Source of the DNA: a virus
DNA length: 64,000 nucleotides
Virus record (IMG/VR): IMGVR_UViG_3300010052_000207
Location: 6,790 to 70,789 of that record
Strand: one strand, 5' to 3'
Shown in pieces: positions 1-64,000 of the stretch. The position numbers were made by a program, and so were the translations under genes. Below the pieces are notes generated by a model, which worked only from the letters and a program-made list of their open reading frames with translations, did no database searches and was not told where the DNA came from. Numbering within the stretch: the first letter of the stretch is position 1; each line of letters begins with the position of its first letter.

Positions 1-75
1 GGCATCCGGCGGCGGGCTGAGTTGCTGCTAACAGGGATAGCACGGCCCGACTGACGAGCCAACCGCAAAAACGGC

Positions 76-104
76 TTGCGCGAGGGGATGGGCGGGAATA
101 ATGT
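76..104 (+). promoter_or_regulatory. sigma70-type promoter TTGCGC-N17-TAATGT
   Basis: Exact 17-nt spacer; predicted start at about 110-111 coincides with the first base of the tRNA-like stem. Confidence 0.6.
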
Positions 105-108
105 TGGC

Positions 109-229
109 GTGCTGCGGCGGCGGGGATGGACCCGCTAGGGCAACGGGAGGCGCGCCCGCAAACGAGATGAAAGACTCTCCACTGCCCGAAAAAATCGCGA
201 TAGTCGGAATCAAGCCCGGCCCGTAGCAT
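109..229 (+). ncRNA. tRNA-like structured RNA with expanded anticodon arm
   Basis: Acceptor-like stem 111-117/221-227, D-like arm 120-124/131-135, stem 138-142/183-187 enclosing extra hairpins, T-like arm 203-207/216-220; no anticodon loop, no CCA. Confidence 0.55.
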
Positions 230-256
230 CCGGTCAACTCAAAGGAGGATAAATTT

Positions 257-409
257 ATGAAACTGAAAGTTACGCTGAATTTGCGCGACGATCATCCCTG
301 CGTTGTCGAATGCAAGGGTGAAGAACGCATGAACTACATCAAGACCAACTTCAAAGAACTTCAAGATTGCGGCAGCCTGACCGTCGAGTCCATCGAAGTA
401 GCCAAGTAG
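257..409 (+). CDS. 50-aa small protein MKLKVTLNLRDDHPCVVECK...SIEVAK (below ORF-track cutoff)
   Basis: Near-perfect RBS AAAGGAGGA at 241-249, ATG at 257, TAG at 407-409. Confidence 0.75.
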   Translation: MKLKVTLNLRDDHPCVVECKGEERMNYIKTNFKELQDCGSLTVESIEVAK

Positions 410-411
410 CG

Positions 412-567
412 GCCGGTTTGCAGAACGGAATACCCGAAAGGGTGAAGAGGCGAGGGTTTCGGTTGGGCGCCCCATAGTCCGGTAATGAGAACGGACGTGT
501 CCCGCGAGGGATGAGGCGGAGAGGTAAAAGGCTCCGCAAACCGATGACAGCCGGGAAAGACCGGCAC
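412..567 (+). ncRNA. GNRA-rich structured RNA, possibly related to large phage tRNA-cluster RNAs (GOLLD-like)
   Basis: Helix CGGTTTGC 414-421/GCAAACCG 536-543; hairpins ACCC-GAAA-GGGT, GTCCG/CGGAC, TCCC-GCGA-GGGA, GCCGG-GAAAGA-CCGGC. Confidence 0.55.
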
Positions 568-578
568 CTTACACCATC

Positions 579-654
579 GCGGGGTAAGTGCTGACGGTTG
601 CACGCCAGCCTTCCAAGCTGGAGGAGTACGGTTCGACCCCGGTAGCCCGCTCCA
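579..654 (+). tRNA. tRNA-Gly(TCC), non-canonical
   Basis: Cloverleaf with D stem GTGC/GCAC, anticodon stem CCAGC/GCTGG with loop CTTCCAA, TTCGA T loop, U73 and encoded CCA; three stem mismatches. Confidence 0.85.
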
Positions 655-663
655 CAAACGCAA

Positions 664-699
664 AAAGAGGGCGAAGAGCCGAAGCCCCTCGCCCTCTTT
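664..699. terminator. Probable bidirectional intrinsic terminator
   Basis: AAAGAGGGCGA/TCGCCCTCTTT 11-bp stem between the convergent RNA operon and late operon. Confidence 0.75.
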
Positions 700-712
700 C
701 ATCTTCTGTCGA

Positions 713-868
713 TTAACGCTTGGCCGGCTTGACGGGATTCGTGCTTTCGGTCGTGGTATCGCCGGTCGTGGGATCGACCTTCTCCACCTGGCCCGGAGCT
801 TTCGGGTTGTGGACGGTCGTTTCGTTGCCGTGGTTTTCGTTCGGCTTGTCGTTCTGGGTGTTGGTCAT
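713..868 (-). CDS. Small hydrophilic hypothetical protein (MTNTQNDKP...)
   Basis: RBS AGAAAGGG upstream of ATG at 868; shorter than the track ORF. Confidence 0.6.
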   Translation of the reverse strand: MTNTQNDKPNENHGNETTVHNPKAPGQVEKVDPTTGDTTTESTNPVKPAKR

Positions 869-946
869 GTCGATGCCCTTTCTGTCGGATGTTCGCTCTG
901 CGAGCGTACCGACAAGGCTACGACTCATCGCATAAAGATTCTATGC

Positions 947-1162
947 TTAATCGCGTTCTGGATGATGCCGCTTGTGCTCGCGGTCGTGATCGCGGAATTG
1001 CTCTCTCATGCAATGGCTCAGCTCGCGGAAAACCATGACGCCGACGAGGGCTACGGACAGGCCAGTCAGGGCGAATGCCAGCTTCGGATTCGGCATCTGC
1101 GCGGCCATGCCCTGCACTTGACTGGCGGCATTGAGGGGGCCCAATGGATTAGTCGCGGACAT
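947..1162 (-). CDS. Small hypothetical membrane protein
   Basis: One hydrophobic segment, overlaps upstream gene end, operon orientation. Confidence 0.5.
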   Translation of the reverse strand: MSATNPLGPLNAASQVQGMAAQMPNPKLAFALTGLSVALVGVMVFRELSHCMREQFRDHDREHKRHHPERD

Positions 1163-1283
1163 ACGGAATCGCGATCGGAATGGGTGGGCAGCCGGGCGTT
1201 TGACCGGGTGGACAGGACATGCAGGCGGCGAGGAAGGTTAGGCCACCGATACCCAAAAGAGCGAGGAAGCCGGTCACCCGCAT
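1149..1283 (-). CDS. Possible small lipoprotein (MRVTGFLALLGIGGLTFLAAC...)
   Basis: Signal peptide with lipobox LAAC; no clear RBS. Confidence 0.35.
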   Translation of the reverse strand: MRVTGFLALLGIGGLTFLAACMSCPPGQTPGCPPIPIAIPYVRD

Positions 1284-1341
1284 GTGCAGGCGCTCGCGGG
1301 CGATGGGGCAACGGATGACCCGAAGAATGACGACGGCGCTC

Positions 1342-1593
1342 TCATCGACCATTGACGAGGTCCACGAGGGTATCGTGCCGGGCGGCACATTCGTTGTACG
1401 CGTCCACCGTGTCCATGGAAAAGCGATGGAGGTCGCCCATCGTCGCGCCTGCTCGAAGGGGGTGCAATTCCACGCAACGGGCTTTAGCGTTTTCCGGGAT
1501 CGGCGGCGGAGTGACGCGCGGCGATTCTGCCATTAAGGAGGGACACCCCGTCAGCAGGAACAACGCACTGAGTGTAAACAGGCTTCGCAACAT
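1342..1593 (-). CDS. Rz1: Outer-membrane spanin (o-spanin) lipoprotein
   Basis: Lipobox LLTGC, Pro-rich linker, C-terminal YNECAARH motif, overlaps 3' end of i-spanin. Confidence 0.85.
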   Translation of the reverse strand: MLRSLFTLSALFLLTGCPSLMAESPRVTPPPIPENAKARCVELHPLRAGATMGDLHRFSMDTVDAYNECAARHDTLVDLVNGR

Positions 1594-1852
1594 ATTCCTT
1601 TTCCCTTACGATTTGCACTTCCGTTTTCGTCTCCCGCATGGCCGCAAGCGTCTCTTCCAGCGTGCGGGACTTCATGGCGTCGGACACGCTCAGCGCGTCG
1701 CGGTCAATCAGTGCCTTCTGGACGGTCGCGAGCGAGGCCTTGGCGGCTTCGAGAGCATCACCCTGGGCCTGATAATCACGTAGCTTCCAGCCCCCGCCAA
1801 AGGCGAAGGCCAACGCGACAGCGAGGGCGATGAGGCTGGCTTGCGACGGCAT
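1484..1852 (-). CDS. Rz: Inner-membrane spanin (i-spanin)
   Basis: N-terminal TM, coiled coil, C-terminal Cys, directly after endolysin. Confidence 0.85.
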   Translation of the reverse strand: MPSQASLIALAVALAFAFGGGWKLRDYQAQGDALEAAKASLATVQKALIDRDALSVSDAMKSRTLEETLAAMRETKTEVQIVREKEYVAKPVYTQCVVPADGVSLLNGRIAARHSAADPGKR

Positions 1853-1855
1853 GGC

Positions 1856-2362
1856 TTATCCTTTCGGCTTGAGGCCCGAGAGACACAATTCGATCTCATC
1901 ATTACGACGATTGATCAACCCATAGCAACCATTACTTTTGATCCGGCAATCCTTGCCGCCCGCCGTGTACCAGTTGGCCATGGCCAGACAGCCGGCGGCG
2001 ATGTTGCCCTCGTTCGTCTCCTCAAGAGCTTTGGAGCGAGCGTAGCCTGCGAGCCCAATGTTGTACGCGAAGCTCGTGTGGGCCGCCAGCGTCTCGGGCG
2101 GCACCTCCACGGCGATCAGCCCATACACCTGCGTCATGAACTGCCCCACCCGCGAGTTGGTGAGCTGGGAGCATTCCTCCCGGGTCTTCCTCTGGCCCGC
2201 CCTGACTCCGAGCGTTTCGCCGTTGCAGATCGTCCAGACGCCTACCACGTCGCGGTAGGATTCGAGGCTCTCCCCCTCGCGATCGACGATGAACGGGACG
2301 GCGAGGAGCATCGCGGCGGCAATTCCGCCCCCAACGATCCTCGATTTGGTCTTACTCTCCAC
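1856..2362 (-). CDS. SAR endolysin, GH24 lysozyme
   Basis: E-x8-D-x5-T triad (EGESLESYRDVVGVWT); Gly/Ala-rich weakly hydrophobic N-terminus. Confidence 0.92.
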   Translation of the reverse strand: MESKTKSRIVGGGIAAAMLLAVPFIVDREGESLESYRDVVGVWTICNGETLGVRAGQRKTREECSQLTNSRVGQFMTQVYGLIAVEVPPETLAAHTSFAYNIGLAGYARSKALEETNEGNIAAGCLAMANWYTAGGKDCRIKSNGCYGLINRRNDEIELCLSGLKPKG

Positions 2363-2867
2363 CGATCAAGTCCTTGCCGGAGAAGTAGGCCTTGAAGATG
2401 AAAAAGCCGATGGCGGTGATTCCCGTGCCGAACACGCCCCACAATGCTGCCCCAACGCCCTTCAGTGCCCCGCCAGCGCCGTCGAGCTTATCCCGCCACG
2501 ATTCTAGCGCCTCGATCTTCGCGCCCTGGGCGGCGATGGTTGACGTGGCTTCGTTCAGCTTCTCGTTCACCATGCCGACGGCAGGGAGGGCGTTCAATGC
2601 ATTATTCAGGTCATGGCGGATTGTCCGCAGGTCGCCCTTCTGCTCGGCGATCAGATCACGCAACGCCGTGATGTCTCGCTCCATCCCGGTGGTCACGCCG
2701 ATTCTCTCGTTCAACTGGCTGATGCCACGCACCGCCTCCTTCATCATCTCCATGTCGCTATCGTGACGCTTTTCGGAGGTCTCGACGATGGTCGCAATAC
2801 GCGTGACGTTTATCGTGAGGGCGTGGATATCGTTGGTGTTCTTCCGGACTTCTTCTTCTGTGGTCAT
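2352..2867 (-). CDS. Coiled-coil protein with C-terminal TM; positional holin candidate
   Basis: Immediately upstream of endolysin; single C-terminal hydrophobic helix. Confidence 0.5.
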   Translation of the reverse strand: MTTEEEVRKNTNDIHALTINVTRIATIVETSEKRHDSDMEMMKEAVRGISQLNERIGVTTGMERDITALRDLIAEQKGDLRTIRHDLNNALNALPAVGMVNEKLNEATSTIAAQGAKIEALESWRDKLDGAGGALKGVGAALWGVFGTGITAIGFFIFKAYFSGKDLIGGE

Positions 2868-2889
2868 TTACCCTCCATGTCACCGATAA

Positions 2890-2918
2890 AATTTACACCA
2901 TTCATGGTATTTGCGCAA
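2890..2918 (-). promoter_or_regulatory. Lysis-module promoter TTGCGC-N17-TAAATT with ACCAT-N2-ATGGT palindrome in spacer
   Basis: Read directly in the intergenic AT-rich stretch. Confidence 0.55.
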
Positions 2919-2966
2919 CGATCACAGCACATCATCTGCCTCAAACCACAAGCTCAATGGTTAATG

Positions 2967-3176
2967 CTAAGCCCCGTAAGGGACGATCTCGCCGACGAAC
3001 TCACCCGCCTCGATCGCGGCGATTACCTCGTCGCAGATTCCCCCGCCGCCGCGGCGTGCGCAGTAATCCGTCTCCCATGCCTCGCCATCCTTGCTGACGG
3101 TCAGGCGGCAGACGTAGGCAGTCGGGGATTCGGGAAGTAGGCGAACATTGCTGATGTTCGAGAAGGTGGTCGTCAT
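2967..3176 (-). CDS. Small tail-fibre-associated protein
   Basis: Overlaps tail fibre stop codon; 69 aa. Confidence 0.6.
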   Translation of the reverse strand: MTTTFSNISNVRLLPESPTAYVCRLTVSKDGEAWETDYCARRGGGGICDEVIAAIEAGEFVGEIVPYGA

Positions 3177-4186
3177 GCCGTGCGCTCCATAAGCAAGGTG
3201 TTAGTCCCGTCCCCGCCCCGGGTATTCCAGCTACCGGTCAGCAGCGTACCGCCACCGGAGACGGCGAACTGGTATGAGCTTGCCCCGAGCTGGGCATTCA
3301 CGGCGGCATTGCGGCCCGTCTGCGCCTCAGCGCCGCTGACGAGGGCAAGCAGAGTTGTCCCCACCGGGAAGGTATCGTTGCTGGAGCTCGTACCCGTGTA
3401 AACGCCTGGCCAGGTGGTGACGCCAGTGAGTTGGCTACCGTCCACCGCCGGAAGCTGACCGCTCCCGTTCAGTTTCACGATCTGGTTGGCCGAGGTGCCG
3501 GTGTTCACACCGACCGTTGTGCCGGTTATCGTGAGGTCGCTCGACACGCTCAGGGCCGCTTTGCCCCCCGAAGACCCGACGCCGACCAGCTTGCTCGCCG
3601 ACAATGCCGGTTCGTAAGACAGCATCCGCCAGTTGCCGGAGCCGAGGTAGAGCCAAGTCGCCGTTGCCCCCGCCGCCGTGGTGATGTTCGCCCCGCCGAT
3701 CAGAATCTGGCTGGTGGCGTTATGGGTAAGCTGAAGCGCCCCGGTGAAGCGGGTGAAATAGAGAGGGGCCGATGCCGCCGCCCCGCTGCCGAGCGAGTTG
3801 ATGGTCGTCGTCCCGGTGATGGACACCGCGAACACCCCGGTGGAGCCGAGGTTCGTAGTCGATGCAGAGGCGAGCGTGGCCTCGGTGCCTGGGAAGGTGT
3901 AGGTGGCAAGGTACGAGGTCAGGGAGACGCCGTTAACGAAGGGCATCCAGTTGTTCGAGGAGGTGTCGATCTCGCCGAGTTTGATGTCGTCCGTGCCGTC
4001 GAACCAGTAAACAGTCCACACAGAGCTGCTGGGGGTATTGTCGTCGATCCACATCTGCCCGGCGTACACCGTGGACGGCCGGCTGGTGCCTTTGTTGGTG
4101 CTGCCGAGGGCCTGCAGGGCGTTATTCAGGTCGGCCCTCAGGGACGGGAATGTGGCATTGTCAATAATCAAATCATGCTGGGACAT
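3173..4186 (-). CDS. Tail fibre protein
   Basis: N-terminal MSQHDLIIDN..RADLNNAL attachment-type motif, Gly/Ser/Thr-rich beta segments, follows tail tip gene. Confidence 0.8.
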   Translation of the reverse strand: MSQHDLIIDNATFPSLRADLNNALQALGSTNKGTSRPSTVYAGQMWIDDNTPSSSVWTVYWFDGTDDIKLGEIDTSSNNWMPFVNGVSLTSYLATYTFPGTEATLASASTTNLGSTGVFAVSITGTTTINSLGSGAAASAPLYFTRFTGALQLTHNATSQILIGGANITTAAGATATWLYLGSGNWRMLSYEPALSASKLVGVGSSGGKAALSVSSDLTITGTTVGVNTGTSANQIVKLNGSGQLPAVDGSQLTGVTTWPGVYTGTSSSNDTFPVGTTLLALVSGAEAQTGRNAAVNAQLGASSYQFAVSGGGTLLTGSWNTRGGDGTNTLLMERTA

Positions 4187-4187
4187 A

Positions 4188-6803
4188 CTACTCCGCTGCT
4201 TTCACGTTTAACTCGCTGATTTCGATGTTGTAGGCCGTATCGTAGGACACAAGCTCCACCTTGAAGTCGAAGCCTCGCGCCACGAACTCGCCCGAGTGCA
4301 GCCTGTTCCACGCGGTCCATGTGGGGCTCCCTGCGGGGTCGGTCTGTGTTGTGCGGACAAATACCACGGCATCGGCGGAGGCGGTGTCCGTGCCGTCGAA
4401 TGTGCCTTCCGCGTCGTCAAACAGCCCTGAGCGGCTATCGAACAGGTCCGATGGATTCACCACAGCCGCGAGAAGGTGGGCGGTGAGGCGCACCCGCTTA
4501 ACGCTGCCCAAGTCCATCTTGGTATGGAACAGGTAGGTGCCCGGTGAGGCTGTGCTGGTCAGGGTGAGCTTACTGCTGGTCACCGAGCAATTCGTCTTCG
4601 TTCCGGAGAATGTCGGGTTTTCAGTGACCGTCGAAATCACGGACAGGTTAAAGATGGTGTCCTGCGTCACGATGACGCTCGTAGCCGTCGTGGACTGGAT
4701 GCCGCTCGAATCCTCCGCCTTGACGAGGTAGATGCCCGGCATCAGTGGAAGCACCACTTGCGAGGTGGTCCCCGGCACGGCGTTCCCAATGGACGTACTG
4801 GAAGCCCAACCGCTCGAAGTATCCGGCGAGTAGCGGAACACATACTTGCCGCCGTTGCGCACGTCGAGATCGGGCGAACCGTCCCAGTTCAGGAAGGCCA
4901 ACCCGCCGATGGCGGTCCAGTAGAGGTTCTGCGGCGCGGTTGGCGGGGCAGCGAGGCCCGACACCTGCTTGGTGGTCTGCACATACGCCGAGGACGCGTT
5001 GAGCGTGTTGATGGCTTTGACGCGGAAATTGTAGATACCCGGCGTGATGTCGAGCACTTCGGCGGTGATGGCCGGGGTGCGGGGGAGCGGAATCCAGTCG
5101 GTGTCGTCGGAGAGCTTGTATTCCGCCTGATACAGGTAGATGAAGGCGTCGGGTGACGCCACCCAGCTCATGACCGCCTTAGCCTTCACGCCAGCGCCGT
5201 CGCGGGTGACGTACAATTCTTCGGTCACGGTGAGGGAGAGCGGAGGGGCCACGGTGAAGGGGCTGGGCAGGTTCGTGTCCGGCGCCGCGTCGTAAGTCGA
5301 GGCCTCGCCGCCGTTCCAATCGTAGCTGGCCGACGACTCCTCCTGCAGCGATACGGTGATGGGGCCGATACCGTCGGTCTGGAGGCTCTTGATGCGGAAG
5401 ACCTTGTCTTCCCAACCGAGGGGCGCGTTGGTGAACTGCACGGTGTCCCACACGGCGTAGGACAGCCCCTTGTGGTTGAGCTTCAGCTCGACCTGTATGC
5501 CCTGCCTGCCCTGCTCCAAGATAACCTTGGCGATCCGCTGGGCACGCTCGGGGTGGTTAGTCAGTGTGAGCACCACGTCGCGGGCGATGACCTCCCCGCC
5601 GTCTTGCGTCTCGTAGAGGCTATTGATCACGGGCGCGAAGTCGGTCGGCTGCCAGTTCTTGTTCGGATCGACGTAGGTGCCTTGAACCCGGTTGAAAAGC
5701 TCCTGGCGAGGGGGACGGGTGCGGACCTTGATCTTCTCCACCACCATGTCGAGGTCGATGGTTCCTACGGGGGTGTCGTATGCCCCGGCATGGCCCCTAA
5801 ACTTGCCCTGCACGTAGGTAACGGACCCAGCCATCGCCGCCACGAGGGCGTTCAGGTTATCGATCGGCGCCGCTGCGGTATCGATGACCCCGTTGATCGT
5901 GTAGCGGGTCTGCGAGCCGCCCGTGGAGAGCACGACGGATTCGTCGCACACGTTGGCCGCCGCCTCCCAGAAGTCGTCGTTCACCTCGTCGCTGTCGCAG
6001 TTGAAGCCGTAGTCCGAGGTCAGGTAATCGCGGGCGCATAGGGCGGAATTATCCGACCACACGGTGAGGCCGCTCCGGGGGTCGTAGAGCTTCTTGCCCT
6101 TGACCACGGCGCTGACGTTGGGTGCGCCGTTCGGGTAAACGTCTGGGCTCCACTGGAGGCGGACGTAGATGTAGGAGCGGCCCTGAAGCCGGTGGACGCT
6201 GGTCCAGGTCGGGTATTCCGCGGTGAGGAGCGAATCCACCGTCTGGCTATCGGTGCCGAGATGCTTGGACACGCGGACGTAGGATTTCCCATCCTTGAGG
6301 TATGGGCTGGTCTGGACGAAGCCGCTGCCGTCGAGGCTAACGGGCACGTCGTTCAGGTAGATGGCTCCGATCTCTTCCACCTCATGCGCGGCGATCACGA
6401 TGACCATATGCAGGAACAAATTGTCCGCCGTCACGGTTGTCCCGGTCGAATCAGGGCCGGTGCTCGTGGTGGCTATGAGTGCGAGAGGGCCGGAGACTCG
6501 GGTCTGGCCGTAAACGACCTTGTGGCTCTCCACCGATGAGCGCACCATGACCGTCTGGCCGCGGGCGTCTTGAGCGGTGTTGGCCCCCGGTTTGGGTTTG
6601 CTCGATACCGCTCGGCTCCCCACGGCATTCAGGGCGGTGGCGACGGCGAACCCCACCACGCTGGAGGCGATGGACCCGAAAGTGATGGCCGCGCCGAACG
6701 ACCCGATCCCGGCGCCGAAGGCGGCGAGCGTCAGCGCACCGGCGGTGGCCGATGCGGCATATGCCCCGGCTGCCGCCGCGATGATGGGGATTGCGGGAGG
6801 CAC
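4188..6803 (-). CDS. Tail tip / host-specificity protein (lambda J-like, FN3-like domains)
   Basis: 871 aa; VYGQTRVSG, VKGKKLYDPR and NSALCARDYL motifs typical of tip attachment proteins. Confidence 0.88.
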   Translation of the reverse strand: MPPAIPIIAAAAGAYAASATAGALTLAAFGAGIGSFGAAITFGSIASSVVGFAVATALNAVGSRAVSSKPKPGANTAQDARGQTVMVRSSVESHKVVYGQTRVSGPLALIATTSTGPDSTGTTVTADNLFLHMVIVIAAHEVEEIGAIYLNDVPVSLDGSGFVQTSPYLKDGKSYVRVSKHLGTDSQTVDSLLTAEYPTWTSVHRLQGRSYIYVRLQWSPDVYPNGAPNVSAVVKGKKLYDPRSGLTVWSDNSALCARDYLTSDYGFNCDSDEVNDDFWEAAANVCDESVVLSTGGSQTRYTINGVIDTAAAPIDNLNALVAAMAGSVTYVQGKFRGHAGAYDTPVGTIDLDMVVEKIKVRTRPPRQELFNRVQGTYVDPNKNWQPTDFAPVINSLYETQDGGEVIARDVVLTLTNHPERAQRIAKVILEQGRQGIQVELKLNHKGLSYAVWDTVQFTNAPLGWEDKVFRIKSLQTDGIGPITVSLQEESSASYDWNGGEASTYDAAPDTNLPSPFTVAPPLSLTVTEELYVTRDGAGVKAKAVMSWVASPDAFIYLYQAEYKLSDDTDWIPLPRTPAITAEVLDITPGIYNFRVKAINTLNASSAYVQTTKQVSGLAAPPTAPQNLYWTAIGGLAFLNWDGSPDLDVRNGGKYVFRYSPDTSSGWASSTSIGNAVPGTTSQVVLPLMPGIYLVKAEDSSGIQSTTATSVIVTQDTIFNLSVISTVTENPTFSGTKTNCSVTSSKLTLTSTASPGTYLFHTKMDLGSVKRVRLTAHLLAAVVNPSDLFDSRSGLFDDAEGTFDGTDTASADAVVFVRTTQTDPAGSPTWTAWNRLHSGEFVARGFDFKVELVSYDTAYNIEISELNVKAAE

Positions 6804-7201
6804 TATCTAACCTTCCATGCTGCGACGCAGTCTTTCGTACGGATGCGGGTCACACCTCTTTCCATCAGGAAATAGCTGTGCATCCCATTGCAAATGCCGA
6901 GGCATCCCTGGGGGTGCTGGACGATGTCTCCCCGCTGGGCGAAGGGGACATCCATCCGGGGTAGGCCCACGTCGTCGGCGATGTCTGAGGGCAACTCGAG
7001 TTCGCGGTCTGCCATGAGGGCTTGCAGATCTTCCTCCGAGGAGTAGAGGCCACGCCATCGCGCGGCGAAGTCGTTCCCATTGGCCAGCTTTACCCAGTCC
7101 GCGGCCCAGAGGGCGCAGTCGTTCATGCCCCATTCGAAGACGAGGCTCCGGGCCTGCTCAATATGCTCGTTCAGCAGCGACTCCCACCCCTCTATCCTCA
7201 T
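6803..7201 (-). CDS. NlpC/P60-like tail protein (DUF6950-like)
   Basis: FEWGMNDCALWAADW motif; ATGA overlap with upstream gene. Confidence 0.75.
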   Translation of the reverse strand: MRIEGWESLLNEHIEQARSLVFEWGMNDCALWAADWVKLANGNDFAARWRGLYSSEEDLQALMADRELELPSDIADDVGLPRMDVPFAQRGDIVQHPQGCLGICNGMHSYFLMERGVTRIRTKDCVAAWKVR

Positions 7202-7773
7202 GCCAGCTTCCCGCCCCATACCACTTGTTTGTCTGCCGCCTGCTCCACGAACTCGAAACCCTTATCACCGGGGAAGGCGGATTGCTGAAAGGCGTTGTTG
7301 TACCGCCGGATTACGGGCTTGTCCCACGACGCGAATCTGCTCTCGATGTTGACCGTGACGGTGAACGTGTCACCGCCCTGGTCGATGTCTGCAGTGTCCA
7401 TGCGACCACGATACACGATGGCGGGATCACCGACGAGGTGGCGGGTGGTCTGGTCGAGGTAGCCGAGGAACAGCGTCGCCCGACGCCCTTGGTAATACTC
7501 GTTGAGCACCAGGGCCCCCATCGTGCCGGGGATATTCGAGAGCGTGAGCGAGAGATTGGAGCGGGAAAGGTCGCTCGGCTCGCCTGCCGAACTCACACCG
7601 CCGAACTGGCCGATGCCGAGATAGGTGTCGCCGCCGAAGTCGATGCTTCCGAGACTTGTGTGGGCGAGCACGTCCCCGCTGTCGAACTCCAGCTTCGCCA
7701 GAAGCACGGGAAGGATCAGGTCCTGCTGAGAGGCGGAGAGGGTGCCTGGGTCGATGTCGCGGGTGCCGGTCAC
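7198..7773 (-). CDS. Tail hub / minor tail protein
   Basis: Position between distal tail and NlpC genes; FPGDKGFEFV motif. Confidence 0.75.
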   Translation of the reverse strand: MTGTRDIDPGTLSASQQDLILPVLLAKLEFDSGDVLAHTSLGSIDFGGDTYLGIGQFGGVSSAGEPSDLSRSNLSLTLSNIPGTMGALVLNEYYQGRRATLFLGYLDQTTRHLVGDPAIVYRGRMDTADIDQGGDTFTVTVNIESRFASWDKPVIRRYNNAFQQSAFPGDKGFEFVEQAADKQVVWGGKLA

Positions 7774-8372
7774 GAAAGCACCTCAACAGCGGAGAACGTC
7801 TTGGGCTGGTAAACGCCCATCTCGTTGCACTCCCACATGGCTTGCAAGTCGTCCACAAGGGCCATAATGCAGATCGGGCGGTCCACGGTGATGACCGCGT
7901 TATTCAGTGGGCTGTCGCGCAGGGCAGGCTTGAACGAGATCGTCGCATTGCCTCCGCCATTGCTCGTCACGTCCGCCGTGACCATTTTCAGCTCGCCGTT
8001 GACCGAGAAGTAATCCCCCGCCCGGAGTACGGTCTGGCTGGCTAACCAGCCGTCGGTCAAAAGCGAGGAGCCGGTCTGCGAGCCGCCGTTGACGAGGGGG
8101 GCACCCTTGGCCGTACCCCTCGGGATGACGCCATCTGGGTCGTAGCCGTAGAACGTATTCGCCGCGCCTTCAAGGTTCAGGAAGAACGCTTGCCAGGCCG
8201 CCGCCGTGTCACGCTTCATGGCTGGCAGGCTAAAGCTTGCCATCCAACGGGAGCCGGACAGGAGGACCCGCTGCGAGACCTTGGTGAAAGGACTTTCAAA
8301 TTTCTGGGTATTGGTCTCCAGCCCGAACCGGGCGGTAGTGAATCCGGGACGCGTGGGCATGAAGATGGTCAT
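7770..8372 (-). CDS. Distal tail protein
   Basis: Follows tape measure; 200 aa. Confidence 0.75.
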   Translation of the reverse strand: MTIFMPTRPGFTTARFGLETNTQKFESPFTKVSQRVLLSGSRWMASFSLPAMKRDTAAAWQAFFLNLEGAANTFYGYDPDGVIPRGTAKGAPLVNGGSQTGSSLLTDGWLASQTVLRAGDYFSVNGELKMVTADVTSNGGGNATISFKPALRDSPLNNAVITVDRPICIMALVDDLQAMWECNEMGVYQPKTFSAVEVLS

Positions 8373-10072
8373 CAGTTCCTCAACCCGGTAATTTTAGATG
8401 CGGCCCCGCCTCGCTGCATTTCGGCGAATACGGCGGACTTGGTCTGCTCCATGATGCTCGGAACGAGGTTTCGGAGTTGGGCCACGGTCTGCTCGGTCGC
8501 GCCGGGGTTGAGGGTGAAGGTCTGGTTGACCACGACCGTCTGGCCACCGCCCATCATGTTGTTGGGCACGATGGTGCCGGCGCTCTTTGGGACGAAGATT
8601 TCCGGCCCGCGCTCGCCCACGATGGAGGGCATGCCCACAGGCGGACTGCCGCCGTCGGCGAAGAACCCGCCGAAGATTTTACCCACCCCGCCAAGGGCGT
8701 CGTCGAGCAGGCCCTTACTCCCGCCGGTGCCGATGAGGGCGTCGGCCAAGGGACCAGCCACTTTCTTCTGGAACGCCGCCTTGGCGATGGACTCGGCGAA
8801 GTCGAGCATGGCCTGTTTAGCCGACCCGGCCTTGAACGCGATGTCCGTGAGCGTCTGGGAGAGCTTATCGTGGAGGATCTGCTGGAACCGGGCCGCCTCT
8901 TGCATGGATTGGGCGAGGTCGTAATTGGTGCGGGCGAGGTCGCCGTTTTTCGCGATCATGTCGTCGGCATTCTTGATGCCCGCTTTCTGGGCGAGGTCAA
9001 TGGTCTTATAACCCGCCTCCATCGCGGCCTGCTCGCGGGGGGTCTGCTGCAGGATGCTGTTCTGGCGTTCGAGGGAGGTGTTGTATTCGTCCAACGTGAC
9101 CTTGGCTGCGGCGTATTTCTTGGCTTGTTCTTCGGCGGCTTTCTTGCCGAGCAACTCCGTGTTCGACCCCTTGGCTGAGGGGGACGGCTGGTAAACCGGT
9201 CCGAACTGTTCGGTTCCGGTCGCGGCAGCGCCGGGCTTCCGCTTCAGATTGAACTTCGACTGCTCGATGGTGGTCGGGAATTTGGCAGATACGTCGCCTG
9301 TGATAGAGGCGGTAGAATTCAGCGTTTCGGTTGCCTGGGGGATGGTCTCAATCACTTTCAGGATGGCGGCGAATGCCCTCAGGAAGGCGTTTTCAATCTT
9401 GATGCCAGCCTCTGAAAGTGAGTCGCCAAAGGCGTCGATGCGGTCCAGCGTTTCCTTGTCGAGGCCGTTATTCAGCTTCTCCTGCGCCTCCACCGCCTTT
9501 CGCATGTCCCCCTCGTATTGCTTCAGGAGGGGGAGCATGGCGGAAAACCCGCGACCGAAGAGGTTCATGCCCGCTTCGGTCTGCGTGGACTGATCCTTAA
9601 TTTGCCCGAGGGCGCGGGCCACTTCATAGAACTGCTGCTCGGGCGTCAGCTTGCGGAGCTTCTCGACGGACAGGCCGAGCTGGTCGAACGCCTTGACGGC
9701 CTCCTCGTTACCCTTGGCCGCCTCGCCGAGGACGTTGTTCATCTTGTTGATGGCGGCGCTGAACTCGTCGAGGCTGGAGCCGCCGGCAGCAAGGGGGATT
9801 TGTAGGGCGGAGAGCGTGCTCGACGCAAAGCCAATCCGGTCAGACAGATCCACGATATGGCCCGCCGCTTCGATGGCGCTTCTACCGAACTGAACAAAGG
9901 CGACGGCGGAGATTGCGGGAGCGAGGGCGAGGATCTGCGCTTTCAGGTTCCCGAAAGCGCTCGACATGCCGCCGGCGCTTTGCTGAATTACGCCACGGGC
10001 CCTGCCCATCTCGCTTTCGAGCTGGGCCGCGTCCGCCCTGATCCTGACTACCAGTTCACCGACGTCTGTCAT
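8372..10072 (-). CDS. Tape measure protein
   Basis: 566 aa Ala-rich helical protein; VGELVVRIRAD N-terminus; GGFFADGG..IVGERGPEIFVP C-terminus. Confidence 0.93.
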   Translation of the reverse strand: MTDVGELVVRIRADAAQLESEMGRARGVIQQSAGGMSSAFGNLKAQILALAPAISAVAFVQFGRSAIEAAGHIVDLSDRIGFASSTLSALQIPLAAGGSSLDEFSAAINKMNNVLGEAAKGNEEAVKAFDQLGLSVEKLRKLTPEQQFYEVARALGQIKDQSTQTEAGMNLFGRGFSAMLPLLKQYEGDMRKAVEAQEKLNNGLDKETLDRIDAFGDSLSEAGIKIENAFLRAFAAILKVIETIPQATETLNSTASITGDVSAKFPTTIEQSKFNLKRKPGAAATGTEQFGPVYQPSPSAKGSNTELLGKKAAEEQAKKYAAAKVTLDEYNTSLERQNSILQQTPREQAAMEAGYKTIDLAQKAGIKNADDMIAKNGDLARTNYDLAQSMQEAARFQQILHDKLSQTLTDIAFKAGSAKQAMLDFAESIAKAAFQKKVAGPLADALIGTGGSKGLLDDALGGVGKIFGGFFADGGSPPVGMPSIVGERGPEIFVPKSAGTIVPNNMMGGGQTVVVNQTFTLNPGATEQTVAQLRNLVPSIMEQTKSAVFAEMQRGGAASKITGLRN

Positions 10073-10292
10073 CTTCTTCCTTCATCATCCGCTGGAGTTC
10101 CTCGATTTCTTCCTTCGTCAGGGGCTCGGCCTCGGCTTGTTTGATCCCCTTGCTCAACGCGTAGCCGTCGTAGGCATCCATCACGCTCCATGTGTCCGCC
10201 CCCCAAAACTCGGAGGGCTGCATCCTCAGGACGCCGAGGCAGACGCGCCGGTAGCGGGTCCAGGGGAAGCGGCCACTTCGGTCAGCTTCCCC
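10056..10292 (-). CDS. Tail assembly chaperone, -1 frame extension (gpT-like)
   Basis: The -1 frame reads FPWTRYRRVCLGVLRMQPSEFW and overlaps the end of the upstream chaperone. Confidence 0.65.
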   Translation of the reverse strand, partial: GEADRSGRFPWTRYRRVCLGVLRMQPSEFWGADTWSVMDAYDGYALSKGIKQAEAEPLTKEEIEELQRMMKEEDDRRR

Positions 10293-10657
10293 ATCAACTC
10301 CCCCATCTCTTTGGCCTTCTGCTCTCGCTGGCTCGGCGGGGCGAGGCAGACGCTCAGGAAGGAATAGAGATGCAGGCGAAGGGTTTCATTTTCCTCGCCG
10401 GTGAGCCCGACCCTGTCCCAGAGCAGGTCGCCCGCCTCTGCCGCGGTCATCTTCGTACCGCAGGTGGTCAGGATGGCGGCGATGACCTTAGCCATGTCGT
10501 GGACAGGCATGCCGCTGACGATCTGGATCGCCACACGGCCGACATGCTCCTTCATGGAATACTCGACGGCCTCGATCAGCCCGAACGTGCCCAGCAGTTC
10601 GTAGTGCTTCCCCGCGAACGGGAGGGTGTATCGCGGGCGGGCGGGTTCGAAGCTCAT
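10226..10657 (-). CDS. Tail assembly chaperone (gpG-like)
   Basis: Position upstream of tape measure; 143 aa. Confidence 0.75.
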   Translation of the reverse strand: MSFEPARPRYTLPFAGKHYELLGTFGLIEAVEYSMKEHVGRVAIQIVSGMPVHDMAKVIAAILTTCGTKMTAAEAGDLLWDRVGLTGEENETLRLHLYSFLSVCLAPPSQREQKAKEMGELMGKLTEVAASPGPATGASASAS

Positions 10658-11019
10658 TACCGGTACTGCGTGAGCTTGACGGCGGCGACGGTCATCCCGG
10701 TGGCGACGTCCAGCGTGTAGCTGACCTTCCCCGTGGTGATGTCATTGAACCGCTCGGTCGGGAATGGGCCGACCATCGCCAGGCCGCCATTTGTGCCCGA
10801 GCCAGGGAGCGTGATCACGGTATCCGGCGTGACGATGGCGCCAAAACCGGGGCGGCTGGTGTCGTTCGCAGCGATGGTCAGGGTGCGGGCCGAGGCGTTG
10901 GAGTTCGTGAAGGCCAGGAACGTGTGGCCATCGTTCACGAAAGAGTCGGCGGTCGATGCGGCTGCGCTGGTGTAGTTGAGGCCGCTGAAGCCGAGGGTTT
11001 GAACGGATAATACGGACAT
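10657..11019 (-). CDS. Beta-rich structural protein between tail tube and chaperone
   Basis: Clean ORF, RBS AGGAGAG, late-operon context. Confidence 0.7.
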   Translation of the reverse strand: MSVLSVQTLGFSGLNYTSAAASTADSFVNDGHTFLAFTNSNASARTLTIAANDTSRPGFGAIVTPDTVITLPGSGTNGGLAMVGPFPTERFNDITTGKVSYTLDVATGMTVAAVKLTQYR

Positions 11020-11028
11020 GTGGCTCTC

Positions 11029-11436
11029 CTATGGGGCTGCTGTGAAGGTGGGGATGCCGGAGCTTTCGAGGCTCAGGGTGTATTCTTCGGGGCCCTCGAA
11101 GCCGCCGGTGCGCTCGTAGTTGGTCACGAGGAATGTACCCTCGATCGTGTCACCGTTCGGAAATACGAGAGTGAAAGTGTTGAGCGAGCCACCGAAGACA
11201 TAGCCGCGAATGGTCTCATCGGACGTGGAATCCTTGAAAATACCGCTGCCACTAATCGATACTGATTTTAAGCTGCCGTCTTCCAGCAGCTCGCGCCAGC
11301 CGAGCGTGTCCTTGGTGCTGATGTCCAGCGGCTGGTTATTCATTTTGAAGGCGGTCGTCTTCAGCCCCCCCAGAAGCGTACCGGCGGCGGCCGTGCCGAC
11401 TTTGATGAGCATTAATCGCCCGAGTGTTGCAGCCAT
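11029..11436 (-). CDS. Major tail tube protein (TP901-1-like family)
   Basis: DISTKDTLGWRELL..SVSISGSGIF motif; RBS AAGGAGG. Confidence 0.9.
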   Translation of the reverse strand: MAATLGRLMLIKVGTAAAGTLLGGLKTTAFKMNNQPLDISTKDTLGWRELLEDGSLKSVSISGSGIFKDSTSDETIRGYVFGGSLNTFTLVFPNGDTIEGTFLVTNYERTGGFEGPEEYTLSLESSGIPTFTAAP

Positions 11437-11486
11437 AGTAAATCCCTCCTTGGATTATTAATTGATTAACTAATTATGTCGATTAC

Positions 11487-11963
11487 TTAAAAGAATACGA
11501 CGGGCCAGCCGCCCGAGGTGACCGTGATGACCGGCGCAGGCTCGAGCAGTGCCCGATAGCGGGCCACGCCGTGGTAGTAGTGGTCGTTCGCGCCCTCTTC
11601 GCTGATGTCCTGAAACGAGTCCTGGAACTCGCGGGCGAGGGATACGAGGGTGAATCCGACGAGTGTGAGGCTCGCCTCCTGCCGGTGCAGGGCGTCGTGG
11701 ATGATCGAGAGCAGGTTCTTGACCGACTTTCGCCCGGCCTTCTCGAAGTCCCAGACGTGCAGCGTCAGCGTGCAGTCCCAGCCGTCCTCGGTCTTGGTGT
11801 CCCATTCGGTGAGCGTGTCGTCGCCGATCACGACGTAGGGGGCGACGAGCTGAGGCGTCACGAAGTCGAAGACCTTCTGCCCGCCGAGGGCCGAGGTGAG
11901 CGGCGCGTAGGTGGTCAGCCGCTTGAACAGCGCGGCCTGGAGGGCGTTATCGGGTGAGGGCAT
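11487..11963 (-). CDS. Tail terminator (DUF3168-like)
   Basis: ALQAALFKRL..YVVIGDD..HGVARYRA pattern and position. Confidence 0.85.
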   Translation of the reverse strand: MPSPDNALQAALFKRLTTYAPLTSALGGQKVFDFVTPQLVAPYVVIGDDTLTEWDTKTEDGWDCTLTLHVWDFEKAGRKSVKNLLSIIHDALHRQEASLTLVGFTLVSLAREFQDSFQDISEEGANDHYYHGVARYRALLEPAPVITVTSGGWPVVFF

Positions 11964-12413
11964 CTACTTGACCGACTTGGCTGCCGCGGTGCGGACGGCC
12001 TGGGCGAGGCGCTCGGCGATCCATGCCTTGCTCTTTTCGAGGGCGGGGAACATAAAGGGGCGGGCCGCCATCTTGGTAGTGCCGAACTCGAGGGCTTTGG
12101 CGTACTCGGTTCCAACGATGACCGCGACGGACAGGCTCGTATCCTCGGGCTCGACTCGGAAGCCGCGATTTACCAATGCCCCGGTATCGGAGGCCGGTGC
12201 CTCACCTGGCGCCGAGGCTTGGTGGGTGACGGAGCGCCGCTTGTAGATGCGGCCCGTCTTCCCGCCTGCGGTGATGCTCCGCTTGGCCTCGCCCTCGACC
12301 TTCTTCGCGCTCGCGTAGAGGCCCTTCTTCAGCTCCGCCTCGACTGCCTTCTGCACTGCCAGGGTCGCGTTCTGAATCTTGTCCAGCCCCTCAACCTTCA
12401 CCGAGAAGTCCAT
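11964..12413 (-). CDS. HK97 gp10-like tail completion protein
   Basis: SAPGEAPASDTG and LEFGTTKMAARPFMFPA motifs. Confidence 0.9.
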   Translation of the reverse strand: MDFSVKVEGLDKIQNATLAVQKAVEAELKKGLYASAKKVEGEAKRSITAGGKTGRIYKRRSVTHQASAPGEAPASDTGALVNRGFRVEPEDTSLSVAVIVGTEYAKALEFGTTKMAARPFMFPALEKSKAWIAERLAQAVRTAAAKSVK

Positions 12414-12415
12414 GC

Positions 12416-12628
12416 TCAGAGCCAGTCCCTTGCGAGTTGTTCAATCCATTCGTGCTGCCGGCGGCAGATGTTGGGGTCGATCCGGTGGATCGCGTAGTGG
12501 AGTGCAGCCACAGCAACCGCTACTGCGAAAATCAGAGCCAATCCCACCGTGAGCCGCTTGAGGTAACAAGCCAGCCCGCAGGTTAGCGAAACGGCGGATA
12601 CCAGAGCCGAGATGATGCAACAGATCAC
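12416..12628 (-). CDS. Small Cys-rich membrane protein
   Basis: Two hydrophobic segments; start overlaps the G8 gene stop. Confidence 0.45.
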   Translation of the reverse strand: MICCIISALVSAVSLTCGLACYLKRLTVGLALIFAVAVAVAALHYAIHRIDPNICRRQHEWIEQLARDWL

Positions 12629-15600
12629 GCGTTAACCGTAATTCGTATCGACTGAGGCGTCCCGTTGCCGTAGGGGTTAGCAGCGGCCACCTGCACCTCG
12701 TACTCGTTATCGTCGTCCGCGTCGGCAGGAGAGCCGGAGCTCATCGTGCCATTGCCTAGCCAGCGCAGTGTCGAGACACCGACCGACTTGTTGATTTCGA
12801 ACTGCGCCTGATCGGCACCCCCGATGATGGACCAGCTTGGGTGGATCTCGGCGGCCTTCAGGACAAGGGCCAAGGTCGCCCCGCTGGTCACGCTGGCCGT
12901 GTCGGCGCTGGTGATGGTGGGGGCCGTGGTGTCGATGACGACCGGCGGGGGTGCCACGCCGATAGATTCCGCACGGAGCGGTAGCTCTGGCTTCAAGTTC
13001 GGATCGACGACGTTCCCGGCGAGGAAGCTCGGGTCCATCGACGAGTGCAACAAGAGGTCGACATGGAACTGGAAATATTCGCCCGTCAGTCGGTCGTGCT
13101 CAGTGAACCAGCAGCGGGTCTTCCAGGTGCCGTTGTCGTTCCAGCAACCGTTCCTCTTGACCAGCACCTCGGGGGTATTCCCATTCTGGCGGGCATAGCG
13201 GTTGTTGCTATGCGAGCTCATCGGTCCGAAGCTCTCGGAAGTGAGAACGTCCGGGTAGAGACGGACACCCACCGAATCGACGATGGCCCCCTTGATAGAG
13301 ATGATGCCAGAGGTGCTGAGCGTGATGTCGCTGGTGGGGTCCAGCCAAAAGTACGGCTTGGACGTGCCGGGCGACGGCTCGACGCCGCCTAGACCACGCG
13401 GAGCGGCCGGGGTATTGACCGGCAGGTCGGTAGCGCTGTTCAGTGACTTCCATTCTCGGAGTGTGCCGATCCAGCGGGTGGGTGTACTTGCTGGGTCGGT
13501 GATCCACGGTCCCATGAGCCCGTAGAACTCCTGGTCCTGCGGGAAAGCCTTGCCTGGGTTGGCCGCAATCCACGCTGTCAGGTCGAAATCACCGGTGAAG
13601 TGGGTAAAAGGCGTGGGGACCGTCGCAGGATCGCACACCACGTCGATCCAGTAGCCATCGTAGTTGAACCCAAGCCCTTCCTGTTGGAAGCCGACGGAAT
13701 AGTTCTCCAGGTAACCGTTCACGAACATCTGCTGCCATGACACGCTGCCGAGCCTTGCCGCCGCGCTGGCTCCTGTACCGGTCCACATGAAGTCGTAGAA
13801 GCTGTAGAAGAACGTGTAATTGATCAGGTGAAACGGCGTCTCGGTGGCTACGCAGTCAAAGTTACGCGCGATCATCGGCGTCGTGTCGGTTCGGTCGGTG
13901 AACTGACGGTGTGCGACCCCGAAGCCGAACCTGCATCCGTAGCAGGCGTTGTTGTAAAAATCGATGATCTGCGCCTGCTCGATTCCGTAAGTGTCCTCGT
14001 CCATGCTGAACTCGGGATCTGAGCTGCCCGAACCGCGCCCGGAAACCACCGGATCAGGATTCCGCATCGAATACATGTCGGGCACGCGAGTGGACTGCTT
14101 GACGTTCTGCTGCATGAACATCCAGCCGAAGTTGCAGTCGATGGCGATGTTGCCCTGCTGGAAGACTTGGCGGGCTTGGCTCTCGTAGCCCACACCGGCG
14201 TGGCCATTGTGGTTCTCGAACAATTCCGCCCGGCTACCCCAGGAAACCGGATAGCCATCGCCGCGGCACCCGATGACGGTGTTATTCATCCACTGGCCGG
14301 TCTCGTTGCCCAGTTCGGAAACAATACCTGCACCGCGCACATTGGAGACGACGCAGTTTTCAACGGCTGCGCGGCCGGCATGGTGCGTGATGCCCCATCC
14401 GTCAATTGGGTAAGCATCCCCCCACACCTTGCAACGTTTGACCGGGAACTGCTTGCGGCCGAAGTGAGCACCCATCCAGTGCAAGTGGATCGGGTAACGT
14501 CCACGCACGTTGTTGGGGTTGGTGATGATCGTCCCGCCGTTGGTTGCCCGGACGGGCGTGCCGTCGGGTAGAGCGAGAGAGGGGTCCGTATTGGTGCGGC
14601 CAAGGTCTTTGAACTCGACATCCCAGAATCCGCCCCCGTCATGGTGCATGGCCATCGTGTGGCCGCGCTTCTGGGAGCTGGACGGGTCTTCGCTGCGTAT
14701 GCGGATGGAGCCGGTCAGGCATGCGATCACGGGTTTTCTTACACGGACCTGACCGTGAGGTAGCGTCCGCTTGGTCAGGACGTGGTCGTGTTCGAGCGGC
14801 TCCGCCCAGGTAATGGTGCTCCCCACGACGGCGGTAATGGTGCGACGCTCGGAGTGGCTCTGCATGAACCCGAAGGTTTGCGTGCGAACGGCGGTCGTGC
14901 CCTGGTACGGCCCCCAGAACTGCGTCGGACCGGAGTATTGCGGGTCCGTCATGCTGACGCCGGGGTAATCGGTCGAGCCGAACTGAACCACGTCGCCCAC
15001 ACGCCAGTTCGCGCCGCGTACACCGCGAATCTTGGCGGAGGTGCTCCCGGCGGGGATATCCTTGTCGCTCAGGAGGCGGTCGGCTTTCGGTGCGCCGACG
15101 AGGAGCCTGTAGCCTTTCCAGATAAGGCCCAGGCGAGGAGTCGAGCCAGGGGCCTCCGTCTGGTGCAGGACGATTTCCGCACGGGGCTTGCCGGGCGTGG
15201 CACTGTCCGCGACCGGGGCGTATCCTGCGCCCATGAGGAAGGTGCCGAGGCAAAGCAAAGTGTCCACCCAGAGGCGGGTGTCCTTGCTCACATCCCAGCG
15301 AAAAGTGCCGGGGCCGCCAACGTGGATATCCTTGACCTTGGCGTCTGATTCGACGTCGTAAATCACGTCGCGGCTACCGATTTCGACAACGGCCCCCGCC
15401 CCGGGGACCGTTCCGGTGTCCCAGATCGCGGGGTTCGACCAGCTTCCATCGGCGATCGCGGTATGCGAGTACGGCCCGAGGTCGTTGATCGTGCCGCAGC
15501 AGCCGACGGCGTCCGTGGCGGTGAAGTCGTAGTAGGATTGGGGCACTTCCGCCGTGCGGCCGCCGAACTTGGTCGTAATCTCGGGAACTCGGCCCGCGTC

Positions 15601-15651
15601 GGAGCGATCGATGTGCCGAGGTTGGGGCTTGGAACGCGGTGTGAGGCGCAT
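12625..15651 (-). CDS. G8-domain / right-handed beta-helix protein with C-terminal cadherin-like domain; putative polysaccharide depolymerase
   Basis: HTAIADGSWSNPAIW (G8), RGHTMAMH..VEFKDLGR..GRYPIHLH (CEMIP/TMEM2/PKHD1-type repeats), GGADQAQFEI..DADDDNEYEVQV (cadherin-like). Confidence 0.8.
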   Translation of the reverse strand: MRLTPRSKPQPRHIDRSDAGRVPEITTKFGGRTAEVPQSYYDFTATDAVGCCGTINDLGPYSHTAIADGSWSNPAIWDTGTVPGAGAVVEIGSRDVIYDVESDAKVKDIHVGGPGTFRWDVSKDTRLWVDTLLCLGTFLMGAGYAPVADSATPGKPRAEIVLHQTEAPGSTPRLGLIWKGYRLLVGAPKADRLLSDKDIPAGSTSAKIRGVRGANWRVGDVVQFGSTDYPGVSMTDPQYSGPTQFWGPYQGTTAVRTQTFGFMQSHSERRTITAVVGSTITWAEPLEHDHVLTKRTLPHGQVRVRKPVIACLTGSIRIRSEDPSSSQKRGHTMAMHHDGGGFWDVEFKDLGRTNTDPSLALPDGTPVRATNGGTIITNPNNVRGRYPIHLHWMGAHFGRKQFPVKRCKVWGDAYPIDGWGITHHAGRAAVENCVVSNVRGAGIVSELGNETGQWMNNTVIGCRGDGYPVSWGSRAELFENHNGHAGVGYESQARQVFQQGNIAIDCNFGWMFMQQNVKQSTRVPDMYSMRNPDPVVSGRGSGSSDPEFSMDEDTYGIEQAQIIDFYNNACYGCRFGFGVAHRQFTDRTDTTPMIARNFDCVATETPFHLINYTFFYSFYDFMWTGTGASAAARLGSVSWQQMFVNGYLENYSVGFQQEGLGFNYDGYWIDVVCDPATVPTPFTHFTGDFDLTAWIAANPGKAFPQDQEFYGLMGPWITDPASTPTRWIGTLREWKSLNSATDLPVNTPAAPRGLGGVEPSPGTSKPYFWLDPTSDITLSTSGIISIKGAIVDSVGVRLYPDVLTSESFGPMSSHSNNRYARQNGNTPEVLVKRNGCWNDNGTWKTRCWFTEHDRLTGEYFQFHVDLLLHSSMDPSFLAGNVVDPNLKPELPLRAESIGVAPPPVVIDTTAPTITSADTASVTSGATLALVLKAAEIHPSWSIIGGADQAQFEINKSVGVSTLRWLGNGTMSSGSPADADDDNEYEVQVAAANPYGNGTPQSIRITVNA

Positions 15652-16385
15652 CAGTTCTGGGCGATACCGAGGCCGATTTTGACCGCGTTCGTGGCCGCAT
15701 AGGTCTCGGACCCGCTGATAACGGGCACGACGAAGAGGGTGGTGTTCGCGGCGGCGATCTTGAACGGCAGCCCTTGCTGGGCGGCCTGCACTAAGGCGGG
15801 GGTGCCGCAGTCGATGACGTCCTCACACGGGATGACCCCTGCCAACTTGTCCATGTCGGCGGGGTCGATGGCCAGGGCGGCGTGGTCGGTGAACGTGCTG
15901 CTGGCCGGGTCGGTGTGGAACACGTAGAGTTGGAACAGGGCGGATTGGCCTGCTGCCTTGCTGACATAGGCGTGCCGTACCTCCCCGCTCCCGCCGTTAG
16001 AGCGGGCGGCACCGGCAAAAGAGAGCTTCCCGCCCACTACCATGCCGGGTGTGTACGCGCCCACGGTCACGGTGGGGGTGAGGGCCAGATTGACAGCGCC
16101 TGCGGCAGTGTTCGCGGAGATGGCTGCAAGTGCGGCGTTGCCGGTGTCCTGCTTGGTTGCGGTCGCCCCACCATCCGGGATCTTGGCGACCGATTCTTGG
16201 ATGGCGGCGAGGACGGTGTTCGCGGCGGCCTGGTTCCCGGAGGTTGCCGGATCGATGACCGCCCCATTCGTGTCAACGATCGGGTGTACGGGGTTATTGG
16301 TGCCAGCCGCCACGTCGTTCTGCGTCTTGAGCTTTGCCGTGCCTACGGCTACCGGGACGGTTATACTGCTGGTAGTGGCTGCCAT
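15651..16385 (-). CDS. Fibre/adaptor protein, short paralog of 17992-19218
   Basis: Shares ATSGNQ..AN, TPTVT.GAYT.GMV.GGKLS and FHTDP..STFTD motifs; second ATG chosen from RBS spacing. Confidence 0.8.
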   Translation of the reverse strand: MAATTSSITVPVAVGTAKLKTQNDVAAGTNNPVHPIVDTNGAVIDPATSGNQAAANTVLAAIQESVAKIPDGGATATKQDTGNAALAAISANTAAGAVNLALTPTVTVGAYTPGMVVGGKLSFAGAARSNGGSGEVRHAYVSKAAGQSALFQLYVFHTDPASSTFTDHAALAIDPADMDKLAGVIPCEDVIDCGTPALVQAAQQGLPFKIAAANTTLFVVPVISGSETYAATNAVKIGLGIAQN

Positions 16386-16414
16386 GCGTGAGCACATCCT
16401 TTCAATATCAAAGC

Positions 16415-16442
16415 TAAGACCGCCTCTAATCGAGCGGTCTTA
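16415..16442. terminator. Intergenic hairpin TAAGACCGC/GCGGTCTTA
   Basis: 9-bp perfect stem at the boundary between the two cassettes. Confidence 0.4.
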
Positions 16443-16532
16443 CTATCCCCACCCCGAAAAAATCGGATGCGGGTACTACAATCAATCTTTAACCGCACTG
16501 CACAGAATCGCAGCGATGCATGCTGAACGCAG

Positions 16533-17990
16533 CTATTGCAGCAAGCTATTAATGGCTGCGGCTGCAATAGGGGACTCTTCAGCATAACCTTTATTGCTTA
16601 GGTGAACACCATCAGCTGACCAGTAATTACCGACGGTAACGGTGGTTAGATTTGCGTTGGTCTCGTAGTCCAATAGTTTGTACCCATAGGTTCCTGCGTT
16701 GGACCTTACTAACGTATTGTACGATTGTCGCTCGGCTTCCCGAGCTACCGAGTCGGTCGGCCATGTGAGCGGTATCATGACCTGCTGAATGACACTAAAT
16801 CCCGCAGCTTGCATGGCTTGGATGAACGGGAGGACAAAGCTAGACCAGGCAGTCGCACCAAAGCCCGACACAGACCCTGATGCTACGTTGATCAGGTCGT
16901 TGGCAGCGTCAGCACCGAAGCAAATGTTTTTTTGAAGCGAGGCGTTATATTGAGCGGCGTATTTGGCCCGATCAGCATAGATTTGACTTGCTGTTTGTCC
17001 GAATTTGCCCTGATTGGAGATGAAAACCCGGCGATTAAGGAGGGGCTCGGTATAATAGGTAATGTTCTTTCCTTGAGTTGCGCCAGTCCCTTGGACCCCA
17101 GAGTGCCCTGGCCAAATAATCTGCCCTGTTGCAGAAGTTAACACATCAAAAGCCGAATACAGAAATGTGTGGAGGCTTGCAATGTTCCCAGCAGAAAGTT
17201 CACTCGGATAAATGATTTTCGCGAAATGAAGACCGTTTATGAGGTAGCCGCCCGTAGTGACGTATCCGGTTTTGCCCCCCACCCATGTCCCGGCGGTGTT
17301 GGCACTCAGGCTTTGAACAGCATTATTGTCCTGATATACTTTGATTGCAGACGCACCAGAAGTTACGGTGCTTACCTGTGTCTGTGAACGTGACCGGCCA
17401 TTCGCTACTTTCAGAAATGCAGAAGAGGTCAGAACCTGATATTTGTTTTCACCGTTCTGTGCGGGCAGAAGCGATAGGGATCCCGCCGTCGTATAGGCTG
17501 CCCCGACGAGGCCGGTGCATGCTGCGTTACTGGAGGCATAAGCCACGACCTCGACCACAGAAGTAGCCTGCCCGTTGCCGGTGATTGCGGCAGGCATATC
17601 CAGCCACGTTGAAGCCTTGATCGCCTGATCGAAAAGCACACCATAGTGACCGCGAATTACATTGTCCAAAGAGAAGAACGGCTTGTTAGCCGCCGTGGCC
17701 TGAGCTTCATCATTCCCCGTTCCGAGCTGGTCGTATCGCTTTACCAGATAGCAGTAGCTTGCAGTGCCGAGCCAAGATGACACGGTGCCGAGGTTGGGGC
17801 GACCATTGGGCAAAGAATATATGTCCTTGATCGCGCCATCTGAGACACGCTCCAATCGAAACAACGGCCCCCTATAACTAAACACAAGTCGATTCATGCC
17901 GTAAACGGCCAGAGGTGAAGTTGCGACTACAGGCAAATCCCCGATCGTCGCTGGGGCGCCAGGAGAAAGAAAAATTAAATCTCTACGCAT
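16533..17990 (-). CDS. Virion-associated SGNH/GDSL hydrolase with N-terminal beta-sandwich domain
   Basis: Block I IIWPGHS (GDS variant), GADAANDL, DGVH catalytic motif; visibly AT-richer than neighbours. Confidence 0.8.
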   Translation of the reverse strand: MRRDLIFLSPGAPATIGDLPVVATSPLAVYGMNRLVFSYRGPLFRLERVSDGAIKDIYSLPNGRPNLGTVSSWLGTASYCYLVKRYDQLGTGNDEAQATAANKPFFSLDNVIRGHYGVLFDQAIKASTWLDMPAAITGNGQATSVVEVVAYASSNAACTGLVGAAYTTAGSLSLLPAQNGENKYQVLTSSAFLKVANGRSRSQTQVSTVTSGASAIKVYQDNNAVQSLSANTAGTWVGGKTGYVTTGGYLINGLHFAKIIYPSELSAGNIASLHTFLYSAFDVLTSATGQIIWPGHSGVQGTGATQGKNITYYTEPLLNRRVFISNQGKFGQTASQIYADRAKYAAQYNASLQKNICFGADAANDLINVASGSVSGFGATAWSSFVLPFIQAMQAAGFSVIQQVMIPLTWPTDSVAREAERQSYNTLVRSNAGTYGYKLLDYETNANLTTVTVGNYWSADGVHLSNKGYAEESPIAAAAINSLLQ

Positions 17991-17991
17991 T

Positions 17992-19218
17992 TTAATCCTG
18001 TATCACGGTAGCGTTAATTACGAGAGCTGAGGTCGAGGCCAGAGTTTCACCCCCCCGAATCACCGCCACCGCAAATAGCGTCGTTCCCGTCGCCAGCTTG
18101 AACGGCAGGGCTACGTTGGCCGCCTGCAGCGTCTTGGGCGTGCCGTTGTCCACCAAGTCGCTGCAATGCGCAATGCCGATGAGGTACGGAAGATCGGCCA
18201 CGTTCAGCGCCAGCGCGGAGTTATCGGTGAATGTGCTGTTCGTCGGGTCGGTATGGAAGAAGTGCACGTCATAAGGCGCCGTCAGTGCGGTCTTCTTGCT
18301 CACGCTCACCGATTGAATGATGCCGCTGCCGCCCGATGCCCGCACCGCACTGGTCAGGCTTAGCTTGCCACCCGCCACCATGCCAGTGGTATAAGCGCCC
18401 GCCGTCACCGTGGGAGTAATGGTCAGGTTCACCGAACCGGCCCCGGTGTTGGCAATGATCGTATCGAGCTTCGTGTTGCCCGTGCTCTGGTTCGCGGCGG
18501 TGGCCGCTCCGGTGGGCAGCGGCAGGGCCGCCTGATCGCTGGCGATAACCACGGGTAGCGAGGCGGAGCTGACAGCAGAACCTTGTGCGGGGATTCGGCC
18601 CGTGTTCGTGCCGATCGTCGTGAGGCTCTGAAGGCCCCGCTTCAGAAGAGCGATCAGGCTGAAAGTCCCGGTGTCACTCGACGCGGCGGTGTCGGCTTTC
18701 GCCCCGAGATTCGTATCGACGTTCGCGATGGAGGTGTTGCCAGTGCCCTGCGCGGCAGCAGTCGCTGCCCCGGTGGGAAGCGGAAGCGTGCCGTCCGAGG
18801 CGAGCACGACGGGCGTGGAGGCCGCTGCGAGAGCAATGCCCAGCGCCGGGGTGCGGCTCAGGAGTCGCTTGAACAGGGCGATGAGGCTGAAGGTGCCCGT
18901 GTCGCTACTGGCCGCCGTGTCGGCCTTAGCGCCGATGGCGGTGTCGATGTTCGCGGTGCTCGTGGCGGTGTTGGCGGCCGAGGTGTTGCCGGTCGTCTGG
19001 GCGGATGCTGTGGCGAGACCGGCCGTGTTCGTCGCGATGGTCGCGAGCGCGGAATTCGCCGTGGTCTGGTTGCCCGAGGTAGCCGGGTTGATGATGGCCC
19101 CGCTGCTGTCAAGAACGGGGCGAGCGAAGGCGCTGTTCGTACCGTCGTTGTAGGCGATCATCGGCTTGGTGGCGCCGGTTGCGTCCTTAACGTTGAGGGG
19201 GGTCAAGTCGAAAGTCAT
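17992..19218 (-). CDS. Fibre/adaptor protein, long paralog with internal duplication
   Basis: Ala/Thr-rich stalk followed by the C-terminal domain shared with 15651-16385. Confidence 0.82.
   Translation of the reverse strand: MTFDLTPLNVKDATGATKPMIAYNDGTNSAFARPVLDSSGAIINPATSGNQTTANSALATIATNTAGLATASAQTTGNTSAANTATSTANIDTAIGAKADTAASSDTGTFSLIALFKRLLSRTPALGIALAAASTPVVLASDGTLPLPTGAATAAAQGTGNTSIANVDTNLGAKADTAASSDTGTFSLIALLKRGLQSLTTIGTNTGRIPAQGSAVSSASLPVVIASDQAALPLPTGAATAANQSTGNTKLDTIIANTGAGSVNLTITPTVTAGAYTTGMVAGGKLSLTSAVRASGGSGIIQSVSVSKKTALTAPYDVHFFHTDPTNSTFTDNSALALNVADLPYLIGIAHCSDLVDNGTPKTLQAANVALPFKLATGTTLFAVAVIRGGETLASTSALVINATVIQD
18490..18990 (-). repeat. Two ~70-80 aa internal repeats (GAKADTAASSDTGTFSLIAL..PVV.ASD..LPLPTGAATAA)
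   Basis: Both copies readable in the translation; boundaries approximate. Confidence 0.85.
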
Positions 19219-19233
19219 GCGTTATCTCCTGGT

Positions 19234-19653
19234 TTAAGCTGCGTATGCTGAGTTCTGGGCGTCAGAGAAGTCGAACTGCCCGCCTGCGCCTGCGGGGGGC
19301 TGGGCGGCCAGCATGTCATCGACGGTGGCCAGGTAGATTTGGCCGCCCCGCACGATGGGTATGAGGTCGGTCGTTAGAACGGGAGGCGTCAGGAGCGGGG
19401 CGTCGGCGATGATCCCGCCAAGTGCGCCGCCATCCCCGATTGTTCCCGCTTCGTCAGCAAAAATGGCCAGATGGCCGGGCACCGTTGCCCCGTTCACCGA
19501 GGCGAGGTTGCCCTTGGTGGCGTCGGAAGCGGCCTTCGCGGCGGCGGAGCCAACGACGACGCGGAAATTCTCTTCGGCACGCTCTGCGGGAATCGCGTCG
19601 CCTGTCTGAACAAGCCCGCCATCCGGCAGGTCGCCAATGTATGTGTCTGCCAT
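19234..19653 (-). CDS. Neck/collar fibre-type small structural protein
   Basis: MADTYIGDLP N-terminus, AAAKAASD..SVNGATVPGHLAIFAD segment, FDFSDAQNS C-terminus. Confidence 0.65.
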   Translation of the reverse strand: MADTYIGDLPDGGLVQTGDAIPAERAEENFRVVVGSAAAKAASDATKGNLASVNGATVPGHLAIFADEAGTIGDGGALGGIIADAPLLTPPVLTTDLIPIVRGGQIYLATVDDMLAAQPPAGAGGQFDFSDAQNSAYAA

Positions 19654-19656
19654 TCC

Positions 19657-20082
19657 CTATGCCCTCAAAAGGATTTTGCCGCCGTCTCGCAGCAGGATGT
19701 AGCCGCCGGAGCGGAGCGCGATCGCGCCGATGTCCGGCACGAATTCGACCGAGACCGTTTCGATCGCCTTGATGCTCAGGAAGCGGCTCTGCTCGCTCTG
19801 GTTGATGGCCTCTTTCACCTCGAACACCCGCGTGCCGTATTTCAGGCGGCAGGCGGAGGTGACGTCGCGGCGGAACCGCATGATGATCTCGTGGCTGGCG
19901 GGCACGGCGGTCTGCATCGCCTGGAACCGCTCGTAGGCCCTCTTCGGCTCGATGCTCGCCCAGACGGTGTCGCCATCGACCCAGCTTTCGGTGAACCCGC
20001 CCTGGCCATCGCTGACGCGTCTCACGGTCTGGATCGTCACCCGCCTCTTGAGCGTGGTGGCGAGATTCTCACACTTAGCCAC
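19657..20082 (-). CDS. Head closure protein (SPP1 gp16-like) with C-terminal extension
   Basis: LKRRVTIQ..DGQGG..VWASIEP..HEIIMRFR pattern. Confidence 0.9.
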   Translation of the reverse strand: MAKCENLATTLKRRVTIQTVRRVSDGQGGFTESWVDGDTVWASIEPKRAYERFQAMQTAVPASHEIIMRFRRDVTSACRLKYGTRVFEVKEAINQSEQSRFLSIKAIETVSVEFVPDIGAIALRSGGYILLRDGGKILLRA

Positions 20083-20707
20083 GCGAGTCCCCCATGACCC
20101 GATAGGGCTGGAGGAGCATCCGGCAGGCGTCGCTCATCTCGCAGCCGCACTGGCCGTCGTACATCTGGGCCGCGTGCATGATGATCGCGGTGCGGATCGG
20201 CCTGGGCACGTCGGTGGCGGCGGGGCCGTGCCCGGCGGTGTAGATGATCTCGGTGGCGTTCGTCGAGCGGAGGCCGCTGGGCCAGGTCTCGCCCGAGTTC
20301 AGGACGATCCGGTCGCCGAATACGCTGTATCTTGTGCTCTCGTAGAGCGTTGGGTCGTTCAGGGTGTCGTAGGTGGTGACGGACGTGACGCCGATCACCG
20401 GCCCCTGGGGTAATTCCAGCTTCGAGGGGAGGTAGCCGTCGAAGTAGTTAACCGGGAGCTGGTAGTAGCCTGGATTCCACTCGGAGCGCCCGCAGCCTGC
20501 GTTATCCATCGAGAGCTTGAGCGTCCGGGTGATGAAGCTCCGCTTGGTGTAACTCTCCGCAGCGGTGCGGGCGGTCTCGATCCATCCCGCTATGTGGGCG
20601 TCGTCGTCCGAGCCGTCGATTCGGGCGTAGGCCTTCACCTCCGCGACCGTGACCGGCTCGATGGCAGGCCCGGTAACGGTGGTGACGAGGGAGGGGGGCT
20701 GGCTCAT
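20075..20707 (-). CDS. Head-tail connector (gp6-like)
   Basis: EPVTVAEVKAYARIDG..ARTAAESYT..VPRPIRTAI pattern. Confidence 0.9.
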   Translation of the reverse strand: MSQPPSLVTTVTGPAIEPVTVAEVKAYARIDGSDDDAHIAGWIETARTAAESYTKRSFITRTLKLSMDNAGCGRSEWNPGYYQLPVNYFDGYLPSKLELPQGPVIGVTSVTTYDTLNDPTLYESTRYSVFGDRIVLNSGETWPSGLRSTNATEIIYTAGHGPAATDVPRPIRTAIIMHAAQMYDGQCGCEMSDACRMLLQPYRVMGDSRG

Positions 20708-21070
20708 CTAGATCGGCCGGACCGCGAGCGTGACGATTGTGTCGGTTGTGGACTGGTTGGTGCCGGAGACGAGCTTGAGGAACCGGCAGCCTTTCAGCAC
20801 CGCGACCTGGTCGGCCTTCAGCCCGTAGTAGCCGGAGGCAGTCACGCTGAAGCTGATCGCCGAGCCGCCGGAGTCTTTGACGGGCACGAACGTGCCGTCA
20901 CTGGCGGGTGCAGAGGTGAAGCTCAGGGCCGTGCCGTCGAATTCAGCCGGGAGGTATATCCCGTAGAGGACGCCTCCGTGCAGATCGATAGGCCCGGTCG
21001 AGGGGGTGCCGCTGGCGATAGTCGCCGTGAGGAAGGACGTGACCGGGTTGAAGCTCTCGACGGCGGGCAC
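20708..21070 (-). CDS. Hypothetical structural protein
   Basis: Clean ORF in head gene cluster. Confidence 0.7.
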   Translation of the reverse strand: MPAVESFNPVTSFLTATIASGTPSTGPIDLHGGVLYGIYLPAEFDGTALSFTSAPASDGTFVPVKDSGGSAISFSVTASGYYGLKADQVAVLKGCRFLKLVSGTNQSTTDTIVTLAVRPI

Positions 21071-21579
21071 TACTTCTTGCCCTTCTTCTTGGCCTTCTTG
21101 GTGTCTTTGGCATCGTCGCCTTCGGTATCCTCACTCTCGGCTTGTTCGATCAGGACACGCAGATCCTGCTCGCTCATCGTGGAGTCAACCTCGAGGCCGT
21201 AGGTGTCGCGTGCCAGTGCGACCAGCTCCTCGATGTTCTGGGTGTCGAGCTCAACGCCAGCTTCGCCTTCCTTGGTTTCGTCGGGCGTGACGATCTTGGT
21301 TTCGGTTGGGCCGGTGACCTTAGTGTCACGGAGATCGGCCGGGTTTACCGCAGCCCCCTTCTTGACCTTCGCGTTGGCGGGCAGATCACCCTCTGTGAGC
21401 GTTTCGCCGTCCGCGAGTTCGCGGGGCTGGATGCCGCTGACTTCCTCGACCGCACCGAGGTGGTAGAACTGCTCGGCGAGATCGGGATTGAGGGGATAGG
21501 TCTCGCCCTTGTTAAAGGTCTCGACCTTCAGGCCGTCGCGGGAACCCGTGCGGGTGCTCAGCATCTTGTACGTCTTCAT
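21070..21579 (-). CDS. Hypothetical head-associated protein (acidic, Lys-rich tail)
   Basis: RBS GGAGG before MKTYKM. Confidence 0.7.
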   Translation of the reverse strand: MKTYKMLSTRTGSRDGLKVETFNKGETYPLNPDLAEQFYHLGAVEEVSGIQPRELADGETLTEGDLPANAKVKKGAAVNPADLRDTKVTGPTETKIVTPDETKEGEAGVELDTQNIEELVALARDTYGLEVDSTMSEQDLRVLIEQAESEDTEGDDAKDTKKAKKKGKK

Positions 21580-21587
21580 AAGCCCTC

Positions 21588-22118
21588 CTATGCGATCTTT
21601 TCGAGGCACACCGCGAACTTGATCGAGCCGGTGGTGTGCGGGGTTGCGGGCGTGCCGCCCGAGTACTGGAAATAGACCTGTGCGCCCGCGGCGGAGGCCG
21701 TGTCACTGGTGCCGGTCAGGAACGGCACTTTGGTGTTGCCCCACGGGAGCGTCGCGGACGGCGCGGATTCGAGGTCGGCGTTGGCGATCGTTGTCCAGAC
21801 GGTGGTGCCGTCGGTCAGGCTCAGCAGGCGGTCGCCGCCGGCGCCGAAGTTGGTGCCGCCGCCCACGAGGCGGACGTCGCGGACCTTGTACTGGTCGGTG
21901 GCATTGGCTCCGGTGCCAGCCGCGATCACGTTCACCTTGCCGGTGCCGGTGGAGGCGTCCAGCAGGGTCGCGGTGCAGGTTACATCCACCCACTTCAGTT
22001 CGCTCATGGCGATGGCGTTGCTCTGGCGGGTGCCCAGCGCGGCGTCAACCACGCCGCCGGTGACGATGTTCAGGCGGTCGCCGTTGTTGTCCTTGTAAAC
22101 TTTTGTTCCGTAGCTCAT
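21588..22118 (-). CDS. Head fibre/decoration-type protein (MSYGTKVYKDNNGD...)
   Basis: RBS AGGAGGAG; start re-assigned from the track ORF. Confidence 0.7.
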   Translation of the reverse strand: MSYGTKVYKDNNGDRLNIVTGGVVDAALGTRQSNAIAMSELKWVDVTCTATLLDASTGTGKVNVIAAGTGANATDQYKVRDVRLVGGGTNFGAGGDRLLSLTDGTTVWTTIANADLESAPSATLPWGNTKVPFLTGTSDTASAAGAQVYFQYSGGTPATPHTTGSIKFAVCLEKIA

Positions 22119-22170
22119 ACATCTCCTCCTTGGGAAAAGTGGGGCGGCGCGGAGGCCGCCCCGGGTTCGA

Positions 22171-22635
22171 TTACGTGTTGGCGTTGGCGGGCTGGGCGCG
22201 GTTGCGGCCGCGGAGGCCGAGCAGCGCCACGGAGGTGCCGGTCGAATGCGTGCCGGAGAAGTTGAACTTCCCGCGGATGAACCGCTTGTTGCCGCGGTAG
22301 CCCACGACATAGGACTGGGAGCAGTCGGCGTTGGCGGCGATCACTTTCACGGTCCCGACGTTGGTGCCGGTGACGTAGTTAGTGAGGTCGGAGTTGGCGA
22401 CGGCGGTATAGCTGCCATCCACGTCAGTGTCGGCCTCCTGCACCTCCAGTTCCAGCTTGTCGGTACCGGAGTAGGTGTCGCCATTGGCGCCGATCACAAA
22501 TACGAGCATGGCGTCGTCGCAGGCGCGCAGGTCGAGGCCGCTGCCGTCGGCGGGTACGGTGTCGGCGGTGCGGATGAGGGGAACGAGCATCGTCGAGACG
22601 CCCGTGGCGGAGTAGAGGGAAGAACGGTTAGTCAT
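22171..22635 (-). CDS. Capsid decoration-like protein
   Basis: Directly after major capsid gene; YVVGYRGNKRFIR motif. Confidence 0.7.
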   Translation of the reverse strand: MTNRSSLYSATGVSTMLVPLIRTADTVPADGSGLDLRACDDAMLVFVIGANGDTYSGTDKLELEVQEADTDVDGSYTAVANSDLTNYVTGTNVGTVKVIAANADCSQSYVVGYRGNKRFIRGKFNFSGTHSTGTSVALLGLRGRNRAQPANANT

Positions 22636-22707
22636 GGTGAATTCCTTTCAGTGGGGTGGGGACGGCACGATGCCGCCCCCGGTGTTAGGTGAGCAATTCG
22701 TTGAAAA

Positions 22708-24039
22708 CTAAGTAGAAATCTTCATAATCTTAACTGCCTCGTAGTTGACCACAGCGCCGCCAACCCGCTTGGTCGTGTAGAACTTCACGAACGGCTTGTC
22801 GGTGAACGGATCACGGAGGATGCGGATGCCGGTGCGGTCGACGATCTGGTACGCCGCCTTGAAGTCGCCGTAGGCGGCCGCGAGGGCATTGGTGGCGACC
22901 GTCGGCATGTCCGTCGCGAAATACAGCGGAGCGCCGAGGACGCTACGCTGCAGGCCGATACGCATGTCGTACTGCATATTGAAGATCGGGGTGCCGTTAC
23001 CGTCCTTTAGGAGCAGCAGGTTGCCGAAGCCGAGACGGTTGACCAGCCAGGACGCGTTGCCCTGGTACTCTTCCTTGAGAGCGGACTGGAGGTTGACCAG
23101 GCCGTCGTAGCCGAAGGCCGAGGCCGAGCCGCTGACGATCTGCTCGATCTGCTGCGAACCGATGCTGGTGCCCGCCGTGTAGGTCAGGATACCGCGAGGT
23201 TGGAGCACGCCGTCGCCGGACATGAATGCGGTGTTCTCCATGCGGGCGAACTTCTGGGCTACCTTCGCCGCCAGCCACGCCTCGATGTCCACCGCCGCGT
23301 CGTCGATCAGCTTCTGCGTTGCCTTGGGCATCGCGTAGATCTCGTTGACCGGGATGACCAGCTTGGACAGACGGGGGGTGTTGGTTTCAGGACGGGCCTG
23401 AGTTTCACCCACCCAACCGGCACTGGCCTCATCGTTGTCGAGCATGTACTCGAGCGAGTCGGAGCTGATCGTCTGGACGCTGGCGAGCTGGCGCATCGGC
23501 GAGGTTTCGCGGACGAGCGTGGTGATGGTACCGCCCAGGGTCGGGATGACCAGATAGCCGCCGTCGGGGTCGCTGTTGACCGACATGGTCTTCAGCGCAA
23601 GGGTGCGGGCCTCATCGTCGGCCTTTTCCGTGCGGCGGAGGTAGTCGGTGTAGTCCTCGCCTTTCACGGCACCTTTGCGGGCGAACTCGTTGAACAGCTC
23701 GGTGCTCTTCTTGTTCACTTCCTCGGCGCTATTTTTGACCTCGGACGTGGTCACGGAGATCGGCCGGGAGAGGGCCGTTTCCAGAAGGGCTTGCTTTTCT
23801 TCGAGGGCTTTGAACTGGGCGTCACGAGCCTTGGATTCGTCCTCGGCCGCCTTTACGACGCCTTCGGCTTTCTGAGCCAGATCGATGCCCTTGGCAATGT
23901 CCTCGGCCATCTTGTTGAACTTAGCCTGATCGAAACCCTCGACATTCTTCATCTTGCCTTTGATGTCGGTGAAATCGGTTTTCAGTGCTTCGAACGCGGT
24001 CAGTGCGCCCTCAATGGACTTCTGAATTTCTACTTCCAT
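22708..24039 (-). CDS. Major capsid protein, HK97 fold
   Basis: DPDGGYLV, SPMRQLA, FARMENTAFMSGDG..PRGIL, YTTKRVGG motifs. Confidence 0.97.
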   Translation of the reverse strand: MEVEIQKSIEGALTAFEALKTDFTDIKGKMKNVEGFDQAKFNKMAEDIAKGIDLAQKAEGVVKAAEDESKARDAQFKALEEKQALLETALSRPISVTTSEVKNSAEEVNKKSTELFNEFARKGAVKGEDYTDYLRRTEKADDEARTLALKTMSVNSDPDGGYLVIPTLGGTITTLVRETSPMRQLASVQTISSDSLEYMLDNDEASAGWVGETQARPETNTPRLSKLVIPVNEIYAMPKATQKLIDDAAVDIEAWLAAKVAQKFARMENTAFMSGDGVLQPRGILTYTAGTSIGSQQIEQIVSGSASAFGYDGLVNLQSALKEEYQGNASWLVNRLGFGNLLLLKDGNGTPIFNMQYDMRIGLQRSVLGAPLYFATDMPTVATNALAAAYGDFKAAYQIVDRTGIRILRDPFTDKPFVKFYTTKRVGGAVVNYEAVKIMKIST

Positions 24040-24048
24040 GTAAACTAC

Positions 24049-24666
24049 CTATACTTTGAACTTGTTAAACAATTTGCTCAGTGTTTCCAGCTCCGGGTTC
24101 TCAGCCTCTCGCTGACTTCCAAGTGCCTTGAATCCGCCGGCGACGATGGTCTTCGCCTCCTGGCGGCTATAGCCTGCATCCCGCAGGAATTTCTCCAGAT
24201 CCCTCTCGGTTTCCGGTTTGCTTTTCACGCCCATGATGCGGGCCATCTCGTTCGCCGGGAACGTCACGAGCGACACTTCCCACAGTTTCACGGATTGGAT
24301 GGTGCGCGTGTTATTCTCGCGGTCCACGATGTATTTCTGGGTCGTGAAGCCGATGCTCATACTGTCGATGGCGCCGGCCTTGGCCAGCTTGTAGGCGTCC
24401 TCACCCAGCGTAGTGTCGAGGATCGTGCCCTTGACGTAGAGGCCCTGCGGCGTCTCGTTGGCCTCGTTCCAGACGCCGATCACCTGGTCGGTGCGGTGCT
24501 GCCAGAGCATCTTGGGCATCTTCGTCCTGATGGAGTCGACGAATGCGCCGGGTGCGATGATGTCGTTGTCGGAATCGGCGTTGCCAAAGGTCGAAGCCCA
24601 GCCCTCGATAGTGCGCGCGGCCTCATCGGCCTTCACGTCGTGAAGGTTGAAGTGCTTGATTTCCAT
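24049..24666 (-). CDS. HK97-family prohead protease
   Basis: IEGWASTF..MLWQH..SMSIGF..LWEVSLVTFPAN. Confidence 0.96.
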   Translation of the reverse strand: MEIKHFNLHDVKADEAARTIEGWASTFGNADSDNDIIAPGAFVDSIRTKMPKMLWQHRTDQVIGVWNEANETPQGLYVKGTILDTTLGEDAYKLAKAGAIDSMSIGFTTQKYIVDRENNTRTIQSVKLWEVSLVTFPANEMARIMGVKSKPETERDLEKFLRDAGYSRQEAKTIVAGGFKALGSQREAENPELETLSKLFNKFKV

Positions 24667-24683
24667 GTCTGATACCAGAGTTG

Positions 24684-24899
24684 TTACAGGGTTACGATGT
24701 TGCCGGTCGTGTGGTCGATCATTCCGTGCGTCACCTTCGCGGGGCCGTCGCCGATCTTGATGGTCGAGCGCAGGATGCTGATGTATCCGTCGCAGAAGAG
24801 AATTTCTGATTTGGCTTCGATGGTGATGGCGAGGCCGGGCGCGGGCGGGCGGAAGTCAGCGGCGATGACGTTGCCGTGCTGGGAGAGGATGCGGGTCAT
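24684..24899 (-). CDS. Small hypothetical protein
   Basis: ATGA overlap with upstream ORF. Confidence 0.5.
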   Translation of the reverse strand: MTRILSQHGNVIAADFRPPAPGLAITIEAKSEILFCDGYISILRSTIKIGDGPAKVTHGMIDHTTGNIVTL

Positions 24900-25162
24900 G
24901 CGGCGAGAGAGTTCAGGAACTCGGCCACCTGCTGGCACCTGATGAAGTTCTCGTTCTCATCTGCGAGGATCGTGGTTCCCAGAACGGGCACCTCTGGAAC
25001 CCTGTCATTGTGAAAGTGGAAACAGACCGAATTATGGCCGCTCTCATCAGCAATCAGCACGGCGCTTCCTGCTCGCTCTGCGTGGTATGGGCCAGGACGG
25101 GATACTGTGATTGGCAGGTCAAAATACGGCGTTTGGATGCTTCGCTCTGCTATCAAAATCAT
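24896..25162 (-). CDS. Small hypothetical protein
   Basis: ATGA overlap with minor head gene stop. Confidence 0.5.
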   Translation of the reverse strand: MILIAERSIQTPYFDLPITVSRPGPYHAERAGSAVLIADESGHNSVCFHFHNDRVPEVPVLGTTILADENENFIRCQQVAEFLNSLAA

Positions 25163-25911
25163 TCGCTCTTCTCCTCGAATACCATTGCGCAACGACATCC
25201 TATGACCATTCCCGCACTTGCCCCCGTATCTCCCGGCCGGTCCATGGCTTCACCGCCGACAATGAACTTCTCGTCCATCGCAACCTTCTGGCCATCTGCT
25301 GCCAAATGCTCGGGGCGCGTCCGATCATCTCGTGTGGCGAGCCACTCTTTGACCATCACCACGTCCAGGTCCCGCTCGGCCTGCCTCACCGATTCGATGC
25401 TCCCGAACGTCGCGGCGGCATGGGTCTCGGTGCGAGCGACCACCGAAGCCCGGTAGGGAGTTAGTTGGCTGACCTTGCGGATGTTCCTTGCGATTTCCGC
25501 CGCCCCCAACCCATCGTCGATGCCCGCCTGAATGGCCCCGATCACATCGTCGCGGTCGGTGTCGGCAATCATGGTCGCCTTGCGTAGCGCCTCGCGGTTG
25601 ATCCATTCGGCGATCAGCGATTCGTAGATGGTCTGGGCGGCCTTCTTCTCGATGCGACGGGACTTGACCTGCCCCAGGGCCATCTTCCCGAAGACGGGGA
25701 TGGTACGGCGGTAGTGGTCCTCGATCACGTTCCGCACGCGGATTCGGTGAGCGATGAAGACGTGGGCCGGCGGGTGGCCCTTATCCTCGAACGCCCTCGC
25801 GGCGTCCGTGATCATCGCGTTACGGGCCTTGCCCTGTTCGCCGCGTAGCCGGGCCTCGAGCACCTTCATGGCGTGGAGCCACGCCCGGAGCTGGAGGCGG
25901 CGGTCAACCAT
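25159..25911 (-). CDS. Minor head protein (Mu F / SPP1 gp7-like)
   Basis: ARTETH..KEWLATRDDRTR..H..DGQ..GCRC motif. Confidence 0.9.
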   Translation of the reverse strand: MVDRRLQLRAWLHAMKVLEARLRGEQGKARNAMITDAARAFEDKGHPPAHVFIAHRIRVRNVIEDHYRRTIPVFGKMALGQVKSRRIEKKAAQTIYESLIAEWINREALRKATMIADTDRDDVIGAIQAGIDDGLGAAEIARNIRKVSQLTPYRASVVARTETHAAATFGSIESVRQAERDLDVVMVKEWLATRDDRTRPEHLAADGQKVAMDEKFIVGGEAMDRPGDTGASAGMVIGCRCAMVFEEKSE

Positions 25912-27232
25912 TGGCGTTCGGATCGGCCGGGGCTGTTGGATCGGTGCCGGCGGCTGGGCTGCCCGGTTCCGAGAGGTCTACCTGACCCGCCAGGTCCATC
26001 GGTATGCTCGTGGTCGGGATCAATATCACTTCCCCGCCGTCGGCATCGTCCAGGCCCATCGCTTGACGCTTCTCGTTGATCCTCATGAAGGTGGCTGCGT
26101 TCACCCGGTCGCTCTTGGCTTTCCTGAGCGGCTCCAACGCCGGGATCATCTCTTCGTCGTACCAGAGGTAGAGCCCGTCGCCGTATTGGGGCGTGAGCCA
26201 GCGGTTCAGGCCCCCGATGATGAGCTGGAGGATCGGCAGGACCGTCTCCGTCCAGAAGGCGAGCGTGGCTTGTTCGTAATTCGAGTAGGTGTTATCCCCC
26301 GGAATGCCCAGGAGTTGCGGCGGCACACCGAAGGCCAGAGCGATCTCGCGGGCGGCGGAGTGCTTCCCGTTCAGAAAGTCCATGTCCGTGGGGTTCAGGC
26401 TCATTTCCTGCCATTCCAGCCCGCCTTCGAGCAGGAGCGGCTTTCCGTTGTTACCCGCTCCGGAGTACTCCTCGTCGAGCATCGCCTTGAGCCGGTTGAA
26501 CTGCTCGTCGGTCAAGGTGGCCTGCTGGCCGTCCTTCCCCTTGGCGATCAGCGCTCCCGAAGGCCTGGCGCCCTGCTTGAGCAGGCTGTAATTCCAGACG
26601 TTGCCCGCGTTGTGCATGTCGATGGCCAGCGCGGCGGCGTCCATCGGGGCCATGCCGTACCACGGCGAGAGCGGATTGAACGTCTTGACGTGGAGCACTT
26701 CCGAGCGGGCGGTGAGCAAGTCCACCGGGTAGGCGATGCGGGTCGAGGCGTCCGGCTTGTAGACGTATTCCTTAGGGATGCCGGCGTAGAGGCCAGACTC
26801 GACGGTGACGTGTCCGGGGCTGAGCAGGAAGAGCTGCTTCGGCGGCCTGCGAACCGCTCCTCGATCTGCGATGCCCGCCCCGTGGACGTAGGCGTTGCCC
26901 GAGAGGGCGTAGTAGCTCGCCAGGTGACCGAGGAACTCTCGCCCCGACTGGAGCGGGTTGGGCCGGTCGAGGAGCTTGAGCAATTCGGACTCGGTGACCC
27001 GGTCGACCTGATCGCCCTTCTCCTTGAACAGGTGCAGTTCAACGGAGGCCACGGCGTTGGCGATGCGGTTGGCACAGGCGAATGCGACGGCGTTCTGGCC
27101 GTAGCCCTCTTTCGCGAGTCGGCCATAGCTCGCCGCAGCGGGCGTCAGGAGGCGGCTGCCGAAGTAGTAGCCGCCGGCCGAGAGTGATTTCTTCTCGGGG
27201 ATGGGGGCTTCTTTGCGGCGGAACCAGGACAT
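25904..27232 (-). CDS. Portal protein, HK97 family
   Basis: RPNPLQS, LSGNAY, GARPSG, LLEGGLEW, AREIALAFGVPP; start at TGATG overlap with terL. Confidence 0.95.
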   Translation of the reverse strand: MSWFRRKEAPIPEKKSLSAGGYYFGSRLLTPAAASYGRLAKEGYGQNAVAFACANRIANAVASVELHLFKEKGDQVDRVTESELLKLLDRPNPLQSGREFLGHLASYYALSGNAYVHGAGIADRGAVRRPPKQLFLLSPGHVTVESGLYAGIPKEYVYKPDASTRIAYPVDLLTARSEVLHVKTFNPLSPWYGMAPMDAAALAIDMHNAGNVWNYSLLKQGARPSGALIAKGKDGQQATLTDEQFNRLKAMLDEEYSGAGNNGKPLLLEGGLEWQEMSLNPTDMDFLNGKHSAAREIALAFGVPPQLLGIPGDNTYSNYEQATLAFWTETVLPILQLIIGGLNRWLTPQYGDGLYLWYDEEMIPALEPLRKAKSDRVNAATFMRINEKRQAMGLDDADGGEVILIPTTSIPMDLAGQVDLSEPGSPAAGTDPTAPADPNANG

Positions 27233-28428
27233 CAGAGCCTGCGGATGCGGAATTCGGCCTGCGGCACGGAGAACTTGCTCACGGCGAGGGCAAGGGCGCA
27301 AACGGCGTCGTCGTGCTGACCCTGGGGGGCACTGTAGCGCACGCCGGTGCGGCTGTATTCAAACTCGAACTGCTCCAATTCCATGGCGATGATCCCATCC
27401 GGGTACGTGATGCGCCCCTGTTGGATGGCGACCGCCAATCCCTCCATGAGCTGCTGTTTGCTTTGGCTGCTGAATTTGAAGCCCTCGAAGTTCCCGCCGC
27501 CCTGTTGAAGTGCCTCAAGCACCGGGTCACCGACGCCGGTTGAGTCCACCAGGGCCGGGGTCCCGCCAGTCAGTTGCTTGATTCGCAGGATGGTTTCCTG
27601 CCACGGCATCTGGAACCGCTCGAGGCGGCAGACCTTGCCCAGATCATCGAGGGCGATTCCCACGCACCAGTCGACTGACTTGGCGAGATCCCACCCCCAA
27701 ACTTTGGGCGGCCTATTCGACAGCAGGCCGACGCATTCCCGGATTGCCTGTAGGCCAAAGGGGTTGCCTCCGTCGTCGGATGGCTTGCAGAGGTAAAGCT
27801 CGTTGAATACCTGCTCGGGCAGCAGGCGTTTCGCGTCCTCGATCTCTTCCAGGGTCACCACGCCGCCGGCCACCGCGTCGTAGGCGGTGATGACGTGGTA
27901 AGCCATGTTCGGCTCGCCCGATTCGGCCTTGCGGCAGAGGTTGTAGAAGAAGTTCTTGCGGCCTTTGACGTTGCCGATCAACCGAACCGGCCCGCGTGTC
28001 GCGGTGAGGGTCGAGCGAACCGCAATCCAGGCCTCGTCCTTCGCGCGGCTGGCTTCGTCCATGACCGCGGCGTAGACGTCTTCGCCATAAAGGCTGTCAG
28101 GCTTGTCGGCGCCCTTGAACCAGATCACCGCCCCGTTGGGCAGGGTGACGGTAAGTTCGGATTCGTTGGCCGAATAGAGCTCTCGCGGCAAGTATCGCTT
28201 CAGGCGGCGGAAGGCAATCTTTGCCTGAGGAAAGATCGGGGCGACCCACCAGAAGTTCCGGCCCGGCCCACCGTTGATGGCGGCCTGCTCGAACAGCCAG
28301 GCGATGCAGGCAACGGTCTTGCCGGCCTTCGTGCTGGCCTCTACGCAACCGTATCGTTTGTCGTGGAAGATCGCCTCAAGCTGTTTGGGGTACAGCCATG
28401 GGCGCTGATATTCAATCTGTCTTTGCAT
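27232..28428 (-). CDS. terL: Terminase large subunit
   Basis: Walker A ASTKAGKT, Walker B VMDEA, nuclease WGWDLA..VDSTGVG..HDDAV. Confidence 0.95.
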   Translation of the reverse strand: MQRQIEYQRPWLYPKQLEAIFHDKRYGCVEASTKAGKTVACIAWLFEQAAINGGPGRNFWWVAPIFPQAKIAFRRLKRYLPRELYSANESELTVTLPNGAVIWFKGADKPDSLYGEDVYAAVMDEASRAKDEAWIAVRSTLTATRGPVRLIGNVKGRKNFFYNLCRKAESGEPNMAYHVITAYDAVAGGVVTLEEIEDAKRLLPEQVFNELYLCKPSDDGGNPFGLQAIRECVGLLSNRPPKVWGWDLAKSVDWCVGIALDDLGKVCRLERFQMPWQETILRIKQLTGGTPALVDSTGVGDPVLEALQQGGGNFEGFKFSSQSKQQLMEGLAVAIQQGRITYPDGIIAMELEQFEFEYSRTGVRYSAPQGQHDDAVCALALAVSKFSVPQAEFRIRRL

Positions 28429-28816
28429 CGCTCAGGGCGAGAGTGAACCGGACTGGCGTTTCACCATCTGGGTTCGCAAGGATCGTCTTGTCGCCATACT
28501 TCTTCGGGTTCCACTTGGCGAGCAATTTGAGGTCGGTGTCGATGATCAGCTTGTCGCGGTTAACATCGCCCGTCGAGTAGCCCTGATCACCCTTGGCTGT
28601 CCGGCGGAGATCGGCAGTGATCCGCTCCTCGCCGTCCTCGCGTGCATCCGCGATGGCACGCGAAAGGGTTTCGTTGGTAGCGGCCCAGCGCCGGACCGTG
28701 CTCGGGTGGGGCATCCCTTCCTGGCGGCAAATCTCTGCCAGTGGAACGCCCTCGGCCAGCTTATCGCATATCTCTTGGGCGATCTCTGGGGTGTAGCTGG
28801 TTGGTCTACCTGTCAT
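28412..28816 (-). CDS. terS: Terminase small subunit
   Basis: GRPTSYTPEIAQEICDKLAEG..W..KWNPKKYGDK pattern. Confidence 0.9.
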   Translation of the reverse strand: MTGRPTSYTPEIAQEICDKLAEGVPLAEICRQEGMPHPSTVRRWAATNETLSRAIADAREDGEERITADLRRTAKGDQGYSTGDVNRDKLIIDTDLKLLAKWNPKKYGDKTILANPDGETPVRFTLALSDAKTD

Positions 28817-28822
28817 ACAAAT

Positions 28823-28845
28823 AAAAAAGCCCGCTTGAAGCGGGC
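28823..28845 (-). terminator. Intrinsic terminator just upstream of terS
   Basis: GCCCGC-TTCAA-GCGGGC followed by TTTTTT on the minus strand. Confidence 0.8.
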
Positions 28846-28883
28846 GGTGAATTTCGGTCGCAGTTATAGCGGCCATTGGTCAG

Positions 28884-28912
28884 AGTATCACACGAAATCC
28901 ACGTACAATCAA
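28884..28912 (-). promoter_or_regulatory. Candidate late promoter TTGATT-N17-GATACT
   Basis: 17-nt spacer, about 40 nt upstream of the terminator. Confidence 0.5.
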
Positions 28913-28922
28913 GTATAAATAT

Positions 28923-29459
28923 TCAATGCGAATCCTGCTCGGCTTCCTGCCGCTTCCGCCACTCATTACGCAGGTGCTCCATGACCTCGGAGAGCCGGTT
29001 GAACGCCATGCGGTATCGCAGGGACCGCTGGTCGATCAGGAGCATCGTGCGGGGCGTCACGTGCTCGTACAGGGCTGACTCGATGAGCCCACAGGTATCG
29101 GCCCCTAGCTTTTGGATCAGCTTACAGAAGTCATCTACCTGCAGGTCGTCCTCGCTGACCATGCGGCGCATCCCCGCCATGTCGTCGTAGATCGGATTGT
29201 TCCGGAATCCGAGGCGGGAGCGGAAGATGGTCTGCCAGACCTCGTAGGTCTGCCCGTCGTGGGTGTGCTGGCTCTCAAGGGTTCCTCGCCGCTCCAATTC
29301 GTTCATGACGGTGGAGAGCTGGCGTTGCACGTAGCGAATGTTGCCGTCCTCGTCACGCTCGACCCGGAGATCGTCTTTCGATTCGCGCTCTGGGGTGATG
29401 ATGCTTTCGCCGCGCGGAAGCCACTGGGTTTGGTCGATTGAAGATTCGTTGTCCGCCAT
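28923..29459 (-). CDS. Hypothetical protein in Q-like (late regulator) position
   Basis: Last gene before the promoter-terminator pair; function inferred from position only. Confidence 0.6.
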   Translation of the reverse strand: MADNESSIDQTQWLPRGESIITPERESKDDLRVERDEDGNIRYVQRQLSTVMNELERRGTLESQHTHDGQTYEVWQTIFRSRLGFRNNPIYDDMAGMRRMVSEDDLQVDDFCKLIQKLGADTCGLIESALYEHVTPRTMLLIDQRSLRYRMAFNRLSEVMEHLRNEWRKRQEAEQDSH

Positions 29460-29537
29460 AGCCCCACCCCTAGGTCGTTTTCCGGATGGTGGCACAAGAT
29501 GGGGTGCGGCGCAAGGGGGAACGTCAGCGGGCGAAAA

Positions 29538-29854
29538 TCCAGATTCCCATCTCATCCAGATTCCCATCCAGATTCCGGGAACGTGGATTTCCATTAATGT
29601 CAGGCGGTTAGGGTGTCCATGAAGGCAAATTCCCAAATTCACACCAACTCCTCACGTCCCTACCCCCCCCCTATGTAGGTATTTTTTGCAGGGGAGTGGC
29701 ACCTGTGAATTTGGGAATTTGGATTCTATACTATATAAATATTATATATAATATAATAGTATATATAAAACCGTAGTACGAAGAATCAATAGCTTAACCG
29801 CAAATCCAAATTCCCAAAGCGAATGTGAATCTGGCGGGAACTAGGGAATCTGGA
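29538..29854. repeat. Candidate replication origin: TCCARATTCCC iterons, 17-bp inverted repeat, AT-rich core
   Basis: Copies at 29538, 29555, 29567, 29805 (+) and 29713, 29844 (-); perfect IR 29627-29643/29704-29720; near-pure AT at about 29727-29768; abuts primase 3' end. Confidence 0.7.
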
Positions 29855-29862
29855 TTGGCTGC

Positions 29863-32052
29863 TCAGCCCGCTCGATAGAACCGAACCGGCTTGCCGTTCT
29901 TACCTGGGTCTTCTTGCCGCATCTCGATCATGGCCCCGTCCACGAGGTTCTGCAGAACCTCGGTTCGTGTCCTCGGGGCGATCTCTCGCGTAGACCTAAT
30001 CAGCTCACTGTGGCCTATCCATTCACCGCCCCGCTCGACGATGACCTTGAGAACCCGCTTCTGGGTCTTCTCGTACTCGTTGGACGACACGTTCTGCCTG
30101 ATGGCTTCAACCATCCGGTTCACGCAGTCGCCGGCAACAGCGATGCCCCACCGCATCGCCTCCTCACCGATGGCGTCCCCTTCGTGGGCGACAAGGGCCA
30201 GCTTGATCGCGTGCTCGGCGGCGCGGGCATACATCGGCGACAGCCCTGTACGGGCTACAGACTCCTCGTAGGCCTTGAGTCGCATGGCTTCCATGTAGGC
30301 GGAGATGAGGTCTTCGGCCTCGGGGGTATAGGGAACCACTCGGGGGGCAATACGCAGAACGCCATCCATGTTTCCCATAGGAGAATGGTTACTGGGCGCA
30401 TCCCGCCATGCCGCATACTCGGCCACAAGCGCGTCTGGCGGAAGGGAAATGTCCTCGACGTTCTTCCGGGGATGGAGCTGGTACTCAAGCGACTCAAATA
30501 TAAGAAAACGGGCCAGGAAACCATCAAGGGCATCTTCGCCGGACAGCCCCTGATAAAACCTCTCGGGCACAGTAGTCCCGTAGATGCACAGGCAAGGCTG
30601 GTCAATCGGCGTTCGCTTCATCTTCCCGTCGTGGTTGGCGTACTGTACTCCGGCGTACTCGCTGTCGGCAGTAGAAAATATCTCCATAATATAATTGGAA
30701 ATGTCTCGCTGGTGCGTTCCGGCCTGCCGACTATTGAGGTTCGATAGAACGCGCCCGATCTCGTCCCAGAATATGATGGCCTTACCAGAGTTCTCCCGAA
30801 GCCCGGTCAGCAGGCCAGCGCCGGATGCGGGCGAGCCGGCGATGTAGGGGCGCATGTTGGCCGTGGCGAACAGGCTTGCAACGGCCTTTCGGGCGTGGTC
30901 CTTTCCTGCCCCGCTTGCCGCGATGCCGAGGGTGTAGAAGTTCGTACGAAGCCGCGTAGGCGACTGGACCTTATGTCCCATCGCGACGCCGACCGCCCCG
31001 ATTGAGGCGGCCAGAGCGAGCAGCGGAATCGGGTAGATACTGGTTTCGAGAATCCATCGCATCGTGCGACCCACCAGGCCGGGAGCGTTCAGAATTTCAG
31101 GTGAGATCGCCGTGGCGGCCGGTTGTGGTGGGCGAACAGCGGGGAGCTCGTCTCCCGGAAGGACGAACACGGCTCGGGGCCGCGGCTCTTCTGGAGGGGG
31201 CGAGACATAGCCGTGTACCTTGGCCAGGTGGTAAACCGTCCCGACGGTGATGTCGGCCCGATTAAAGCTCGCCCACTTCCCGGGCATGACCCGGCTGTCG
31301 TACTTCCCGGAACGTGCCGACCAGCGGTCCCACAAGGTGAACCCGCGTTGGCCCATCTCCTGCTTCAGGGCCATGCCGACTTGAATCCACATGTCATAGT
31401 CATCCGGCGGAATGAACGCCAGAGCCGACCAGAGCTCGTCGTCTCCCTCGCCTCGGGCTGGAGTCGGGATTGGACGCTGCTGCCATGCCGGGGTGATGTA
31501 CTTGGGAGCAAACAGGGCCAGCACTTCGCGGTACACATCTGCCGGGATGGTCGGGAGGGCCTCGGGCGGAGTGTCCTCAAGCGTGGCCGGGGTTATCCAC
31601 TCGTAGGGCCTCCCGTTATCTGGATGGAGGCTCGGCGGCAACACCGTCTGCTTGCCGCTCGCCAAGACGTCGAGAACGCGCACGCCGTCCACGGACAAGC
31701 CCTTGCTGGCCTCGCCGCTGAAGCGGTACATGGCGGTAAAACCCTTTGCTCCGCGTTTTTTTACGGGGGAGTCGGGAATCATGTCGATGATGCGGGCCTG
31801 CATCCCGTTCACGTCGTTGTCAAAGTCCAGGGCCATGATCCCAGAAGCCGGACCGAGGCATATCCCGACATTCGCATCGGGGTAGGCGAGCCATGTGTCC
31901 CGCTCCGCCTCGGTCGCCAATCGATTGCAGTAAACCTGGGCCCAGTTGCTCCCCGCCTGGAAATGCGGCTTCTTGCTGCGGTGATAGAGGGGGATGGCCG
32001 AATAGCCGTTTGCCCACAGAGCGGGGGCCGCCGCTGCAAAGGGGGCGGTCAT
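29863..32052 (-). CDS. Bifunctional primase-polymerase with PriCT-2 and DUF3987-type helicase domain
   Basis: NVGICLG..ALDFD..VLPPSLHP (Prim-Pol), YDMWIQVGMALK..WDRWS (PriCT-2), ASGAGKD and WDEIG. Confidence 0.9.
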   Translation of the reverse strand: MTAPFAAAAPALWANGYSAIPLYHRSKKPHFQAGSNWAQVYCNRLATEAERDTWLAYPDANVGICLGPASGIMALDFDNDVNGMQARIIDMIPDSPVKKRGAKGFTAMYRFSGEASKGLSVDGVRVLDVLASGKQTVLPPSLHPDNGRPYEWITPATLEDTPPEALPTIPADVYREVLALFAPKYITPAWQQRPIPTPARGEGDDELWSALAFIPPDDYDMWIQVGMALKQEMGQRGFTLWDRWSARSGKYDSRVMPGKWASFNRADITVGTVYHLAKVHGYVSPPPEEPRPRAVFVLPGDELPAVRPPQPAATAISPEILNAPGLVGRTMRWILETSIYPIPLLALAASIGAVGVAMGHKVQSPTRLRTNFYTLGIAASGAGKDHARKAVASLFATANMRPYIAGSPASGAGLLTGLRENSGKAIIFWDEIGRVLSNLNSRQAGTHQRDISNYIMEIFSTADSEYAGVQYANHDGKMKRTPIDQPCLCIYGTTVPERFYQGLSGEDALDGFLARFLIFESLEYQLHPRKNVEDISLPPDALVAEYAAWRDAPSNHSPMGNMDGVLRIAPRVVPYTPEAEDLISAYMEAMRLKAYEESVARTGLSPMYARAAEHAIKLALVAHEGDAIGEEAMRWGIAVAGDCVNRMVEAIRQNVSSNEYEKTQKRVLKVIVERGGEWIGHSELIRSTREIAPRTRTEVLQNLVDGAMIEMRQEDPGKNGKPVRFYRAG

Positions 32053-32246
32053 GTGCGTGTGCCAGTCTGCGTGCCGGGAGTCTGGCTCTCTATAAGCCAC
32101 CTCTCAACCTCGGAGCGGATGAAACGCTTGCGCACACCGACCATGACGAAGGGTGGCTTCGACCCGTCGCCGCTCATGATTCGCCAGAGCTGGGAATAGG
32201 TGATCCCTAAAAGTTTCGCGGTCTCCTTGGCGTTCATTACCTGCAT
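32049..32246 (-). CDS. AlpA/excisionase-like HTH protein
   Basis: MNAKETAKLLGI..PPFVMVG..RFIRSEVERW. Confidence 0.8.
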   Translation of the reverse strand: MQVMNAKETAKLLGITYSQLWRIMSGDGSKPPFVMVGVRKRFIRSEVERWLIESQTPGTQTGTRT

Positions 32247-32269
32247 CGCATTCCCTCGCAAAAAACATA

Positions 32270-32298
32270 TTGACTTAGCATTTCATTGCATCTACTGT
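32270..32298 (+). promoter_or_regulatory. Promoter TTGACT-N17-TACTGT for the recombination operon
   Basis: Near-consensus elements in a divergent AT-rich intergenic region. Confidence 0.6.
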
Positions 32299-32356
32299 CC
32301 GGCTTACTACATTCCTAAACTTAAATCAACAAACAACTTATGGAACGAGGCACCCA

Positions 32357-32725
32357 ATGACCCAGGCACTTATCGACGAATGGAAGCACTGCAAGGAACA
32401 AGAAATTATCTGGAACGCCAAACGCATCGAGGTGGAGAGCAAGCTTTACGAGCAGCACCAGGCGAACCTGTCCGACAAAGGAACATACACCACCGACGAA
32501 GGCATGAAGATCACCACCGGGTTTTCGGAAGAATGGGATCAGTCGGCGCTCAGCAAGGCATATGAGCAATGGCCAGCGGATGTGAAGTTCCCCTTCGCTG
32601 GCACCTGGAAGCCCGACGGTAAGTCCATCAGCTATTTACGCGATAACGCGCCGGCACTGTACGCAGCCATGATCCAGCCGGCCCTGACGCTGAAGCCGAA
32701 GAAGCCCTCGTTCACCATTAAATAA
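32357..32725 (+). CDS. Hypothetical protein (conserved-looking phage recombination-module gene)
   Basis: RBS GAGG; ends KPKKPSFTIK. Confidence 0.75.
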   Translation: MTQALIDEWKHCKEQEIIWNAKRIEVESKLYEQHQANLSDKGTYTTDEGMKITTGFSEEWDQSALSKAYEQWPADVKFPFAGTWKPDGKSISYLRDNAPALYAAMIQPALTLKPKKPSFTIK

Positions 32726-32736
32726 GGAAGCATCCA

Positions 32737-33486
32737 ATGTTAAATCTCTCCGAAATCAAACCTGCCCGTGCCATCCTCCCCCCCCGCCTCGTGGTCTATG
32801 GCTCCCCCAAGGTCGGAAAAACGAGCTTCGCGGCCAGCATCCCCGACAATCTCATCCTCGACTTGGAGGGTGGCTCCGGGGCCTTGCCCGTTGCGCGAGT
32901 AGAGAAGGATAAGATCGCCACGCTTGCCGACGTTCTGGACGTGCTCGACGCTCTGGCCACTCAGGAGCATAGCTTTGGGGCGGTTACCCTGGACTCTGCC
33001 GACTGGCTGGAGACCTTGATCGGGAACCAGATCGCGGCCGAGGCCGGTAAGCGCCACCTCGAGGACATCCCGTACCAGGCGGGCCACAAGAAGCTGCCCG
33101 ATCTGTGGAAACAGGTATTCGATAAGCTGACGGTGTTGCGTGAGCAGCGTGGCATGGTCGTGGTCTTCATTGCTCACGATACCGTGAAACGGTACGACTC
33201 ACCCCTCACCGAGTCATACGACCGGCACCAGCTCAAGATGCACAAGCAGTCGGCGGACATCCTCACCGAATGGGTGGATTGCCTGCTTTTTGCCCGCCAG
33301 AAAGTCTACATCGACAAGGCGGACGTCGGATTCAAGAAGACGATCAAGCGCGGGGTAGGCGGCGAGCGAGTGCTCCATACCGTTGAATCGCCAGCCTTCG
33401 CGGCGGGCAACCGCTACGGGATGCCGGAGGAACTCCCTCTGGATTGGGCGTCGTTCATCCAGGCGTTCAACCAGATGGCGGCGTAG
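32737..33486 (+). CDS. AAA_24 / Sak4-like ATPase
   Basis: YGSPKVGKTS Walker A, LDLEGG, TLDSADW. Confidence 0.9.
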   Translation: MLNLSEIKPARAILPPRLVVYGSPKVGKTSFAASIPDNLILDLEGGSGALPVARVEKDKIATLADVLDVLDALATQEHSFGAVTLDSADWLETLIGNQIAAEAGKRHLEDIPYQAGHKKLPDLWKQVFDKLTVLREQRGMVVVFIAHDTVKRYDSPLTESYDRHQLKMHKQSADILTEWVDCLLFARQKVYIDKADVGFKKTIKRGVGGERVLHTVESPAFAAGNRYGMPEELPLDWASFIQAFNQMAA

Positions 33487-33496
33487 AGGGGGCGGT

Positions 33497-33778
33497 ATGA
33501 CCTTAAACGAGGCAATATCTCATTTCCAGCGACTCGACCTGCCCCGCCTCACGCTCTGGCAAAGGCTCAAACTGGCGATGTCCATCCTGCTCGGCAAGGA
33601 GCCTAACTCGGCGAAGTTTTTGGCAACTTCGATTGGGTATGGCGGCTTCTCCTCTGTTGTGGCAACGGACGGGTTCAAAGAGCTCTACATCGGCGTTCCT
33701 GGTATCTGCCGCGTCTGGTTGAAAGGAGATGGAACCTACTCCCTCGACATCCCGAACGAGCAGGCTAAGCCCGCCTGA
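33497..33778 (+). CDS. Hypothetical protein
   Basis: RBS GAGGGGG; operon context. Confidence 0.55.
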   Translation: MTLNEAISHFQRLDLPRLTLWQRLKLAMSILLGKEPNSAKFLATSIGYGGFSSVVATDGFKELYIGVPGICRVWLKGDGTYSLDIPNEQAKPA

Positions 33779-33848
33779 CCGAATCGCGAGCCGGGGCGTG
33801 ACTGCACCCCGGCACACCATCAATCAACCCAAGGAAGGAACTAAACAA

Positions 33849-34355
33849 ATGGCTAATATCAACGTTGACCTGACCGAAACCGAAGCCTCAAAGCCGATGG
33901 AGGTGATGCCCCCGCATTGGGCCGTCGCCATTATCGACTCCAGCGAGGTGAAGCCGACCAAGAAGGCCAAGGAAGCGCAGGAGTACCCCACACCGGAAAA
34001 TGCGGCCAATCGTAACGACTGCCTGCTCCAGCTTACGCTGAAGATCGTCGAGGGCGAGTACAAGGGCCGTCTGCTCTGGGTGCGCCTGAACATCCGCAAC
34101 GCCAACGAGGTCGCCCAGCGTATCGCCGAAGAGGAGCTGGCCGCAATCTGCGACGCGGTGAAGCACCCGCGCAAAGTGACCGATTCCGTAACCCTGCACG
34201 GCAAGCCGATGCGCGTCAAGGTGGATGTGGAGCCCGCCAAGGACGGTCAGCCAGCCCGCAACAACGTCAAGGGCTACGAGGCTCTCGGCGGCACCGCGGC
34301 TGCGGCACCTGCGACGGGAGCGGCTCCGGCCTCCCCGGCGTGGAACCGTAAGTAA
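33849..34355 (+). CDS. DUF669-family ssDNA-binding-like protein
   Basis: LTLKIVEGEYKGRLLW..LAAICDAV..LHGKPMRVKV..NNVKGY; RBS AAGGA. Confidence 0.85.
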   Translation: MANINVDLTETEASKPMEVMPPHWAVAIIDSSEVKPTKKAKEAQEYPTPENAANRNDCLLQLTLKIVEGEYKGRLLWVRLNIRNANEVAQRIAEEELAAICDAVKHPRKVTDSVTLHGKPMRVKVDVEPAKDGQPARNNVKGYEALGGTAAAAPATGAAPASPAWNRK

Positions 34356-34390
34356 GGGAAAGGGGGCGGGCAACCGCCCCCGACTGCCTC

Positions 34391-35116
34391 ATGGCCCTTT
34401 TACCCGAGATTTTCATAGACCCGACGCTAGCCGAACTCGACCGGATTACGGAAGCCGAGGCCGCCCAGGAGCCGAGGCGGACTTACCTTGGGGCATCGTC
34501 GCTCGGCGACAAATGCGAGCGGAAGCTCTGGTATCAGTTTAACGGCTACCCGGCGTTGCCCCGGCGGGCTGCCCTCATCTACGCTGCCGACGACGGGCAT
34601 CGCTCCGAGGCGGTTATGGCGGAGCGATTGCGTCGCGTGCCCGGCGTCGAGTTGTGGACGGTGGATGAGAGCGGAAAGCAGTTCGGCTTTACTGACTACG
34701 ACCAGAAGTTCGGAGGCCACCTTGACGGGGTGATCAAGGGGCTGCTTCAGGCGCCGGCGACTCCGCACGTCTGGGAGAACAAGGCGGTCAACGAAAAGCG
34801 ACTGGCTGAGTTCAGGAAGGTTAGGGACGCTCATGGCGAGAAGGCCACGCTCATCAATTTCGACTTTAAATGGTACGTCCAGGGCCAGCTCTACATGGGC
34901 TACTTCGACCTAACCCGCCACTACCTGACGGCTTGCGCTGCCGGGGCGAGGGGGGCTGTGTCGTGTCGGACGGAGTTTGACCCGCCATTCTTTCAGGCCA
35001 TGCGAGGGAAGGCCAAGCGAATCATCGATGCGAAAGAGCCGCCGTCGCGCCTTTCGGAGCGGCCGGAGTTCTTCGAGTGCAGATGGTGCGAGTTCCGCGA
35101 TGTTTGCCATGCGTGA
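34391..35116 (+). CDS. Cas4-like PD-(D/E)XK exonuclease
   Basis: LGASSLG..C, GHLDG, WENK, Q.QLYM, terminal ECRWCEFRDVC cluster. Confidence 0.88.
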   Translation: MALLPEIFIDPTLAELDRITEAEAAQEPRRTYLGASSLGDKCERKLWYQFNGYPALPRRAALIYAADDGHRSEAVMAERLRRVPGVELWTVDESGKQFGFTDYDQKFGGHLDGVIKGLLQAPATPHVWENKAVNEKRLAEFRKVRDAHGEKATLINFDFKWYVQGQLYMGYFDLTRHYLTACAAGARGAVSCRTEFDPPFFQAMRGKAKRIIDAKEPPSRLSERPEFFECRWCEFRDVCHA

Positions 35117-35275
35117 TAACGAACAGTCAAGGGATACGATTCAATTGATGGTTGATGCTTACAATCGCACCATGTTGCATCTTCGAGGCTCTGAACGCGG
35201 CATGTCGAGAGTCGAGAAGCAGCGGCGTTCAATGCAGGCGGCACTGTTGGTGATCCAAAACGATGGGGCTTCAGC

Positions 35276-36958
35276 GTGATCGTCCCCCGCGAACAGCAGC
35301 GCCGGGCCATTGACAGCCTGTACGAATACTTCGAGCACCGGACGGGCAACCCGCTTCTCATCCTCCCCACAGGAGCCGGGAAGAGCCTCCTGCCGGCCAT
35401 CTTCTGTCAGGAAGTTCTGGCTCGGTGGCCGGATCAGCGGTTCATGGTGCTGGCCCACGTCAAGGAACTGCTTGAGCAGAATTACGAGAAGATCGTGACG
35501 ATCTGGCCGGACGCCCCGGCTGGACTCTACTCCGCAGGACTGGGTCGCCGGGAAGCTCACCGCCCCATCGTGGTGGCGGGCATCCAGTCGGCGTGGAGGA
35601 AGCCGCACGTTTTCGGCTGGCGCGACATCGTGTTCATCGACGAGTGCCACCTGCTATCGCCGGACTCGGAAAGCATGTACCAGAAGTTTCTCGCGGGGCT
35701 TCGGGCAACGAACCCGGCACTAAAAGTCATCGGGATGACCGCCACGGCGTACCGCCTCAAGACCGGGGCGATCCATCAAACGGACGGCTCGATGTTCACG
35801 GACATCGCCTGTGAGATCACTCTCCAGGAACTCCTCGACGCCGGATACATCTGCCCGCTAATCAGCCGCCCGCCGGAGGTTCAGGCAGACCTATCGTCGG
35901 TCGGGCTTGTCGGCGGGGAGTTCAATAGCGGGCAGGCCGAAGCCGCGGTGGATAACGATGAACTCACCCAGCGGATGCTCGACGAGGTCTATCGCCTCGG
36001 GGGGAACCGGAATACCTGGCTGTTCTTCTGTCAGGGCGTAAAGCACGCCCACCACGTCTGCGAGGCGCTTCGGGCCCGCGGCGAGGAGTGTGAGGTCATC
36101 ACGGGCGAGACTCCGAAGGCGGAGCGCGAAGACATCATCCGGCGGTATAAGTCGGGCCAGCTCAAACGGCTCTGTAACGCGAAGGTGCTGACGACGGGCT
36201 TCGATGCCCCGCACATCGACCTCATCGTGATGGTCGCTCCCACCATGTCGCCGGGCCTGTACGTCCAGATCTGCGGACGCGGGATGCGGACTCACCCGAG
36301 CAAGAAGGATTGCCTGGTTCTCGACTTCGTGGGAAATATCGACCGTCACGGACCGATCACCTGCGTCCGCCCGCCAAGTGCCGCGGGATCGCGCGGGGCC
36401 GGGGAACAGCACGAACGCACCTGCCAGATTTGCCCGGTGTGCCGAATGGCCTCCGAGCTGGGCACGATGGAGTGCGCCGACTGCGGTCACCTCTTCCGGC
36501 GCGAGCGGGCGGTGGACCACGACACGCAGGCGGCGACCGCCGACATCATGGCCCCGCCCCCGGAACCCGAGTGGATGCCGGTGCAGTCGGTGACCTACGC
36601 TATCAACCCCGGCAAGGCGGGCAAGCAGGATACGCTCAAGGTGACGTATTCCTGCGGCGTGCAGCAGTTCAGCGAGTGGGTGTGCTTCAACCACGCGGCG
36701 GGGTCATTCCCGCGATCCAAGGCCGAAACGTGGTGGAAGAAGCGTGCCGAGACGCCCCCACCTGCGAGCGTGGCCGTGGCTTACGGGTTGGCTGAGATGA
36801 TCCTGAAGACACCGGGTGCCATCCGGGCGATCGAGGAGGGTAAATTCTGGAGGGTGATTTCTTATGATTTCAGCAAGGCAGCAAGCGGAAATGATCCGCG
36901 ACCTGGAGCAGGCGATAGCTCACATACGGTCCCTGAAGACGAGCCGATCGTGTTCTGA
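35276..36958 (+). CDS. SF2 DEAD/DEAH helicase with zinc finger (RadD/YejH-like)
   Basis: PTGAGKS, IDECH, MTAT, LTTGFD, QICGRGMR; CPVC..CADC. Confidence 0.93.
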   Translation: MIVPREQQRRAIDSLYEYFEHRTGNPLLILPTGAGKSLLPAIFCQEVLARWPDQRFMVLAHVKELLEQNYEKIVTIWPDAPAGLYSAGLGRREAHRPIVVAGIQSAWRKPHVFGWRDIVFIDECHLLSPDSESMYQKFLAGLRATNPALKVIGMTATAYRLKTGAIHQTDGSMFTDIACEITLQELLDAGYICPLISRPPEVQADLSSVGLVGGEFNSGQAEAAVDNDELTQRMLDEVYRLGGNRNTWLFFCQGVKHAHHVCEALRARGEECEVITGETPKAEREDIIRRYKSGQLKRLCNAKVLTTGFDAPHIDLIVMVAPTMSPGLYVQICGRGMRTHPSKKDCLVLDFVGNIDRHGPITCVRPPSAAGSRGAGEQHERTCQICPVCRMASELGTMECADCGHLFRRERAVDHDTQAATADIMAPPPEPEWMPVQSVTYAINPGKAGKQDTLKVTYSCGVQQFSEWVCFNHAAGSFPRSKAETWWKKRAETPPPASVAVAYGLAEMILKTPGAIRAIEEGKFWRVISYDFSKAASGNDPRPGAGDSSHTVPEDEPIVF

Positions 36959-37070
36959 TTGCAGGCACCGCGATAACGGTGGCGTGTGCGCCCTTGCCAA
37001 TGCCGTGCCGCCGGCCGAGGTTCAGGCGTCAGGATGCGAGCTTTGGGAGTGGGACGAGTGCCCGTTCTAG
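36864..37070 (+). CDS. Small Cys-rich protein
   Basis: CSDC..C..C..WEWDECPF; overlaps helicase end in another frame. Confidence 0.65.
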   Translation: MISARQQAEMIRDLEQAIAHIRSLKTSRSCSDCRHRDNGGVCALANAVPPAEVQASGCELWEWDECPF

Positions 37071-37370
37071 CTGGGTGGCCAGATCGTCCACCGAACGGAA
37101 AACGAGGTACAGGCCGCCCTGTGCTTCGACCATTCGTTGGTGCTCTTTCTGACCTTTACGTTGCCGTCCTGAGCCGGTTTTGGCCTCGAACTCACCGTGC
37201 CTCCCATGCGGGGGAAGAACGGCGAGAATATCGCCGCTTCCCAGCTTGCCGTACTGGATAAAGCGGCCATCGATCTTGGCTGCCCCTGTCTGGTTCGGCC
37301 ATGCAAAGATGCGATTCATCGCCAGCCATTCGCAGGCTTCCCGAACGAGTTTGGAATGGGCGCTACTCAC
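37029..37370 (-). CDS. VRR-NUC-like nuclease
   Basis: GSGDIL..EFEAKTGSGRQRKGQ..GGLY..RSVDD; GTG start. Confidence 0.85.
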   Translation of the reverse strand: MSSAHSKLVREACEWLAMNRIFAWPNQTGAAKIDGRFIQYGKLGSGDILAVLPPHGRHGEFEAKTGSGRQRKGQKEHQRMVEAQGGLYLVFRSVDDLATQLERALVPLPKLAS

Positions 37371-37534
37371 GCGACCGCCTACCCCTGCTGCTTGATCTCG
37401 CCGTAAACGGCTGTCTCCCACCACCTTCGAGATACCGAGCCGGGTAAACGGTGACCGTCCGGCCTTCTTCGTCGATGTAGGTGCCGATGGGTTCAAGCGG
37501 CGCCTGGTCGTCCTCGATCGGCGTCGTTCCCAAC

Positions 37535-38252
37535 TTACGCATCAGCCAACAGCTCCCTGGCTCGGTTCAGCCGTTCGCGGGCGGCTCGGTATTTCTCGGA
37601 CCTGCTGGGCGTGAAGACGGGGAGGAGCCGGACGGCGTCGTATTCCTGCTGGGCCAGTTCGAACTCCTGCCAGAGTGCGGCATCCCGGTTGTGGGTGAAC
37701 TCGAAGGCCGAGGAAATGAGCATCAAACGCCCCGCTGCTCCTGAGAGGCTGTGTTTGCCTCGATGGCCCGCTTGGTCTCCTCGATGATGAACTTCAGCTT
37801 GGCGGGCCTGCCGTCGAGGAAATAACCCAGCTCCCCTCTGTCCTCAAGCCGCCCGTGAAGCCAGGCGAACGCCTGCACGACCGGGTTGACCGTGGCCTTG
37901 GGTGCCGGGTCGACGAAAACCGGCGGCAATTTCGGCGGGGCAGGCGGCAACGGGCGGGACTTCTTGATGACGACGATCGGCTTGGTCATTCGGGGTCCTT
38001 CGGGTCGTAACTTTTGAGCCGGTCGAGGATTCGGGTGGAGAGTGACTCCACCCGGTACGGCTTTTTTTCGGCTAACCTCATCTCCCTCCGCAGGGTAACG
38101 CCGAGGGCGAGCGCGCCGTCGGAGATGGTCAGGGCTTGAGGGTCGCGGCCGGGGAACATCTCCCCATAAACGGCCCGAACGTCGAACAGGAGCTCTTCAG
38201 CCTCGGTCATAGCGGACGCGCATGCAAAAACACTCCGATAAGGCAGAGCCAC
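37535..38252 (-). other. Three overlapping small hypothetical genes (37535-37726, 37723-37989, 37986-38252)
   Basis: Chained stop/start overlaps. Confidence 0.6.
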
Positions 38253-38325
38253 CAGCTAACGTCGGAGAGCGGGTAGCCGACATGGTGCGCGAGCAGCATC
38301 AGGCCGCAGGTCAGGCCGAGGGCGT

Positions 38326-38499
38326 TCATACCGGCTCCACCACTCGGGCCCACATGGCACCGGCTTTAATGATCGCTACGGCATCTACTGCGTTCCGCTT
38401 GCGGGTGTACGTCTCGCTATGGGCCAGCACCTTGCCGTTACCCGCGACGATGCGGAAGTACCATTCGTTCTTGGCGGCCTTTAGAACTTCAAATTTCAT
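38326..38499 (-). CDS. YegP/DUF1508-family protein, 57 aa (not in ORF track)
   Basis: MKFEVLKAAKNEWYFRIVAGNGKVLAHSETYTRKRNAVDAV matches the family pattern; RBS AGGA. Confidence 0.85.
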   Translation of the reverse strand: MKFEVLKAAKNEWYFRIVAGNGKVLAHSETYTRKRNAVDAVAIIKAGAMWARVVEPV

Positions 38500-38696
38500 T
38501 TCGGTTTCCTCCCTTTATTGCTTCGTTTTGGCGTCCAGCTATTTACGTCATTCAAGCGGTAGACCCGCCTCCCGAGGCAGGCGACAGGCTTCGGTGCATC
38601 GGCTTTAGCGAGATGGTAAGCGAGCAACGAGAGGCCCATGCCCTTCATCGCCGCAATTTCCTTCTGGGTAACATACTGCTCTGTATCAAGTTTCAT
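38496..38696 (-). CDS. Small HTH DNA-binding protein
   Basis: YVTQKEIAAM..APKPV..RVYRLNDVNSW. Confidence 0.7.
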   Translation of the reverse strand: MKLDTEQYVTQKEIAAMKGMGLSLLAYHLAKADAPKPVACLGRRVYRLNDVNSWTPKRSNKGRKPK

Positions 38697-38724
38697 GGTT
38701 TGTTGAAGTAACTTAAATTATCTG

Positions 38725-38753
38725 TTGCGCGAAGCATTATCTTCAGCTACCTT
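38725..38753 (+). promoter_or_regulatory. Promoter TTGCGC-N17-TACCTT
   Basis: Divergent AT-rich intergenic region. Confidence 0.55.
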
Positions 38754-38796
38754 GAACCAACTTAAACGGTTATGCAACAGAATAAGCGAGGCCATT

Positions 38797-39213
38797 ATGG
38801 ACAAAGACCGCCACCGCACCAACTACCGCCCCAGCACCGCCGCCGACGAACTGGACGCCATCGCCGGTCATTTCACCGAGCTGCGTGACCTTCTTCTCGG
38901 TGTTTCGCGCCGTGCTTCCATCGATGACCGCCTGCTTCACGAGTTCGCCGTGATGGAAGAGTCCCTGACCGACGCCCTGCGTCCCGAATGGGAGGCCGCG
39001 TGGGAGGTGCTGGAGAACGCCAGCGAAAAGGATTTGCTGCATGCAGAGATCGTGCAGGAACGTCACCTGCCGCGTTTCTTCACCCGCCCCGATTCGGGTG
39101 CGACCATCTCCGTGGCCGAGTTCCGGTTGATGGAGAAGCGACTGAGCGACGAGCGCCGGAAGAAACTTCGTCCCGTTGCCACGAACCCCGCAACCAAGGA
39201 GTACGGCGAATGA
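38797..39213 (+). CDS. Hypothetical protein
   Basis: RBS GAGG before MDKDRHRT. Confidence 0.65.
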   Translation: MDKDRHRTNYRPSTAADELDAIAGHFTELRDLLLGVSRRASIDDRLLHEFAVMEESLTDALRPEWEAAWEVLENASEKDLLHAEIVQERHLPRFFTRPDSGATISVAEFRLMEKRLSDERRKKLRPVATNPATKEYGE

Positions 39214-40951
39214 AGCGTAAGTTCGTTTTAACGGCTCTTGCCCCAATCACGCCGATCGCGGTAGATGCGGCAAAACACTTCGGGCCAGCGTGGGTTAGCG
39301 CTGAAGCATGGCTGGCGGCACAGAGTATCGCCCTGCTAATGATAGTTTTCACAGGAATAATTGATTACTTGGAGGGGAAATGAAACCGATAACCGCAGGA
39401 ATCCATGGGCTGCTCGCCGCCGGTCTCGCCGTGATGGCGATGAGTGTAACGGCGCCCAAAACGGGCGGGTGGATTGGCACAGCCGTCCATAAGGCGAGGC
39501 CCGCGCTGAGCCGTCCCGTCGCACCGGTGGTGCTCACCAAGGGCGGCTTTGTGATCTACGACAGCCAGAGCCGGGCTGAGACCATTGCACAGTTGTGGAA
39601 CATCACGCCAGCTAACATCAACAGCTACAAGAGGTGGTAATGACGAAGAGATTAAGCATAGGGAAGCGGATTGCGCTGGTTATTGTGTCACCGCTGGTGG
39701 GATTGACGGCTGGATTAACGGTGATGCTGATGATGATCTACGAGGGCGTTTCGGCTGAGTCTCTGATCGAGCGGGACGAACCATGACCGTGCCCTTCACC
39801 CACGGCCAAGAAGTAATGGTCTTCGACCGCCACGGCAACTACGAGTTCCGGGGTAAGGTCATGGGCGTGCATCGCTGCAACCCGTGGCAGTATGACGTGC
39901 AACCTCGTGACGAGGAAAGCCTGGCCCGCCGGGTGTGCGGCCTTCACCACGACAGGCTACGGGCGGTGGGCAAGCCGGTCCTCGCATATGAGAAGAAGGA
40001 AGTCGAGCCCATGCACATAAAGGACGACGCATGAGGCGCACGGCCCGCATCACAACCAAATCGGGCGAGGAGCACCTTATTGACGTGAGTGCCGAGGGTG
40101 GTTTTGCACTTCCATTCACTCTCGCACCAGGCGAGACCTGCACGGTTGATTTTTTGCAGCACGAGGCAAGTCCGGAACACCACGTCAACCGCAAGCAACG
40201 CCGTGCCCACAAGGCGCGCACAAGGAGGGAATCATGAACTTGAAGCATGTTGATGGCTGCGGGCCGGCAAGATGTACCGTTCCCAACCTTCGCGGAGACG
40301 GAAGCTATCTTTGGATCTGTCCAAAGTGCCTTGTGGTCGGCATCGAGTTTGACCAGCAGCCCCGCAACTGGATCGAGCGATGGTGGCTGATAATCCGAGA
40401 TGCCCTCCGGGCGCTCGTTTCCAAACCTCAACTCTGAAAGGACTGACATGCTCCGCATTTTCCACTTCCTCTACGACCTGTACCTGACCCCGCCCGTGCC
40501 CGAAACCGGCAACTACGGCGACGAGCCGGGCGATTACAATCCGTTCGCGTGATGGGAAACATCGTCATTGCCATCGCGGTGTTCACGGCCCTTTACTACC
40601 TCATCATCTTCGAGGTCTTGCTCGCCAGATGACCAAGCGAACCGCCATCCTCACCGGCTATCAAGCCGTTGTCGTCTCGGCACTGCTCGTCGCATCCGTC
40701 GGCCGCCAAGTCGTCGAAGGCCAGCCGATCCTGAGCGGGCTTCTGTTCATGGCCATCGTCTTCTTCGGGGCCGCTATCTGGTTCCCGCTCTGGCTGGTGC
40801 GGTGGAAGTGACCGCCTCACGCCTCATCATGCTGGTGGGCGTCTTGCTCATCGGCGGCTTCGTCTGGTCGTTTCGCCAGCCGGTGCCTGGCATCCACGGG
40901 ACGGCTACGGCGCCGGTGAAGGCGGGCGAGCTGTGGAATTTGAATCCGTAG
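39210..40951 (+). other. Run of about ten very small overlapping genes, many hydrophobic
   Basis: Chained overlaps: 39210-39383, 39380-39640, 39640-39786, 39783-40034, 40031-40237, 40234-40437, 40552-40632, 40629-40811, 40808-40951. Confidence 0.6.
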
Positions 40952-41044
40952 CTTGCGCGAAGCCGGTGTCTGTGCCAGAAAGGACAAAGCCGCCAAGCAC
41001 GGGAATGCTCGACGGCTTTTAACCGCAACGGGAAGGAACCCCGC

Positions 41045-41713
41045 ATGGCTGACGACGAAACTGCCACACTTCATCGGATCGTTCAAGACCGTTACCAATC
41101 AGAGGGCCGAAAGCCGGGAAAGGCCCGCCCACACCGGCCGCAGAAGCCATGCCAGCAGGAGGGCTGCGACGGGTGGGCATGGGCGCAGGGCTACTGCGAC
41201 AATCACTACCAGAAGCTGAAGCGGCTCGGGATCATCAAGTCAAAGCGGATCGTGAACGATCCTGTGGCGCGGTTCAAAGCCAGCTATGCCATCAACCCGG
41301 ACTCGGGCTGCTGGGAGTGGACGGGATGGATTCACCCGAAGGGTTACGGCGTTCTGCCCATCGGTGGGGCCAGCAAGAAGATTCGCGCTCACCGCTTTTC
41401 GTGGGAGCTTCATTGCGGGCCGATTCCGGACGGACTGTTCCCATGCCACAAATGCGACAACCGGAAGTGCGTTAATCCTGACCACCTGTTTTTGGGAGAT
41501 GACGGCGTCAATGTGCGGGACATGGTCATCAAAGGGCGACACGGCGCACGGCCAGGCCAGCCGCGCGACAAAATTTCACCCGCGATGGCGTTGAATATTC
41601 GGGTCATGTTCGCTCGCGGGGATCATTCGATGGTGACCATAGCTGCCATTTATCGCGTCGATCATCGTACAGTTTCGAGCGTGGTTCGGGGTCGTTCGCA
41701 CCTATCCGTGTAG
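41045..41713 (+). CDS. HNH homing endonuclease
   Basis: N-terminal C..GC..GYC..HY motif, CWEWTG, AHRFSW, CHKCDNRKCVNPDHL. Confidence 0.92.
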   Translation: MADDETATLHRIVQDRYQSEGRKPGKARPHRPQKPCQQEGCDGWAWAQGYCDNHYQKLKRLGIIKSKRIVNDPVARFKASYAINPDSGCWEWTGWIHPKGYGVLPIGGASKKIRAHRFSWELHCGPIPDGLFPCHKCDNRKCVNPDHLFLGDDGVNVRDMVIKGRHGARPGQPRDKISPAMALNIRVMFARGDHSMVTIAAIYRVDHRTVSSVVRGRSHLSV

Positions 41714-41852
41714 GCGTGTTCTGGAGGCTGGAACGGGGCAATCGGTCCAATGCTCTCCGAAATGAGGCTTGGGCATCGCCCGGGAGAGACGTCTGAGCTT
41801 CAGTTTCCAGCGGGCCAAGGGACCGCGTTCTTCGCCCTCTTCGCAAAACAGC

Positions 41853-41882
41853 AAAAAGGGCCGAGGATTTCACCCGGCCCTT
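41853..41882 (-). terminator. Intrinsic terminator
   Basis: AAGGGCCG/CGGCCCTT stem with U-tract on the minus strand. Confidence 0.65.
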
Positions 41883-41910
41883 CTGCCTGTCAGCCGGTCA
41901 GCTTACTGGG

Positions 41911-42699
41911 TCACTCGACCTCGATCACCCGCTGGACTCCCGGCTTGCCGTAGACGGCCCCGCCGGTCAGGACACAGAGGTTCGGCAGGATCTGGGCCTC
42001 GCCGGAACCGTGGGTATGCCCGCACAGGACTGTCATCTGCCGGTCGGGGGCGGCGGCCATCGCCTCGCGGAGGGCATCGCCGACCGCCTTGCACGTGAAA
42101 TGGGGCAACCAGTTGTCGTCCGAGATCGCCCCCTCGTGCCAGCATGACTCGCGGAAGGGCGGGACGTGGGTCAGCACGATGATGTGCCGGAACCGCTTCA
42201 AGGCCTCCGGCAGGACCGCCCGGAAGTGGGCCGCTGCTTCGTCCCCGAGGGCGTTGAGCTTCGACAGCCTCCCCTGCTTGCCGAGCACTTGGAACTCCTC
42301 GATCAACCGCCAGTCGTTGAGCTGGACGCCCGATCCCTGGTAGTCGCCCAGCCGACCGTCGCCCCATCCGTCGTGGCCGACCAGGCAGGTGGAATCGGTG
42401 AGGGGCACGATCCCGACGTCGGGCATCCAGATGAGGTTGGGCACGTCGCGGCAGAGCTCACGAACCTCGGCCCGTACGCCAGCGATCGAGCCCCGGTAGA
42501 AGTCGTGGTTGCCGAGGACGAAATAAATCGGCCCCCGGTCCGCGAAGGCCCGTAGGTGGTCCGTCACGTCGTGAGCCTCGCCGATATCGCCGGTGATGGC
42601 GAAGGCGTCGGCCTCGGGTAGCGACTCGAAGAACGCACCCAGCCCGGCATGGCGCAGGAAATTCAGGTGGATGTCGGTGAGCCAGGCGAGGCGGGTCAT
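41911..42699 (-). CDS. Calcineurin-like metallophosphoesterase (CpdA/Icc-like)
   Basis: DIH, GDI, GNHD, THVPP, GHTH motifs all present. Confidence 0.9.
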   Translation of the reverse strand: MTRLAWLTDIHLNFLRHAGLGAFFESLPEADAFAITGDIGEAHDVTDHLRAFADRGPIYFVLGNHDFYRGSIAGVRAEVRELCRDVPNLIWMPDVGIVPLTDSTCLVGHDGWGDGRLGDYQGSGVQLNDWRLIEEFQVLGKQGRLSKLNALGDEAAAHFRAVLPEALKRFRHIIVLTHVPPFRESCWHEGAISDDNWLPHFTCKAVGDALREAMAAAPDRQMTVLCGHTHGSGEAQILPNLCVLTGGAVYGKPGVQRVIEVE

Positions 42700-42986
42700 G
42701 GAGCGGGTTCCTTCGCGGTTTCCTGCGGAGGGTAGGCGGGATCGGCGGGTACTGCAAGCGGTTGATGGGGACGGCCGCTCCGCGCGGCCAGCTCCTCCTC
42801 GTAGAGACTGTAGGCCGTTTGCCGGGTCGTTTCCGGGTCGGGCCAGGTGCCAGCGGCCCGAGCTTCGGTGATGAAGGCTTGCCACGCGCATCCGTGGAAG
42901 AGCTCGTCGAGGATGTCGGCGGTCACGAGCGCCTCTCGGTCCGCGTCTTGTCCGCGAAGCCGAGCTTGGCCAGAAGCTCGCAGCAC
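42696..42986 (-). CDS. Hypothetical protein
   Basis: Overlap chain; start uncertain. Confidence 0.4.
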   Translation of the reverse strand: MLRASGQARLRGQDADREALVTADILDELFHGCAWQAFITEARAAGTWPDPETTRQTAYSLYEEELAARSGRPHQPLAVPADPAYPPQETAKEPAP

Positions 42987-43489
42987 TCCGCCGGGCTCAA
43001 CTTGTCCAGCCTCGCCAGCTCAGCGAACAACTCTGGCACCTCGACGAACGCTTGCCATGCATCACTGAACACCTCAACTCGCGGCGTCGGGTCTGGCAGC
43101 CGTAGCCATCGGATACCAAACTCCCAGCGACAGCCTCCTTCGTCGGCGTACAGTCCGATCATGACCTCCTCTGTTACTTTGTCCGGCAAGGGACACGCCT
43201 CAGCGTACCAGGCTCGACTGTACTGCACGAACCCGTAGGAGAAGCCGTCGGGCGGCTCGCGGGTGATGCGGAGCGCGTCACCATCGGGCCGAAACTCCGT
43301 CAGAGGCCCGTCCCGATCGCATTCGGGGCAGATGGTCAGGCTCCGGTCGTCCCAATGCCAGTCGGAACCGTCGGCAACGTCGGCTCCGTCGTCGGTCACA
43401 TCCAGCCGGACGGTGCCAGTGATGAACAGCCGCTCGTCCTGTCTGCACTTCGGGCAGCGGACACCTTCCAAACAATTCGTGTTCGTCAT
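42923..43489 (-). CDS. Two-domain hypothetical protein with N-terminal CxxC..CxxC zinc ribbon
   Basis: MTNTNCLEGVRCPKC..TICPEC; RBS GGAGGG. Confidence 0.7.
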   Translation of the reverse strand: MTNTNCLEGVRCPKCRQDERLFITGTVRLDVTDDGADVADGSDWHWDDRSLTICPECDRDGPLTEFRPDGDALRITREPPDGFSYGFVQYSRAWYAEACPLPDKVTEEVMIGLYADEGGCRWEFGIRWLRLPDPTPRVEVFSDAWQAFVEVPELFAELARLDKLSPAECCELLAKLGFADKTRTERRS

Positions 43490-43803
43490 GCCACCCTCCC
43501 GGTCGAATCGGCGATGCAGACGCCTCCTCCGGTCTTTCTGGCAAAAAAGCCCTCCACCGCCTCCCACTCGTTGACAAAGGCTTGCATCCAGTCGCAGTGC
43601 TGCTTCCTCCGCGGCTCTTCATAGAGGAGTTCGGAAAGGATTTCGTCCGCGGAAAGGTCAGGCAAGTTATGCGTCTCGCAATAGGTGTTCAGCTTGTTGG
43701 TGAGGGCCACGAGATTCCGCTCAACTTCCTGCTCTGCCGCCGCGATCTCCTCGGGGCTCGCATTGCGTTCCTCGAGTTGCTGCAATGTGGGGCGGGGGGT
43801 CAT
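43486..43803 (-). CDS. Hypothetical protein
   Basis: ATGA overlaps on both sides. Confidence 0.55.
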   Translation of the reverse strand: MTPRPTLQQLEERNASPEEIAAAEQEVERNLVALTNKLNTYCETHNLPDLSADEILSELLYEEPRRKQHCDWMQAFVNEWEAVEGFFARKTGGGVCIADSTGRVA

Positions 43804-44192
43804 GCGGCCCTCCCCGCCTTGTTTTGGGGCACCAGGTCAATAAGCCCGTTGCTCGGGGTGAGGTCAAGCTGCATCCTGATGGTGCCGCATTCGTACTCGG
43901 CGGCGAACCCGATTTTTTGACCGTTGATATCCTCTGCGTCGTAGTTTCTGCGATCGATGGAGGCCCTTGACCGGTGCCTGGCAATCGCCGCTTTCCGCTT
44001 CTCGTGGTGAGCGTTCAGGGCCTCGCATACGGTAATCGCCGCATCGCGGATGTCGTCGTTACCCGCGTCCGGGTCCTCCAAGAGGTCGGACAGGACGTCG
44101 TGGGCTTGGTCCAAGGCATCGTCTTCCAGCACATCGAGAATGCTCGTCGGGTGCTCGGTGGCCTGGTCGGCTGTTTTGTCGTGGTTGTTCAT
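43800..44192 (-). CDS. Hypothetical acidic protein
   Basis: RBS AGGAAGAG before MNNHDK. Confidence 0.55.
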   Translation of the reverse strand: MNNHDKTADQATEHPTSILDVLEDDALDQAHDVLSDLLEDPDAGNDDIRDAAITVCEALNAHHEKRKAAIARHRSRASIDRRNYDAEDINGQKIGFAAEYECGTIRMQLDLTPSNGLIDLVPQNKAGRAA

Positions 44193-44419
44193 GATCTCTC
44201 TTCCTGTCTGCTCTGGGCCCCGTCCATCGGGGCCGTATGGGAATCGACCGAACGTGGCCAGCATGGAGCTTTGGCGTCCGGGCAAGCTGAATTACGGAGG
44301 GGGCCCGCTTGCGGGAGGAACCGTCATTCTGCTTGAGCGGTCATGCGCCGCGTTCAGATTCCCCGGATGCGGCCCGAGTGCGGGGCTGAGAGCGGAGGCG
44401 AGCGAGGCGTGGACGGCGG

Positions 44420-46135
44420 TCATGCCGCGATCCTCGCTGGTTCGAGTCCAAATTGGGCCCTCACCATCGCTGCCGCGTTCGGTGGGCTGACCGAGTTACC
44501 GCACATCCGGACTTGGGCTGTCTTCGTGAGCGGCTTCCCGTCGATCACCGGGTCGATGACGTAGGCGTCGTAAAAGCCCTGGGCTCTGTACAGCTCGCGT
44601 GGCGAGAGCATCCGCAGGCCGATGTCGGCGATCAGGTAGTCCTCGCCCCTGACGGTGACGAGCCCGAACCGGTCCTTGCTCGTGACGGTGTGCAAAGGCT
44701 CCCCCAGCCGCGGGTCCTGATCGGTGCCGAAGTACTTGACCAGGAACGCCCGAACCTCGGCGAGGTGCAGCCCCTGGGCGCTGACGGTTGCCATCGGCTC
44801 CGTCACCGGCTGTCCGTCGCGGCAGGTGCCCCGAAGCTTCACCAGGTTCGAAGTGACGAGGCTGTGGTGATCTGACGACGTGACCGTGCCGATTGGCTGC
44901 CCGACGCCGTGACCAACGACCCCGCCGTAGTGCTTGGCGAGGAACGCGCTCACGAGGGCGTGCTTCGGCCCACCGGCGACGACCGTTCCGAGCGGCCGGC
45001 CGAGGCCGGGCGCGCGCGGGGCCTGGCCGTCGCGTTCGCCGTACCCGACCTCGATAAGGGTCGGGCTGACGAGCGCCGTGTGCGACTCGGCCGTCAGGGT
45101 GGCGTGCGGTTGGTCGGCGGGCCGAGGCTTGCCGGAGTACGACGGGCCGCCTGCCCCCACGAAGTAGGGGGTGCAGAGTGCAAAGTCGCCGGAAGCCGCG
45201 ACTGTCGGAAGTGGCTCGCTGAGTGCGTGCTCGCCGTTGCCCCACCGTCGGCTGTTCGGGCCAGACGAACCGTGGGCGGTTCTGACAATGAACGGCTCGG
45301 GCGAGTCGATGACATACCGCCGGAGGCCCGCCGCTACCCGCCGGAGCGTGTTCTCGGCCAGCGGCTTCTTGCGGTCGAAGATGCTTGGGCACGGGATGGA
45401 CCAGTCGATGCACTCCGCTGCTGTCCGCCACGGCTTCAAATGGCTGCTGAACAAGTCGCCGCCGATTTTCTTCGGGCTGGCGTGCGTCGGCTCTGGCCAC
45501 ACGATCCGTTGGCCGTCGCGCCTGGCGACGATGAACAGCCGCTTGCGGATGGTCGGCGCTGAATAATCGCAGGCTCGCAGTTCCCGCCACTCGACGACGT
45601 AGCCAAGATTACGGAGCTGGGATAACCACCGCTGGAAGGTCTTGCCCTTCCGCTCCGGGCACGGGTATCCCTCGTCATCCAGCGGACCCCAGTCCTGGAA
45701 CTCCTCGACGTTTTCCAGGATAATGACCCGAGGGCCGACGGCCTTGGCCCACTTGACCACGATCCAGGCGAGACCGCGAATCTTCTTGTTAACCGGCTTG
45801 CCGCCCTTGGCCTTCGAGAAGTGCTTGCAGTCGGGGCTGAACCAAGCCAGCCCGACCGAACGACCGGCGCAGGCTTCGACCGGATTCACTTCCCAGACGT
45901 CCTCGCAGTAGTGCTGCGTATCCGGGTGGTTCGCGGCATGCATGGCGATTGCCTCCCGGTCGTGGTTGATCGCGATGTCGGGCGAGCGGCCCAGGGCCAT
46001 TTCGATGCCGAGGGAGGCACCGCCGCCCCCAGCAAAGTTGTCGACGATGATTTCAGATGGGAGGAGGCCGAACGCGATGCCATGGTGAACAGGCTGTTGC
46101 GCGCGGCGTGAAGGCGTGGTAATCGTGTCGGTCAT
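44420..46135 (-). CDS. C5 cytosine DNA methyltransferase, phage type with long variable region
   Basis: DNFAGGGGAS (I), FSPDCKHFS (IV), ILENVEEF (VI), TIRKRLF (VIII), MCGNSV (X). Confidence 0.95.
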   Translation of the reverse strand: MTDTITTPSRRAQQPVHHGIAFGLLPSEIIVDNFAGGGGASLGIEMALGRSPDIAINHDREAIAMHAANHPDTQHYCEDVWEVNPVEACAGRSVGLAWFSPDCKHFSKAKGGKPVNKKIRGLAWIVVKWAKAVGPRVIILENVEEFQDWGPLDDEGYPCPERKGKTFQRWLSQLRNLGYVVEWRELRACDYSAPTIRKRLFIVARRDGQRIVWPEPTHASPKKIGGDLFSSHLKPWRTAAECIDWSIPCPSIFDRKKPLAENTLRRVAAGLRRYVIDSPEPFIVRTAHGSSGPNSRRWGNGEHALSEPLPTVAASGDFALCTPYFVGAGGPSYSGKPRPADQPHATLTAESHTALVSPTLIEVGYGERDGQAPRAPGLGRPLGTVVAGGPKHALVSAFLAKHYGGVVGHGVGQPIGTVTSSDHHSLVTSNLVKLRGTCRDGQPVTEPMATVSAQGLHLAEVRAFLVKYFGTDQDPRLGEPLHTVTSKDRFGLVTVRGEDYLIADIGLRMLSPRELYRAQGFYDAYVIDPVIDGKPLTKTAQVRMCGNSVSPPNAAAMVRAQFGLEPARIAA

Positions 46136-46195
46136 AATCGCTACTCCATTAGCGGTTTAGAGGTGGGGAGGCTGTCGGGCCTCCCCATTTCGTTA

Positions 46196-46969
46196 CTACA
46201 GTTTGCCGTTCCTATCCAGCGGTTTCTCAAAGACAGTGCATACGTCATGAAGACCCGGGATGAAGCTGCTACGATACACCTTCTTGCTGCTGCTGTTCCC
46301 ATGGCTGAACCGGATGATGTCCGTGCAGTGCTGCCGCAGCCCGGCCTCGAAGGCGAGCCGCTTCGTGTGATACACGAGCGGGACGTACCCGGCCTCGCGG
46401 TCCGAGTAGTCGCCCATCAGGATGGCGAACTTTCCGCCCGGCTTGAGGGCCTTTGCCCCGTTGCGGATGAACTGGCCGTAGCGACGCAGGAAGTGGTCGA
46501 GCGTCGGGGATCGCGACAGGTCGCGGAGATCTTCCGAGTAGAGCTTCTGCCGCCAGTAGGCCGGGTGGGCCCAGATGAAGTCGAACATCTGGTCGCCGAA
46601 CCCCTCCGTGGCGCAGGCGTCGAAACCCTGGTGGATATCGTAGGCCATGCACGGGACTCCAAGCTCTTGGCACACATCGGCGCATGTCCCTGACCCGCTC
46701 ATGGGATCGATGATTAGCCCCGGCCGGAAGTAGAGCAGCAGGTCCTTGATGAGGTTGCCGCCGCAGTTGCCGGGCCATTTCCGGCTGCCGTAGTTCCCCG
46801 CCTCGGCAAAGTGGTAGAGGCTGGTCAGGTGCGGCACCGGGCTGCCCGTAATCGGAGCGGCTGGCAGCTTGGCGTAGCCGGTCGGCGCCTTACGCGGGGC
46901 GACCGGTTCGGCGTTGTTGAATGGAAGGGTATGGGTGGAGTAGAGGATGTCGATGGCGGGAGAGGTCAT
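46196..46969 (-). CDS. Amino (N6-A/N4-C) DNA methyltransferase-like protein
   Basis: IIDPMSGSGT SAM motif followed by HPAY variant of the (D/H)PPY catalytic motif. Confidence 0.8.
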   Translation of the reverse strand: MTSPAIDILYSTHTLPFNNAEPVAPRKAPTGYAKLPAAPITGSPVPHLTSLYHFAEAGNYGSRKWPGNCGGNLIKDLLLYFRPGLIIDPMSGSGTCADVCQELGVPCMAYDIHQGFDACATEGFGDQMFDFIWAHPAYWRQKLYSEDLRDLSRSPTLDHFLRRYGQFIRNGAKALKPGGKFAILMGDYSDREAGYVPLVYHTKRLAFEAGLRQHCTDIIRFSHGNSSSKKVYRSSFIPGLHDVCTVFEKPLDRNGKL

Positions 46970-47024
46970 TGTCTGAGTCCTTTCAGTTAGGGGGCGGCCC
47001 CGTCCTGGAGCCGCCCGGTGGTCG

Positions 47025-47291
47025 TCATTTCGCGGTCACGTTGTCGGCTTCGCGTCGGCCCTTGGCGTCAGACCGCTTCTGGAGCTTGATCCAGGCGTAG
47101 GACTCGCGGAGCAGTTCCGACATGGCCAGCAGGTCATCGGCGTTGAGCGAGTCGGTCTCCTTCCAGGTGTCGTCGCCCTGGCGGTACGACCGCTGCGGGT
47201 TGGCGGTGTAGTAAGTGCCTTTATCGGAGGTATTACGCCAGATGGTCACGGAGAGGCTGCCGTCGCGGAACTTGATTGCGGGAGAAGACAT
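47025..47291 (-). CDS. Small SSB/SpoVG-like plasmid protein
   Basis: SLSVTIWRN..RSYRQGDDTWKETDSL..DLL pattern; RBS AAGGA. Confidence 0.65.
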   Translation of the reverse strand: MSSPAIKFRDGSLSVTIWRNTSDKGTYYTANPQRSYRQGDDTWKETDSLNADDLLAMSELLRESYAWIKLQKRSDAKGRREADNVTAK

Positions 47292-47299
47292 TGGATTTT

Positions 47300-47560
47300 C
47301 CTTTTAGTTTCCGGGCCGCTTCATTGCGTCCCGTGGGATTGCGCGGCACCGGCCACAGGCGGCCGTGTGGCGTAGCGGAAAGCTGAAAAGCCGAAGGCTT
47401 CCGCCTGCGGAAAGCGGCTTTTCTGCTTCACTCGGCTGACGGCTGGTGCAGCATCCCATCGTCGGGACACATGCGGCACCGGTCACTCGAGAGGAGAAGG
47501 GCGGCTGGCTGAGCGATCGACGCCGTGCAATTGGCATCTCCTATTTGCCTCCTTGCGTAG
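47300..47560. other. Hairpin-rich non-coding region of plasmid type
   Basis: Multiple short inverted repeats, no credible ORF. Confidence 0.35.
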
Positions 47561-47588
47561 AGTTCGGTGGAGACCAAAAAAACCCCGC

Positions 47589-47639
47589 TTGCGCCGAGGC
47601 ACGAAGCGGGGTAATCTCCTCACTGTTCAGATGAGGAGA
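47589..47639 (+). promoter_or_regulatory. Promoter TTGCGC-N17-TAATCT plus RBS-occluding hairpin TCTCCTCA/TGAGGAGA
   Basis: 8-bp stem 47615-47622/47632-47639 buries GAGGAG, 5 nt before the ATG. Confidence 0.65.
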
Positions 47640-47644
47640 CGAAT

Positions 47645-48601
47645 ATGGCACTTTTGCTGGAGCAATGGAAGCCTGTAGTTGGCTATGAAGACCTATACGA
47701 GGTCACGAATATGGGCAGGATTCGCGGAATCGTTGCCGGAATCGTGATTAGGCAACGCGGCGGGAGAAGGGAGAGCCCGACTGTCAGCCTGTCAAAAGAC
47801 GCCGCAAGACGCCATTGCCATGTTCATGCGATTGTGGCGGATGCTTTTTTGGAAGGCTCCCCCGACCTGACAGAAGTGGTCCATGCCGATGGGTGGAGGA
47901 TCAACAACCGGGTCAGCAATTTGCTTCGTTTGTCCGCGCAAGAGTTTAGCGACAGGCAGAAAGCCGCGCGCAGGGAGTACGCCCGGCTATACTTTCACCT
48001 CAACAGTGAACGGATCAAGGCATTGGCAGAACCGCGAGCGGAGGAGCGGAAGGCCAGCCAAAGGCTGTACTATCGGCGAAACAAACAGCAAGTGGTCGAG
48101 AAAATTGAGGCATATCGCAAGCAGAACAAGGACAAGATTAACACTCGCACCCGTCGCAAGCGGGTTGAATGCGCTGAGTTCGCGCACAAGGAGAAGGGGT
48201 GGCATACGAAGAGGTACACTACGAGCCGCCGTTACCGGCTCCGCGTCCTCACCACAAATGCCAAGTGGCGATCCAAAGCGGCGGGCATCGAGGCCGACGC
48301 CGCTTGCTTCGAGGCGATGCTCGCAGCACCGCCCGCTGAATGCTCGTGCTGCGGCAGCGAGCTTGACTACGAAGGTAAAACTGCCCGCTCTCCGTCCCTT
48401 GACCGGATTCACAACGACTTCGGCTACATCGTCGGAAACGTAGCGGTGATCTGCATCCGGTGCAACTCGTTGAAGAAGAACGGCACCGTCTCCGAGTTTG
48501 AGCGAATTCTCGCGTACATGAGGCGTGCTGAGCCGCCGGCCGCCGCCGCGACCGCGTCCTCATTGCCCCGGGCTTTCTGGAAGCAGGAGCGGGGCGGCTA
48601 G
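47645..48601 (+). CDS. NUMOD4/HNH homing-endonuclease-like protein with a second C-terminal His-Me finger domain
   Basis: WKPVVGYEDLYEVTNMGRIR (NUMOD4); VVHADG..NNRVSNL; basic helical linker; CSCC..SLDRIHNDFGYIVGNVAVICIRCN. Confidence 0.85.
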   Translation: MALLLEQWKPVVGYEDLYEVTNMGRIRGIVAGIVIRQRGGRRESPTVSLSKDAARRHCHVHAIVADAFLEGSPDLTEVVHADGWRINNRVSNLLRLSAQEFSDRQKAARREYARLYFHLNSERIKALAEPRAEERKASQRLYYRRNKQQVVEKIEAYRKQNKDKINTRTRRKRVECAEFAHKEKGWHTKRYTTSRRYRLRVLTTNAKWRSKAAGIEADAACFEAMLAAPPAECSCCGSELDYEGKTARSPSLDRIHNDFGYIVGNVAVICIRCNSLKKNGTVSEFERILAYMRRAEPPAAAATASSLPRAFWKQERGG

Positions 48602-48614
48602 CCGCATCATCCCC

Positions 48615-48643
48615 TTGCGCGGTTCTACTTACCCTGCTAAGTC
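48615..48643 (+). promoter_or_regulatory. Promoter TTGCGC-N17-TAAGTC for a probably leaderless relaxase mRNA; overlaps a small hairpin (oriT candidate)
   Basis: ACTTA/TAAGT stem; ATG 9 nt downstream without RBS. Confidence 0.45.
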
Positions 48644-48651
48644 GGTGGCGA

Positions 48652-51465
48652 ATGATACGTACCCACTGGATGACATCCGCCTCAGCCGCAAAGGCTTACT
48701 ACAGGGCTTCCGACTATTATGCCTCCGTGCCGGGGGTGTGGCTCGGGGAGGGAGCTGAGAAGCTCGGGCTTACTGGCCCAGCCCGGCCCGAGGATTTCGA
48801 CCGGCTGGCCGATAACCTTCATCCTCAAACCGGTGAAAGGCTCACCACCTATACCCGCGATGGTCGCCGGGTGGGAATGGATATGACTTTCAACGCCACC
48901 AAATCGGTGAGCATCGCTCGGGAAATGGCGGGGCCTGGTAACGAGGGAGATCCGCAGATTGAGACAGCACACGACGAAGCGGTCGCGTACACGCTCAGCC
49001 TCATCGAGAAAGAGATGCAGGCGAGGGTGCGTGTTGGCGGCTCCCGCGAGAACCGCATCACCGGGAACCTGGTCGCCTACGCCGTCACGCACCGCGACAC
49101 TCGTATCAACGCGGAAGACGGAAAGCCCGACCCCAGCCTCCATAAGCACGTGTTCATCATGAACGCGACGTGGGACCCCGTCGAGCAGAAATGGAAAGCC
49201 GCGGAGTTGGGGCAGCTCAAGCACGACCTTCCATTTTTCGAGGCCGTTTTTCACAACCGCCTCGCCTCGAACCTTAAGGAGCTTGGCTACGGGGTCGAGC
49301 GGAAGGGCAAGGCGTTTGAGATCGCCGGGGTGTCCGATGAGCTGGGCAAGAAGTTCAGCCGCCGGACGGCGTACATCGAGAAGGTCGCGGGCAAGCTCGG
49401 CATCACGAAGCCGGAGTCGAAGGCGAAGCTCGGTGCGACGACCCGGCTGGGCAAGGCCAAGGAGCTCGCGGACGACCTGAATGGCTACTACGTCAGCCGA
49501 CTCACTGGAGAAGAGAAACAGCAGCTTGCCGGGCTGGAAGGCTGGGCCGGGTACGAGTCCAACCCAAAGCACGCGGTCGAGTTCGCCATCGGCCACTTGT
49601 TCGAGCGGCGGTCAGTGGTCGAGGAGAAGAAGGTTTACGAGGCGGCCCTGCGGCACGGCATCGGGTCGGTGACACCGGAAGCGGTTGCGGCAGAAGCGAA
49701 GCGGCAGGGGCTGCTGGTGCGAAACGGGGAGGCGACGACGAAGGCGGTGCTGGCCGAAGAGCAGCGGGTGATCGCGTTCGCTCGGGATGGCAAGGGGACG
49801 TGCCGGCCGTTGGGTAACGCAAAAGGCCGCCCCGGTGATCCAGAACGGCCTTTGAACACAAAGGAAGATGGCGTGGCGGGGTTAGAGCTTCATAGCGGCC
49901 TCGACGGTTCTAGGATGAACGGCGGATTGCAGACGAAGCTTGCCACAGCCTTAGCCGTCGCGCAACCGGCTTTTGCGACCGACACCCATGTCAGCCCCTC
50001 CCTCTCCCCCGAACAAGCCGTCATGGTCAACCACGTCCTCACCTCGCCCGACCGGGTGATGCTGGTGATCGGCGACGCGGGGACAGGCAAGACCTTCGCC
50101 GTCCGTTCCGCATTCAATCGCATCGACCGACCGGTTGAGATCATCGCCCCCAGCGCCGACGCCTCCCGCGGCGTGCTCCGGCGGGAGGGATTCTCCAATG
50201 CCGACACGGTGACCGCCTTCCTCGGCAACCGCGATCGCCAGGCGGGCGTCAAGAACGGCGTCATCTGGGTGGACGAAGCGGGCCTGCTGCCCATCCGCGA
50301 CCTGTCCCTCCTCGTGGACGTGGCGAAGGCCCAGAACGCCCGGCTGGTGCTGCAAGGGGACCCGAAGCAACACCGCTCGGTGGCGCGCGACGGCAATATG
50401 CTGAACGTGCTCCAGTCGCACGCCGGGCTGCCGGTTGCACGGCTCAAGGACATTCGCCGCCAGCGGGACAAGTACAAGAAGGCCGTGACCGCCCTTGCCG
50501 ACGGACGGTTCGGGGCCGGTTTCGACGCGATCAACGACCTGGGCTGGGTGAAGGAAACGCCCGTATTCGACCACAACCAGCCGCTCGTGGGCGCCTATCT
50601 CGATGCGGTGGACACGAAACGCTCCGACCAGGATGTCACCGACCGGGTGCTTGCCATCGCCCCGACGCACGTCGAAGCAAACGAGGTGACGGCCGCCATC
50701 CGCGACGGCCTGAAGGCTCGGGGCATGGTCGGAAAAGAAGAGCACCAGGTGTCCACGCTGGTTCCCCTTCACTGGACCGAGGCCGAACGCGGGGATCTGG
50801 AGCGGTTTGAGGGCACCGAGGTCATCCAGTTCCACCGTAAAAGCGGGTCGTTCAAGGCCGGGCAGCGGATCGCCATCGCCGATTTCAAAAAGGGCGACCG
50901 GCTGGGCAAGCCCTCGACCTACGCCGTGTACCGGCCCGCCTCGGTGAACCTCGCCGAGGGCGACCGCATCCGCATAACGGGAAACGGCTGGACGGCGGAC
51001 AAGAAGCACCGGCTCGACAATGGGGCGCAGTACGAGGTGGCGGGGTTCGAGGATGACGGCAAGATCCGCTTGACCAACGGGTGGTTCGTCGCCCCGGACT
51101 TCGGCCATCTGTCGCACGGCTACGTCGCCACGTCCCACGCCTCGCAGGGAAAGACCGTCGATCGGGTGCTCATAGCGATGGGCCATGAGTCGCTGCCGGC
51201 CATCAGCGCCGAGCAGTTCTACGTCTCGGTGTCCCGCGGCCGCGATCAGGCGACAATCTTCACCGGCGTGGCGCCGGCGGTCCTGCGTGAGGCCATTCAG
51301 CGTGGCGACGCGCGGAAGTCAGCGACGGAACTGATGGGTACGAAGGAGCGGCGGGAGTGGTGGCTGGCGCGCCGGGCACGGGCCGCGTGGGAGGCCTTGC
51401 GCGGACGGGTGACGGGTGGTATTCCGGAACGCCAGCAGCAAAGGGAGATGGGTTATGCGAGGTAG
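48652..51465 (+). CDS. mobF: MobF (TrwC/TraI-type) relaxase-helicase
   Basis: AYY..DYY tyrosines, GMDMTFNATKSVS, HUH motif H..PSLHKH, GDAGTGKT, WVDEAG, HGYVATSHASQGKTVD, QFYVSVSRGR. Confidence 0.95.
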   Translation: MIRTHWMTSASAAKAYYRASDYYASVPGVWLGEGAEKLGLTGPARPEDFDRLADNLHPQTGERLTTYTRDGRRVGMDMTFNATKSVSIAREMAGPGNEGDPQIETAHDEAVAYTLSLIEKEMQARVRVGGSRENRITGNLVAYAVTHRDTRINAEDGKPDPSLHKHVFIMNATWDPVEQKWKAAELGQLKHDLPFFEAVFHNRLASNLKELGYGVERKGKAFEIAGVSDELGKKFSRRTAYIEKVAGKLGITKPESKAKLGATTRLGKAKELADDLNGYYVSRLTGEEKQQLAGLEGWAGYESNPKHAVEFAIGHLFERRSVVEEKKVYEAALRHGIGSVTPEAVAAEAKRQGLLVRNGEATTKAVLAEEQRVIAFARDGKGTCRPLGNAKGRPGDPERPLNTKEDGVAGLELHSGLDGSRMNGGLQTKLATALAVAQPAFATDTHVSPSLSPEQAVMVNHVLTSPDRVMLVIGDAGTGKTFAVRSAFNRIDRPVEIIAPSADASRGVLRREGFSNADTVTAFLGNRDRQAGVKNGVIWVDEAGLLPIRDLSLLVDVAKAQNARLVLQGDPKQHRSVARDGNMLNVLQSHAGLPVARLKDIRRQRDKYKKAVTALADGRFGAGFDAINDLGWVKETPVFDHNQPLVGAYLDAVDTKRSDQDVTDRVLAIAPTHVEANEVTAAIRDGLKARGMVGKEEHQVSTLVPLHWTEAERGDLERFEGTEVIQFHRKSGSFKAGQRIAIADFKKGDRLGKPSTYAVYRPASVNLAEGDRIRITGNGWTADKKHRLDNGAQYEVAGFEDDGKIRLTNGWFVAPDFGHLSHGYVATSHASQGKTVDRVLIAMGHESLPAISAEQFYVSVSRGRDQATIFTGVAPAVLREAIQRGDARKSATELMGTKERREWWLARRARAAWEALRGRVTGGIPERQQQREMGYAR

Positions 51466-51868
51466 TTGGGCAAAGGAAGCGAAAGCAACGGTAGAGCAGC
51501 CGGACGGGGAAGCATCGACGGCGGACGAGGCGCCGGAGATAGACCTCGGCCCGTGCGCCGCCATCGCCAAGAATAAGTGGGTCACGGCACTGACTATTCA
51601 GCACGCAGGGAAGGCGTGGGAGTCGTTCCAATATTCCTTCTTGAGCGTGCGAAGCGTCTTCGAGCCGACGCGATTCGAGGTGGACTTCGCCTCGCATGAC
51701 GAGCGGTTCAAGGTCGTCGTCACGGGCCGGAACCTCGAAAAGCTCTACAATTTGGTGCTCCAGGGGCGAATGGAATGGCTCCGGGCCGCCGATCGGGACT
51801 TTGGGCAGGACGGCGAAACGATTATCCTTAAGATCGACGTGGTGCCGGTGGAAGACAAACGGCGCTGA
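51455..51868 (+). CDS. Relaxase-adjacent hypothetical protein
   Basis: Overlaps relaxase stop; RBS GGGAG. Confidence 0.7.
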   Translation: MRGSWAKEAKATVEQPDGEASTADEAPEIDLGPCAAIAKNKWVTALTIQHAGKAWESFQYSFLSVRSVFEPTRFEVDFASHDERFKVVVTGRNLEKLYNLVLQGRMEWLRAADRDFGQDGETIILKIDVVPVEDKRR

Positions 51869-51888
51869 CCGCGGCGGGGACTGGCTTC

Positions 51889-52563
51889 ATGCTGACCATC
51901 GACGTGATTTCGGACGTGATCTGCCCGTGGTGCTTCATCGGCAAGCGGCGGCTGGAGAAGGCCCTTGAGGGCCGCCCGGCTTCCGTCCGCTGGCACCCGT
52001 TCCAGCTCAACCCCGACATGCCACGCGAGGGCATCGAGCGGCGGGAATACCGGATCAGGAAGTTCGGGAGCTGGGAGCGATCGCAGGAACTCGACGCCCA
52101 GGTGGCCGCCGCCGGAAGGGGCGAGGGGATCGCGTTTAACTTCGACCGGCAATCTCGCACCCCGAACACGCTCGACGCGCACCGGGTGATCTGGCTTGCA
52201 GGCGAGCGGGGCGTGCAGGACGCGGTGGTTGAGGCCCTGTTCCTGGCTTACTTCACCGATGGCCGCGACCTGTCCGACCGGGCGGCGCTGGCCGAGGTGG
52301 TGGTGGGGGCGGGGCTCGACCGGGACGAGGTGGACGAGTTGCTCGAGGGCGACGGTGGGCTGGACGTGGTGCGTGCGGGCGAGGAGCATGGCCGCCGCCT
52401 CGGCGTATCGGGCGTGCCGTTCTTTGTCATCAACGGGAAGGTCGCGGTATCCGGGGCCCAGCCGCCGGAGGCGTTCCTGCAGGCGATCGAGCAGGCAGGT
52501 GAGGCGGTCGTGGCCGGGGAAGCCTGCGAGGTGGATCCGGTGACGGGCAAGCGAGAGTGCTGA
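51889..52563 (+). CDS. DsbA-family (FrnE-like) oxidoreductase
   Basis: IDVISDVICPWCFIGKRRL, PFQLNP, NTLDAHR, GVPFF, SGAQP. Confidence 0.93.
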   Translation: MLTIDVISDVICPWCFIGKRRLEKALEGRPASVRWHPFQLNPDMPREGIERREYRIRKFGSWERSQELDAQVAAAGRGEGIAFNFDRQSRTPNTLDAHRVIWLAGERGVQDAVVEALFLAYFTDGRDLSDRAALAEVVVGAGLDRDEVDELLEGDGGLDVVRAGEEHGRRLGVSGVPFFVINGKVAVSGAQPPEAFLQAIEQAGEAVVAGEACEVDPVTGKREC

Positions 52564-52592
52564 GCCGAGAGCGAGCCCCAGAAACACCGAAA

Positions 52593-52617
52593 GCCGGGTA
52601 GGACATGCCTACCCGGC
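52593..52617. terminator. Perfect 10-bp hairpin ending the mob operon
   Basis: GCCGGGTAGG-ACATG-CCTACCCGGC; no clear U-tract. Confidence 0.45.
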
Positions 52618-52761
52618 CTCGGTTATGGGTGCCCCGACTGCCGCTCGCGGCGGGTGCAATCCTGGGCGGGCGAACCGCCGAGGAGCATGAGTTTTTTGGC
52701 GCGGAGCACTGTCAGAGCACGAAGGTAATATCGGCTCGCGGCCCTCTGGTCTTGAGCGGCA

Positions 52762-53028
52762 TTAGGCAGCCTCTCTCACCCGCTGCCAGCGGCCGTCCTC
52801 GTAAAACGCATCGCCACCTGGATGGCTGATCCAGCGGTGCCCAAAGCCGCCGAAGCTCAGCCCGAACACCTCGATCGTGGCAGGCTGGCCGTCGAACATC
52901 TCCAGTTCAGCGACGGCCTTCCAATTGCGTCCTGAGCCCTTGAGTCGGGCTTTTACGATTGCCCGGTAGCTGAGGGGAGTGCCGAGCGGCGATCCCAGGC
53001 AGTCACCCCGACCCTGGAGGTTTAACAA
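52762..53028 (-). CDS. Hypothetical phage-type protein
   Basis: Ends VREAA like other early genes; start uncertain. Confidence 0.45.
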   Translation of the reverse strand: MLNLQGRGDCLGSPLGTPLSYRAIVKARLKGSGRNWKAVAELEMFDGQPATIEVFGLSFGGFGHRWISHPGGDAFYEDGRWQRVREAA

Positions 53029-53040
53029 TGGAGGACTTCA

Positions 53041-53400
53041 ATGCGCCGTATGCGGATGACGCGGACGATCGGCGGCCACATCCGGCTCACGATCATCACT
53101 GAGGAGGACCAGCAATTGGCGGCGATCGAAGCGCTACGTCATCTGATCCCGAGTGTCCGAAAGTTCATCCTCGCACTTGATGGCGATGGACACCAGATGG
53201 GTGCAGACGGGCAAGGGAGCAGTCGTGAGCAGGGCCGCCGCACGGTCTATCGGGTCGATCTGATCGGTCTGTCGCGAGACGTCACAAACAGGCAGTGGCT
53301 CGAAGCGATGAGCTGGCTGACCGGGGCCGTAGAGAGGGCGCTGGCGGATGGTGGTTGCATCGAGGCTCTGCGGTCGTCGCTCAAGAGAGGAGAAAGTTAA
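53041..53400 (+). CDS. Hypothetical protein (moron-like, opposite strand)
   Basis: Strong RBS GGAGGA. Confidence 0.6.
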   Translation: MRRMRMTRTIGGHIRLTIITEEDQQLAAIEALRHLIPSVRKFILALDGDGHQMGADGQGSSREQGRRTVYRVDLIGLSRDVTNRQWLEAMSWLTGAVERALADGGCIEALRSSLKRGES

Positions 53401-53406
53401 GCCCGA

Positions 53407-53631
53407 TCACATGCCGCCCATGGAATCGTTGGGCTTCTCGCCGACCTCCTTGAGCCAGGCTTCCATCTTGTCGATCTCTTTGGCCTGCCCATCGCGGATA
53501 GCCCGCGCGAGGGTGTCGACCCTTATGTCTAGCCCCTCCTTGATCACGGTCTGGGCCATCTTCACGGCCATCTTGTGATGGGGGATCATTTCCTTCAGGA
53601 ACTTCTTGTCGGCGGCATTGAGCATAGGCAA
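53407..53631 (-). CDS. DUF305-family (ferritin-like) protein, single repeat
   Basis: DKKFLKEMIPHHKMAVKMA..LARAI..Q..EI..M..WL. Confidence 0.85.
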   Translation of the reverse strand: MPMLNAADKKFLKEMIPHHKMAVKMAQTVIKEGLDIRVDTLARAIRDGQAKEIDKMEAWLKEVGEKPNDSMGGM

Positions 53632-53710
53632 CTCCTTTGCTTGTAAACTCGAATGGATAGCGGAGCTATTCTTCCACTATAATCGGCTATTGTAAACACA
53701 AGAAATTCAT

Positions 53711-54406
53711 TCACCTCGCTGCCCCCGCCTTCAGCAGCTCGTCCACGTTGCAGCGGTGGACTTTGAAATCCAGCACCCAGACGAGGGGATTGGATTCCCA
53801 AGAAGCGGTGCCATATTTATTGTCCCAGTAGGTGTGAAAGCGCCCCTCTAACTGCTGACGCGAACACTTGCGGTAGCCGTAGGCATCCGTTGCGTCGATG
53901 TCGCTGATGCCTTCGGCCCGAATGTCCCGGCCGCGGATGTCGTGCAACCGCTCCACGCGCACGTCGGTGATTTCTAGTGTCAGGCGGCTTGCCCAGCGGG
54001 GGATGTAAGGCGAGGGACACAGGGTCCATCCGGTCGCCTTCAGCGCGTCGTCGTCCGGATCGCCGTGCATCGTGTCGCAGCGTTGATCGCCGGTGATCTG
54101 GGTATGGGTCTTTCCATCGTAGTTTCGGAACAACACCGCATCTCCGGGGCTTCGCGTCCAGCCGTCGTTGACCCACCACGGCTCACGCACCCAGAGCAGG
54201 TCTCCCGGCCTGCCGTGGGGGCACAGCTCCCGCAGGGCGTGGGCGCACTCGTCGTCGGTTTCGTGCGTGCAGTCACCGGTCAGGCACGGATACCGTTCGT
54301 CCTTCTCCAGGATTCGCCGCTCCTGCGTCTTGGAGCCGTCGAGCAGCGCGCGAACCCTGGGACCGTTGAACAGGATGGGTCTGTCGGTCGAAACGGAGTG
54401 GTTCAT
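53711..54406 (-). CDS. ASCH-like phage protein
   Basis: RPILFNGP..G.KTQ.RR, GDLLWVREPW, PRWASRLTLEITDVRVERL, NPLVWV. Confidence 0.8.
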   Translation of the reverse strand: MNHSVSTDRPILFNGPRVRALLDGSKTQERRILEKDERYPCLTGDCTHETDDECAHALRELCPHGRPGDLLWVREPWWVNDGWTRSPGDAVLFRNYDGKTHTQITGDQRCDTMHGDPDDDALKATGWTLCPSPYIPRWASRLTLEITDVRVERLHDIRGRDIRAEGISDIDATDAYGYRKCSRQQLEGRFHTYWDNKYGTASWESNPLVWVLDFKVHRCNVDELLKAGAAR

Positions 54407-54684
54407 GCCGAAACCTCCCCGCCGCTCTCACCGCTGGGATTAGCAAGCCTCGCGAGCACGTCACCGTGGCACGCTTGAGGGGAGCACCAGCAGCCCAGCA
54501 CCTTGCCTCGTAATGCCGGCAGCGCCGCCATGAGCTCCGGTTGTGTCCTGAGCCACGCTTCGTATTTCGCGATGACCTCCTCTCGCGTGCCGTCCCGGCC
54601 GATGACGAAGGGGTTGCCGAATCGGCTCGGACGGCCTATGTAGATGTCGTGAGGCTCTTGCTTGCAGTGGACGACTTTACTCAT
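54403..54684 (-). CDS. DUF4326-family protein
   Basis: VVHCK..IYIGRPSRFGNPF..LRGKVLGCWC.PQACHGDVL. Confidence 0.9.
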   Translation of the reverse strand: MSKVVHCKQEPHDIYIGRPSRFGNPFVIGRDGTREEVIAKYEAWLRTQPELMAALPALRGKVLGCWCSPQACHGDVLARLANPSGESGGEVSA

Positions 54685-54846
54685 AAATAATTCCTTTCTT
54701 ATGTTTTTCAGACCCGCCAATCGGGCCTTTGTGGTGATCCCGAGAAGCCGGTGGTGCTATGGCGGGCAAGCGAAACCGGGAGGCTCCCCCTTGGGAAACC
54801 CGGTTGGCAGCTTGACGGACGTGGCTCCGGCTTCAGCATCACCACG

Positions 54847-56998
54847 TCAAAGGCCGGGCGGGGGTGAGTGCGGAGGGGGAGTGAGAGGGGCATGGTCATC
54901 ATCGACCTCGACCATCAGACGCTCGCCCTTGCGAACATCAAACAGTTTCGCCGCCCGAGCCTCTGCCGCCGATATGCTGTCGGCCTCGACGCTCCCGAGG
55001 AAGTCCACCATGCCTCGCCCGCAATCTCGCCATATCGCGTACGCTACGGTCACGCCAACCCCGCGTCTTTGGCCTGCTCGAATTCCGCGAGGCGTTCTTT
55101 TGCCCTCGCGATCGCGGCCCTGTCGCTCGGAAGTTCGACCTTGCCGCCCCCCGCATCAAGGAAAGTTTCGAACAGGATGGTGAGTTCCTTCACCGATTCC
55201 TCCAGCGCCAGCGCGTGCCGGATCGCGTATTTCTGGTTGAGCCTGCTCATGTCCCGCTCTCCTCGCTCGCCTGGTCCTTGAGCTTCGCAATGAGGCGTTC
55301 GAGCCGCGGGAAACGCTGCTCCATGGCCTCCGCCATTCCCTTGTCTCCCAGCCGTCTGAAGGCGTTGGCCGCAAAGGACAGCCCGTTCTTGGCGTCCTTG
55401 AGCACGCTCAGCAGCTCCGCCGTGTCGACGACCTGGTCGGGTCCCATAGCGTCATAGCGCTCCATGAGTTCCCCGGCGGCCTTCTTGATCGCGGCCTCGT
55501 CCCCGGCTTGCCGAGCGGCCATGCAGTTTTCCAATGCCTCGAGGAAGCAGTCGATGCGGGTGTCGCGGGGCATGGACTATTGCTCCTTTGCGTCGGTGAT
55601 TTCGTACTCGTCCCAGCCCTCGGCATCAAACTCTTCTTCTGCGAGAGCCTTGGCGTCTTTCTCGCTTGCTGCCTCCACCTCAACGGAATCCGACCCTCGT
55701 TGGGTGATACTCCAATCACACGATACGCGATACTTTTTCAAGCCGGTGCCCCCCTCAAGCCTCCCCCATAACGGATCGACCTTATCGCGAGCCAACTTCT
55801 CGAACGCCCCGTAGGGCAGGTCGATGTAGTCCTTGATGGGCTTTCCGTCGATGTGGGTTACGGGCTTATCCATGGCCTATTCCTTCCTCAGTAGCTTCAT
55901 CACGGCTTGGGCCTTGCCGCTGCATGACGGACACAAGCAGGAGCCTTCGCCCTCGATGGCGCTATGCACCTCCTCCACCGAAAGAGAGGCGAAGCCCTCT
56001 CGCACCAGTTCGATCACCGCCGATACGTGAATCATCCCGGCATTCTCGGAATCGCGCAAGGGGTCGCTCATGGCGATGAGATGCTGGATGATGGCTTCGC
56101 AGAGGGGCGGGCGGGTCATGCGGCCCTCGCTTTGAGCATGGCGTCGGCGATGACATACGAGGTGGCTGCGGCAAGCCTAGCGAATTCGAGGGGGTCGTCG
56201 GTTGCCACGCCTTCATCTTTGATAGCGGGAATCAGTGACTGCAATGCAGCAGCCGCGAAGTAGTCGCGGGCGGTGATGCCGTCCACAATGGCTCCATCGC
56301 ACGAAATAGGAAATTCCGGCGGGTTTTCAGGTTGGTCGGCTTCCCATTCACCGACAATGTCATAACAGCCTTGTTTAGAGCCCGGAATGTTGAAGCCGCC
56401 GCAAGGGTACCACTGGTAGTTGCCGACAAGCCCGCCAGCCTCAGTCATGGTGCCGTCATATTTCGCGTCGGCGCGGGTTCCCCGAGAATGGATTTCCACT
56501 TTGCTTCCGTCCACAGTGCGATAGATTTTCCCGATTTTGATTTCCATAGTCAGCACTTCCTCACCTTGGTTTTCTTCATTTTCTTCTTCCGCTTGGCAAT
56601 CCACTTCGGCAAGTAATCGCGAAAGTAGGCGTTGCGGCATGGGCGACACCGGCCGTCTGGCAGGCGGTCGGTTTGACCGCATTTCTTGCAGGGACTGTCC
56701 GTCATGCGGCCTGCCCGGTTGCCTTCTCGATGGCGGCGCGATACTCCGGCCCATCGAATATGCCAAGCATCGTGTTCACCACGTCATGCTCAGTGATGCC
56801 GCTGTCCGGCACGATGTAGTTGACCAAGGCGTCCACCGCCTTCTCGATGAGCGTCTTCATCTGCGGCGCGGCGGCGATAACGTCGGCGTGTCCTTTGTCG
56901 AAAACCGTGGCGATGTGCTTGAATTTTCCGCCTTCTGTGTAGATTTGGTATTTCATGGAGCGGATGGCTTGCCCGTCAGGAATGGGCGTTATCGTCAT
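54847..56998 (-). other. Cluster of small early-type phage genes (54847-55053, 55050-55250, 55247-55573, 55577-55873, 55877-56119, 56116-56547, 56702-56998)
   Basis: Chained ATGA overlaps; 56116-56547 carries the common phage RDYFAAAAL..ADAMLKAR motif. Confidence 0.65.
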
Positions 56999-57083
56999 CT
57001 ATCCTTGGGCCTTCCACGACGTATGCTGTTCTTTGGTCATTGCTGCAGCCTCCTTGCTGGTTGTGTTTATGGTTGCGGTTATG

Positions 57084-57112
57084 TTTATGGCACGGGCTCG
57101 ATCTTCACGCAA
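57084..57112 (-). promoter_or_regulatory. Promoter TTGCGT-N17-CATAAA
   Basis: Heads the small-gene cluster, followed by an A/C-rich leader and RBS AAGGAGG. Confidence 0.45.
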
Positions 57113-57136
57113 CAACTATATCTCATGCGATGAAAC

Positions 57137-57159
57137 AAAACCCGGCGTACTCGCCGGGT
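57137..57159 (-). terminator. Intrinsic terminator ending the DUF932 block
   Basis: ACCCGGCG/CGCCGGGT stem with U-tract on the minus strand. Confidence 0.6.
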
Positions 57160-57172
57160 CGCGTTTCCGGGT

Positions 57173-57716
57173 TCAGTCGCCGCAGGCGAACGGATTCGCG
57201 TAGCTGGGCGGCTCAGTCTTCAGGTCGACCAGTTCGGCCTCGTCCTCGTCGATGCGGACGTACCCGGCGAGCCGCAGGCCGCACCAGACGGCGAACCAGC
57301 CGGGCCCCGGGTTGCCCGCCTTGAACCGCCGGAACGCATCCTGAAGGGTCAGGGACTCGATGGTGAGGTCGGTCAAGCCGCCGTCGGAGTTCGGAGTAAT
57401 GAACCGGAAGGGCATGGGACGCTCCTAATACGAAGGTGTCGCTTCAGTTATCGCTCGGGGACCGCGGCCAGGTCGCAGGCAGAATGGGGGGCGGAACCGG
57501 CAGCCAGTACAGGTCAACCTTGCCGGTGTCGAGCATCAGGCCCTCGTAGACGTGGGCGACAAGTCCGTACTCGTGCCAGACGGCGTAGGAACAGCACAGG
57601 CCCGGTTCCCAGTGTTCCGCCTTGAGGGCCTCTATCGCGGCGGGAAGGTTTGACGCCTCGATCTCGTGGTCTTCAAGCCTTCCTTCGCAGTTGGGGCCGA
57701 CGAAGCGCCAGAGCAT
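57173..57716 (-). other. Two small hypothetical genes (57173-57415, 57444-57716)
   Basis: Similar size and composition, downstream of DUF932. Confidence 0.55.
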
Positions 57717-57766
57717 GGGCGGGGTCCTGGGTGAGAGAAGGAAATGGGCCTCCATGCCCCGGGTGA

Positions 57767-58555
57767 TCAGTTCCGGCTGAACGCCTCGGCCAACGTCCAC
57801 AGCCCCTTGTGGATGCGAATGTCCGCTTCGATCTGCTTGACGGGCCGGGTGCGAATCCTCCGACCCCTGCCGTTGATGCCCTGTACCCCGCCTCGGATAA
57901 GGCTCTCTTCGAGCACGTTCGTTGTGGTCCAGAGGTCGCGGTTCCCGTCTCCGTCCGTATAGTCAGCCTCCCGCCTTGCCGTCAGCAGGAAGGCGGCTTT
58001 CACCGCCGGGTTGGGCTTCAGGTCCATCGCCCGGTGGGCCATTTCGAGTTGCTCGGGGCGGGTCATGATGAGGCTCTTCCAGGCCTCGACCGTGTCCAGG
58101 GCCTTCACGGAATCGGACACCACGGAATAGGTGGCGTCGATGATCCGCTTGCCCAAGTCGTCGCCTGAGTGCCGGACGCTGATGCCGCCGAGTTCTCCGG
58201 TCGGGCAGACCAACCCGTTCAGGCAGGCAACGCGCCATAGGCCCACGTTCAGGCGGTAGGCGGAGGTCCCGTCGAAGGAGTTGGTCAGGACCACCTCGGG
58301 GATCTCGGTCGCCATGCCGGCGTCGATGTCCTCGGACCGTCGGAAGCGAATCAGGTGCTTGACGTATTTCCGCTTGTCGAGCTGGCGGCAACGCGACTGC
58401 CGGGCCCGGACGGGGAAGAGGCCGATGCCTTCGAGGAGGTCCACCACGTCGGCGGTTGCGGCCACGCGGTAGCGATCGGTCATCGTGTGGTAGGGGCTTC
58501 GGGTGAAGATGGAGGGCGCCACGTCTCGAAGGTCGTCGCGGGTCATGATCTGCAT
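57767..58555 (-). CDS. DUF932-family protein (plasmid/ICE-associated)
   Basis: APSIF..YVKHLIRFR..PEVVLTNSFDGTSAY..GLWRVACLNGLV..DLWTTTNVLEESL. Confidence 0.9.
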   Translation of the reverse strand: MQIMTRDDLRDVAPSIFTRSPYHTMTDRYRVAATADVVDLLEGIGLFPVRARQSRCRQLDKRKYVKHLIRFRRSEDIDAGMATEIPEVVLTNSFDGTSAYRLNVGLWRVACLNGLVCPTGELGGISVRHSGDDLGKRIIDATYSVVSDSVKALDTVEAWKSLIMTRPEQLEMAHRAMDLKPNPAVKAAFLLTARREADYTDGDGNRDLWTTTNVLEESLIRGGVQGINGRGRRIRTRPVKQIEADIRIHKGLWTLAEAFSRN

Positions 58556-58863
58556 GGGGTCGTTCCTCGTCTGAAGTTAAAGAGGGCAGCGATGTCGCCT
58601 GCATGGCGGTCATTCGCTGGACGAAGGCAAGTCCCCATAGAATTTTGGCGGCGCGGTCACCCGTAATCGGGCCTGAGGCTCAAGTGCAGACTGCACACGG
58701 GAGGAACGACCACGGAAGTCGGCGCGCCAGCGGCCTTGACAAGCCGCCGCGTTGACAGCCCGGTGGGTCCGGATTCACGTCAGGGACAGCGAGGGCGCCA
58801 GGTCGCTTGCGACGGAAGCGAAGCGGACCCCGGAATGGCCCGCCCGGACGCCTAAGAAACCGC

Positions 58864-58891
58864 TTGCGCGAATCTGAAGAACTGCTACGGT
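58864..58891 (+). promoter_or_regulatory. Promoter TTGCGC-N16-TACGGT
   Basis: Upstream of the plus-strand 59-60.7 kb operon; spacer one base short. Confidence 0.4.
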
Positions 58892-59006
58892 CGCCTAATG
58901 CCGACGTTCACGATCCCCCATTCACAGCCATTCCACGTAGCAGATGCCCGAGCGTCGGCAAAACCTTGTCGCGTCTGCTACGTCGAGCGGCTGGAAGTGA
59001 GGTGAA

Positions 59007-59615
59007 GTGAGTAAATACCGGTTCAATGACGACATGCAGGAAATCAGCGGCTTCGGAGGAAATTACGAGGCGTGTTGCCGCCGGATGCTCGCCGCCGCCC
59101 TCGAATGGCTTGATGCCAATCCCCAAGCCGATCCCCAATTCAGCGGCTACAAGAACATCTATGGCGTAATCAACGAGGACAATGAGGACGCGAAGGCATT
59201 GTCCAGAGCTGCTCTTGATGGGGCAGGCGAATACGGTCCGTCAGGTGCTCAACACCAGGCCGTTATCACCACCGCCCTTTGGATCAAGGCAAATGGCTGG
59301 TGGCCGGCATACGTCAAACAGATGACCCATCCAGAAGGCCAAGTTGGCATCCTGAAAGACAAGCTGGCCAGGGCCAAGGAAGATCTTGAGGGCGCCCGGA
59401 TGCGATGTGAAGAGCTCATGGAGGAGAACCTCAAACGCGGCACCATCATCGCCGAGAAGGTGCTCGGCTGGCAGCGATATAAGGTCGAAAACGGCATGCA
59501 GATGGCCTATGCGCCGAGCAAGGAAGCGCTTGAGCGCATTATCTGCGGTGATTCGTTATTCAAGCTGGTCGACGAAGCGATCCAGCAACTGAGCCCGACC
59601 CGCGAGGCGGCATGA
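59007..59615 (+). CDS. Hypothetical phage protein
   Basis: RBS GAGGTG; ends REAA with ATGA overlap. Confidence 0.7.
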   Translation: MSKYRFNDDMQEISGFGGNYEACCRRMLAAALEWLDANPQADPQFSGYKNIYGVINEDNEDAKALSRAALDGAGEYGPSGAQHQAVITTALWIKANGWWPAYVKQMTHPEGQVGILKDKLARAKEDLEGARMRCEELMEENLKRGTIIAEKVLGWQRYKVENGMQMAYAPSKEALERIICGDSLFKLVDEAIQQLSPTREAA

Positions 59616-60046
59616 CCACCAACCCCGGCGCAAGCCCCAAATCACCCCGCTATTTCTACCGAAACGCTCATCACGCCCTGTCGATGATGATCGACCACGA
59701 CATGAAATTCTTGGTTGAGCACTACGCCACCAAGGAGCTATTGCAGGCGAATGTCGAATGGCTGGCGATGCACATTTTCGGCAAGCTCAGCGGTAAACCG
59801 GTTCAACCCGTCCGTCTCTTCGTCCACCCCGACAGCTTGCACCTGCTGGAGCCGCAGGTTGGAGATGTTTGCGTGCTGGGCAGCGGCTGCGTCGCCACAT
59901 ATGTCCAGAAGCAAAATTCCGCCTTGCTTGGGGTTATCGGTTTTTCGGGCCTACCTCACTACGGCAACGCCGATTCAAATCCGATTGCTGGCATCATCCA
60001 GCGCAACGGCATCGCCTTCCACTGGCCCGAGAGCGAGGCAGCATGA
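59612..60046 (+). CDS. Hypothetical phage protein
   Basis: ATGA overlaps on both sides. Confidence 0.65.
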   Translation: MTTNPGASPKSPRYFYRNAHHALSMMIDHDMKFLVEHYATKELLQANVEWLAMHIFGKLSGKPVQPVRLFVHPDSLHLLEPQVGDVCVLGSGCVATYVQKQNSALLGVIGFSGLPHYGNADSNPIAGIIQRNGIAFHWPESEAA

Positions 60047-60438
60047 CCGTGCCGGACAAAACCATCAGTGAGCAACGCCGCCCCCACTATCTTGGGCAAA
60101 CGAATTTCTACAACCTCAACGCCGCTTGCCGGACTGTGCTGAGTGCCTTTCCTTTCGGGTATGGGGTGTTCTTGGTCGGGTCAGCGCTTCGCACCAAGGA
60201 TTATCGAGATGTTGATGTTCGCGTGATAATTCCGGACGAGAAATTCGACACGCTGTTCCCCGATTACAAGCCGAACAACCCGGATACTTTCTGGCATTTC
60301 ACATGCACCGCGATGTCCGAATGGCTGCAAGCCAGAACTGGATTGCCGATAGATTTCCAAGTTCAAAAGGCAGGCGATGCGAACCGTGATTTCCCTGCGG
60401 AAAGCAATCCTCGAAATGCTGTGGGTCGGATTCTATGA
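60043..60438 (+). CDS. Minimal nucleotidyltransferase (Pol-beta superfamily)
   Basis: VFLVGSALRTKDYRDVDVRVI fits hG[GS]-x(n)-DhDh; third acidic residue in PIDFQV. Confidence 0.75.
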   Translation: MTVPDKTISEQRRPHYLGQTNFYNLNAACRTVLSAFPFGYGVFLVGSALRTKDYRDVDVRVIIPDEKFDTLFPDYKPNNPDTFWHFTCTAMSEWLQARTGLPIDFQVQKAGDANRDFPAESNPRNAVGRIL

Positions 60439-60749
60439 GCGACCTCGCCCAAGTCGCCCTCGACTTCTGCCGCGAATGCCTCGGATGGGCAGACGTTCCG
60501 GCATACGACATTACTGACGGCGTGGCCTTCAAGTTCAACGACCTCAACGCCGTGATGGCGGCGGCACGCTCTTGGATGCCCGGCAAATCAGGCTCCGTCA
60601 GCTTACATTGTTTCGATGGTGAACTGTTCGTGGCGGTGGTGCTTTCGGATCGCGAGTCAGGGGTGCGTTCTGAGCCTCTAGTCGACCCCTGCCACGCCCT
60701 TATGGCCGCCTGCGTCGAAGCCGCCCGTAAGCTCAGGGCAACCGCCTAA
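60435..60749 (+). CDS. Hypothetical protein
   Basis: ATGA overlap; clean ORF. Confidence 0.65.
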   Translation: MSDLAQVALDFCRECLGWADVPAYDITDGVAFKFNDLNAVMAAARSWMPGKSGSVSLHCFDGELFVAVVLSDRESGVRSEPLVDPCHALMAACVEAARKLRATA

Positions 60750-61096
60750 AACGGCAGATCCACCTCCGCCTCAACCTTCCGCCGCGACGCCTTCACGCGG
60801 TCTCGCCAGTTCGATGGTTCCTCGAACGTCGGATCATCGTCCGGGCTGAGTAGAACGGGCATCTCGATGCAGGTTTCCTCGCCGGTTGCGAGCTTCTCGG
60901 ACACGAGGCTGTCGATCTTCCGCTCGGCGGCCTGCAGGTGCAGCCAGTCCTTCGCTGATTGGGCATCACCGCCGAAATAGCGGTTCACCAGCGACTGGAA
61001 GCCTTTGCGTCCGATCTCGGCCATGTGCTTCGGCCCGTAGCGTCGGAAGGTTTCGGAGCCTCCTTTGCTCCCTGCGGTGCGGTGGTCCTGGGGCAT
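60746..61096 (-). CDS. KGG-motif-like small protein
   Basis: AGSKGG..MAEIGRKG. Confidence 0.6.
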   Translation of the reverse strand: MPQDHRTAGSKGGSETFRRYGPKHMAEIGRKGFQSLVNRYFGGDAQSAKDWLHLQAAERKIDSLVSEKLATGEETCIEMPVLLSPDDDPTFEEPSNWRDRVKASRRKVEAEVDLPF

Positions 61097-61105
61097 CCGG
61101 CGGGG

Positions 61106-61659
61106 CTATTCGATCTCGCGCTGCTTCACCTTGCTCAGGTTCGCAACGTTCACACGCTCGGGGATCTCCGGGTTCTCCCAATTGATCGTGGCGATTTTCA
61201 GGCTGCCGAGGTCCTTGATCGCGGTGACGGTCCCCTTGGCACGGGGGAGGTCGCCCGTGTGGGTGCCGGTGGATTGGAGCCAGGCTCGGGAGTAGCGGAC
61301 ATGGTCGCCTACCTCGATGGCTTTGACGCGGTTGCCCCAGGTCATGCTCCGGGCTTTCTCAGCTCGCCGCTCGCCAGCCTCGCGAGCGTATCGCGGGCCA
61401 TCTTCACGATCGCCCGATGAGCGGGGGCCAGATCGCTTCCGTCATGTAGGGCCATGAATGCCATTACCCTCTCCAAACCATCCCGCTCCCTGGTGACGCG
61501 GGTCAGTTCATTCTGCAACATTGCCAGCTCGGTGATCTTCTCCGAGCAGTAGCGGTCAATTGGCTCGGGCGTCCTCGGCTTCGCGGCGGCCCCGGCCGGA
61601 TCTCCTACGCCGTGGACGATCGGCTCCCCGCTCGGCACGAAAGAGTGCTTGCCGCTCAC
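61106..61659 (-). other. Two small hypothetical genes (61106-61345, 61342-61659)
   Basis: Chained overlaps. Confidence 0.55.
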
Positions 61660-62195
61660 CGGCCGAGCCCTTCCCGTTCCCGTGCCAGATCAGCGGCAAC
61701 GCGTTTCGCGTCCACCAAGTTGGCGCCGGGGCTCTCGGGGTCGTAGCGTTCCCACTGACGGCGTGCCGTCTTGTAGACGAAATTCTTACCCGACTCGCCG
61801 ACGGCTTCGAGGATGTCCTTCTCAGCACGGGTCGGCAGGCGGTCTTCGGCGAACTGAAGGGCGGAGACCTTCCTGTCGAGCGACCGATTGACCTTGATCC
61901 CGGCGGCCGGGAAGCTGTCGACGTTTACGAAGCCATCGGGGATGGGGCCGAAGGCGGATTTGCTGGCTTTTACCGCCTCGGCGAAGCTGGCCGGCAAGCC
62001 CTCGGGTTTGGCCTTGGCCTCGTGGTCGGCGATGATCGCCGCGATCGGTGATTGCTCGATGACGGCGGCGACGGGGGTCGGCTCGCGGCTCTCGATGGTT
62101 TCCTTGGCGGCTGACCGACGACGTTTGGGCTTCGGCTCCAACGGTGCGGCTTCGAGTGACGCGATTGCGGCGGGGGTTTTCTTCTGGCGGGACAT
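61656..62195 (-). CDS. Hypothetical plasmid-type protein
   Basis: RBS GGGAGA before MSRQKK. Confidence 0.65.
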   Translation of the reverse strand: MSRQKKTPAAIASLEAAPLEPKPKRRRSAAKETIESREPTPVAAVIEQSPIAAIIADHEAKAKPEGLPASFAEAVKASKSAFGPIPDGFVNVDSFPAAGIKVNRSLDRKVSALQFAEDRLPTRAEKDILEAVGESGKNFVYKTARRQWERYDPESPGANLVDAKRVAADLAREREGLGR

Positions 62196-62208
62196 CGGCC
62201 GGTCTCCC

Positions 62209-62553
62209 TTAAGCGAGAGCCGCGACGATTGCCTTGAACAACGCGTCCTTTTTCTGCTGCTCGACCGGAAGTTCCTCGTAAGGGACACAGCAAGGATGCG
62301 TTTTCTTCTCCGGGTCTTTCACCTCGCCATAAACCCAGCCATCGGCCAGCTTGTCCTTGAGCCACGCTTCGTGCTGCGCTGATGCAGGTGCCTCGGGATT
62401 TGCGAGTACGTATTCAGCTCCCTTTATGGCGCTTGCACGCTGCCATTCCGCCGCTTGATCCCACGGAAGTTGGCTGTCGTCGCCGATGCCCTGGCAGTAG
62501 GCCTTATTCGCTTCGTGGCAGACTTTTGCGATCGATTCGATAGAGTATTCCAT
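62209..62553 (-). CDS. RyR-domain phage protein
   Basis: HEAWLKDKLADGWVYGEVKDPEKKTHPCCVPYEELP..QQKKD; RBS AAGGAGG. Confidence 0.85.
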   Translation of the reverse strand: MEYSIESIAKVCHEANKAYCQGIGDDSQLPWDQAAEWQRASAIKGAEYVLANPEAPASAQHEAWLKDKLADGWVYGEVKDPEKKTHPCCVPYEELPVEQQKKDALFKAIVAALA

Positions 62554-62581
62554 GGTGCCTCCTTGCTGTTTCGGCAGGAGG

Positions 62582-63043
62582 CTAGCCCGGCGATTTCCTA
62601 TTGTCAACTTTCAACGCACGGATCGCCTTCTCGGCCAGCGGCTTCTTCTCGATGCCGGACTTGGCGTAGCGACACAGCGTCCGGTAGGGGATGCCGGTAT
62701 CGCGGCTCATCTGGGCGAGGAAACGAGAGGTGCCGTAGAAGGCGAGGCCTATGGCGTGAATTTCAGCGGACGTCATGCGGAGGTTTCGATCAGCGATTCT
62801 GAAGAATTCATCGTTTTACTAACTCATCAGGGTTAAGTGCAAAGCGTTTGCAAAGCTGCTTGGCATAGGTAGAGCCAAGGCCGAAACATTGCATTACGGC
62901 AATCCATCGCTCATGCTTTTGACCCTTGCGATAATCACCCCTGGCGGAAAGCACCGCTCTGCGCAGAAGCGTAAAATCATCAACGTCTGCAACTGTTCCG
63001 GTAAGCGGGAGAAGCGTGCTCGTGGCAGTATCTGGTTTTTTCA
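62582..63043 (-). other. Two small hypothetical genes (62582-62776 HTH-like, 62808-63043)
   Basis: Clean short ORFs in operon orientation. Confidence 0.55.
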
Positions 63044-63045
63044 TT

Positions 63046-63735
63046 TTACCATCCATTTCTATCGACGTATATTTGCACCTGTTTTCTGATTTCATTATGC
63101 TCTGGCCTGCGCGTGAAAGAGCATCGCAGGAACAACCTCCAGCCCGGGGTTTTGGTCGGTGTCGCACGGTGAATGGCGTTTTGGTTAAAGTGGATGACTT
63201 CGCGGTTTTTGATGAACCGCGTTTTGCAATCCGGCATGTCGTTCACCGCCTTATCAAGGCTGTGCCACACATCGCACCGATCTAATTCGACGGTAAGCGG
63301 CTGGGTAACGAACTGAGTACAAGAATTGCCGTCCTCAGATTCTCCGACAATCGCCATATAGTGCGTAACGCTGTCATCGGCATCTTCCGGGTTCGGTTGG
63401 GCGTACCTCTCCGACCTGTTGAAGTCGTCACAATGCCAGCCAGGAAGTGAGGGATAGGCACCCGGCATCGTCATAGTCACGCGGCTGTCGATCACAATGT
63501 TTAGACCCTTGGCTTCATGAGTGCGAAATTGCTCATCGAAAATGGGGTTTCCTGATAATACGCGCATAAATTCTTTGAGAATCGCACCGCCGTAGCCGTG
63601 GGCGTAATCCCAGCAAGCGCCGAACAGCATTGTTTCGTCGCGGATTTCTTTTAACGAACGTGGCTGTAGCTCTCCCACGGTATAAATATTCGGGGTGAAT
63701 GTGTGCGATATACCATCTATAAACCCGTTGCTCAT
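63046..63735 (-). CDS. 2OG-Fe(II) dioxygenase-like protein
   Basis: PGWHCD (HxD), distal AIHRA histidine, WRLFLR arginine; ATGA overlap start. Confidence 0.72.
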   Translation of the reverse strand: MSNGFIDGISHTFTPNIYTVGELQPRSLKEIRDETMLFGACWDYAHGYGGAILKEFMRVLSGNPIFDEQFRTHEAKGLNIVIDSRVTMTMPGAYPSLPGWHCDDFNRSERYAQPNPEDADDSVTHYMAIVGESEDGNSCTQFVTQPLTVELDRCDVWHSLDKAVNDMPDCKTRFIKNREVIHFNQNAIHRATPTKTPGWRLFLRCSFTRRPEHNEIRKQVQIYVDRNGW

Positions 63736-63908
63736 AACCAGCAACTTGGAATAGATACATAATGGCGACTATCGGTAGCCGTTGCGATTGCTGCCTTTTG
63801 ATTGGCCAGACATGCGGCATTGCTATCGGCCACTATGTTCTGCCAGCGTATAATCAGACCGCCAAGAATCACAGCAACTAAAATTATTCCCAGAAATTTT
63901 TCCCTCAT
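63732..63908 (-). CDS. 58-aa protein with N-terminal TM/signal
   Basis: RBS GGAGAG; MREKFLGIILVAVILGGLIIRW. Confidence 0.6.
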   Translation of the reverse strand: MREKFLGIILVAVILGGLIIRWQNIVADSNAACLANQKAAIATATDSRHYVSIPSCWL

Positions 63909-63945
63909 AACTCTCCTGTGCCGTTAATGCATTACTTCACCTCGC

Positions 63946-63976
63946 CTGACATTAGGCCAAATGGCCATATAGTCAA
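63946..63976. promoter_or_regulatory. Overlapping divergent promoters around GGCCA-AA-TGGCC palindrome
   Basis: Minus TTGACT-N16-TAATGT; plus CTGACA-N16-TATAGT. Confidence 0.45.
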
Positions 63977-64000
63977 GAAGTTTGTTTGTGCGAATAGGGC

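Follow-up and report, generated by a model that had tools for sequence, protein, structure and literature searches.

A block of six co-oriented, tightly packed genes on the minus strand (positions 12416-19653) of the window, by which we mean the whole 64,000-nucleotide stretch of viral DNA analysed here, lies in a siphovirus prophage of a planctomycete, with the head-closure gene on one side and the HK97-gp10-like gene on the other. We give an even chance to the reading in which these 7.2 kb serve as an accessory island for host adhesion, occupying a neck gene slot in a lineage of planctomycete siphovirus prophages. An earlier note on this DNA had described two cassettes, each pairing a fibre with a protein active on polysaccharides, set among the head-tail joining genes; this description holds, and all its elements were recovered in place, on the minus strand between Hc1 and the gp10-like gene:

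19657..20082, minus strand: head closure (Hc1), PF05521 E 5e-24, phrog_25 E 7e-21; upstream border of the slot
19234..19653, minus strand: P0003, 139 aa
17992..19218, minus strand: P0001, 408 aa, long fibre-like protein
16533..17990, minus strand: P0004, 485 aa, ConA-like plus putative SGNH/GDSL esterase
16398..16532, minus strand: intergenic gap, 135 nt, AT-rich, with several hairpins
15651..16397, minus strand: P0002, 248 aa if the first ATG is the start, short fibre-like protein
12625..15651, minus strand: P0005, 1008 aa, G8/CEMIP-type beta-helix protein
12416..12628, minus strand: P0006, 70 aa, hydrophobic
11964..12413, minus strand: HK97-gp10-like tail completion (Neck1), PF04883, phrog_5 E 3e-19; downstream border of the slot

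Neighbouring genes of the block are separated by -4 to +15 nt, with the 135-nt gap as sole exception, and the genes are indeed separate from the tail fibre, as had been claimed, since a J-like central fibre gene lies elsewhere in the window (4188-6803).

In our preferred reading, cassette A would comprise P0003, the long fibre P0001 and the ConA-like/SGNH esterase P0004, and cassette B the short fibre P0002, the G8/CEMIP-type beta-helix protein P0005 and the small membrane protein P0006. Each fibre would be attached to the virion by its N-terminal module of ~60 aa, continue as a helical stalk whose length is set per cassette and end in the 150-aa C-terminal jelly-roll as a distal knob. The fibres and the translationally coupled enzymes would be produced late, along with the connector proteins, and the particle would carry both close to the head-tail junction, where they may bind the host surface or an extracellular polysaccharide and process the latter locally, the esterase by O-deacylation and the beta-helix protein by cleavage or tight binding, before the tail tip engages. 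We infer incorporation into the virion and the neck position from the position of the genes and from the analogy with the lactococcal NPS; the end by which the fibres are anchored and the activities and substrates of the enzymes are likewise our interpretation, and the enzymes might be carried by the fibres or be attached independently of them.

The two fibre-like proteins are paralogues that have in common the N-module of ~60 aa and the 150-aa C-terminal domain, in agreement with the earlier note (46% identical across 74 aa at the N-terminal end, E 2e-11, and 50% across the last 187 aa, E 7e-57). The distinction between a 408-aa adaptor with a duplicated stalk and a short one without repeats is also borne out: part of P0001 is duplicated within the protein (99 aa aligned at 62% identity, E 4e-30), whereas no duplication was found in P0002. 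P0001 is composed of the N-module (residues ~1-60), an Ala/Thr/Gly-rich duplicated stalk (~86-260) and the jelly-roll C-domain (258-408, roughly 17995-18447), which matches the C-domain HMM with an E value of 3e-62, and its orthologues of 353-372 aa were found in L079, L081, L005 and L002. In P0002, the N-module is followed by two predicted helices and the jelly-roll C-domain (100-248, roughly 15654-16100); the protein is probably 244 aa long (start 16385), because its homologues and the public gene call begin at residue 5. The AF2 model of P0002 has a pLDDT above 90 in the C-domain and of 55-70 in the helices (53-71 and 80-96), residues 1-35 being disordered, and the N-module is modelled unreliably (pLDDT 39-50). 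This module is nevertheless kept in both paralogues and in all relatives, and it is also present, with the knob absent, in a 229-aa protein of L003, a distribution that fits an N-terminal anchor with exchangeable distal parts. A sister grouping of the two C-domains of this genome was rejected (p-AU 3e-5), which supports the view that the two cassettes are old paralogous units.

The slot and the order of the cassettes recur in seven relatives, with one or two cassettes each; protein lengths (aa, in slot order) are as follows:

L002, prophage of Gemmata sp. G18: 137, 362, 406, 245, 902
L079: 143, 353, 468, 244, 1236
L081: 141, 360, 844
L005: 137-like, 372
L003/L010: 142 (Gp80), 752, 573, 254, 1183, 229
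L009: 139, 190, 372

P0003 has 12 homologues of ~140 aa (58-68% identity) and stands directly between Hc1 and the long-fibre gene in L002, L079, L080, L081, L082 and L005. It accompanies the long fibre wherever this occurs, L003 and L010 having neither. Two internal copies of a D-x-I-P...R-G-G-x-x-Y-x-x-T motif are present; searches gave no PHROG match and no Pfam match even at E 10, and the AF2 model reached a pLDDT of 41, so that the "collar-type" label given to this gene could not be confirmed.

A G8/beta-helix protein follows the short fibre in all five genomes concerned (the window, L002, L003, L010 and L079; 51-63% identity), and this enzyme is therefore not swapped. By contrast, the gene after the long fibre varies: in most cases it encodes an SGNH esterase, and the different relatives have either SGNH proteins that cannot be aligned with each other by BLAST or a LamG protein. 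The swappable enzymes of the earlier note are thus limited to the position behind the long fibre, occupied here by a low-GC island, and do not extend to the constant beta-helix protein. In L003 and L010, an esterase module that shares 34% identity with the stand-alone 468-aa esterase of L079 is joined to a repeat-rich N-terminal region of 310 aa, with a gene of the Gp80 (chain-fibre) family upstream; in these two phages the esterase evidently belongs to a fibre.

P0004 carries an N-terminal ConA-like domain of the ArabFuran-catal type (Pfam ArabFuran-catal, 27.6 bits, above the cutoff), followed by SGNH blocks I, II, III and V (GHS, GKFGQ, GADAAND and DGVH); its Lipase_GDSL_2 score (27.1 bits) is below the cutoff of 32.9, and a precomputed PF13472 match exists for the called product. 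The SGNH motifs are kept in its nearest homologue, P0175 (54% identity), which adjoins a tail-fibre-like gene of another phage at a locus without the knob domain. From these sequence features, P0004 would be an SGNH esterase, with O-deacylation of a host polysaccharide as its putative role; a polysaccharide substrate is suggested by P0177, a distant homologue encoded in a bacterial EPS/exosortase gene cluster. P0005 combines a G8 domain with a right-handed beta-helix of the CEMIP type and ends in a cadherin/Ig-like domain. Its score against Pfam G8 is 20.4 bits (below the 22.9 cutoff), its orthologue in L002 (Gemmata) passes for G8 and also for Beta_helix and CEMIP_beta-hel, and the nearest Atlas cluster is G8+Big_9+CEMIP_beta-hel (score 0.91, 206 shared features). 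The Pfam matches of both enzymes are thus marginal on the window's own sequences. No similarity was found between P0004 and P0005, as expected from the claim that the two passengers are unrelated. The P0002 stop and the P0005 start share 1 nt, and the stop of P0005 is overlapped in turn by the gene of P0006, in which two apparent membrane spans can be seen by eye; tblastn located an uncalled counterpart at the corresponding position of L002 (69 aa aligned, 55% identity).

The P0004 gene and its 3' gap form an island of low GC (0.47-0.56, against 0.61-0.70 in the flanks). Inside this gap (16398-16532), the only sizeable one of the block, lies a terminator-like hairpin with a 10-bp stem (16415-16442), and none of 200 shuffled versions of the gap folded as well (z -3.4). 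The hairpin proposed as a marker of the cassette boundary does exist but is not conserved in L002 and L079, where the equivalent gaps are of 12 and 48 nt. Foreign composition and a hairpin of its own could also mark the esterase gene as one of several morons, non-structural genes of lysogenic conversion or the lysis stage that lie in the late operon by chance and remodel or digest host exopolysaccharide, the purpose of which would be a block of superinfection or the release of progeny. The cellular relative of the esterase in an EPS cluster, the frequency of G8/CEMIP beta-helix proteins among the cellular proteins of Planctomycetota and the small membrane protein of the block all agree with such a role. 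We find it very improbable, however, as all six genes are co-oriented and closely coupled to connector genes, the block is kept as a unit at exactly the same place in seven related phages, no role away from the particle is evident for the fibre-like paralogues, in a relative the esterase module is joined to a fibre-like stretch beside a Gp80 fibre gene, and neither P0004 nor P0005 showed a classical signal peptide when the sequences were read by eye.

The C-terminal domain of the two fibres is a jelly roll for which no Pfam or PHROG family was found; its profile matched 8,861 cluster representatives, and the knob is a large domain family, widespread in phages and previously unnamed and unannotated. 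The jelly-roll fold class is also found in fibre-tip and lectin domains. The domain lies at the very C-terminal end of 152/154 representatives, behind N-terminal extensions of 0 to more than 400 aa (fewer than 20 aa in 15/154), which makes the knob, rather than the N-terminus, the constant part across the family. Stand-alone members lie one or two genes downstream of the major capsid gene and ahead of the head-tail adaptor gene; families of major capsid protein (MCP) occupy positions -1/-2 at 12 of 47 loci, and three loci (L050, L062 and L041) were annotated individually. The knob profile gave no match to the PDB at E 10. Structural matches are weak, with Z scores of at most 7.6, inside the noise range stated for the tool, and include both fibre-tip or carbohydrate-binding domains (the C-domain of the Bd2133 fibre, Z 7.1; CBM27, Z 6.8) and capsid cement proteins (8h89_J, Z 7.0 with 124 aa aligned; 7eel_H, Z 6.9; 7dou_4, Z 6.5).

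For the family as a whole, a capsid-binding knob would fit the C-terminal position and the capsid-adjacent stand-alone members at least as well as a distal knob. Applied to the window, this would turn the fibres round: the jelly-roll would be a trimeric anchor on the capsid surface, in the manner of the jelly-roll cement proteins of GP4, Pam1 and KHP30/40, with the stalk and the N-module pointing outwards, and the two proteins would be head fibres of two lengths. Jelly-roll cement proteins of this type form trimers (PMC13730344). We regard this arrangement as unlikely, since the Z scores lie in a range that, according to the tool, denotes a common arrangement and in which fibre tips and CBMs do equally well, the genes of this lineage follow the head-closure gene and are not adjacent to the capsid gene, the N-module is conserved in the manner of an attachment module and occurs without the knob, and the domain is found alongside differing MCP families (Phage_capsid here, Phage_capsid_4/Mu gpT elsewhere).

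The knob could instead be a socket, its trimer receiving the N-terminus of the protein encoded next, so that the fibres would be arms for interchangeable enzymes. The order fibre-enzyme is conserved, with stop and start overlapping or abutting, and the type of knob tracks the passenger: long-type knobs are paired with esterases in 4/4 cases (esterase or lectin genes in the window, L079, L081 and L009) and G8/beta-helix genes follow short-type knobs in 4/4 (the window, L002, L003 and L010), the sole fibre followed by LamG (L002, 362 aa) having a very divergent knob (branch length 3.2). Pairs of a stand-alone knob and a ConA/LamG-like gene recur outside the neck slot (Seuss gp47/gp48, L026, L038 and L042). 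The tracking is, however, confounded by vertical inheritance of the cassettes, and the fibre in the short position of L079 groups with the long-type knobs, a borderline grouping (p-AU 0.068 against short-type monophyly), yet is followed by a beta-helix gene. No common docking motif was found in the N-termini of the passengers, including the esterases behind long-type knobs, and the closest homologue of the esterase works in a phage without the knob domain. Unusually basic N-termini of the downstream genes in a first survey (p 1.5e-7) were a post hoc observation that was not reproduced in an independent set (n=6, p 0.62). The expectation that adaptor homologues would be followed by variable enzymes fails in the wider family, where most downstream genes do not encode enzymes: the 81 genes at +1/+2 include only 5 LamG and 1 GDSL, and most members are followed by connector or small genes. 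A socket is therefore possible but doubtful; of the plug-in display system that had been proposed, two old cassettes and a replaceable esterase slot stand, against a fixed beta-helix protein and the lack of a common docking motif.

Among known systems, the cement proteins GP4 gp1 (8h89_J), Pam1 gp6 (7eel_H) and that of KHP40 (7dou_4) are like the knob in size (140-155 aa) and fold, and like the knob family in that stand-alone relatives of the knob are encoded next to capsid genes; the likeness is weak (Z 6.5-7.0) and without sequence relation, and in the window, unlike in these proteins, the knob forms one protein with a long stalk in front of it, and its genes come after that for head closure. 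The podophages GP4, VP1 and A1002 have chain-like fibres made of the Gp80 family (PF23140) and a "rope" protein (PMC13730344). In L003 and L010, a PF23140 gene (E 7e-16) replaces cassette A and is followed by a protein with repeat-rich and SGNH parts, this 752-aa protein being only a lead for a "rope", whereas the window has no PF23140 member and P0003 gave no match at E 10.

A knob that served as a socket would be comparable with BppU, which holds BppL, or with gp66 of the N4-like phage G7C, which holds the esterase gp63.1, an SGNH deacetylase. Like that of G7C, branched adaptor/tailspike complexes are also formed by the N4-like phage Possum, with an SGNH deacetylase (PMC9569702), and by the TSP complex of CBA120 (PMC8825819). 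As proposed for the block, the complexes of G7C, Possum and CBA120 couple a virion-bound adaptor or fibre to polysaccharide-modifying enzymes whose modules are horizontally exchanged, and an SGNH-type O-deacetylase serves host recognition. They are located on the tail and encoded with tail genes, and their docking domains are defined and solved, whereas the block lies among connector genes, has an unrelated adaptor domain and would dock only putatively.

The NPS (neck passage structure, or collar-whisker) of lactococcal 936 and P335 siphophages is encoded by an optional gene upstream of mtp, present in some phages only, and forms a neck collar of coiled-coil whiskers with CBM, beta-helix or carbohydrate-esterase-like ends, including "double" forms (PMC6669499, PMC4759559). 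Like the block, it is optional and precedes the major tail gene, among the neck genes, and it is accessory to a tail-tip receptor-binding protein, as the block would be. Its conserved N-terminal attachment part and trimeric coiled-coil whisker have putative counterparts in the block, its variable distal modules (lectin/CBM, beta-helix and carbohydrate-esterase-like) are of the three kinds found here, and both occur in single and double versions. The NPS is, however, a single polypeptide of 500-900 aa with a BppU-like beta-sandwich N-terminus, whereas the block has separate fibre and enzyme genes, up to six in number, in a planctomycete host, with no BppU-like domain detected and a distal jelly-roll from another, unannotated family; the neck location of the NPS was established by immuno-EM, that of the block is putative. 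Overall, the block resembles a form of the dairy-phage "neck whiskers" divided among several genes, and would count as a variant of neck-borne or branched systems for receptor binding already known, combined with a large unannotated domain family.

The minus strand of the window encodes a full siphovirus-type late operon, with the following main genes.

Minus strand, start of the late operon: small and large terminase, portal, MuF-like protein and S78 protease, in this order
22708-24039, minus strand: HK97-type capsid protein, after the S78 protease
20075-20707, minus strand: head-tail adaptor, after the capsid protein
19657-20082, minus strand: head closure protein (Hc1), bordering the block studied here
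12416-12628, minus strand: P0006, a 70-aa hydrophobic protein with two apparent membrane spans as judged by eye, at the end of cassette B and overlapping the stop of P0005
11964-12413, minus strand: gp10-like tail completion protein (Neck1), after the block
Minus strand, after the gp10-like gene: tail terminator, major tail protein, tape measure and Dit, in this order
4188-6803, minus strand: J-like central fibre, last in late-operon order

The six ORFs that the earlier note had placed between Hc1 and Neck1 are correct in length and order: P0003, the long fibre-like protein P0001 and the ConA-like/SGNH esterase P0004 (cassette A), then the short fibre-like protein P0002, the G8/beta-helix protein P0005 and P0006 (cassette B). 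This content is best read as accessory fibres and putative polysaccharide-active proteins encoded among connector genes, and the block as what may be a multi-gene, duplicated analogue of the neck passage structure (NPS) of lactococcal phages or a branched receptor-binding complex. The closest relatives are found in Gemmata sp. G18 and in metagenomes; the Hc1-Neck1 slot is kept in seven related loci and the number of cassettes differs between them. In related environmental phages, packaging genes are interrupted by inteins or homing endonucleases, with Intein_splicing in the MuF-like protein of locus L081 (3790-5526) and LAGLIDADG in a terminase of locus L006 (2070-4517).

The two positions downstream of the fibres, which the earlier note had described as holding swappable enzymes, evolve differently: the description suits the position after the long fibre, which evolves by replacement, and fails for the one after the short fibre. 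All five genomes that have the short fibre encode an orthologue of P0005 directly after it (51-63% identity over 890-1000 residues), and this pair is fixed. By contrast, the gene after the long fibre encodes a ConA+SGNH protein in the window, a LamG protein in the Gemmata sp. G18 prophage (L002), a compact GDSL protein in L009, a GDSL+fn3 protein with a LamG-like end in L081 and, in L079, a protein with the same Pfam architecture as that of the window, yet not alignable to P0004 by BLAST; function has therefore mostly been retained while the gene was replaced. A 1992-aa fusion ORF in L010 was rejected as an artefact of longest-ORF choice in GC-rich DNA, the real genes being a 238-aa fibre and an orthologue of P0005 of about 1185 aa. 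The SGNH+fn3 passenger of L081 (11521-14055) and the G8/beta-helix passenger of L079 (13699-17409) have their last ~250 residues 41% identical, and these ends resemble LamG/ConA-type lectin domains, so that, judging by these alignments, C-terminal lectin modules seem to be shuffled between otherwise unrelated passengers.

Two of the loci, L003 and L010, have neither P0003 nor the long fibre and encode instead a Gp80-family gene, a 752-aa protein and a 573-aa beta-helix protein; the first two genes stand in the place of cassette A.

L003, 2862-5571: Gp80 gene (PF23140, podophage GP4 fibre I) and 752-aa SGNH protein, replacing cassette A
L010, 4245-6971: the same two genes, replacing cassette A

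The L003 assignment comes from a 142-aa gene in the corresponding slot just upstream of the esterase gene of that locus (PF23140, E 7e-16). P0003 as a Gp80 chain-fibre protein was also considered, and it gave no match to this family profile, nor to any other Pfam family, at E up to 10. In the 752-aa protein, the last 430 residues match the L079 esterase at 34% identity, and the first 310 form a repeat-rich Ala/Gly/Ser/Thr region that contains two Y-R-[VI]-P-G...N-E-T motifs and some 11 repeats of G-[TS]-S. In chain-like fibres, Gp80 dimers are threaded along a rope protein (PMC13730344), and the 752-aa protein may be such a rope for Gp80 dimers, with a terminal esterase, in a chain-like fibre of a siphovirus. 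A related esterase thus occurs in two settings, downstream of a knob-bearing fibre and as a fusion with another fibre-type scaffold, which is the best indirect argument for the display of these esterases on fibres.

The two fibre-like proteins, called adaptors in the earlier note, are indeed true paralogues: their last 187 residues are 50% identical (E 7e-57) and an N-terminal stretch of 74 residues is 46% identical, and the long one, P0001, carries the proposed internal duplication (about 100 residues, 62% identity). P0002 most likely starts at the fifth codon, giving 244 aa, because all homologues and the public gene call begin there. In a tree of the knob, the 150-aa C-terminal jelly-roll domain of both proteins, a long-type clade is set apart from the short-type sequences, and a recent duplication of the two fibres within this genome is rejected (p-AU 3e-5). 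The knob at the short position of L079 groups weakly with the long type (p-AU 0.068), by which gene conversion is only suggested. Neither Pfam nor PHROG gave a match for P0001, P0002 or P0003, and AlphaFold2 models reach a pLDDT of only 39-50 for the N-module, the N-terminal part of about 60 residues common to both fibres, and of 41 for P0003 modelled with 11 homologues. In the related loci a P0003 homologue always lies directly upstream of the long fibre. P0006 also has a homologue in the Gemmata sp. G18 prophage, uncalled and at the same place (L002 13446-13652, 55% identity); a membrane protein amid a connector and fibre operon is odd, and P0006 may act in a holin-like way, in exclusion or in assembly.

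The AlphaFold2 model of P0002 shows a beta-sandwich at residues 100-248 (pLDDT >90), preceded by a disordered N-terminus and two helices of moderate confidence. Foldseek against the PDB returned only generic viral jelly rolls and TNF-like folds (STNV coat protein, Pgp3, 4-1BBL) with E above 1e-3, and VIA-align against solved structures gave a mixture of CBMs, the tip of a Bdellovibrio fibre and phage capsid cement proteins with Z at most 7.6, a range that the tool itself terms a common arrangement. Sequence searches of the PDB gave no match for P0001, P0004 or P0005 singly or for the C-domain profile, and the knob falls in no Pfam or PHROG family, none being found likewise among its 100 nearest Atlas clusters. 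A word-based search recovered 10 proteins only; an exhaustive profile search recovered 8,861 representatives at E<=1e-3, 5,125 at <=1e-10 and 312 at <=1e-30, the cluster representatives being almost all from uncultured phages. In 152 of the 154 top representatives no more than 10 residues follow the domain, and the extension that precedes it is most commonly of 50-200 residues (<20 in 15 proteins and >400 in 5). According to predicted viral models (BFVD) and the AlphaFold DB, many uncharacterised proteins end in the same fold. A tblastn search of 50,697 deposited phage records with three different members found the knob only in Caulobacter phage Seuss and in one uncultured Manatee Spring phage genome (five accessions); scans for further loci yielded none in metagenomes and two in genomes. 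In Seuss (gp47-gp49, L001 record 37719-39817), gp47 is a stand-alone knob of 167 aa directly after the lysis cassette, and the next gene encodes a 393-aa protein with a LamG-like C-terminal end. As the only cultured phage with a knob, Seuss would be a tractable model for placing the domain in the virion.

The surroundings of the knob across the family were surveyed in 50 non-redundant IMG/VR loci. Stand-alone forms of 150-160 aa are typically encoded one or two genes downstream of the capsid gene, with Pfam families of the major capsid protein at position -1 or -2 in 12 of 47 loci, and a gene-by-gene check of three loci (L050, L062, L041) found them also ahead of head-tail adaptor and Neck1 genes. 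The genes at +1 and +2 are mixed and include Laminin_G_3 (5), GDSL (1), a total of 8 from head-completion or connector families, and genes with LRR, PKD or Big domains. The proposal that adaptor homologues are consistently trailed by enzyme genes therefore applies to the lineage of this prophage and not to the wider family.

Which end of the fibres would be anchored in the particle is a point on which the two domains pull apart. Both paralogues and all relatives keep the N-module, which also heads a knob-less 229-aa protein in L003; this pattern is typical of an N-terminal anchor in the virion whose distal parts can be exchanged, as in the lactococcal NPS. The constancy of the knob throughout its family and the presence of knob-only members in head modules fit a capsid-binding role for the knob, which points the opposite way. 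The mechanism put forward in the earlier note, in which the knob is a socket for swappable enzymes, was considered with the passengers themselves, and no common docking motif was seen at their N-termini. The closest esterase homologue, P0175, is 54% identical to P0004 from residue 25 on and differs in the first 24 residues; it comes from another phage, where it lies behind a tail-fibre-like gene and a 112-aa gene in a locus with no knob. In a first survey the first 20 residues of the downstream genes were basic (charge +1.91 vs -0.16, p 1.5e-7, post hoc), a signal that did not recur in 14 new loci, which gave 6 usable genes (p 0.62), and is unconfirmed. Complex prediction with three copies of P0002 (residues 75-248) and P0005 (residues 1-470) gave scores of 0.32, 0.00 and 0.00, which speak neither for nor against binding, and the synteny that bears on docking is mixed. 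We regard the socket mechanism as a minority possibility, rather doubtful on this evidence.

The two enzymes are unrelated to one another, as the earlier note had it. The N-domain of P0004 is ConA-like (ArabFuran-catal above the Pfam cutoff), and its SGNH domain is sub-threshold (PF13472, 27.1 bits vs a cutoff of 32.9), with blocks I (Ser), II (Gly), III (Asn) and V (Asp-x-x-His) readable as GHS, GKFGQ, GADAAND and DGVH; the called product also has a precomputed PF13472 assignment. All four blocks are retained in P0175, where block V reads DSVH. P0005 is a G8 and CEMIP-type beta-helix protein that ends in a cadherin/Ig-like domain, an assignment supported mostly by its orthologue and Atlas neighbours: its own G8 match is under the cutoff (20.4 vs 22.9 bits), a 63%-identical orthologue scores 24.1 bits for G8 with sub-threshold Beta_helix and CEMIP_beta-hel matches, and both G8 and CEMIP_beta-hel are present in every one of the nearest Atlas clusters. 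The hairpin proposed as a cassette boundary is present; it belongs to a sharp-edged low-GC island at ~16400-18000 (0.47-0.56 vs 0.61-0.70 around) that covers exactly the P0004 gene and its hairpin-rich 3' spacer. Relatives have no such spacer, and hairpin and island therefore mark a recent import of the P0004 gene rather than a general boundary, which indicates a recent horizontal replacement of that single gene. A cellular ConA-like+SGNH protein 25% identical to P0004 is encoded in an exopolysaccharide locus (L084, JGI 3300048854 contig, gene 8001-9545) that also holds glycosyltransferases, a flippase, Acyl_transf_3, Poly_export and exosortase EpsH/EpsI; from this setting one may guess what type of substrate the phage enzyme acts on.

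To our knowledge, almost nothing is known of host recognition by Planctomycetota phages, whose hosts are coated in unusual polysaccharides; for these phages the block supplies genes that probably serve in accessory adhesion, together with two candidate enzymes active on polysaccharides. What is new is the encoding of fibres and enzymes as separate genes in two ancient cassettes, the host phylum and, above all, the large unnamed jelly-roll family, for which a place in the virion would allow thousands of hypothetical proteins to be annotated. The lineage moreover lets the exchange of cassettes be followed in nature at one fixed slot, with one or two cassettes, replaced esterase genes and another fibre scaffold with a related esterase. 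A broader proposal, which we consider improbable, is that the knob serves environmental tailed phages generally as a socket domain, either plugging into the particle or receiving the product of the next gene; phages would then use two-gene cassettes to mount lectins, esterases and depolymerases on the head or neck, and planctomycete prophages would hold the most elaborate, duplicated form.

Compared with known systems, the knob is of the jelly-roll class also found in capsid cement proteins, which sit on the capsid as trimers, with Z only 6.5-7.0, and a cement-type position in the head module is true of its stand-alone relatives and not of the genes of the window. In branched adaptor/tailspike complexes the adaptor binds an N-terminal part of the enzyme-bearing spike; the fibres of the block may or may not do the like, no common N-terminal motif having been seen among the passengers. 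The NPS is a single polypeptide with anchor, coiled coil and distal carbohydrate module, and its N-terminus is a BppU-like beta-sandwich that forms a collar ring; the block encodes fibre and enzymes as separate ORFs with their own starts and stops. As to a BppU-like fold, P0001, P0002 and P0003 gave no Pfam or PHROG match, and the models of the N-module and P0003 have too low a pLDDT for a comparison of folds. The place of the NPS between capsid and tail has been shown on particles; for the products of the block a neck position is a prediction from gene order. Like the NPS gene, the block lies among the head-tail joining genes, here flanked by Hc1 and Neck1 and ahead of the genes for tail terminator and major tail protein, and it varies among relatives, in the number of its cassettes.

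Follow-up and report, generated by a model that had tools for sequence, protein, structure and literature searches.

Planctomycetes of the Gemmataceae/Isosphaeraceae carry a family of integrated tailed-phage elements of 60-90 kb, in which a relaxase and a VirD4/TraG-type coupling protein (T4CP) are built into a common gene order: DarB-like gene, tail, head, replication genes, relaxase, ParB, T4CP and a single tyrosine integrase. On balance, we lean towards reading the element as a temperate phage with a complete MOB and T4CP module and no MPF, i.e., a hybrid of phage and IME with a relaxase that works intracellularly, by nicking or by rolling-circle activity. The window, i.e., the whole stretch of 64,000 nt that was analysed, spans positions 6,790-70,789 of IMG/VR record IMGVR_UViG_3300010052_000207 (85,603 bp, hereafter G000), an 85.6-kb provirus with a reported CheckV completeness of 100. 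Genes inside the window are given in window coordinates and those past its right end in record coordinates (G000:C1).

The phage part of the window consists of three modules, followed by two methylase genes just 5' of the relaxase block:

1856..12413, minus strand: endolysin and tail module, with tail fibre J, tape measure and others (endolysin phrog_7, E 1e-38; tail fibre phrog_5616 and phrog_31; tape-measure families)
22708..28876, minus strand: head/packaging module with major head protein, portal, TerL and TerS (PHROG profile matches)
29863..36958: replication/recombination module, with primase on the minus strand and Sak4-like annealase, SSB, Cas4-type exonuclease and helicase on the plus strand (PHROG matches)
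44420..46969, minus strand: two DNA methyltransferases of C5 and N6/N4 type (Pfam DNA_methylase, E 1.7e-27; N6_N4_Mtase, E 4.5e-05)

The head/packaging genes match phrog_10 (E 1.4e-76), phrog_12 (E 1.6e-75), phrog_2 (E 8.6e-35) and, for TerS, phrog_1482 (E 4.1e-29). Judged by its genes alone, the element is a temperate tailed phage (Caudoviricetes prophage) with TerS/TerL, portal, HK97-type major head protein, tail, lysis, integrase and repressor candidate. This gene set surrounds the relaxase, as the preliminary description of this DNA had stated in placing a relaxase inside an apparently complete tailed phage. The replication/recombination module is syntenic in two other elements of the family (G001 and G003) and in Tundrisphaera, and methylases also lie upstream of the relaxase in L006 and G002. 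No DNA-level similarity to the element was found among GenBank phages. A search of sequencing runs matched only two, with small word shares, and no RNA run was among the matches listed.

At the centre of the argument stands the relaxase gene:

48652..51465, plus strand: MobF (TrwC/TraI-type) relaxase fused to an SF1B helicase, 937 aa, intact (Pfam, NCBIfam, PDB, alignment)

The encoded protein matches Pfam TrwC (E 1.6e-61, 208.9 bits against a cut-off of 25), AAA_30 (E 9.5e-38) and UvrD_C_2, scores 174.4 bits against the NCBIfam MobF model NF041492 (cut-off 100), and its N-terminal segment was aligned to residues 15-249 of the solved TrwC relaxase domain 1omh (E 1.7e-26). In an alignment of 20 relaxases, Y16, Y22, D77, H147, H164 and H166 are invariant, as are Walker A (G474-T481) and Walker B (D541/E542). 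The attributes of MOBF are all present, namely a relaxase HMM match above cut-off, N-terminal tyrosines, an Asp + three-His HUH metal site and a C-terminal SF1B helicase; by profile and alignment, the ORF is an intact MobF relaxase-helicase, and the earlier claim of intact catalytic tyrosines, HUH and helicase motifs is borne out. When IMG/VR was searched for relaxases, the single sequence matched nothing and an alignment query gave six loci. The relaxase had also been credited with its own promoter, a claim that finds no backing in a sigma-70 consensus scan of 46900-48800, which matched nothing and is uninformative for planctomycete promoters.

The rest of the arm runs past the right end of the window:

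59007..64000, no strand assigned: start of the arm holding XRE, ParB-like, T4CP, SNF2 helicase and integrase genes
about G000:C1:71757-72671, minus strand: XRE/HTH_3 repressor candidate (HTH match)
G000:C1:72745-73605, plus strand: ParB-like gene
G000:C1:74131-75861, plus strand: VirD4/TraG-type T4CP (Pfam T4SS-DNA_transf PF02534, E 2.8e-68, 231 bits)
G000:C1:81594-83381: SNF2 helicase
G000:C1:84284-85603, minus strand: tyrosine integrase, the sole one in G000

Coupling protein, integrase and repressor had been described as absent from the window or not recognised, which is correct inside these 64 kb and does not hold for the full record, where a T4CP, a tyrosine integrase and an XRE/HTH_3 protein, whose gene is divergent from the ParB-like gene, are present. 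The T4CP combines a nucleotide-binding domain with a predicted N-terminal membrane anchor (two hydrophobic segments), as expected of the VirD4/TraG type; TraG-D_C and TrwB_AAD_bind are matched as well, and NCBIfam TraG/VirD4 models match, though below their equivalog cut-offs. A ParA/CbiA family match was not found in the element, which has only the ParB-like gene.

Around the relaxase, a candidate oriT and two recurrent small proteins were distinguished from variable cargo:

47025..47291, minus strand: 88-aa relaxase neighbour (four strands and a long helix), recurring beside relaxases at identities down to 38%, often divergently upstream
47298..47459, plus strand: conserved non-coding block with a 14-bp-stem hairpin (47365-47452), candidate oriT (cross-locus conservation, ssDNA fold)
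47645..48601, plus strand: homing-endonuclease-like gene with NUMOD4 and HNH_3 domains, lying between the candidate oriT and the relaxase gene (Pfam NUMOD4, E 1.5e-08; HNH_3, E 0.0038)
51416..51868, plus strand: 150-aa partner ORF overlapping the 3' end of the relaxase gene, directly downstream of the relaxase in 18 loci
51889..52563, plus strand: DsbA-family thioredoxin-fold protein in the relaxase operon, variable cargo (Pfam DSBA, E 8.5e-46, residues 3-200)

The non-coding block shares 77.6% identity over 156 nt with its counterpart in L004 (-297 to -145 from the relaxase ATG) and was also found in L011 and L007. Its hairpin has an ssDNA fold z of -4.5, and 6 of the 29 predicted pairs of the consensus hairpin are retained via both-side (compensatory) changes. 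The nick region had earlier been sought at 48602-48651; the conserved non-coding element is instead the one at 47298-47459. A motif, GCGATAGGGA, is common to the regions upstream of the relaxase in L006, L008, L009, L075 and L077 and is absent near the G000 relaxase, so that at least two types of upstream region exist. The gene at 47645-48601, formerly taken for a relaxase accessory gene, encodes a homing-endonuclease-like protein according to its Pfam domains. L004, L007 and L011 have no such gene at the corresponding position, and their conserved block is found at a distance of 145-300 nt from the start of the relaxase gene; in L013, a 54% homologue occupies the equivalent place. The conserved relaxase partners are the 150-aa and 88-aa ORFs. 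The AF2 model of the former (pLDDT 79) is beta-rich, with weak best matches to solved structures (Z 5 or less, PH/PTB-like), and the protein had no match in Pfam, PHROG or NCBIfam. That of the latter (pLDDT 90.6) gave weak fold matches to Pur-alpha and T5 PC4-like proteins (E 0.1-0.3) and a YbaB-like one (Z 5.6). For both proteins, a fold family was sought with Foldseek, without a match at E 0.001 or better, and with VIA (Z 5.6 or less). The DsbA-family protein, of which L004 has only a partial homologue, probably lacks a signal peptide, since its DSBA domain begins at residue 3.

The same gene order was found in at least eight diverged elements, including those in the complete chromosomes of Tundrisphaera lichenicola P12 and Gemmata sp. 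G18. Synteny extends over the whole element at 45-80% protein identity in the IMG/VR proviruses G001 and G004, is only partial in G003, and takes the form of an island of about 91 kb in the Tundrisphaera chromosome. In the latter, a tRNA-Arg gene adjoins the leftmost syntenic gene, and the integrase on the right is followed by HPPK and other housekeeping genes. Gemmata sp. G18 (G080), G082, G006 and G008:C3 likewise have portal, relaxase and T4CP in this order, at distances of 12-35 kb, and the order and spacing recur in Zavarzinella formosa and other genomes. The contiguity of phage genes and relaxase block is thus upheld by G001, G004, Tundrisphaera lichenicola P12, Gemmata sp. G18 and Zavarzinella formosa, and the arrangement is inherited within the family; neither a chimera nor accidental proximity accounts for it. 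Assembly of a phage contig with a plasmid or ICE contig might be suspected, as the source is a metagenome-derived provirus record; the arrangement recurs in cultured strains with complete chromosomes and in several assemblies made independently, which refutes such a chimera in practice.

Further portal-homologue loci extend the association. In all five that were examined, a TrwC-domain ORF is located to the same side of the portal, at a distance of 15-20 kb; one encodes a full-length relaxase (992 aa) and the other four stand-alone TrwC domains (350-551 aa), in which the Asp + three-His motif is conserved throughout and the N-terminal Tyr motif in three. A T4CP match was obtained in one of the five, G009a, and is weak (E 1.6e-06). 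Retention of stand-alone TrwC domains in prophages that mostly have no T4CP match points to a role of the nuclease domain that is independent of the T4CP. Among the dozens of full-length relaxase homologues (46-72% identity), no catalytic or helicase motif varies, partner ORFs and hairpin are also conserved, and the truncated versions retain the metal-site residues, the short relaxases of G117 and G177 still matching Pfam TrwC at E of about 1e-40. These observations speak against an inactive relic, i.e., non-functional remains that an old conjugative element left fixed in a lineage of phages. Such decay would accord with the lack of a pore for the relaxase to work with, with truncated relaxases in some relatives (of the helicase in G177, just a vestige of the Walker B region is left) and with stop codons in the portal of some related prophages; we regard it as very improbable.

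The idea that relaxase and structural module are strictly inherited together was considered and rejected: the TerL of G000 does not recur in its structural relatives, and G117 has the portal closest to that of G000 (72% identical) and a distant, short relaxase, relaxase and T4CP both being about 30% identical to those of G000. At least three different virion modules adjoin the relaxase arm, namely an HK97-type siphovirus (G000), one with a lambda-like GpA terminase (L006) and a sheathed-tail myovirus (G002), and distant relatives (L036 and L057) have compact DarB/T4CP/relaxase clusters within 12 kb and no visible phage genes. A semi-autonomous, IME-like backbone is therefore possible. As a search for free-virion relatives, a portal profile run against IMG/VR matched 80 HK97-type phages of a generic kind, whose portals are 38-56% identical, and did not recover any known member of the family; no relaxase or T4CP was found in these 80 loci (755 kb), which consequently serve only as a negative control.

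Two elements could have been lumped by the provirus caller, namely an IME-like island of about 39 kb (relaxase-T4CP-integrase plus DarB-like gene) and a prophage of about 46 kb inside or next to it, whose capsids the island may parasitise in the manner of a satellite. If the record were circularised, relaxase, T4CP, integrase and DarB would adjoin one another, leaving the phage genes as a single block of about 46 kb; the compact clusters of L036 and L057, the attachment of the arm to three unrelated virion modules, a G000 TerL that is not common to its closest structural relatives and the tRNA-Gly gene at the DarB/tail junction of G000 point the same way. Set against this, G000, G002 and G004 each have one tyrosine integrase, always at the T4CP end (G003 also has one there, among three in the record), and no serine recombinase was found in these four. 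Among the ORFs scanned in the left flank of the Tundrisphaera island there was no integrase. Moreover, the DarB/tail and replication/relaxase junctions are both conserved across elements only 45-60% identical, there is no GC break at the relaxase/phage junction, and the tRNA is not repeated. We therefore hold a composite of two elements to be distinctly unlikely.

Whether the module could serve conjugation depends on a mating pore. VirB4 (PF03135) was not found in the five element records (G000-G004), in five host genomes or in 401 Planctomycetia genomes, the same 401 in which 107 have a relaxase and 127 a T4CP; with these counts, mobilisation by a helper T4SS is poorly supported. In the five hosts, AAA_10 (PF12846) gave nothing above cut-off, only sub-threshold P-loop matches, and the Bacteroidetes TraG-type VirB4 model TIGR03783 gave none. 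An MPF with a VirB4-family ATPase, the hallmark of a self-transmissible ICE, was thus found neither in the element nor in the hosts or the class sample, whereas the gene content of an IME (integrase, relaxase and T4CP, no MPF) is present together with a full virion module that IMEs do not have. Independently, a 2024 preprint lists 29 MOBF relaxases on planctomycete chromosomes, frequently accompanied by a T4CP, and reports a complete MPF in none of 83 such chromosomes (10.1101/2024.01.22.576637).

The element had been proposed to be mobilisable in trans through a helper. The gene content stands behind this proposal, as the element carries its own T4CP; the pore does not. In a fuller form, the prophage would be conjugatively mobilisable, its relaxase nicking oriT and its T4CP passing the nucleoprotein to a pore in trans or to an unrecognised planctomycete-specific pore, with spread by both virion and cell contact. 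A full MOB and T4CP set with a predicted membrane anchor, the covariation of relaxase and T4CP types and the oriT-like hairpin fit this scheme, IMEs that pair a relaxase with a T4CP and exploit the pores of ICEs are a familiar case (PMC5704250), and a review mentions a report of possible prophage mobilisation by ICE conjugation (PMC12282955). The failure to find VirB4 or a complete MPF in the genomes listed above, and the survival of stand-alone relaxase domains in related prophages without a T4CP, weigh against it and make it, in our judgement, rather unlikely. Use of the relaxase for integration, as had been suggested, is not supported, since a tyrosine integrase is present.

Under the phage/IME hybrid reading, the DNA-processing set (oriT-like hairpin, relaxase, 150-aa partner, 88-aa neighbour, XRE candidate, ParB-like gene and T4CP), which occupies the stretch from the replication genes to the one tyrosine integrase of an integrated element of about 85-92 kb, would work on the element's own DNA. 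Specifically, induction and excision would be followed by nicking beside the hairpin, and the relaxase's own helicase would drive rolling-circle unwinding or replication of the excised circle, thereby serving the element's own cycle rather than classical conjugation. The T4CP, transcribed divergently from the repressor candidate, would probably be switched on at induction. Several observations count against this reading, the joining of the arm to different virion modules among them. A primase/helicase replication module is already in the element, so that the need for a second initiator is not obvious, and att repeats were not found: there was no direct repeat of the tRNA-Gly 3' end, none between the record ends, and none between the tRNA-Arg region of Tundrisphaera and the DNA beyond its integrase. 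Additionally, a T4CP that is predicted to be membrane-anchored and tracks the relaxase type, as in G117, fits an export function better than pure replication.

ICE relaxases such as NicK of ICEBs1 initiate rolling-circle replication of the excised ICE from oriT, and such ICEs also conjugate via their own T4SS. The proposed nick at the oriT of an intracellular circle and helicase-driven rolling-circle replication resemble the former activity; as for the latter, the sole visible transfer apparatus of the planctomycete element is, from its genes, the virion. With TrwC of R388 and TraI of F and pKM101, the relaxase shares the HUH domain, the paired Tyr, the three-His site and the C-terminal SF1B (RecD-like) helicase, as well as a VirD4/TrwB-type T4CP in the same element and a hairpin-containing non-coding block upstream. 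It differs from them in its location in an integrated tailed-phage element with no T4SS genes found in element or host, in having two conserved small proteins where no RHH-type accessory (TrwA) was recognised, and in its low sequence identity to solved relaxase domains (E 1e-26 level only). To our knowledge, Phi1207.3 (formerly Tn1207.3) has no recognisable relaxase/T4CP module, and its host phylum and phage type are different. For this 'conjugative prophage' of Streptococcus pyogenes, conjugal cell-to-cell transfer is claimed (PMC4260502).

IMEs with relaxase and T4CP, e.g., those of streptococci (PMC5704250, PMC5357655), likewise combine an integrase, a relaxase and their own T4CP without an MPF; they are usually under 30 kb, lack virion genes and hijack the pores of co-resident ICEs, whereas the planctomycete module is embedded in a complete phage gene set, in a class with no VirB4 among 401 genomes. 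Phage-plasmids (P1, N15 and SSU5 groups; PMC12282955) also mix phage genes with plasmid-type genes such as ParB-like, DarB-like anti-restriction and methylase genes. Theirs are extrachromosomal genomes with Rep/ParAB, however, and the previous suggestion of a phage-plasmid is contradicted by an element that is integrated, has one tyrosine integrase and no ParA found, and in Tundrisphaera is flanked on its right by housekeeping genes.

No published description of this planctomycete phage/mobilisable-element hybrid was found in the literature, and the preprint on planctomycete plasmids makes no phage connection for the relaxases that it reports (10.1101/2024.01.22.576637). Conservation of the relaxase in prophages with a T4CP and no pore found makes this family a possible source of the phylum's 'orphan' relaxases, for which it may account; at least within the Gemmata/Isosphaera group, such orphan pairs of relaxase and T4CP belong to the conserved content of tailed prophages that look inducible. 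A phage link for all planctomycete MOBF relaxases was rejected, as no phrog_2-type TerL was found near the relaxase in five genomes (relaxases 40-47% identical). More speculatively, and in our view improbably, a pore may have been swapped for a virion: a relaxase/T4CP/integrase backbone would have recruited HK97-type siphovirus, lambda-like and myovirus capsid-tail modules, with relaxase and T4CP directly involved in preparing or routing the exported DNA. If true, this would be a new gene-transfer route between conjugation and transduction and would explain the many 'orphan' MOBF + T4CP loci of the phylum. The role of a conjugative relaxase and T4CP in a phage of T4SS-less hosts, with replication, DNA routing and a new transfer route as candidates, can now be addressed in cultured strains (Tundrisphaera lichenicola P12, Gemmata sp. 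G18, Limnoglobus roseus PX52 and Zavarzinella formosa). Classifiers that treat relaxase or T4CP matches as plasmid/ICE hallmarks, a common practice, would mislabel this prophage family. The relaxase-to-T4CP arm holds one further recurrent gene:

57767..58555, minus strand: DUF932 protein (Pfam DUF932, E 1.7e-29; phrog_12094, E 2.9e-58)

Homologues of this protein are present in G001, Tundrisphaera, G117, G177 and G009a.

The preliminary description was right in its core claim of an intact MobF relaxase-helicase within an apparently complete tailed phage, as domain matches, invariant motifs and the surrounding phage genes all indicate. The ORF at 48652-51465 (+) encodes 937 aa, of which residues 11-271 match Pfam TrwC (E 1.6e-61), residues 13-252 the relaxase domain of the TrwC crystal structure 1omh (E 1.7e-26) and residues 451-636 Pfam AAA_30 (E 9.5e-38), and the protein scores 174 bits with the NCBIfam MobF model, above its cut-off of 100. 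Across an alignment with 19 homologues (50-72% identity), residues Y16, Y22, D77, H147, H164 and H166 are invariant, as are Walker A (G474-T481) and Walker B (D541/E542). Homologues at 46-72% identity come almost exclusively from Planctomycetota (Gemmata, Tundrisphaera, Aquisphaera, Zavarzinella, Limnoglobus, Fimbriiglobus and MAGs). Neither the relaxase domain nor the VirD4/TraG-type coupling protein (T4CP) is represented by a PHROGs family, and a search for the TrwC domain in 50,697 GenBank phage records matched only two unannotated faecal-metagenome fragments.

Judged by gene content, the relaxase surroundings are a complete-looking tailed phage. The 85,603-bp record (G000), of which the window spans bases 6790-70789, is classed by IMG/VR as a provirus with a CheckV completeness of 100, GC content runs without a break across the relaxase/phage junction, and the following features accompany the relaxase:

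G000:C1:1554-6857 (= L002:1554-6857), (-), left of the window: DarB-like anti-restriction helicase/methylase, 1767 aa (phrog_10089, 1435 bits)
window 579-654 (+): tRNA-Gly(TCC), precisely at the border of the DarB-like gene with the lysis/tail genes
~1.9-32 kb, minus strand: endolysin, tail fibre J, tape measure, major head protein, portal, TerL, TerS, primase
plus strand: Sak4-like annealase, SSB, Cas4-type exonuclease, helicase
window 41045-41713 (+), amid small early genes: another HNH_3 homing-endonuclease-like gene, the second in the element (Pfam E 3.1e-11)
upstream of the relaxase block: two DNA methylases
beyond the right end of the window, directly before the T4CP gene: ParB-like gene
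G000:C1:74131-75861, beyond the right end of the window: T4CP (PF02534 E 2.8e-68, TraG-D_C, TrwB_AAD_bind)
beyond the right end of the window, divergent from ParB-T4CP: XRE/HTH_3 protein
extreme end of the record: tyrosine integrase, the sole integrase in the record

The initial report of no coupling protein, repressor or integrase thus holds inside the window, but past its right end the record has a T4CP, a candidate repressor and an integrase; neither a serine recombinase nor ParA was found in the record. Since no repeat of the tRNA-Gly(TCC) was found elsewhere in the record, this tRNA looks element-borne rather than like an att site. Two stretches of the window are low in GC against ~0.62 elsewhere, namely 27232-29642 (0.57), containing TerL/TerS, which are not shared with the closest structural relatives, and 16001-18000 (0.54), containing a 485-aa ORF with no PHROG match; both look like recent module replacements.

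The gene at 47645-48601, initially taken for a relaxase accessory gene, is instead a NUMOD4 + HNH_3 homing-endonuclease-like gene, one of two in the element, and a consensus scan gave no promoter-like site for the promoter attributed to the relaxase. Similarly, the nick region first proposed at 48602-48651 has to be moved: these 50 nt preceding the relaxase start are unconserved, and conservation lies in a non-coding block at 47298-47459, which is 77.6% identical to the block located 145-297 nt before the relaxase start of the related locus L004 and recurs in L011 (Limnoglobus roseus PX52) and L007. Its ssDNA fold has a z of -4.5, and the consensus forms a hairpin whose stem is 14 bp long; 6 of the 29 pairs predicted across the block are kept via changes on both sides. 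This block is a candidate oriT. In G000 it is separated from the relaxase by the HNH gene, a position consistent with a putative homing-endonuclease insertion, and other relatives carry a second type of relaxase upstream region.

The relaxase-phage junction recurs well beyond this record. In an all-against-all comparison, the 75-kb IMG/VR provirus G001 matches G000 along the entire element (DarB-like 71%, tail genes up to 80%, head protein 51%, portal 56%, primase and helicase 55%, relaxase 58%, ParB 45% and T4CP 53% identity, with DUF932 also in common). The proviruses G004 and G003 share with G000 the relaxase, ParB and T4CP, together with the DarB-like gene, tail, head and portal in the former and the replication arm in the latter. 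The same gene order extends across ~91 kb of the complete Tundrisphaera lichenicola P12 chromosome, from a leftmost syntenic gene adjoining tRNA-Arg to an integrase followed directly by HPPK, aminotransferase and glycosyltransferases. The DarB-like gene is kept at the tail end of all four. A sample of 401 Planctomycetia genomes has 18 loci, spread over 11 genomes, with portal homologues (E 1e-30 or better). G006, G080 (Gemmata sp. G18), G082, G008:C3 (Zavarzinella) and G193 each have the relaxase 17-33 kb away from the portal and on the side seen in G000, and in the first four the T4CP comes 12-35 kb past the relaxase. The junction is thus real, and this shared order argues that the relaxase is in the phage element neither through a chimera nor as a chance neighbour; misassembly is extremely improbable.

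Some of these relatives have peculiarities of their own. Directly left of the Tundrisphaera island (L100:13695-16533; chromosome 6644694-6647532) lie TROVE (Ro60-like) and RtcB RNA ligase genes with a tRNA-Leu-like gene and a tRNA-Arg gene, a set that resembles the Ro/RtcB RNA-repair operon with tRNA-like RNAs. The 57-kb G004 has two T4CP paralogues, one per record end (L088:1302-2555 and L090, record coordinates 49614-51407; HMM E 1e-167 and 2e-296). The 143-kb G003 'provirus' (L091-L098) has tyrosine integrases at three places, near 1.3, 44 and 142 kb, and therefore probably comprises at least two adjacent elements; its match to the G000 family is confined to the part at ~65-142 kb.

Five further portal loci without a listed relaxase were fetched and inspected, and all five have a TrwC-domain ORF 15-20 kb from the portal, so that every examined member of this phage group has the domain. 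One is a full-length 992-aa ORF (Pfam TrwC + AAA_30); the other four, of 350, 354, 529 and 551 aa, are stand-alone domains, and the two longer ones (G117 and G177) match Pfam TrwC at E ~1e-40. A clear T4CP match was found at one of the five loci (G117), with a weak one at G009a (E 1.6e-06). As a control, relaxase and T4CP were both absent from 80 IMG/VR loci (755 kb) of other phages with portal homologues of 38-56% identity. All the further ORFs keep the Asp and the three His residues, and all except that of G009a show a clear N-terminal Tyr motif; set beside this pattern, the view that the relaxase set is an inactive relic seems very doubtful.

The arm of relaxase, 150-aa ORF, ParB, T4CP(-like) and integrase genes is also attached to other virion modules. 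It adjoins a lambda-type GpA terminase in L006 and, in the 61-kb provirus G002, a sheathed-tail myovirus module (tail sheath phrog_23, portal phrog_145, head phrog_283), where the relaxase locus has the layout of that in Limnoglobus roseus PX52. The arm is thus modular, and modules are also shuffled within the HK97-type group. G117 has the portal closest to that of G000 (72%) with a short, distant relaxase and T4CP (~30% each), and the TerL of G000 is not common to its structural relatives; hence relaxase and T4CP types co-vary while the portal varies independently, which hints that relaxase and T4CP may function as a pair. In the distant relatives L036 and L057, the DarB-like gene, T4CP and relaxase lie inside 12 kb. 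A phage link for all planctomycete MOBF loci was ruled out, because five genomes with 40-47% identical relaxases have no phrog_2-type TerL nearby. G000 itself is an integrated, single-integrase element in which full gene sets for virion and replication are combined with an intact MOB and T4CP set; that it comprises two nested or tandem elements, a phage and an IME-like island, is an improbable reading.

No mating pore was found to accompany this set. VirB4 (PF03135) was found in none of the five element records, five host genomes and 401 Planctomycetia genomes; of the last, 107 have a MobF relaxase and 127 a T4CP, commonly 3-35 kb apart. In the five hosts, AAA_10 gave only sub-threshold P-loop matches and the Bacteroidetes TraG-type VirB4 model none. 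This agrees with a preprint describing 29 MOBF relaxases across 21 planctomycete chromosomes, in many cases alongside a T4CP, and no complete MPF (10.1101/2024.01.22.576637); in its term-matched passages, 'phage integrase' and a text filter are the only mentions of phages. Having no MPF, the element does not qualify as conjugative on gene content; it is a stable hybrid of phage and IME, in a class for which no T4SS ATPase was found among the sampled genomes. Genuine mobilisation, by way of a pore that is foreign or went unrecognised, is an unlikely but less remote alternative.

Slightly favoured is a role in the element's own cycle, in which the relaxase would nick next to the hairpin on the excised circle and drive rolling-circle unwinding or replication. 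Such a role would explain the nuclease domain without helicase or T4CP in related prophages. The T4CP operon faces the XRE repressor gene, so the T4CP is probably induced together with early genes. In the literature searched, no account of prophages bearing a conserved module of MOBF relaxase and T4CP was found. Besides the two N-terminal hydrophobic segments that form the usual membrane hairpin, the G000 T4CP has a third at its extreme C-terminus (residues ~549-575), which appears unusual among VirD4/TraG proteins.
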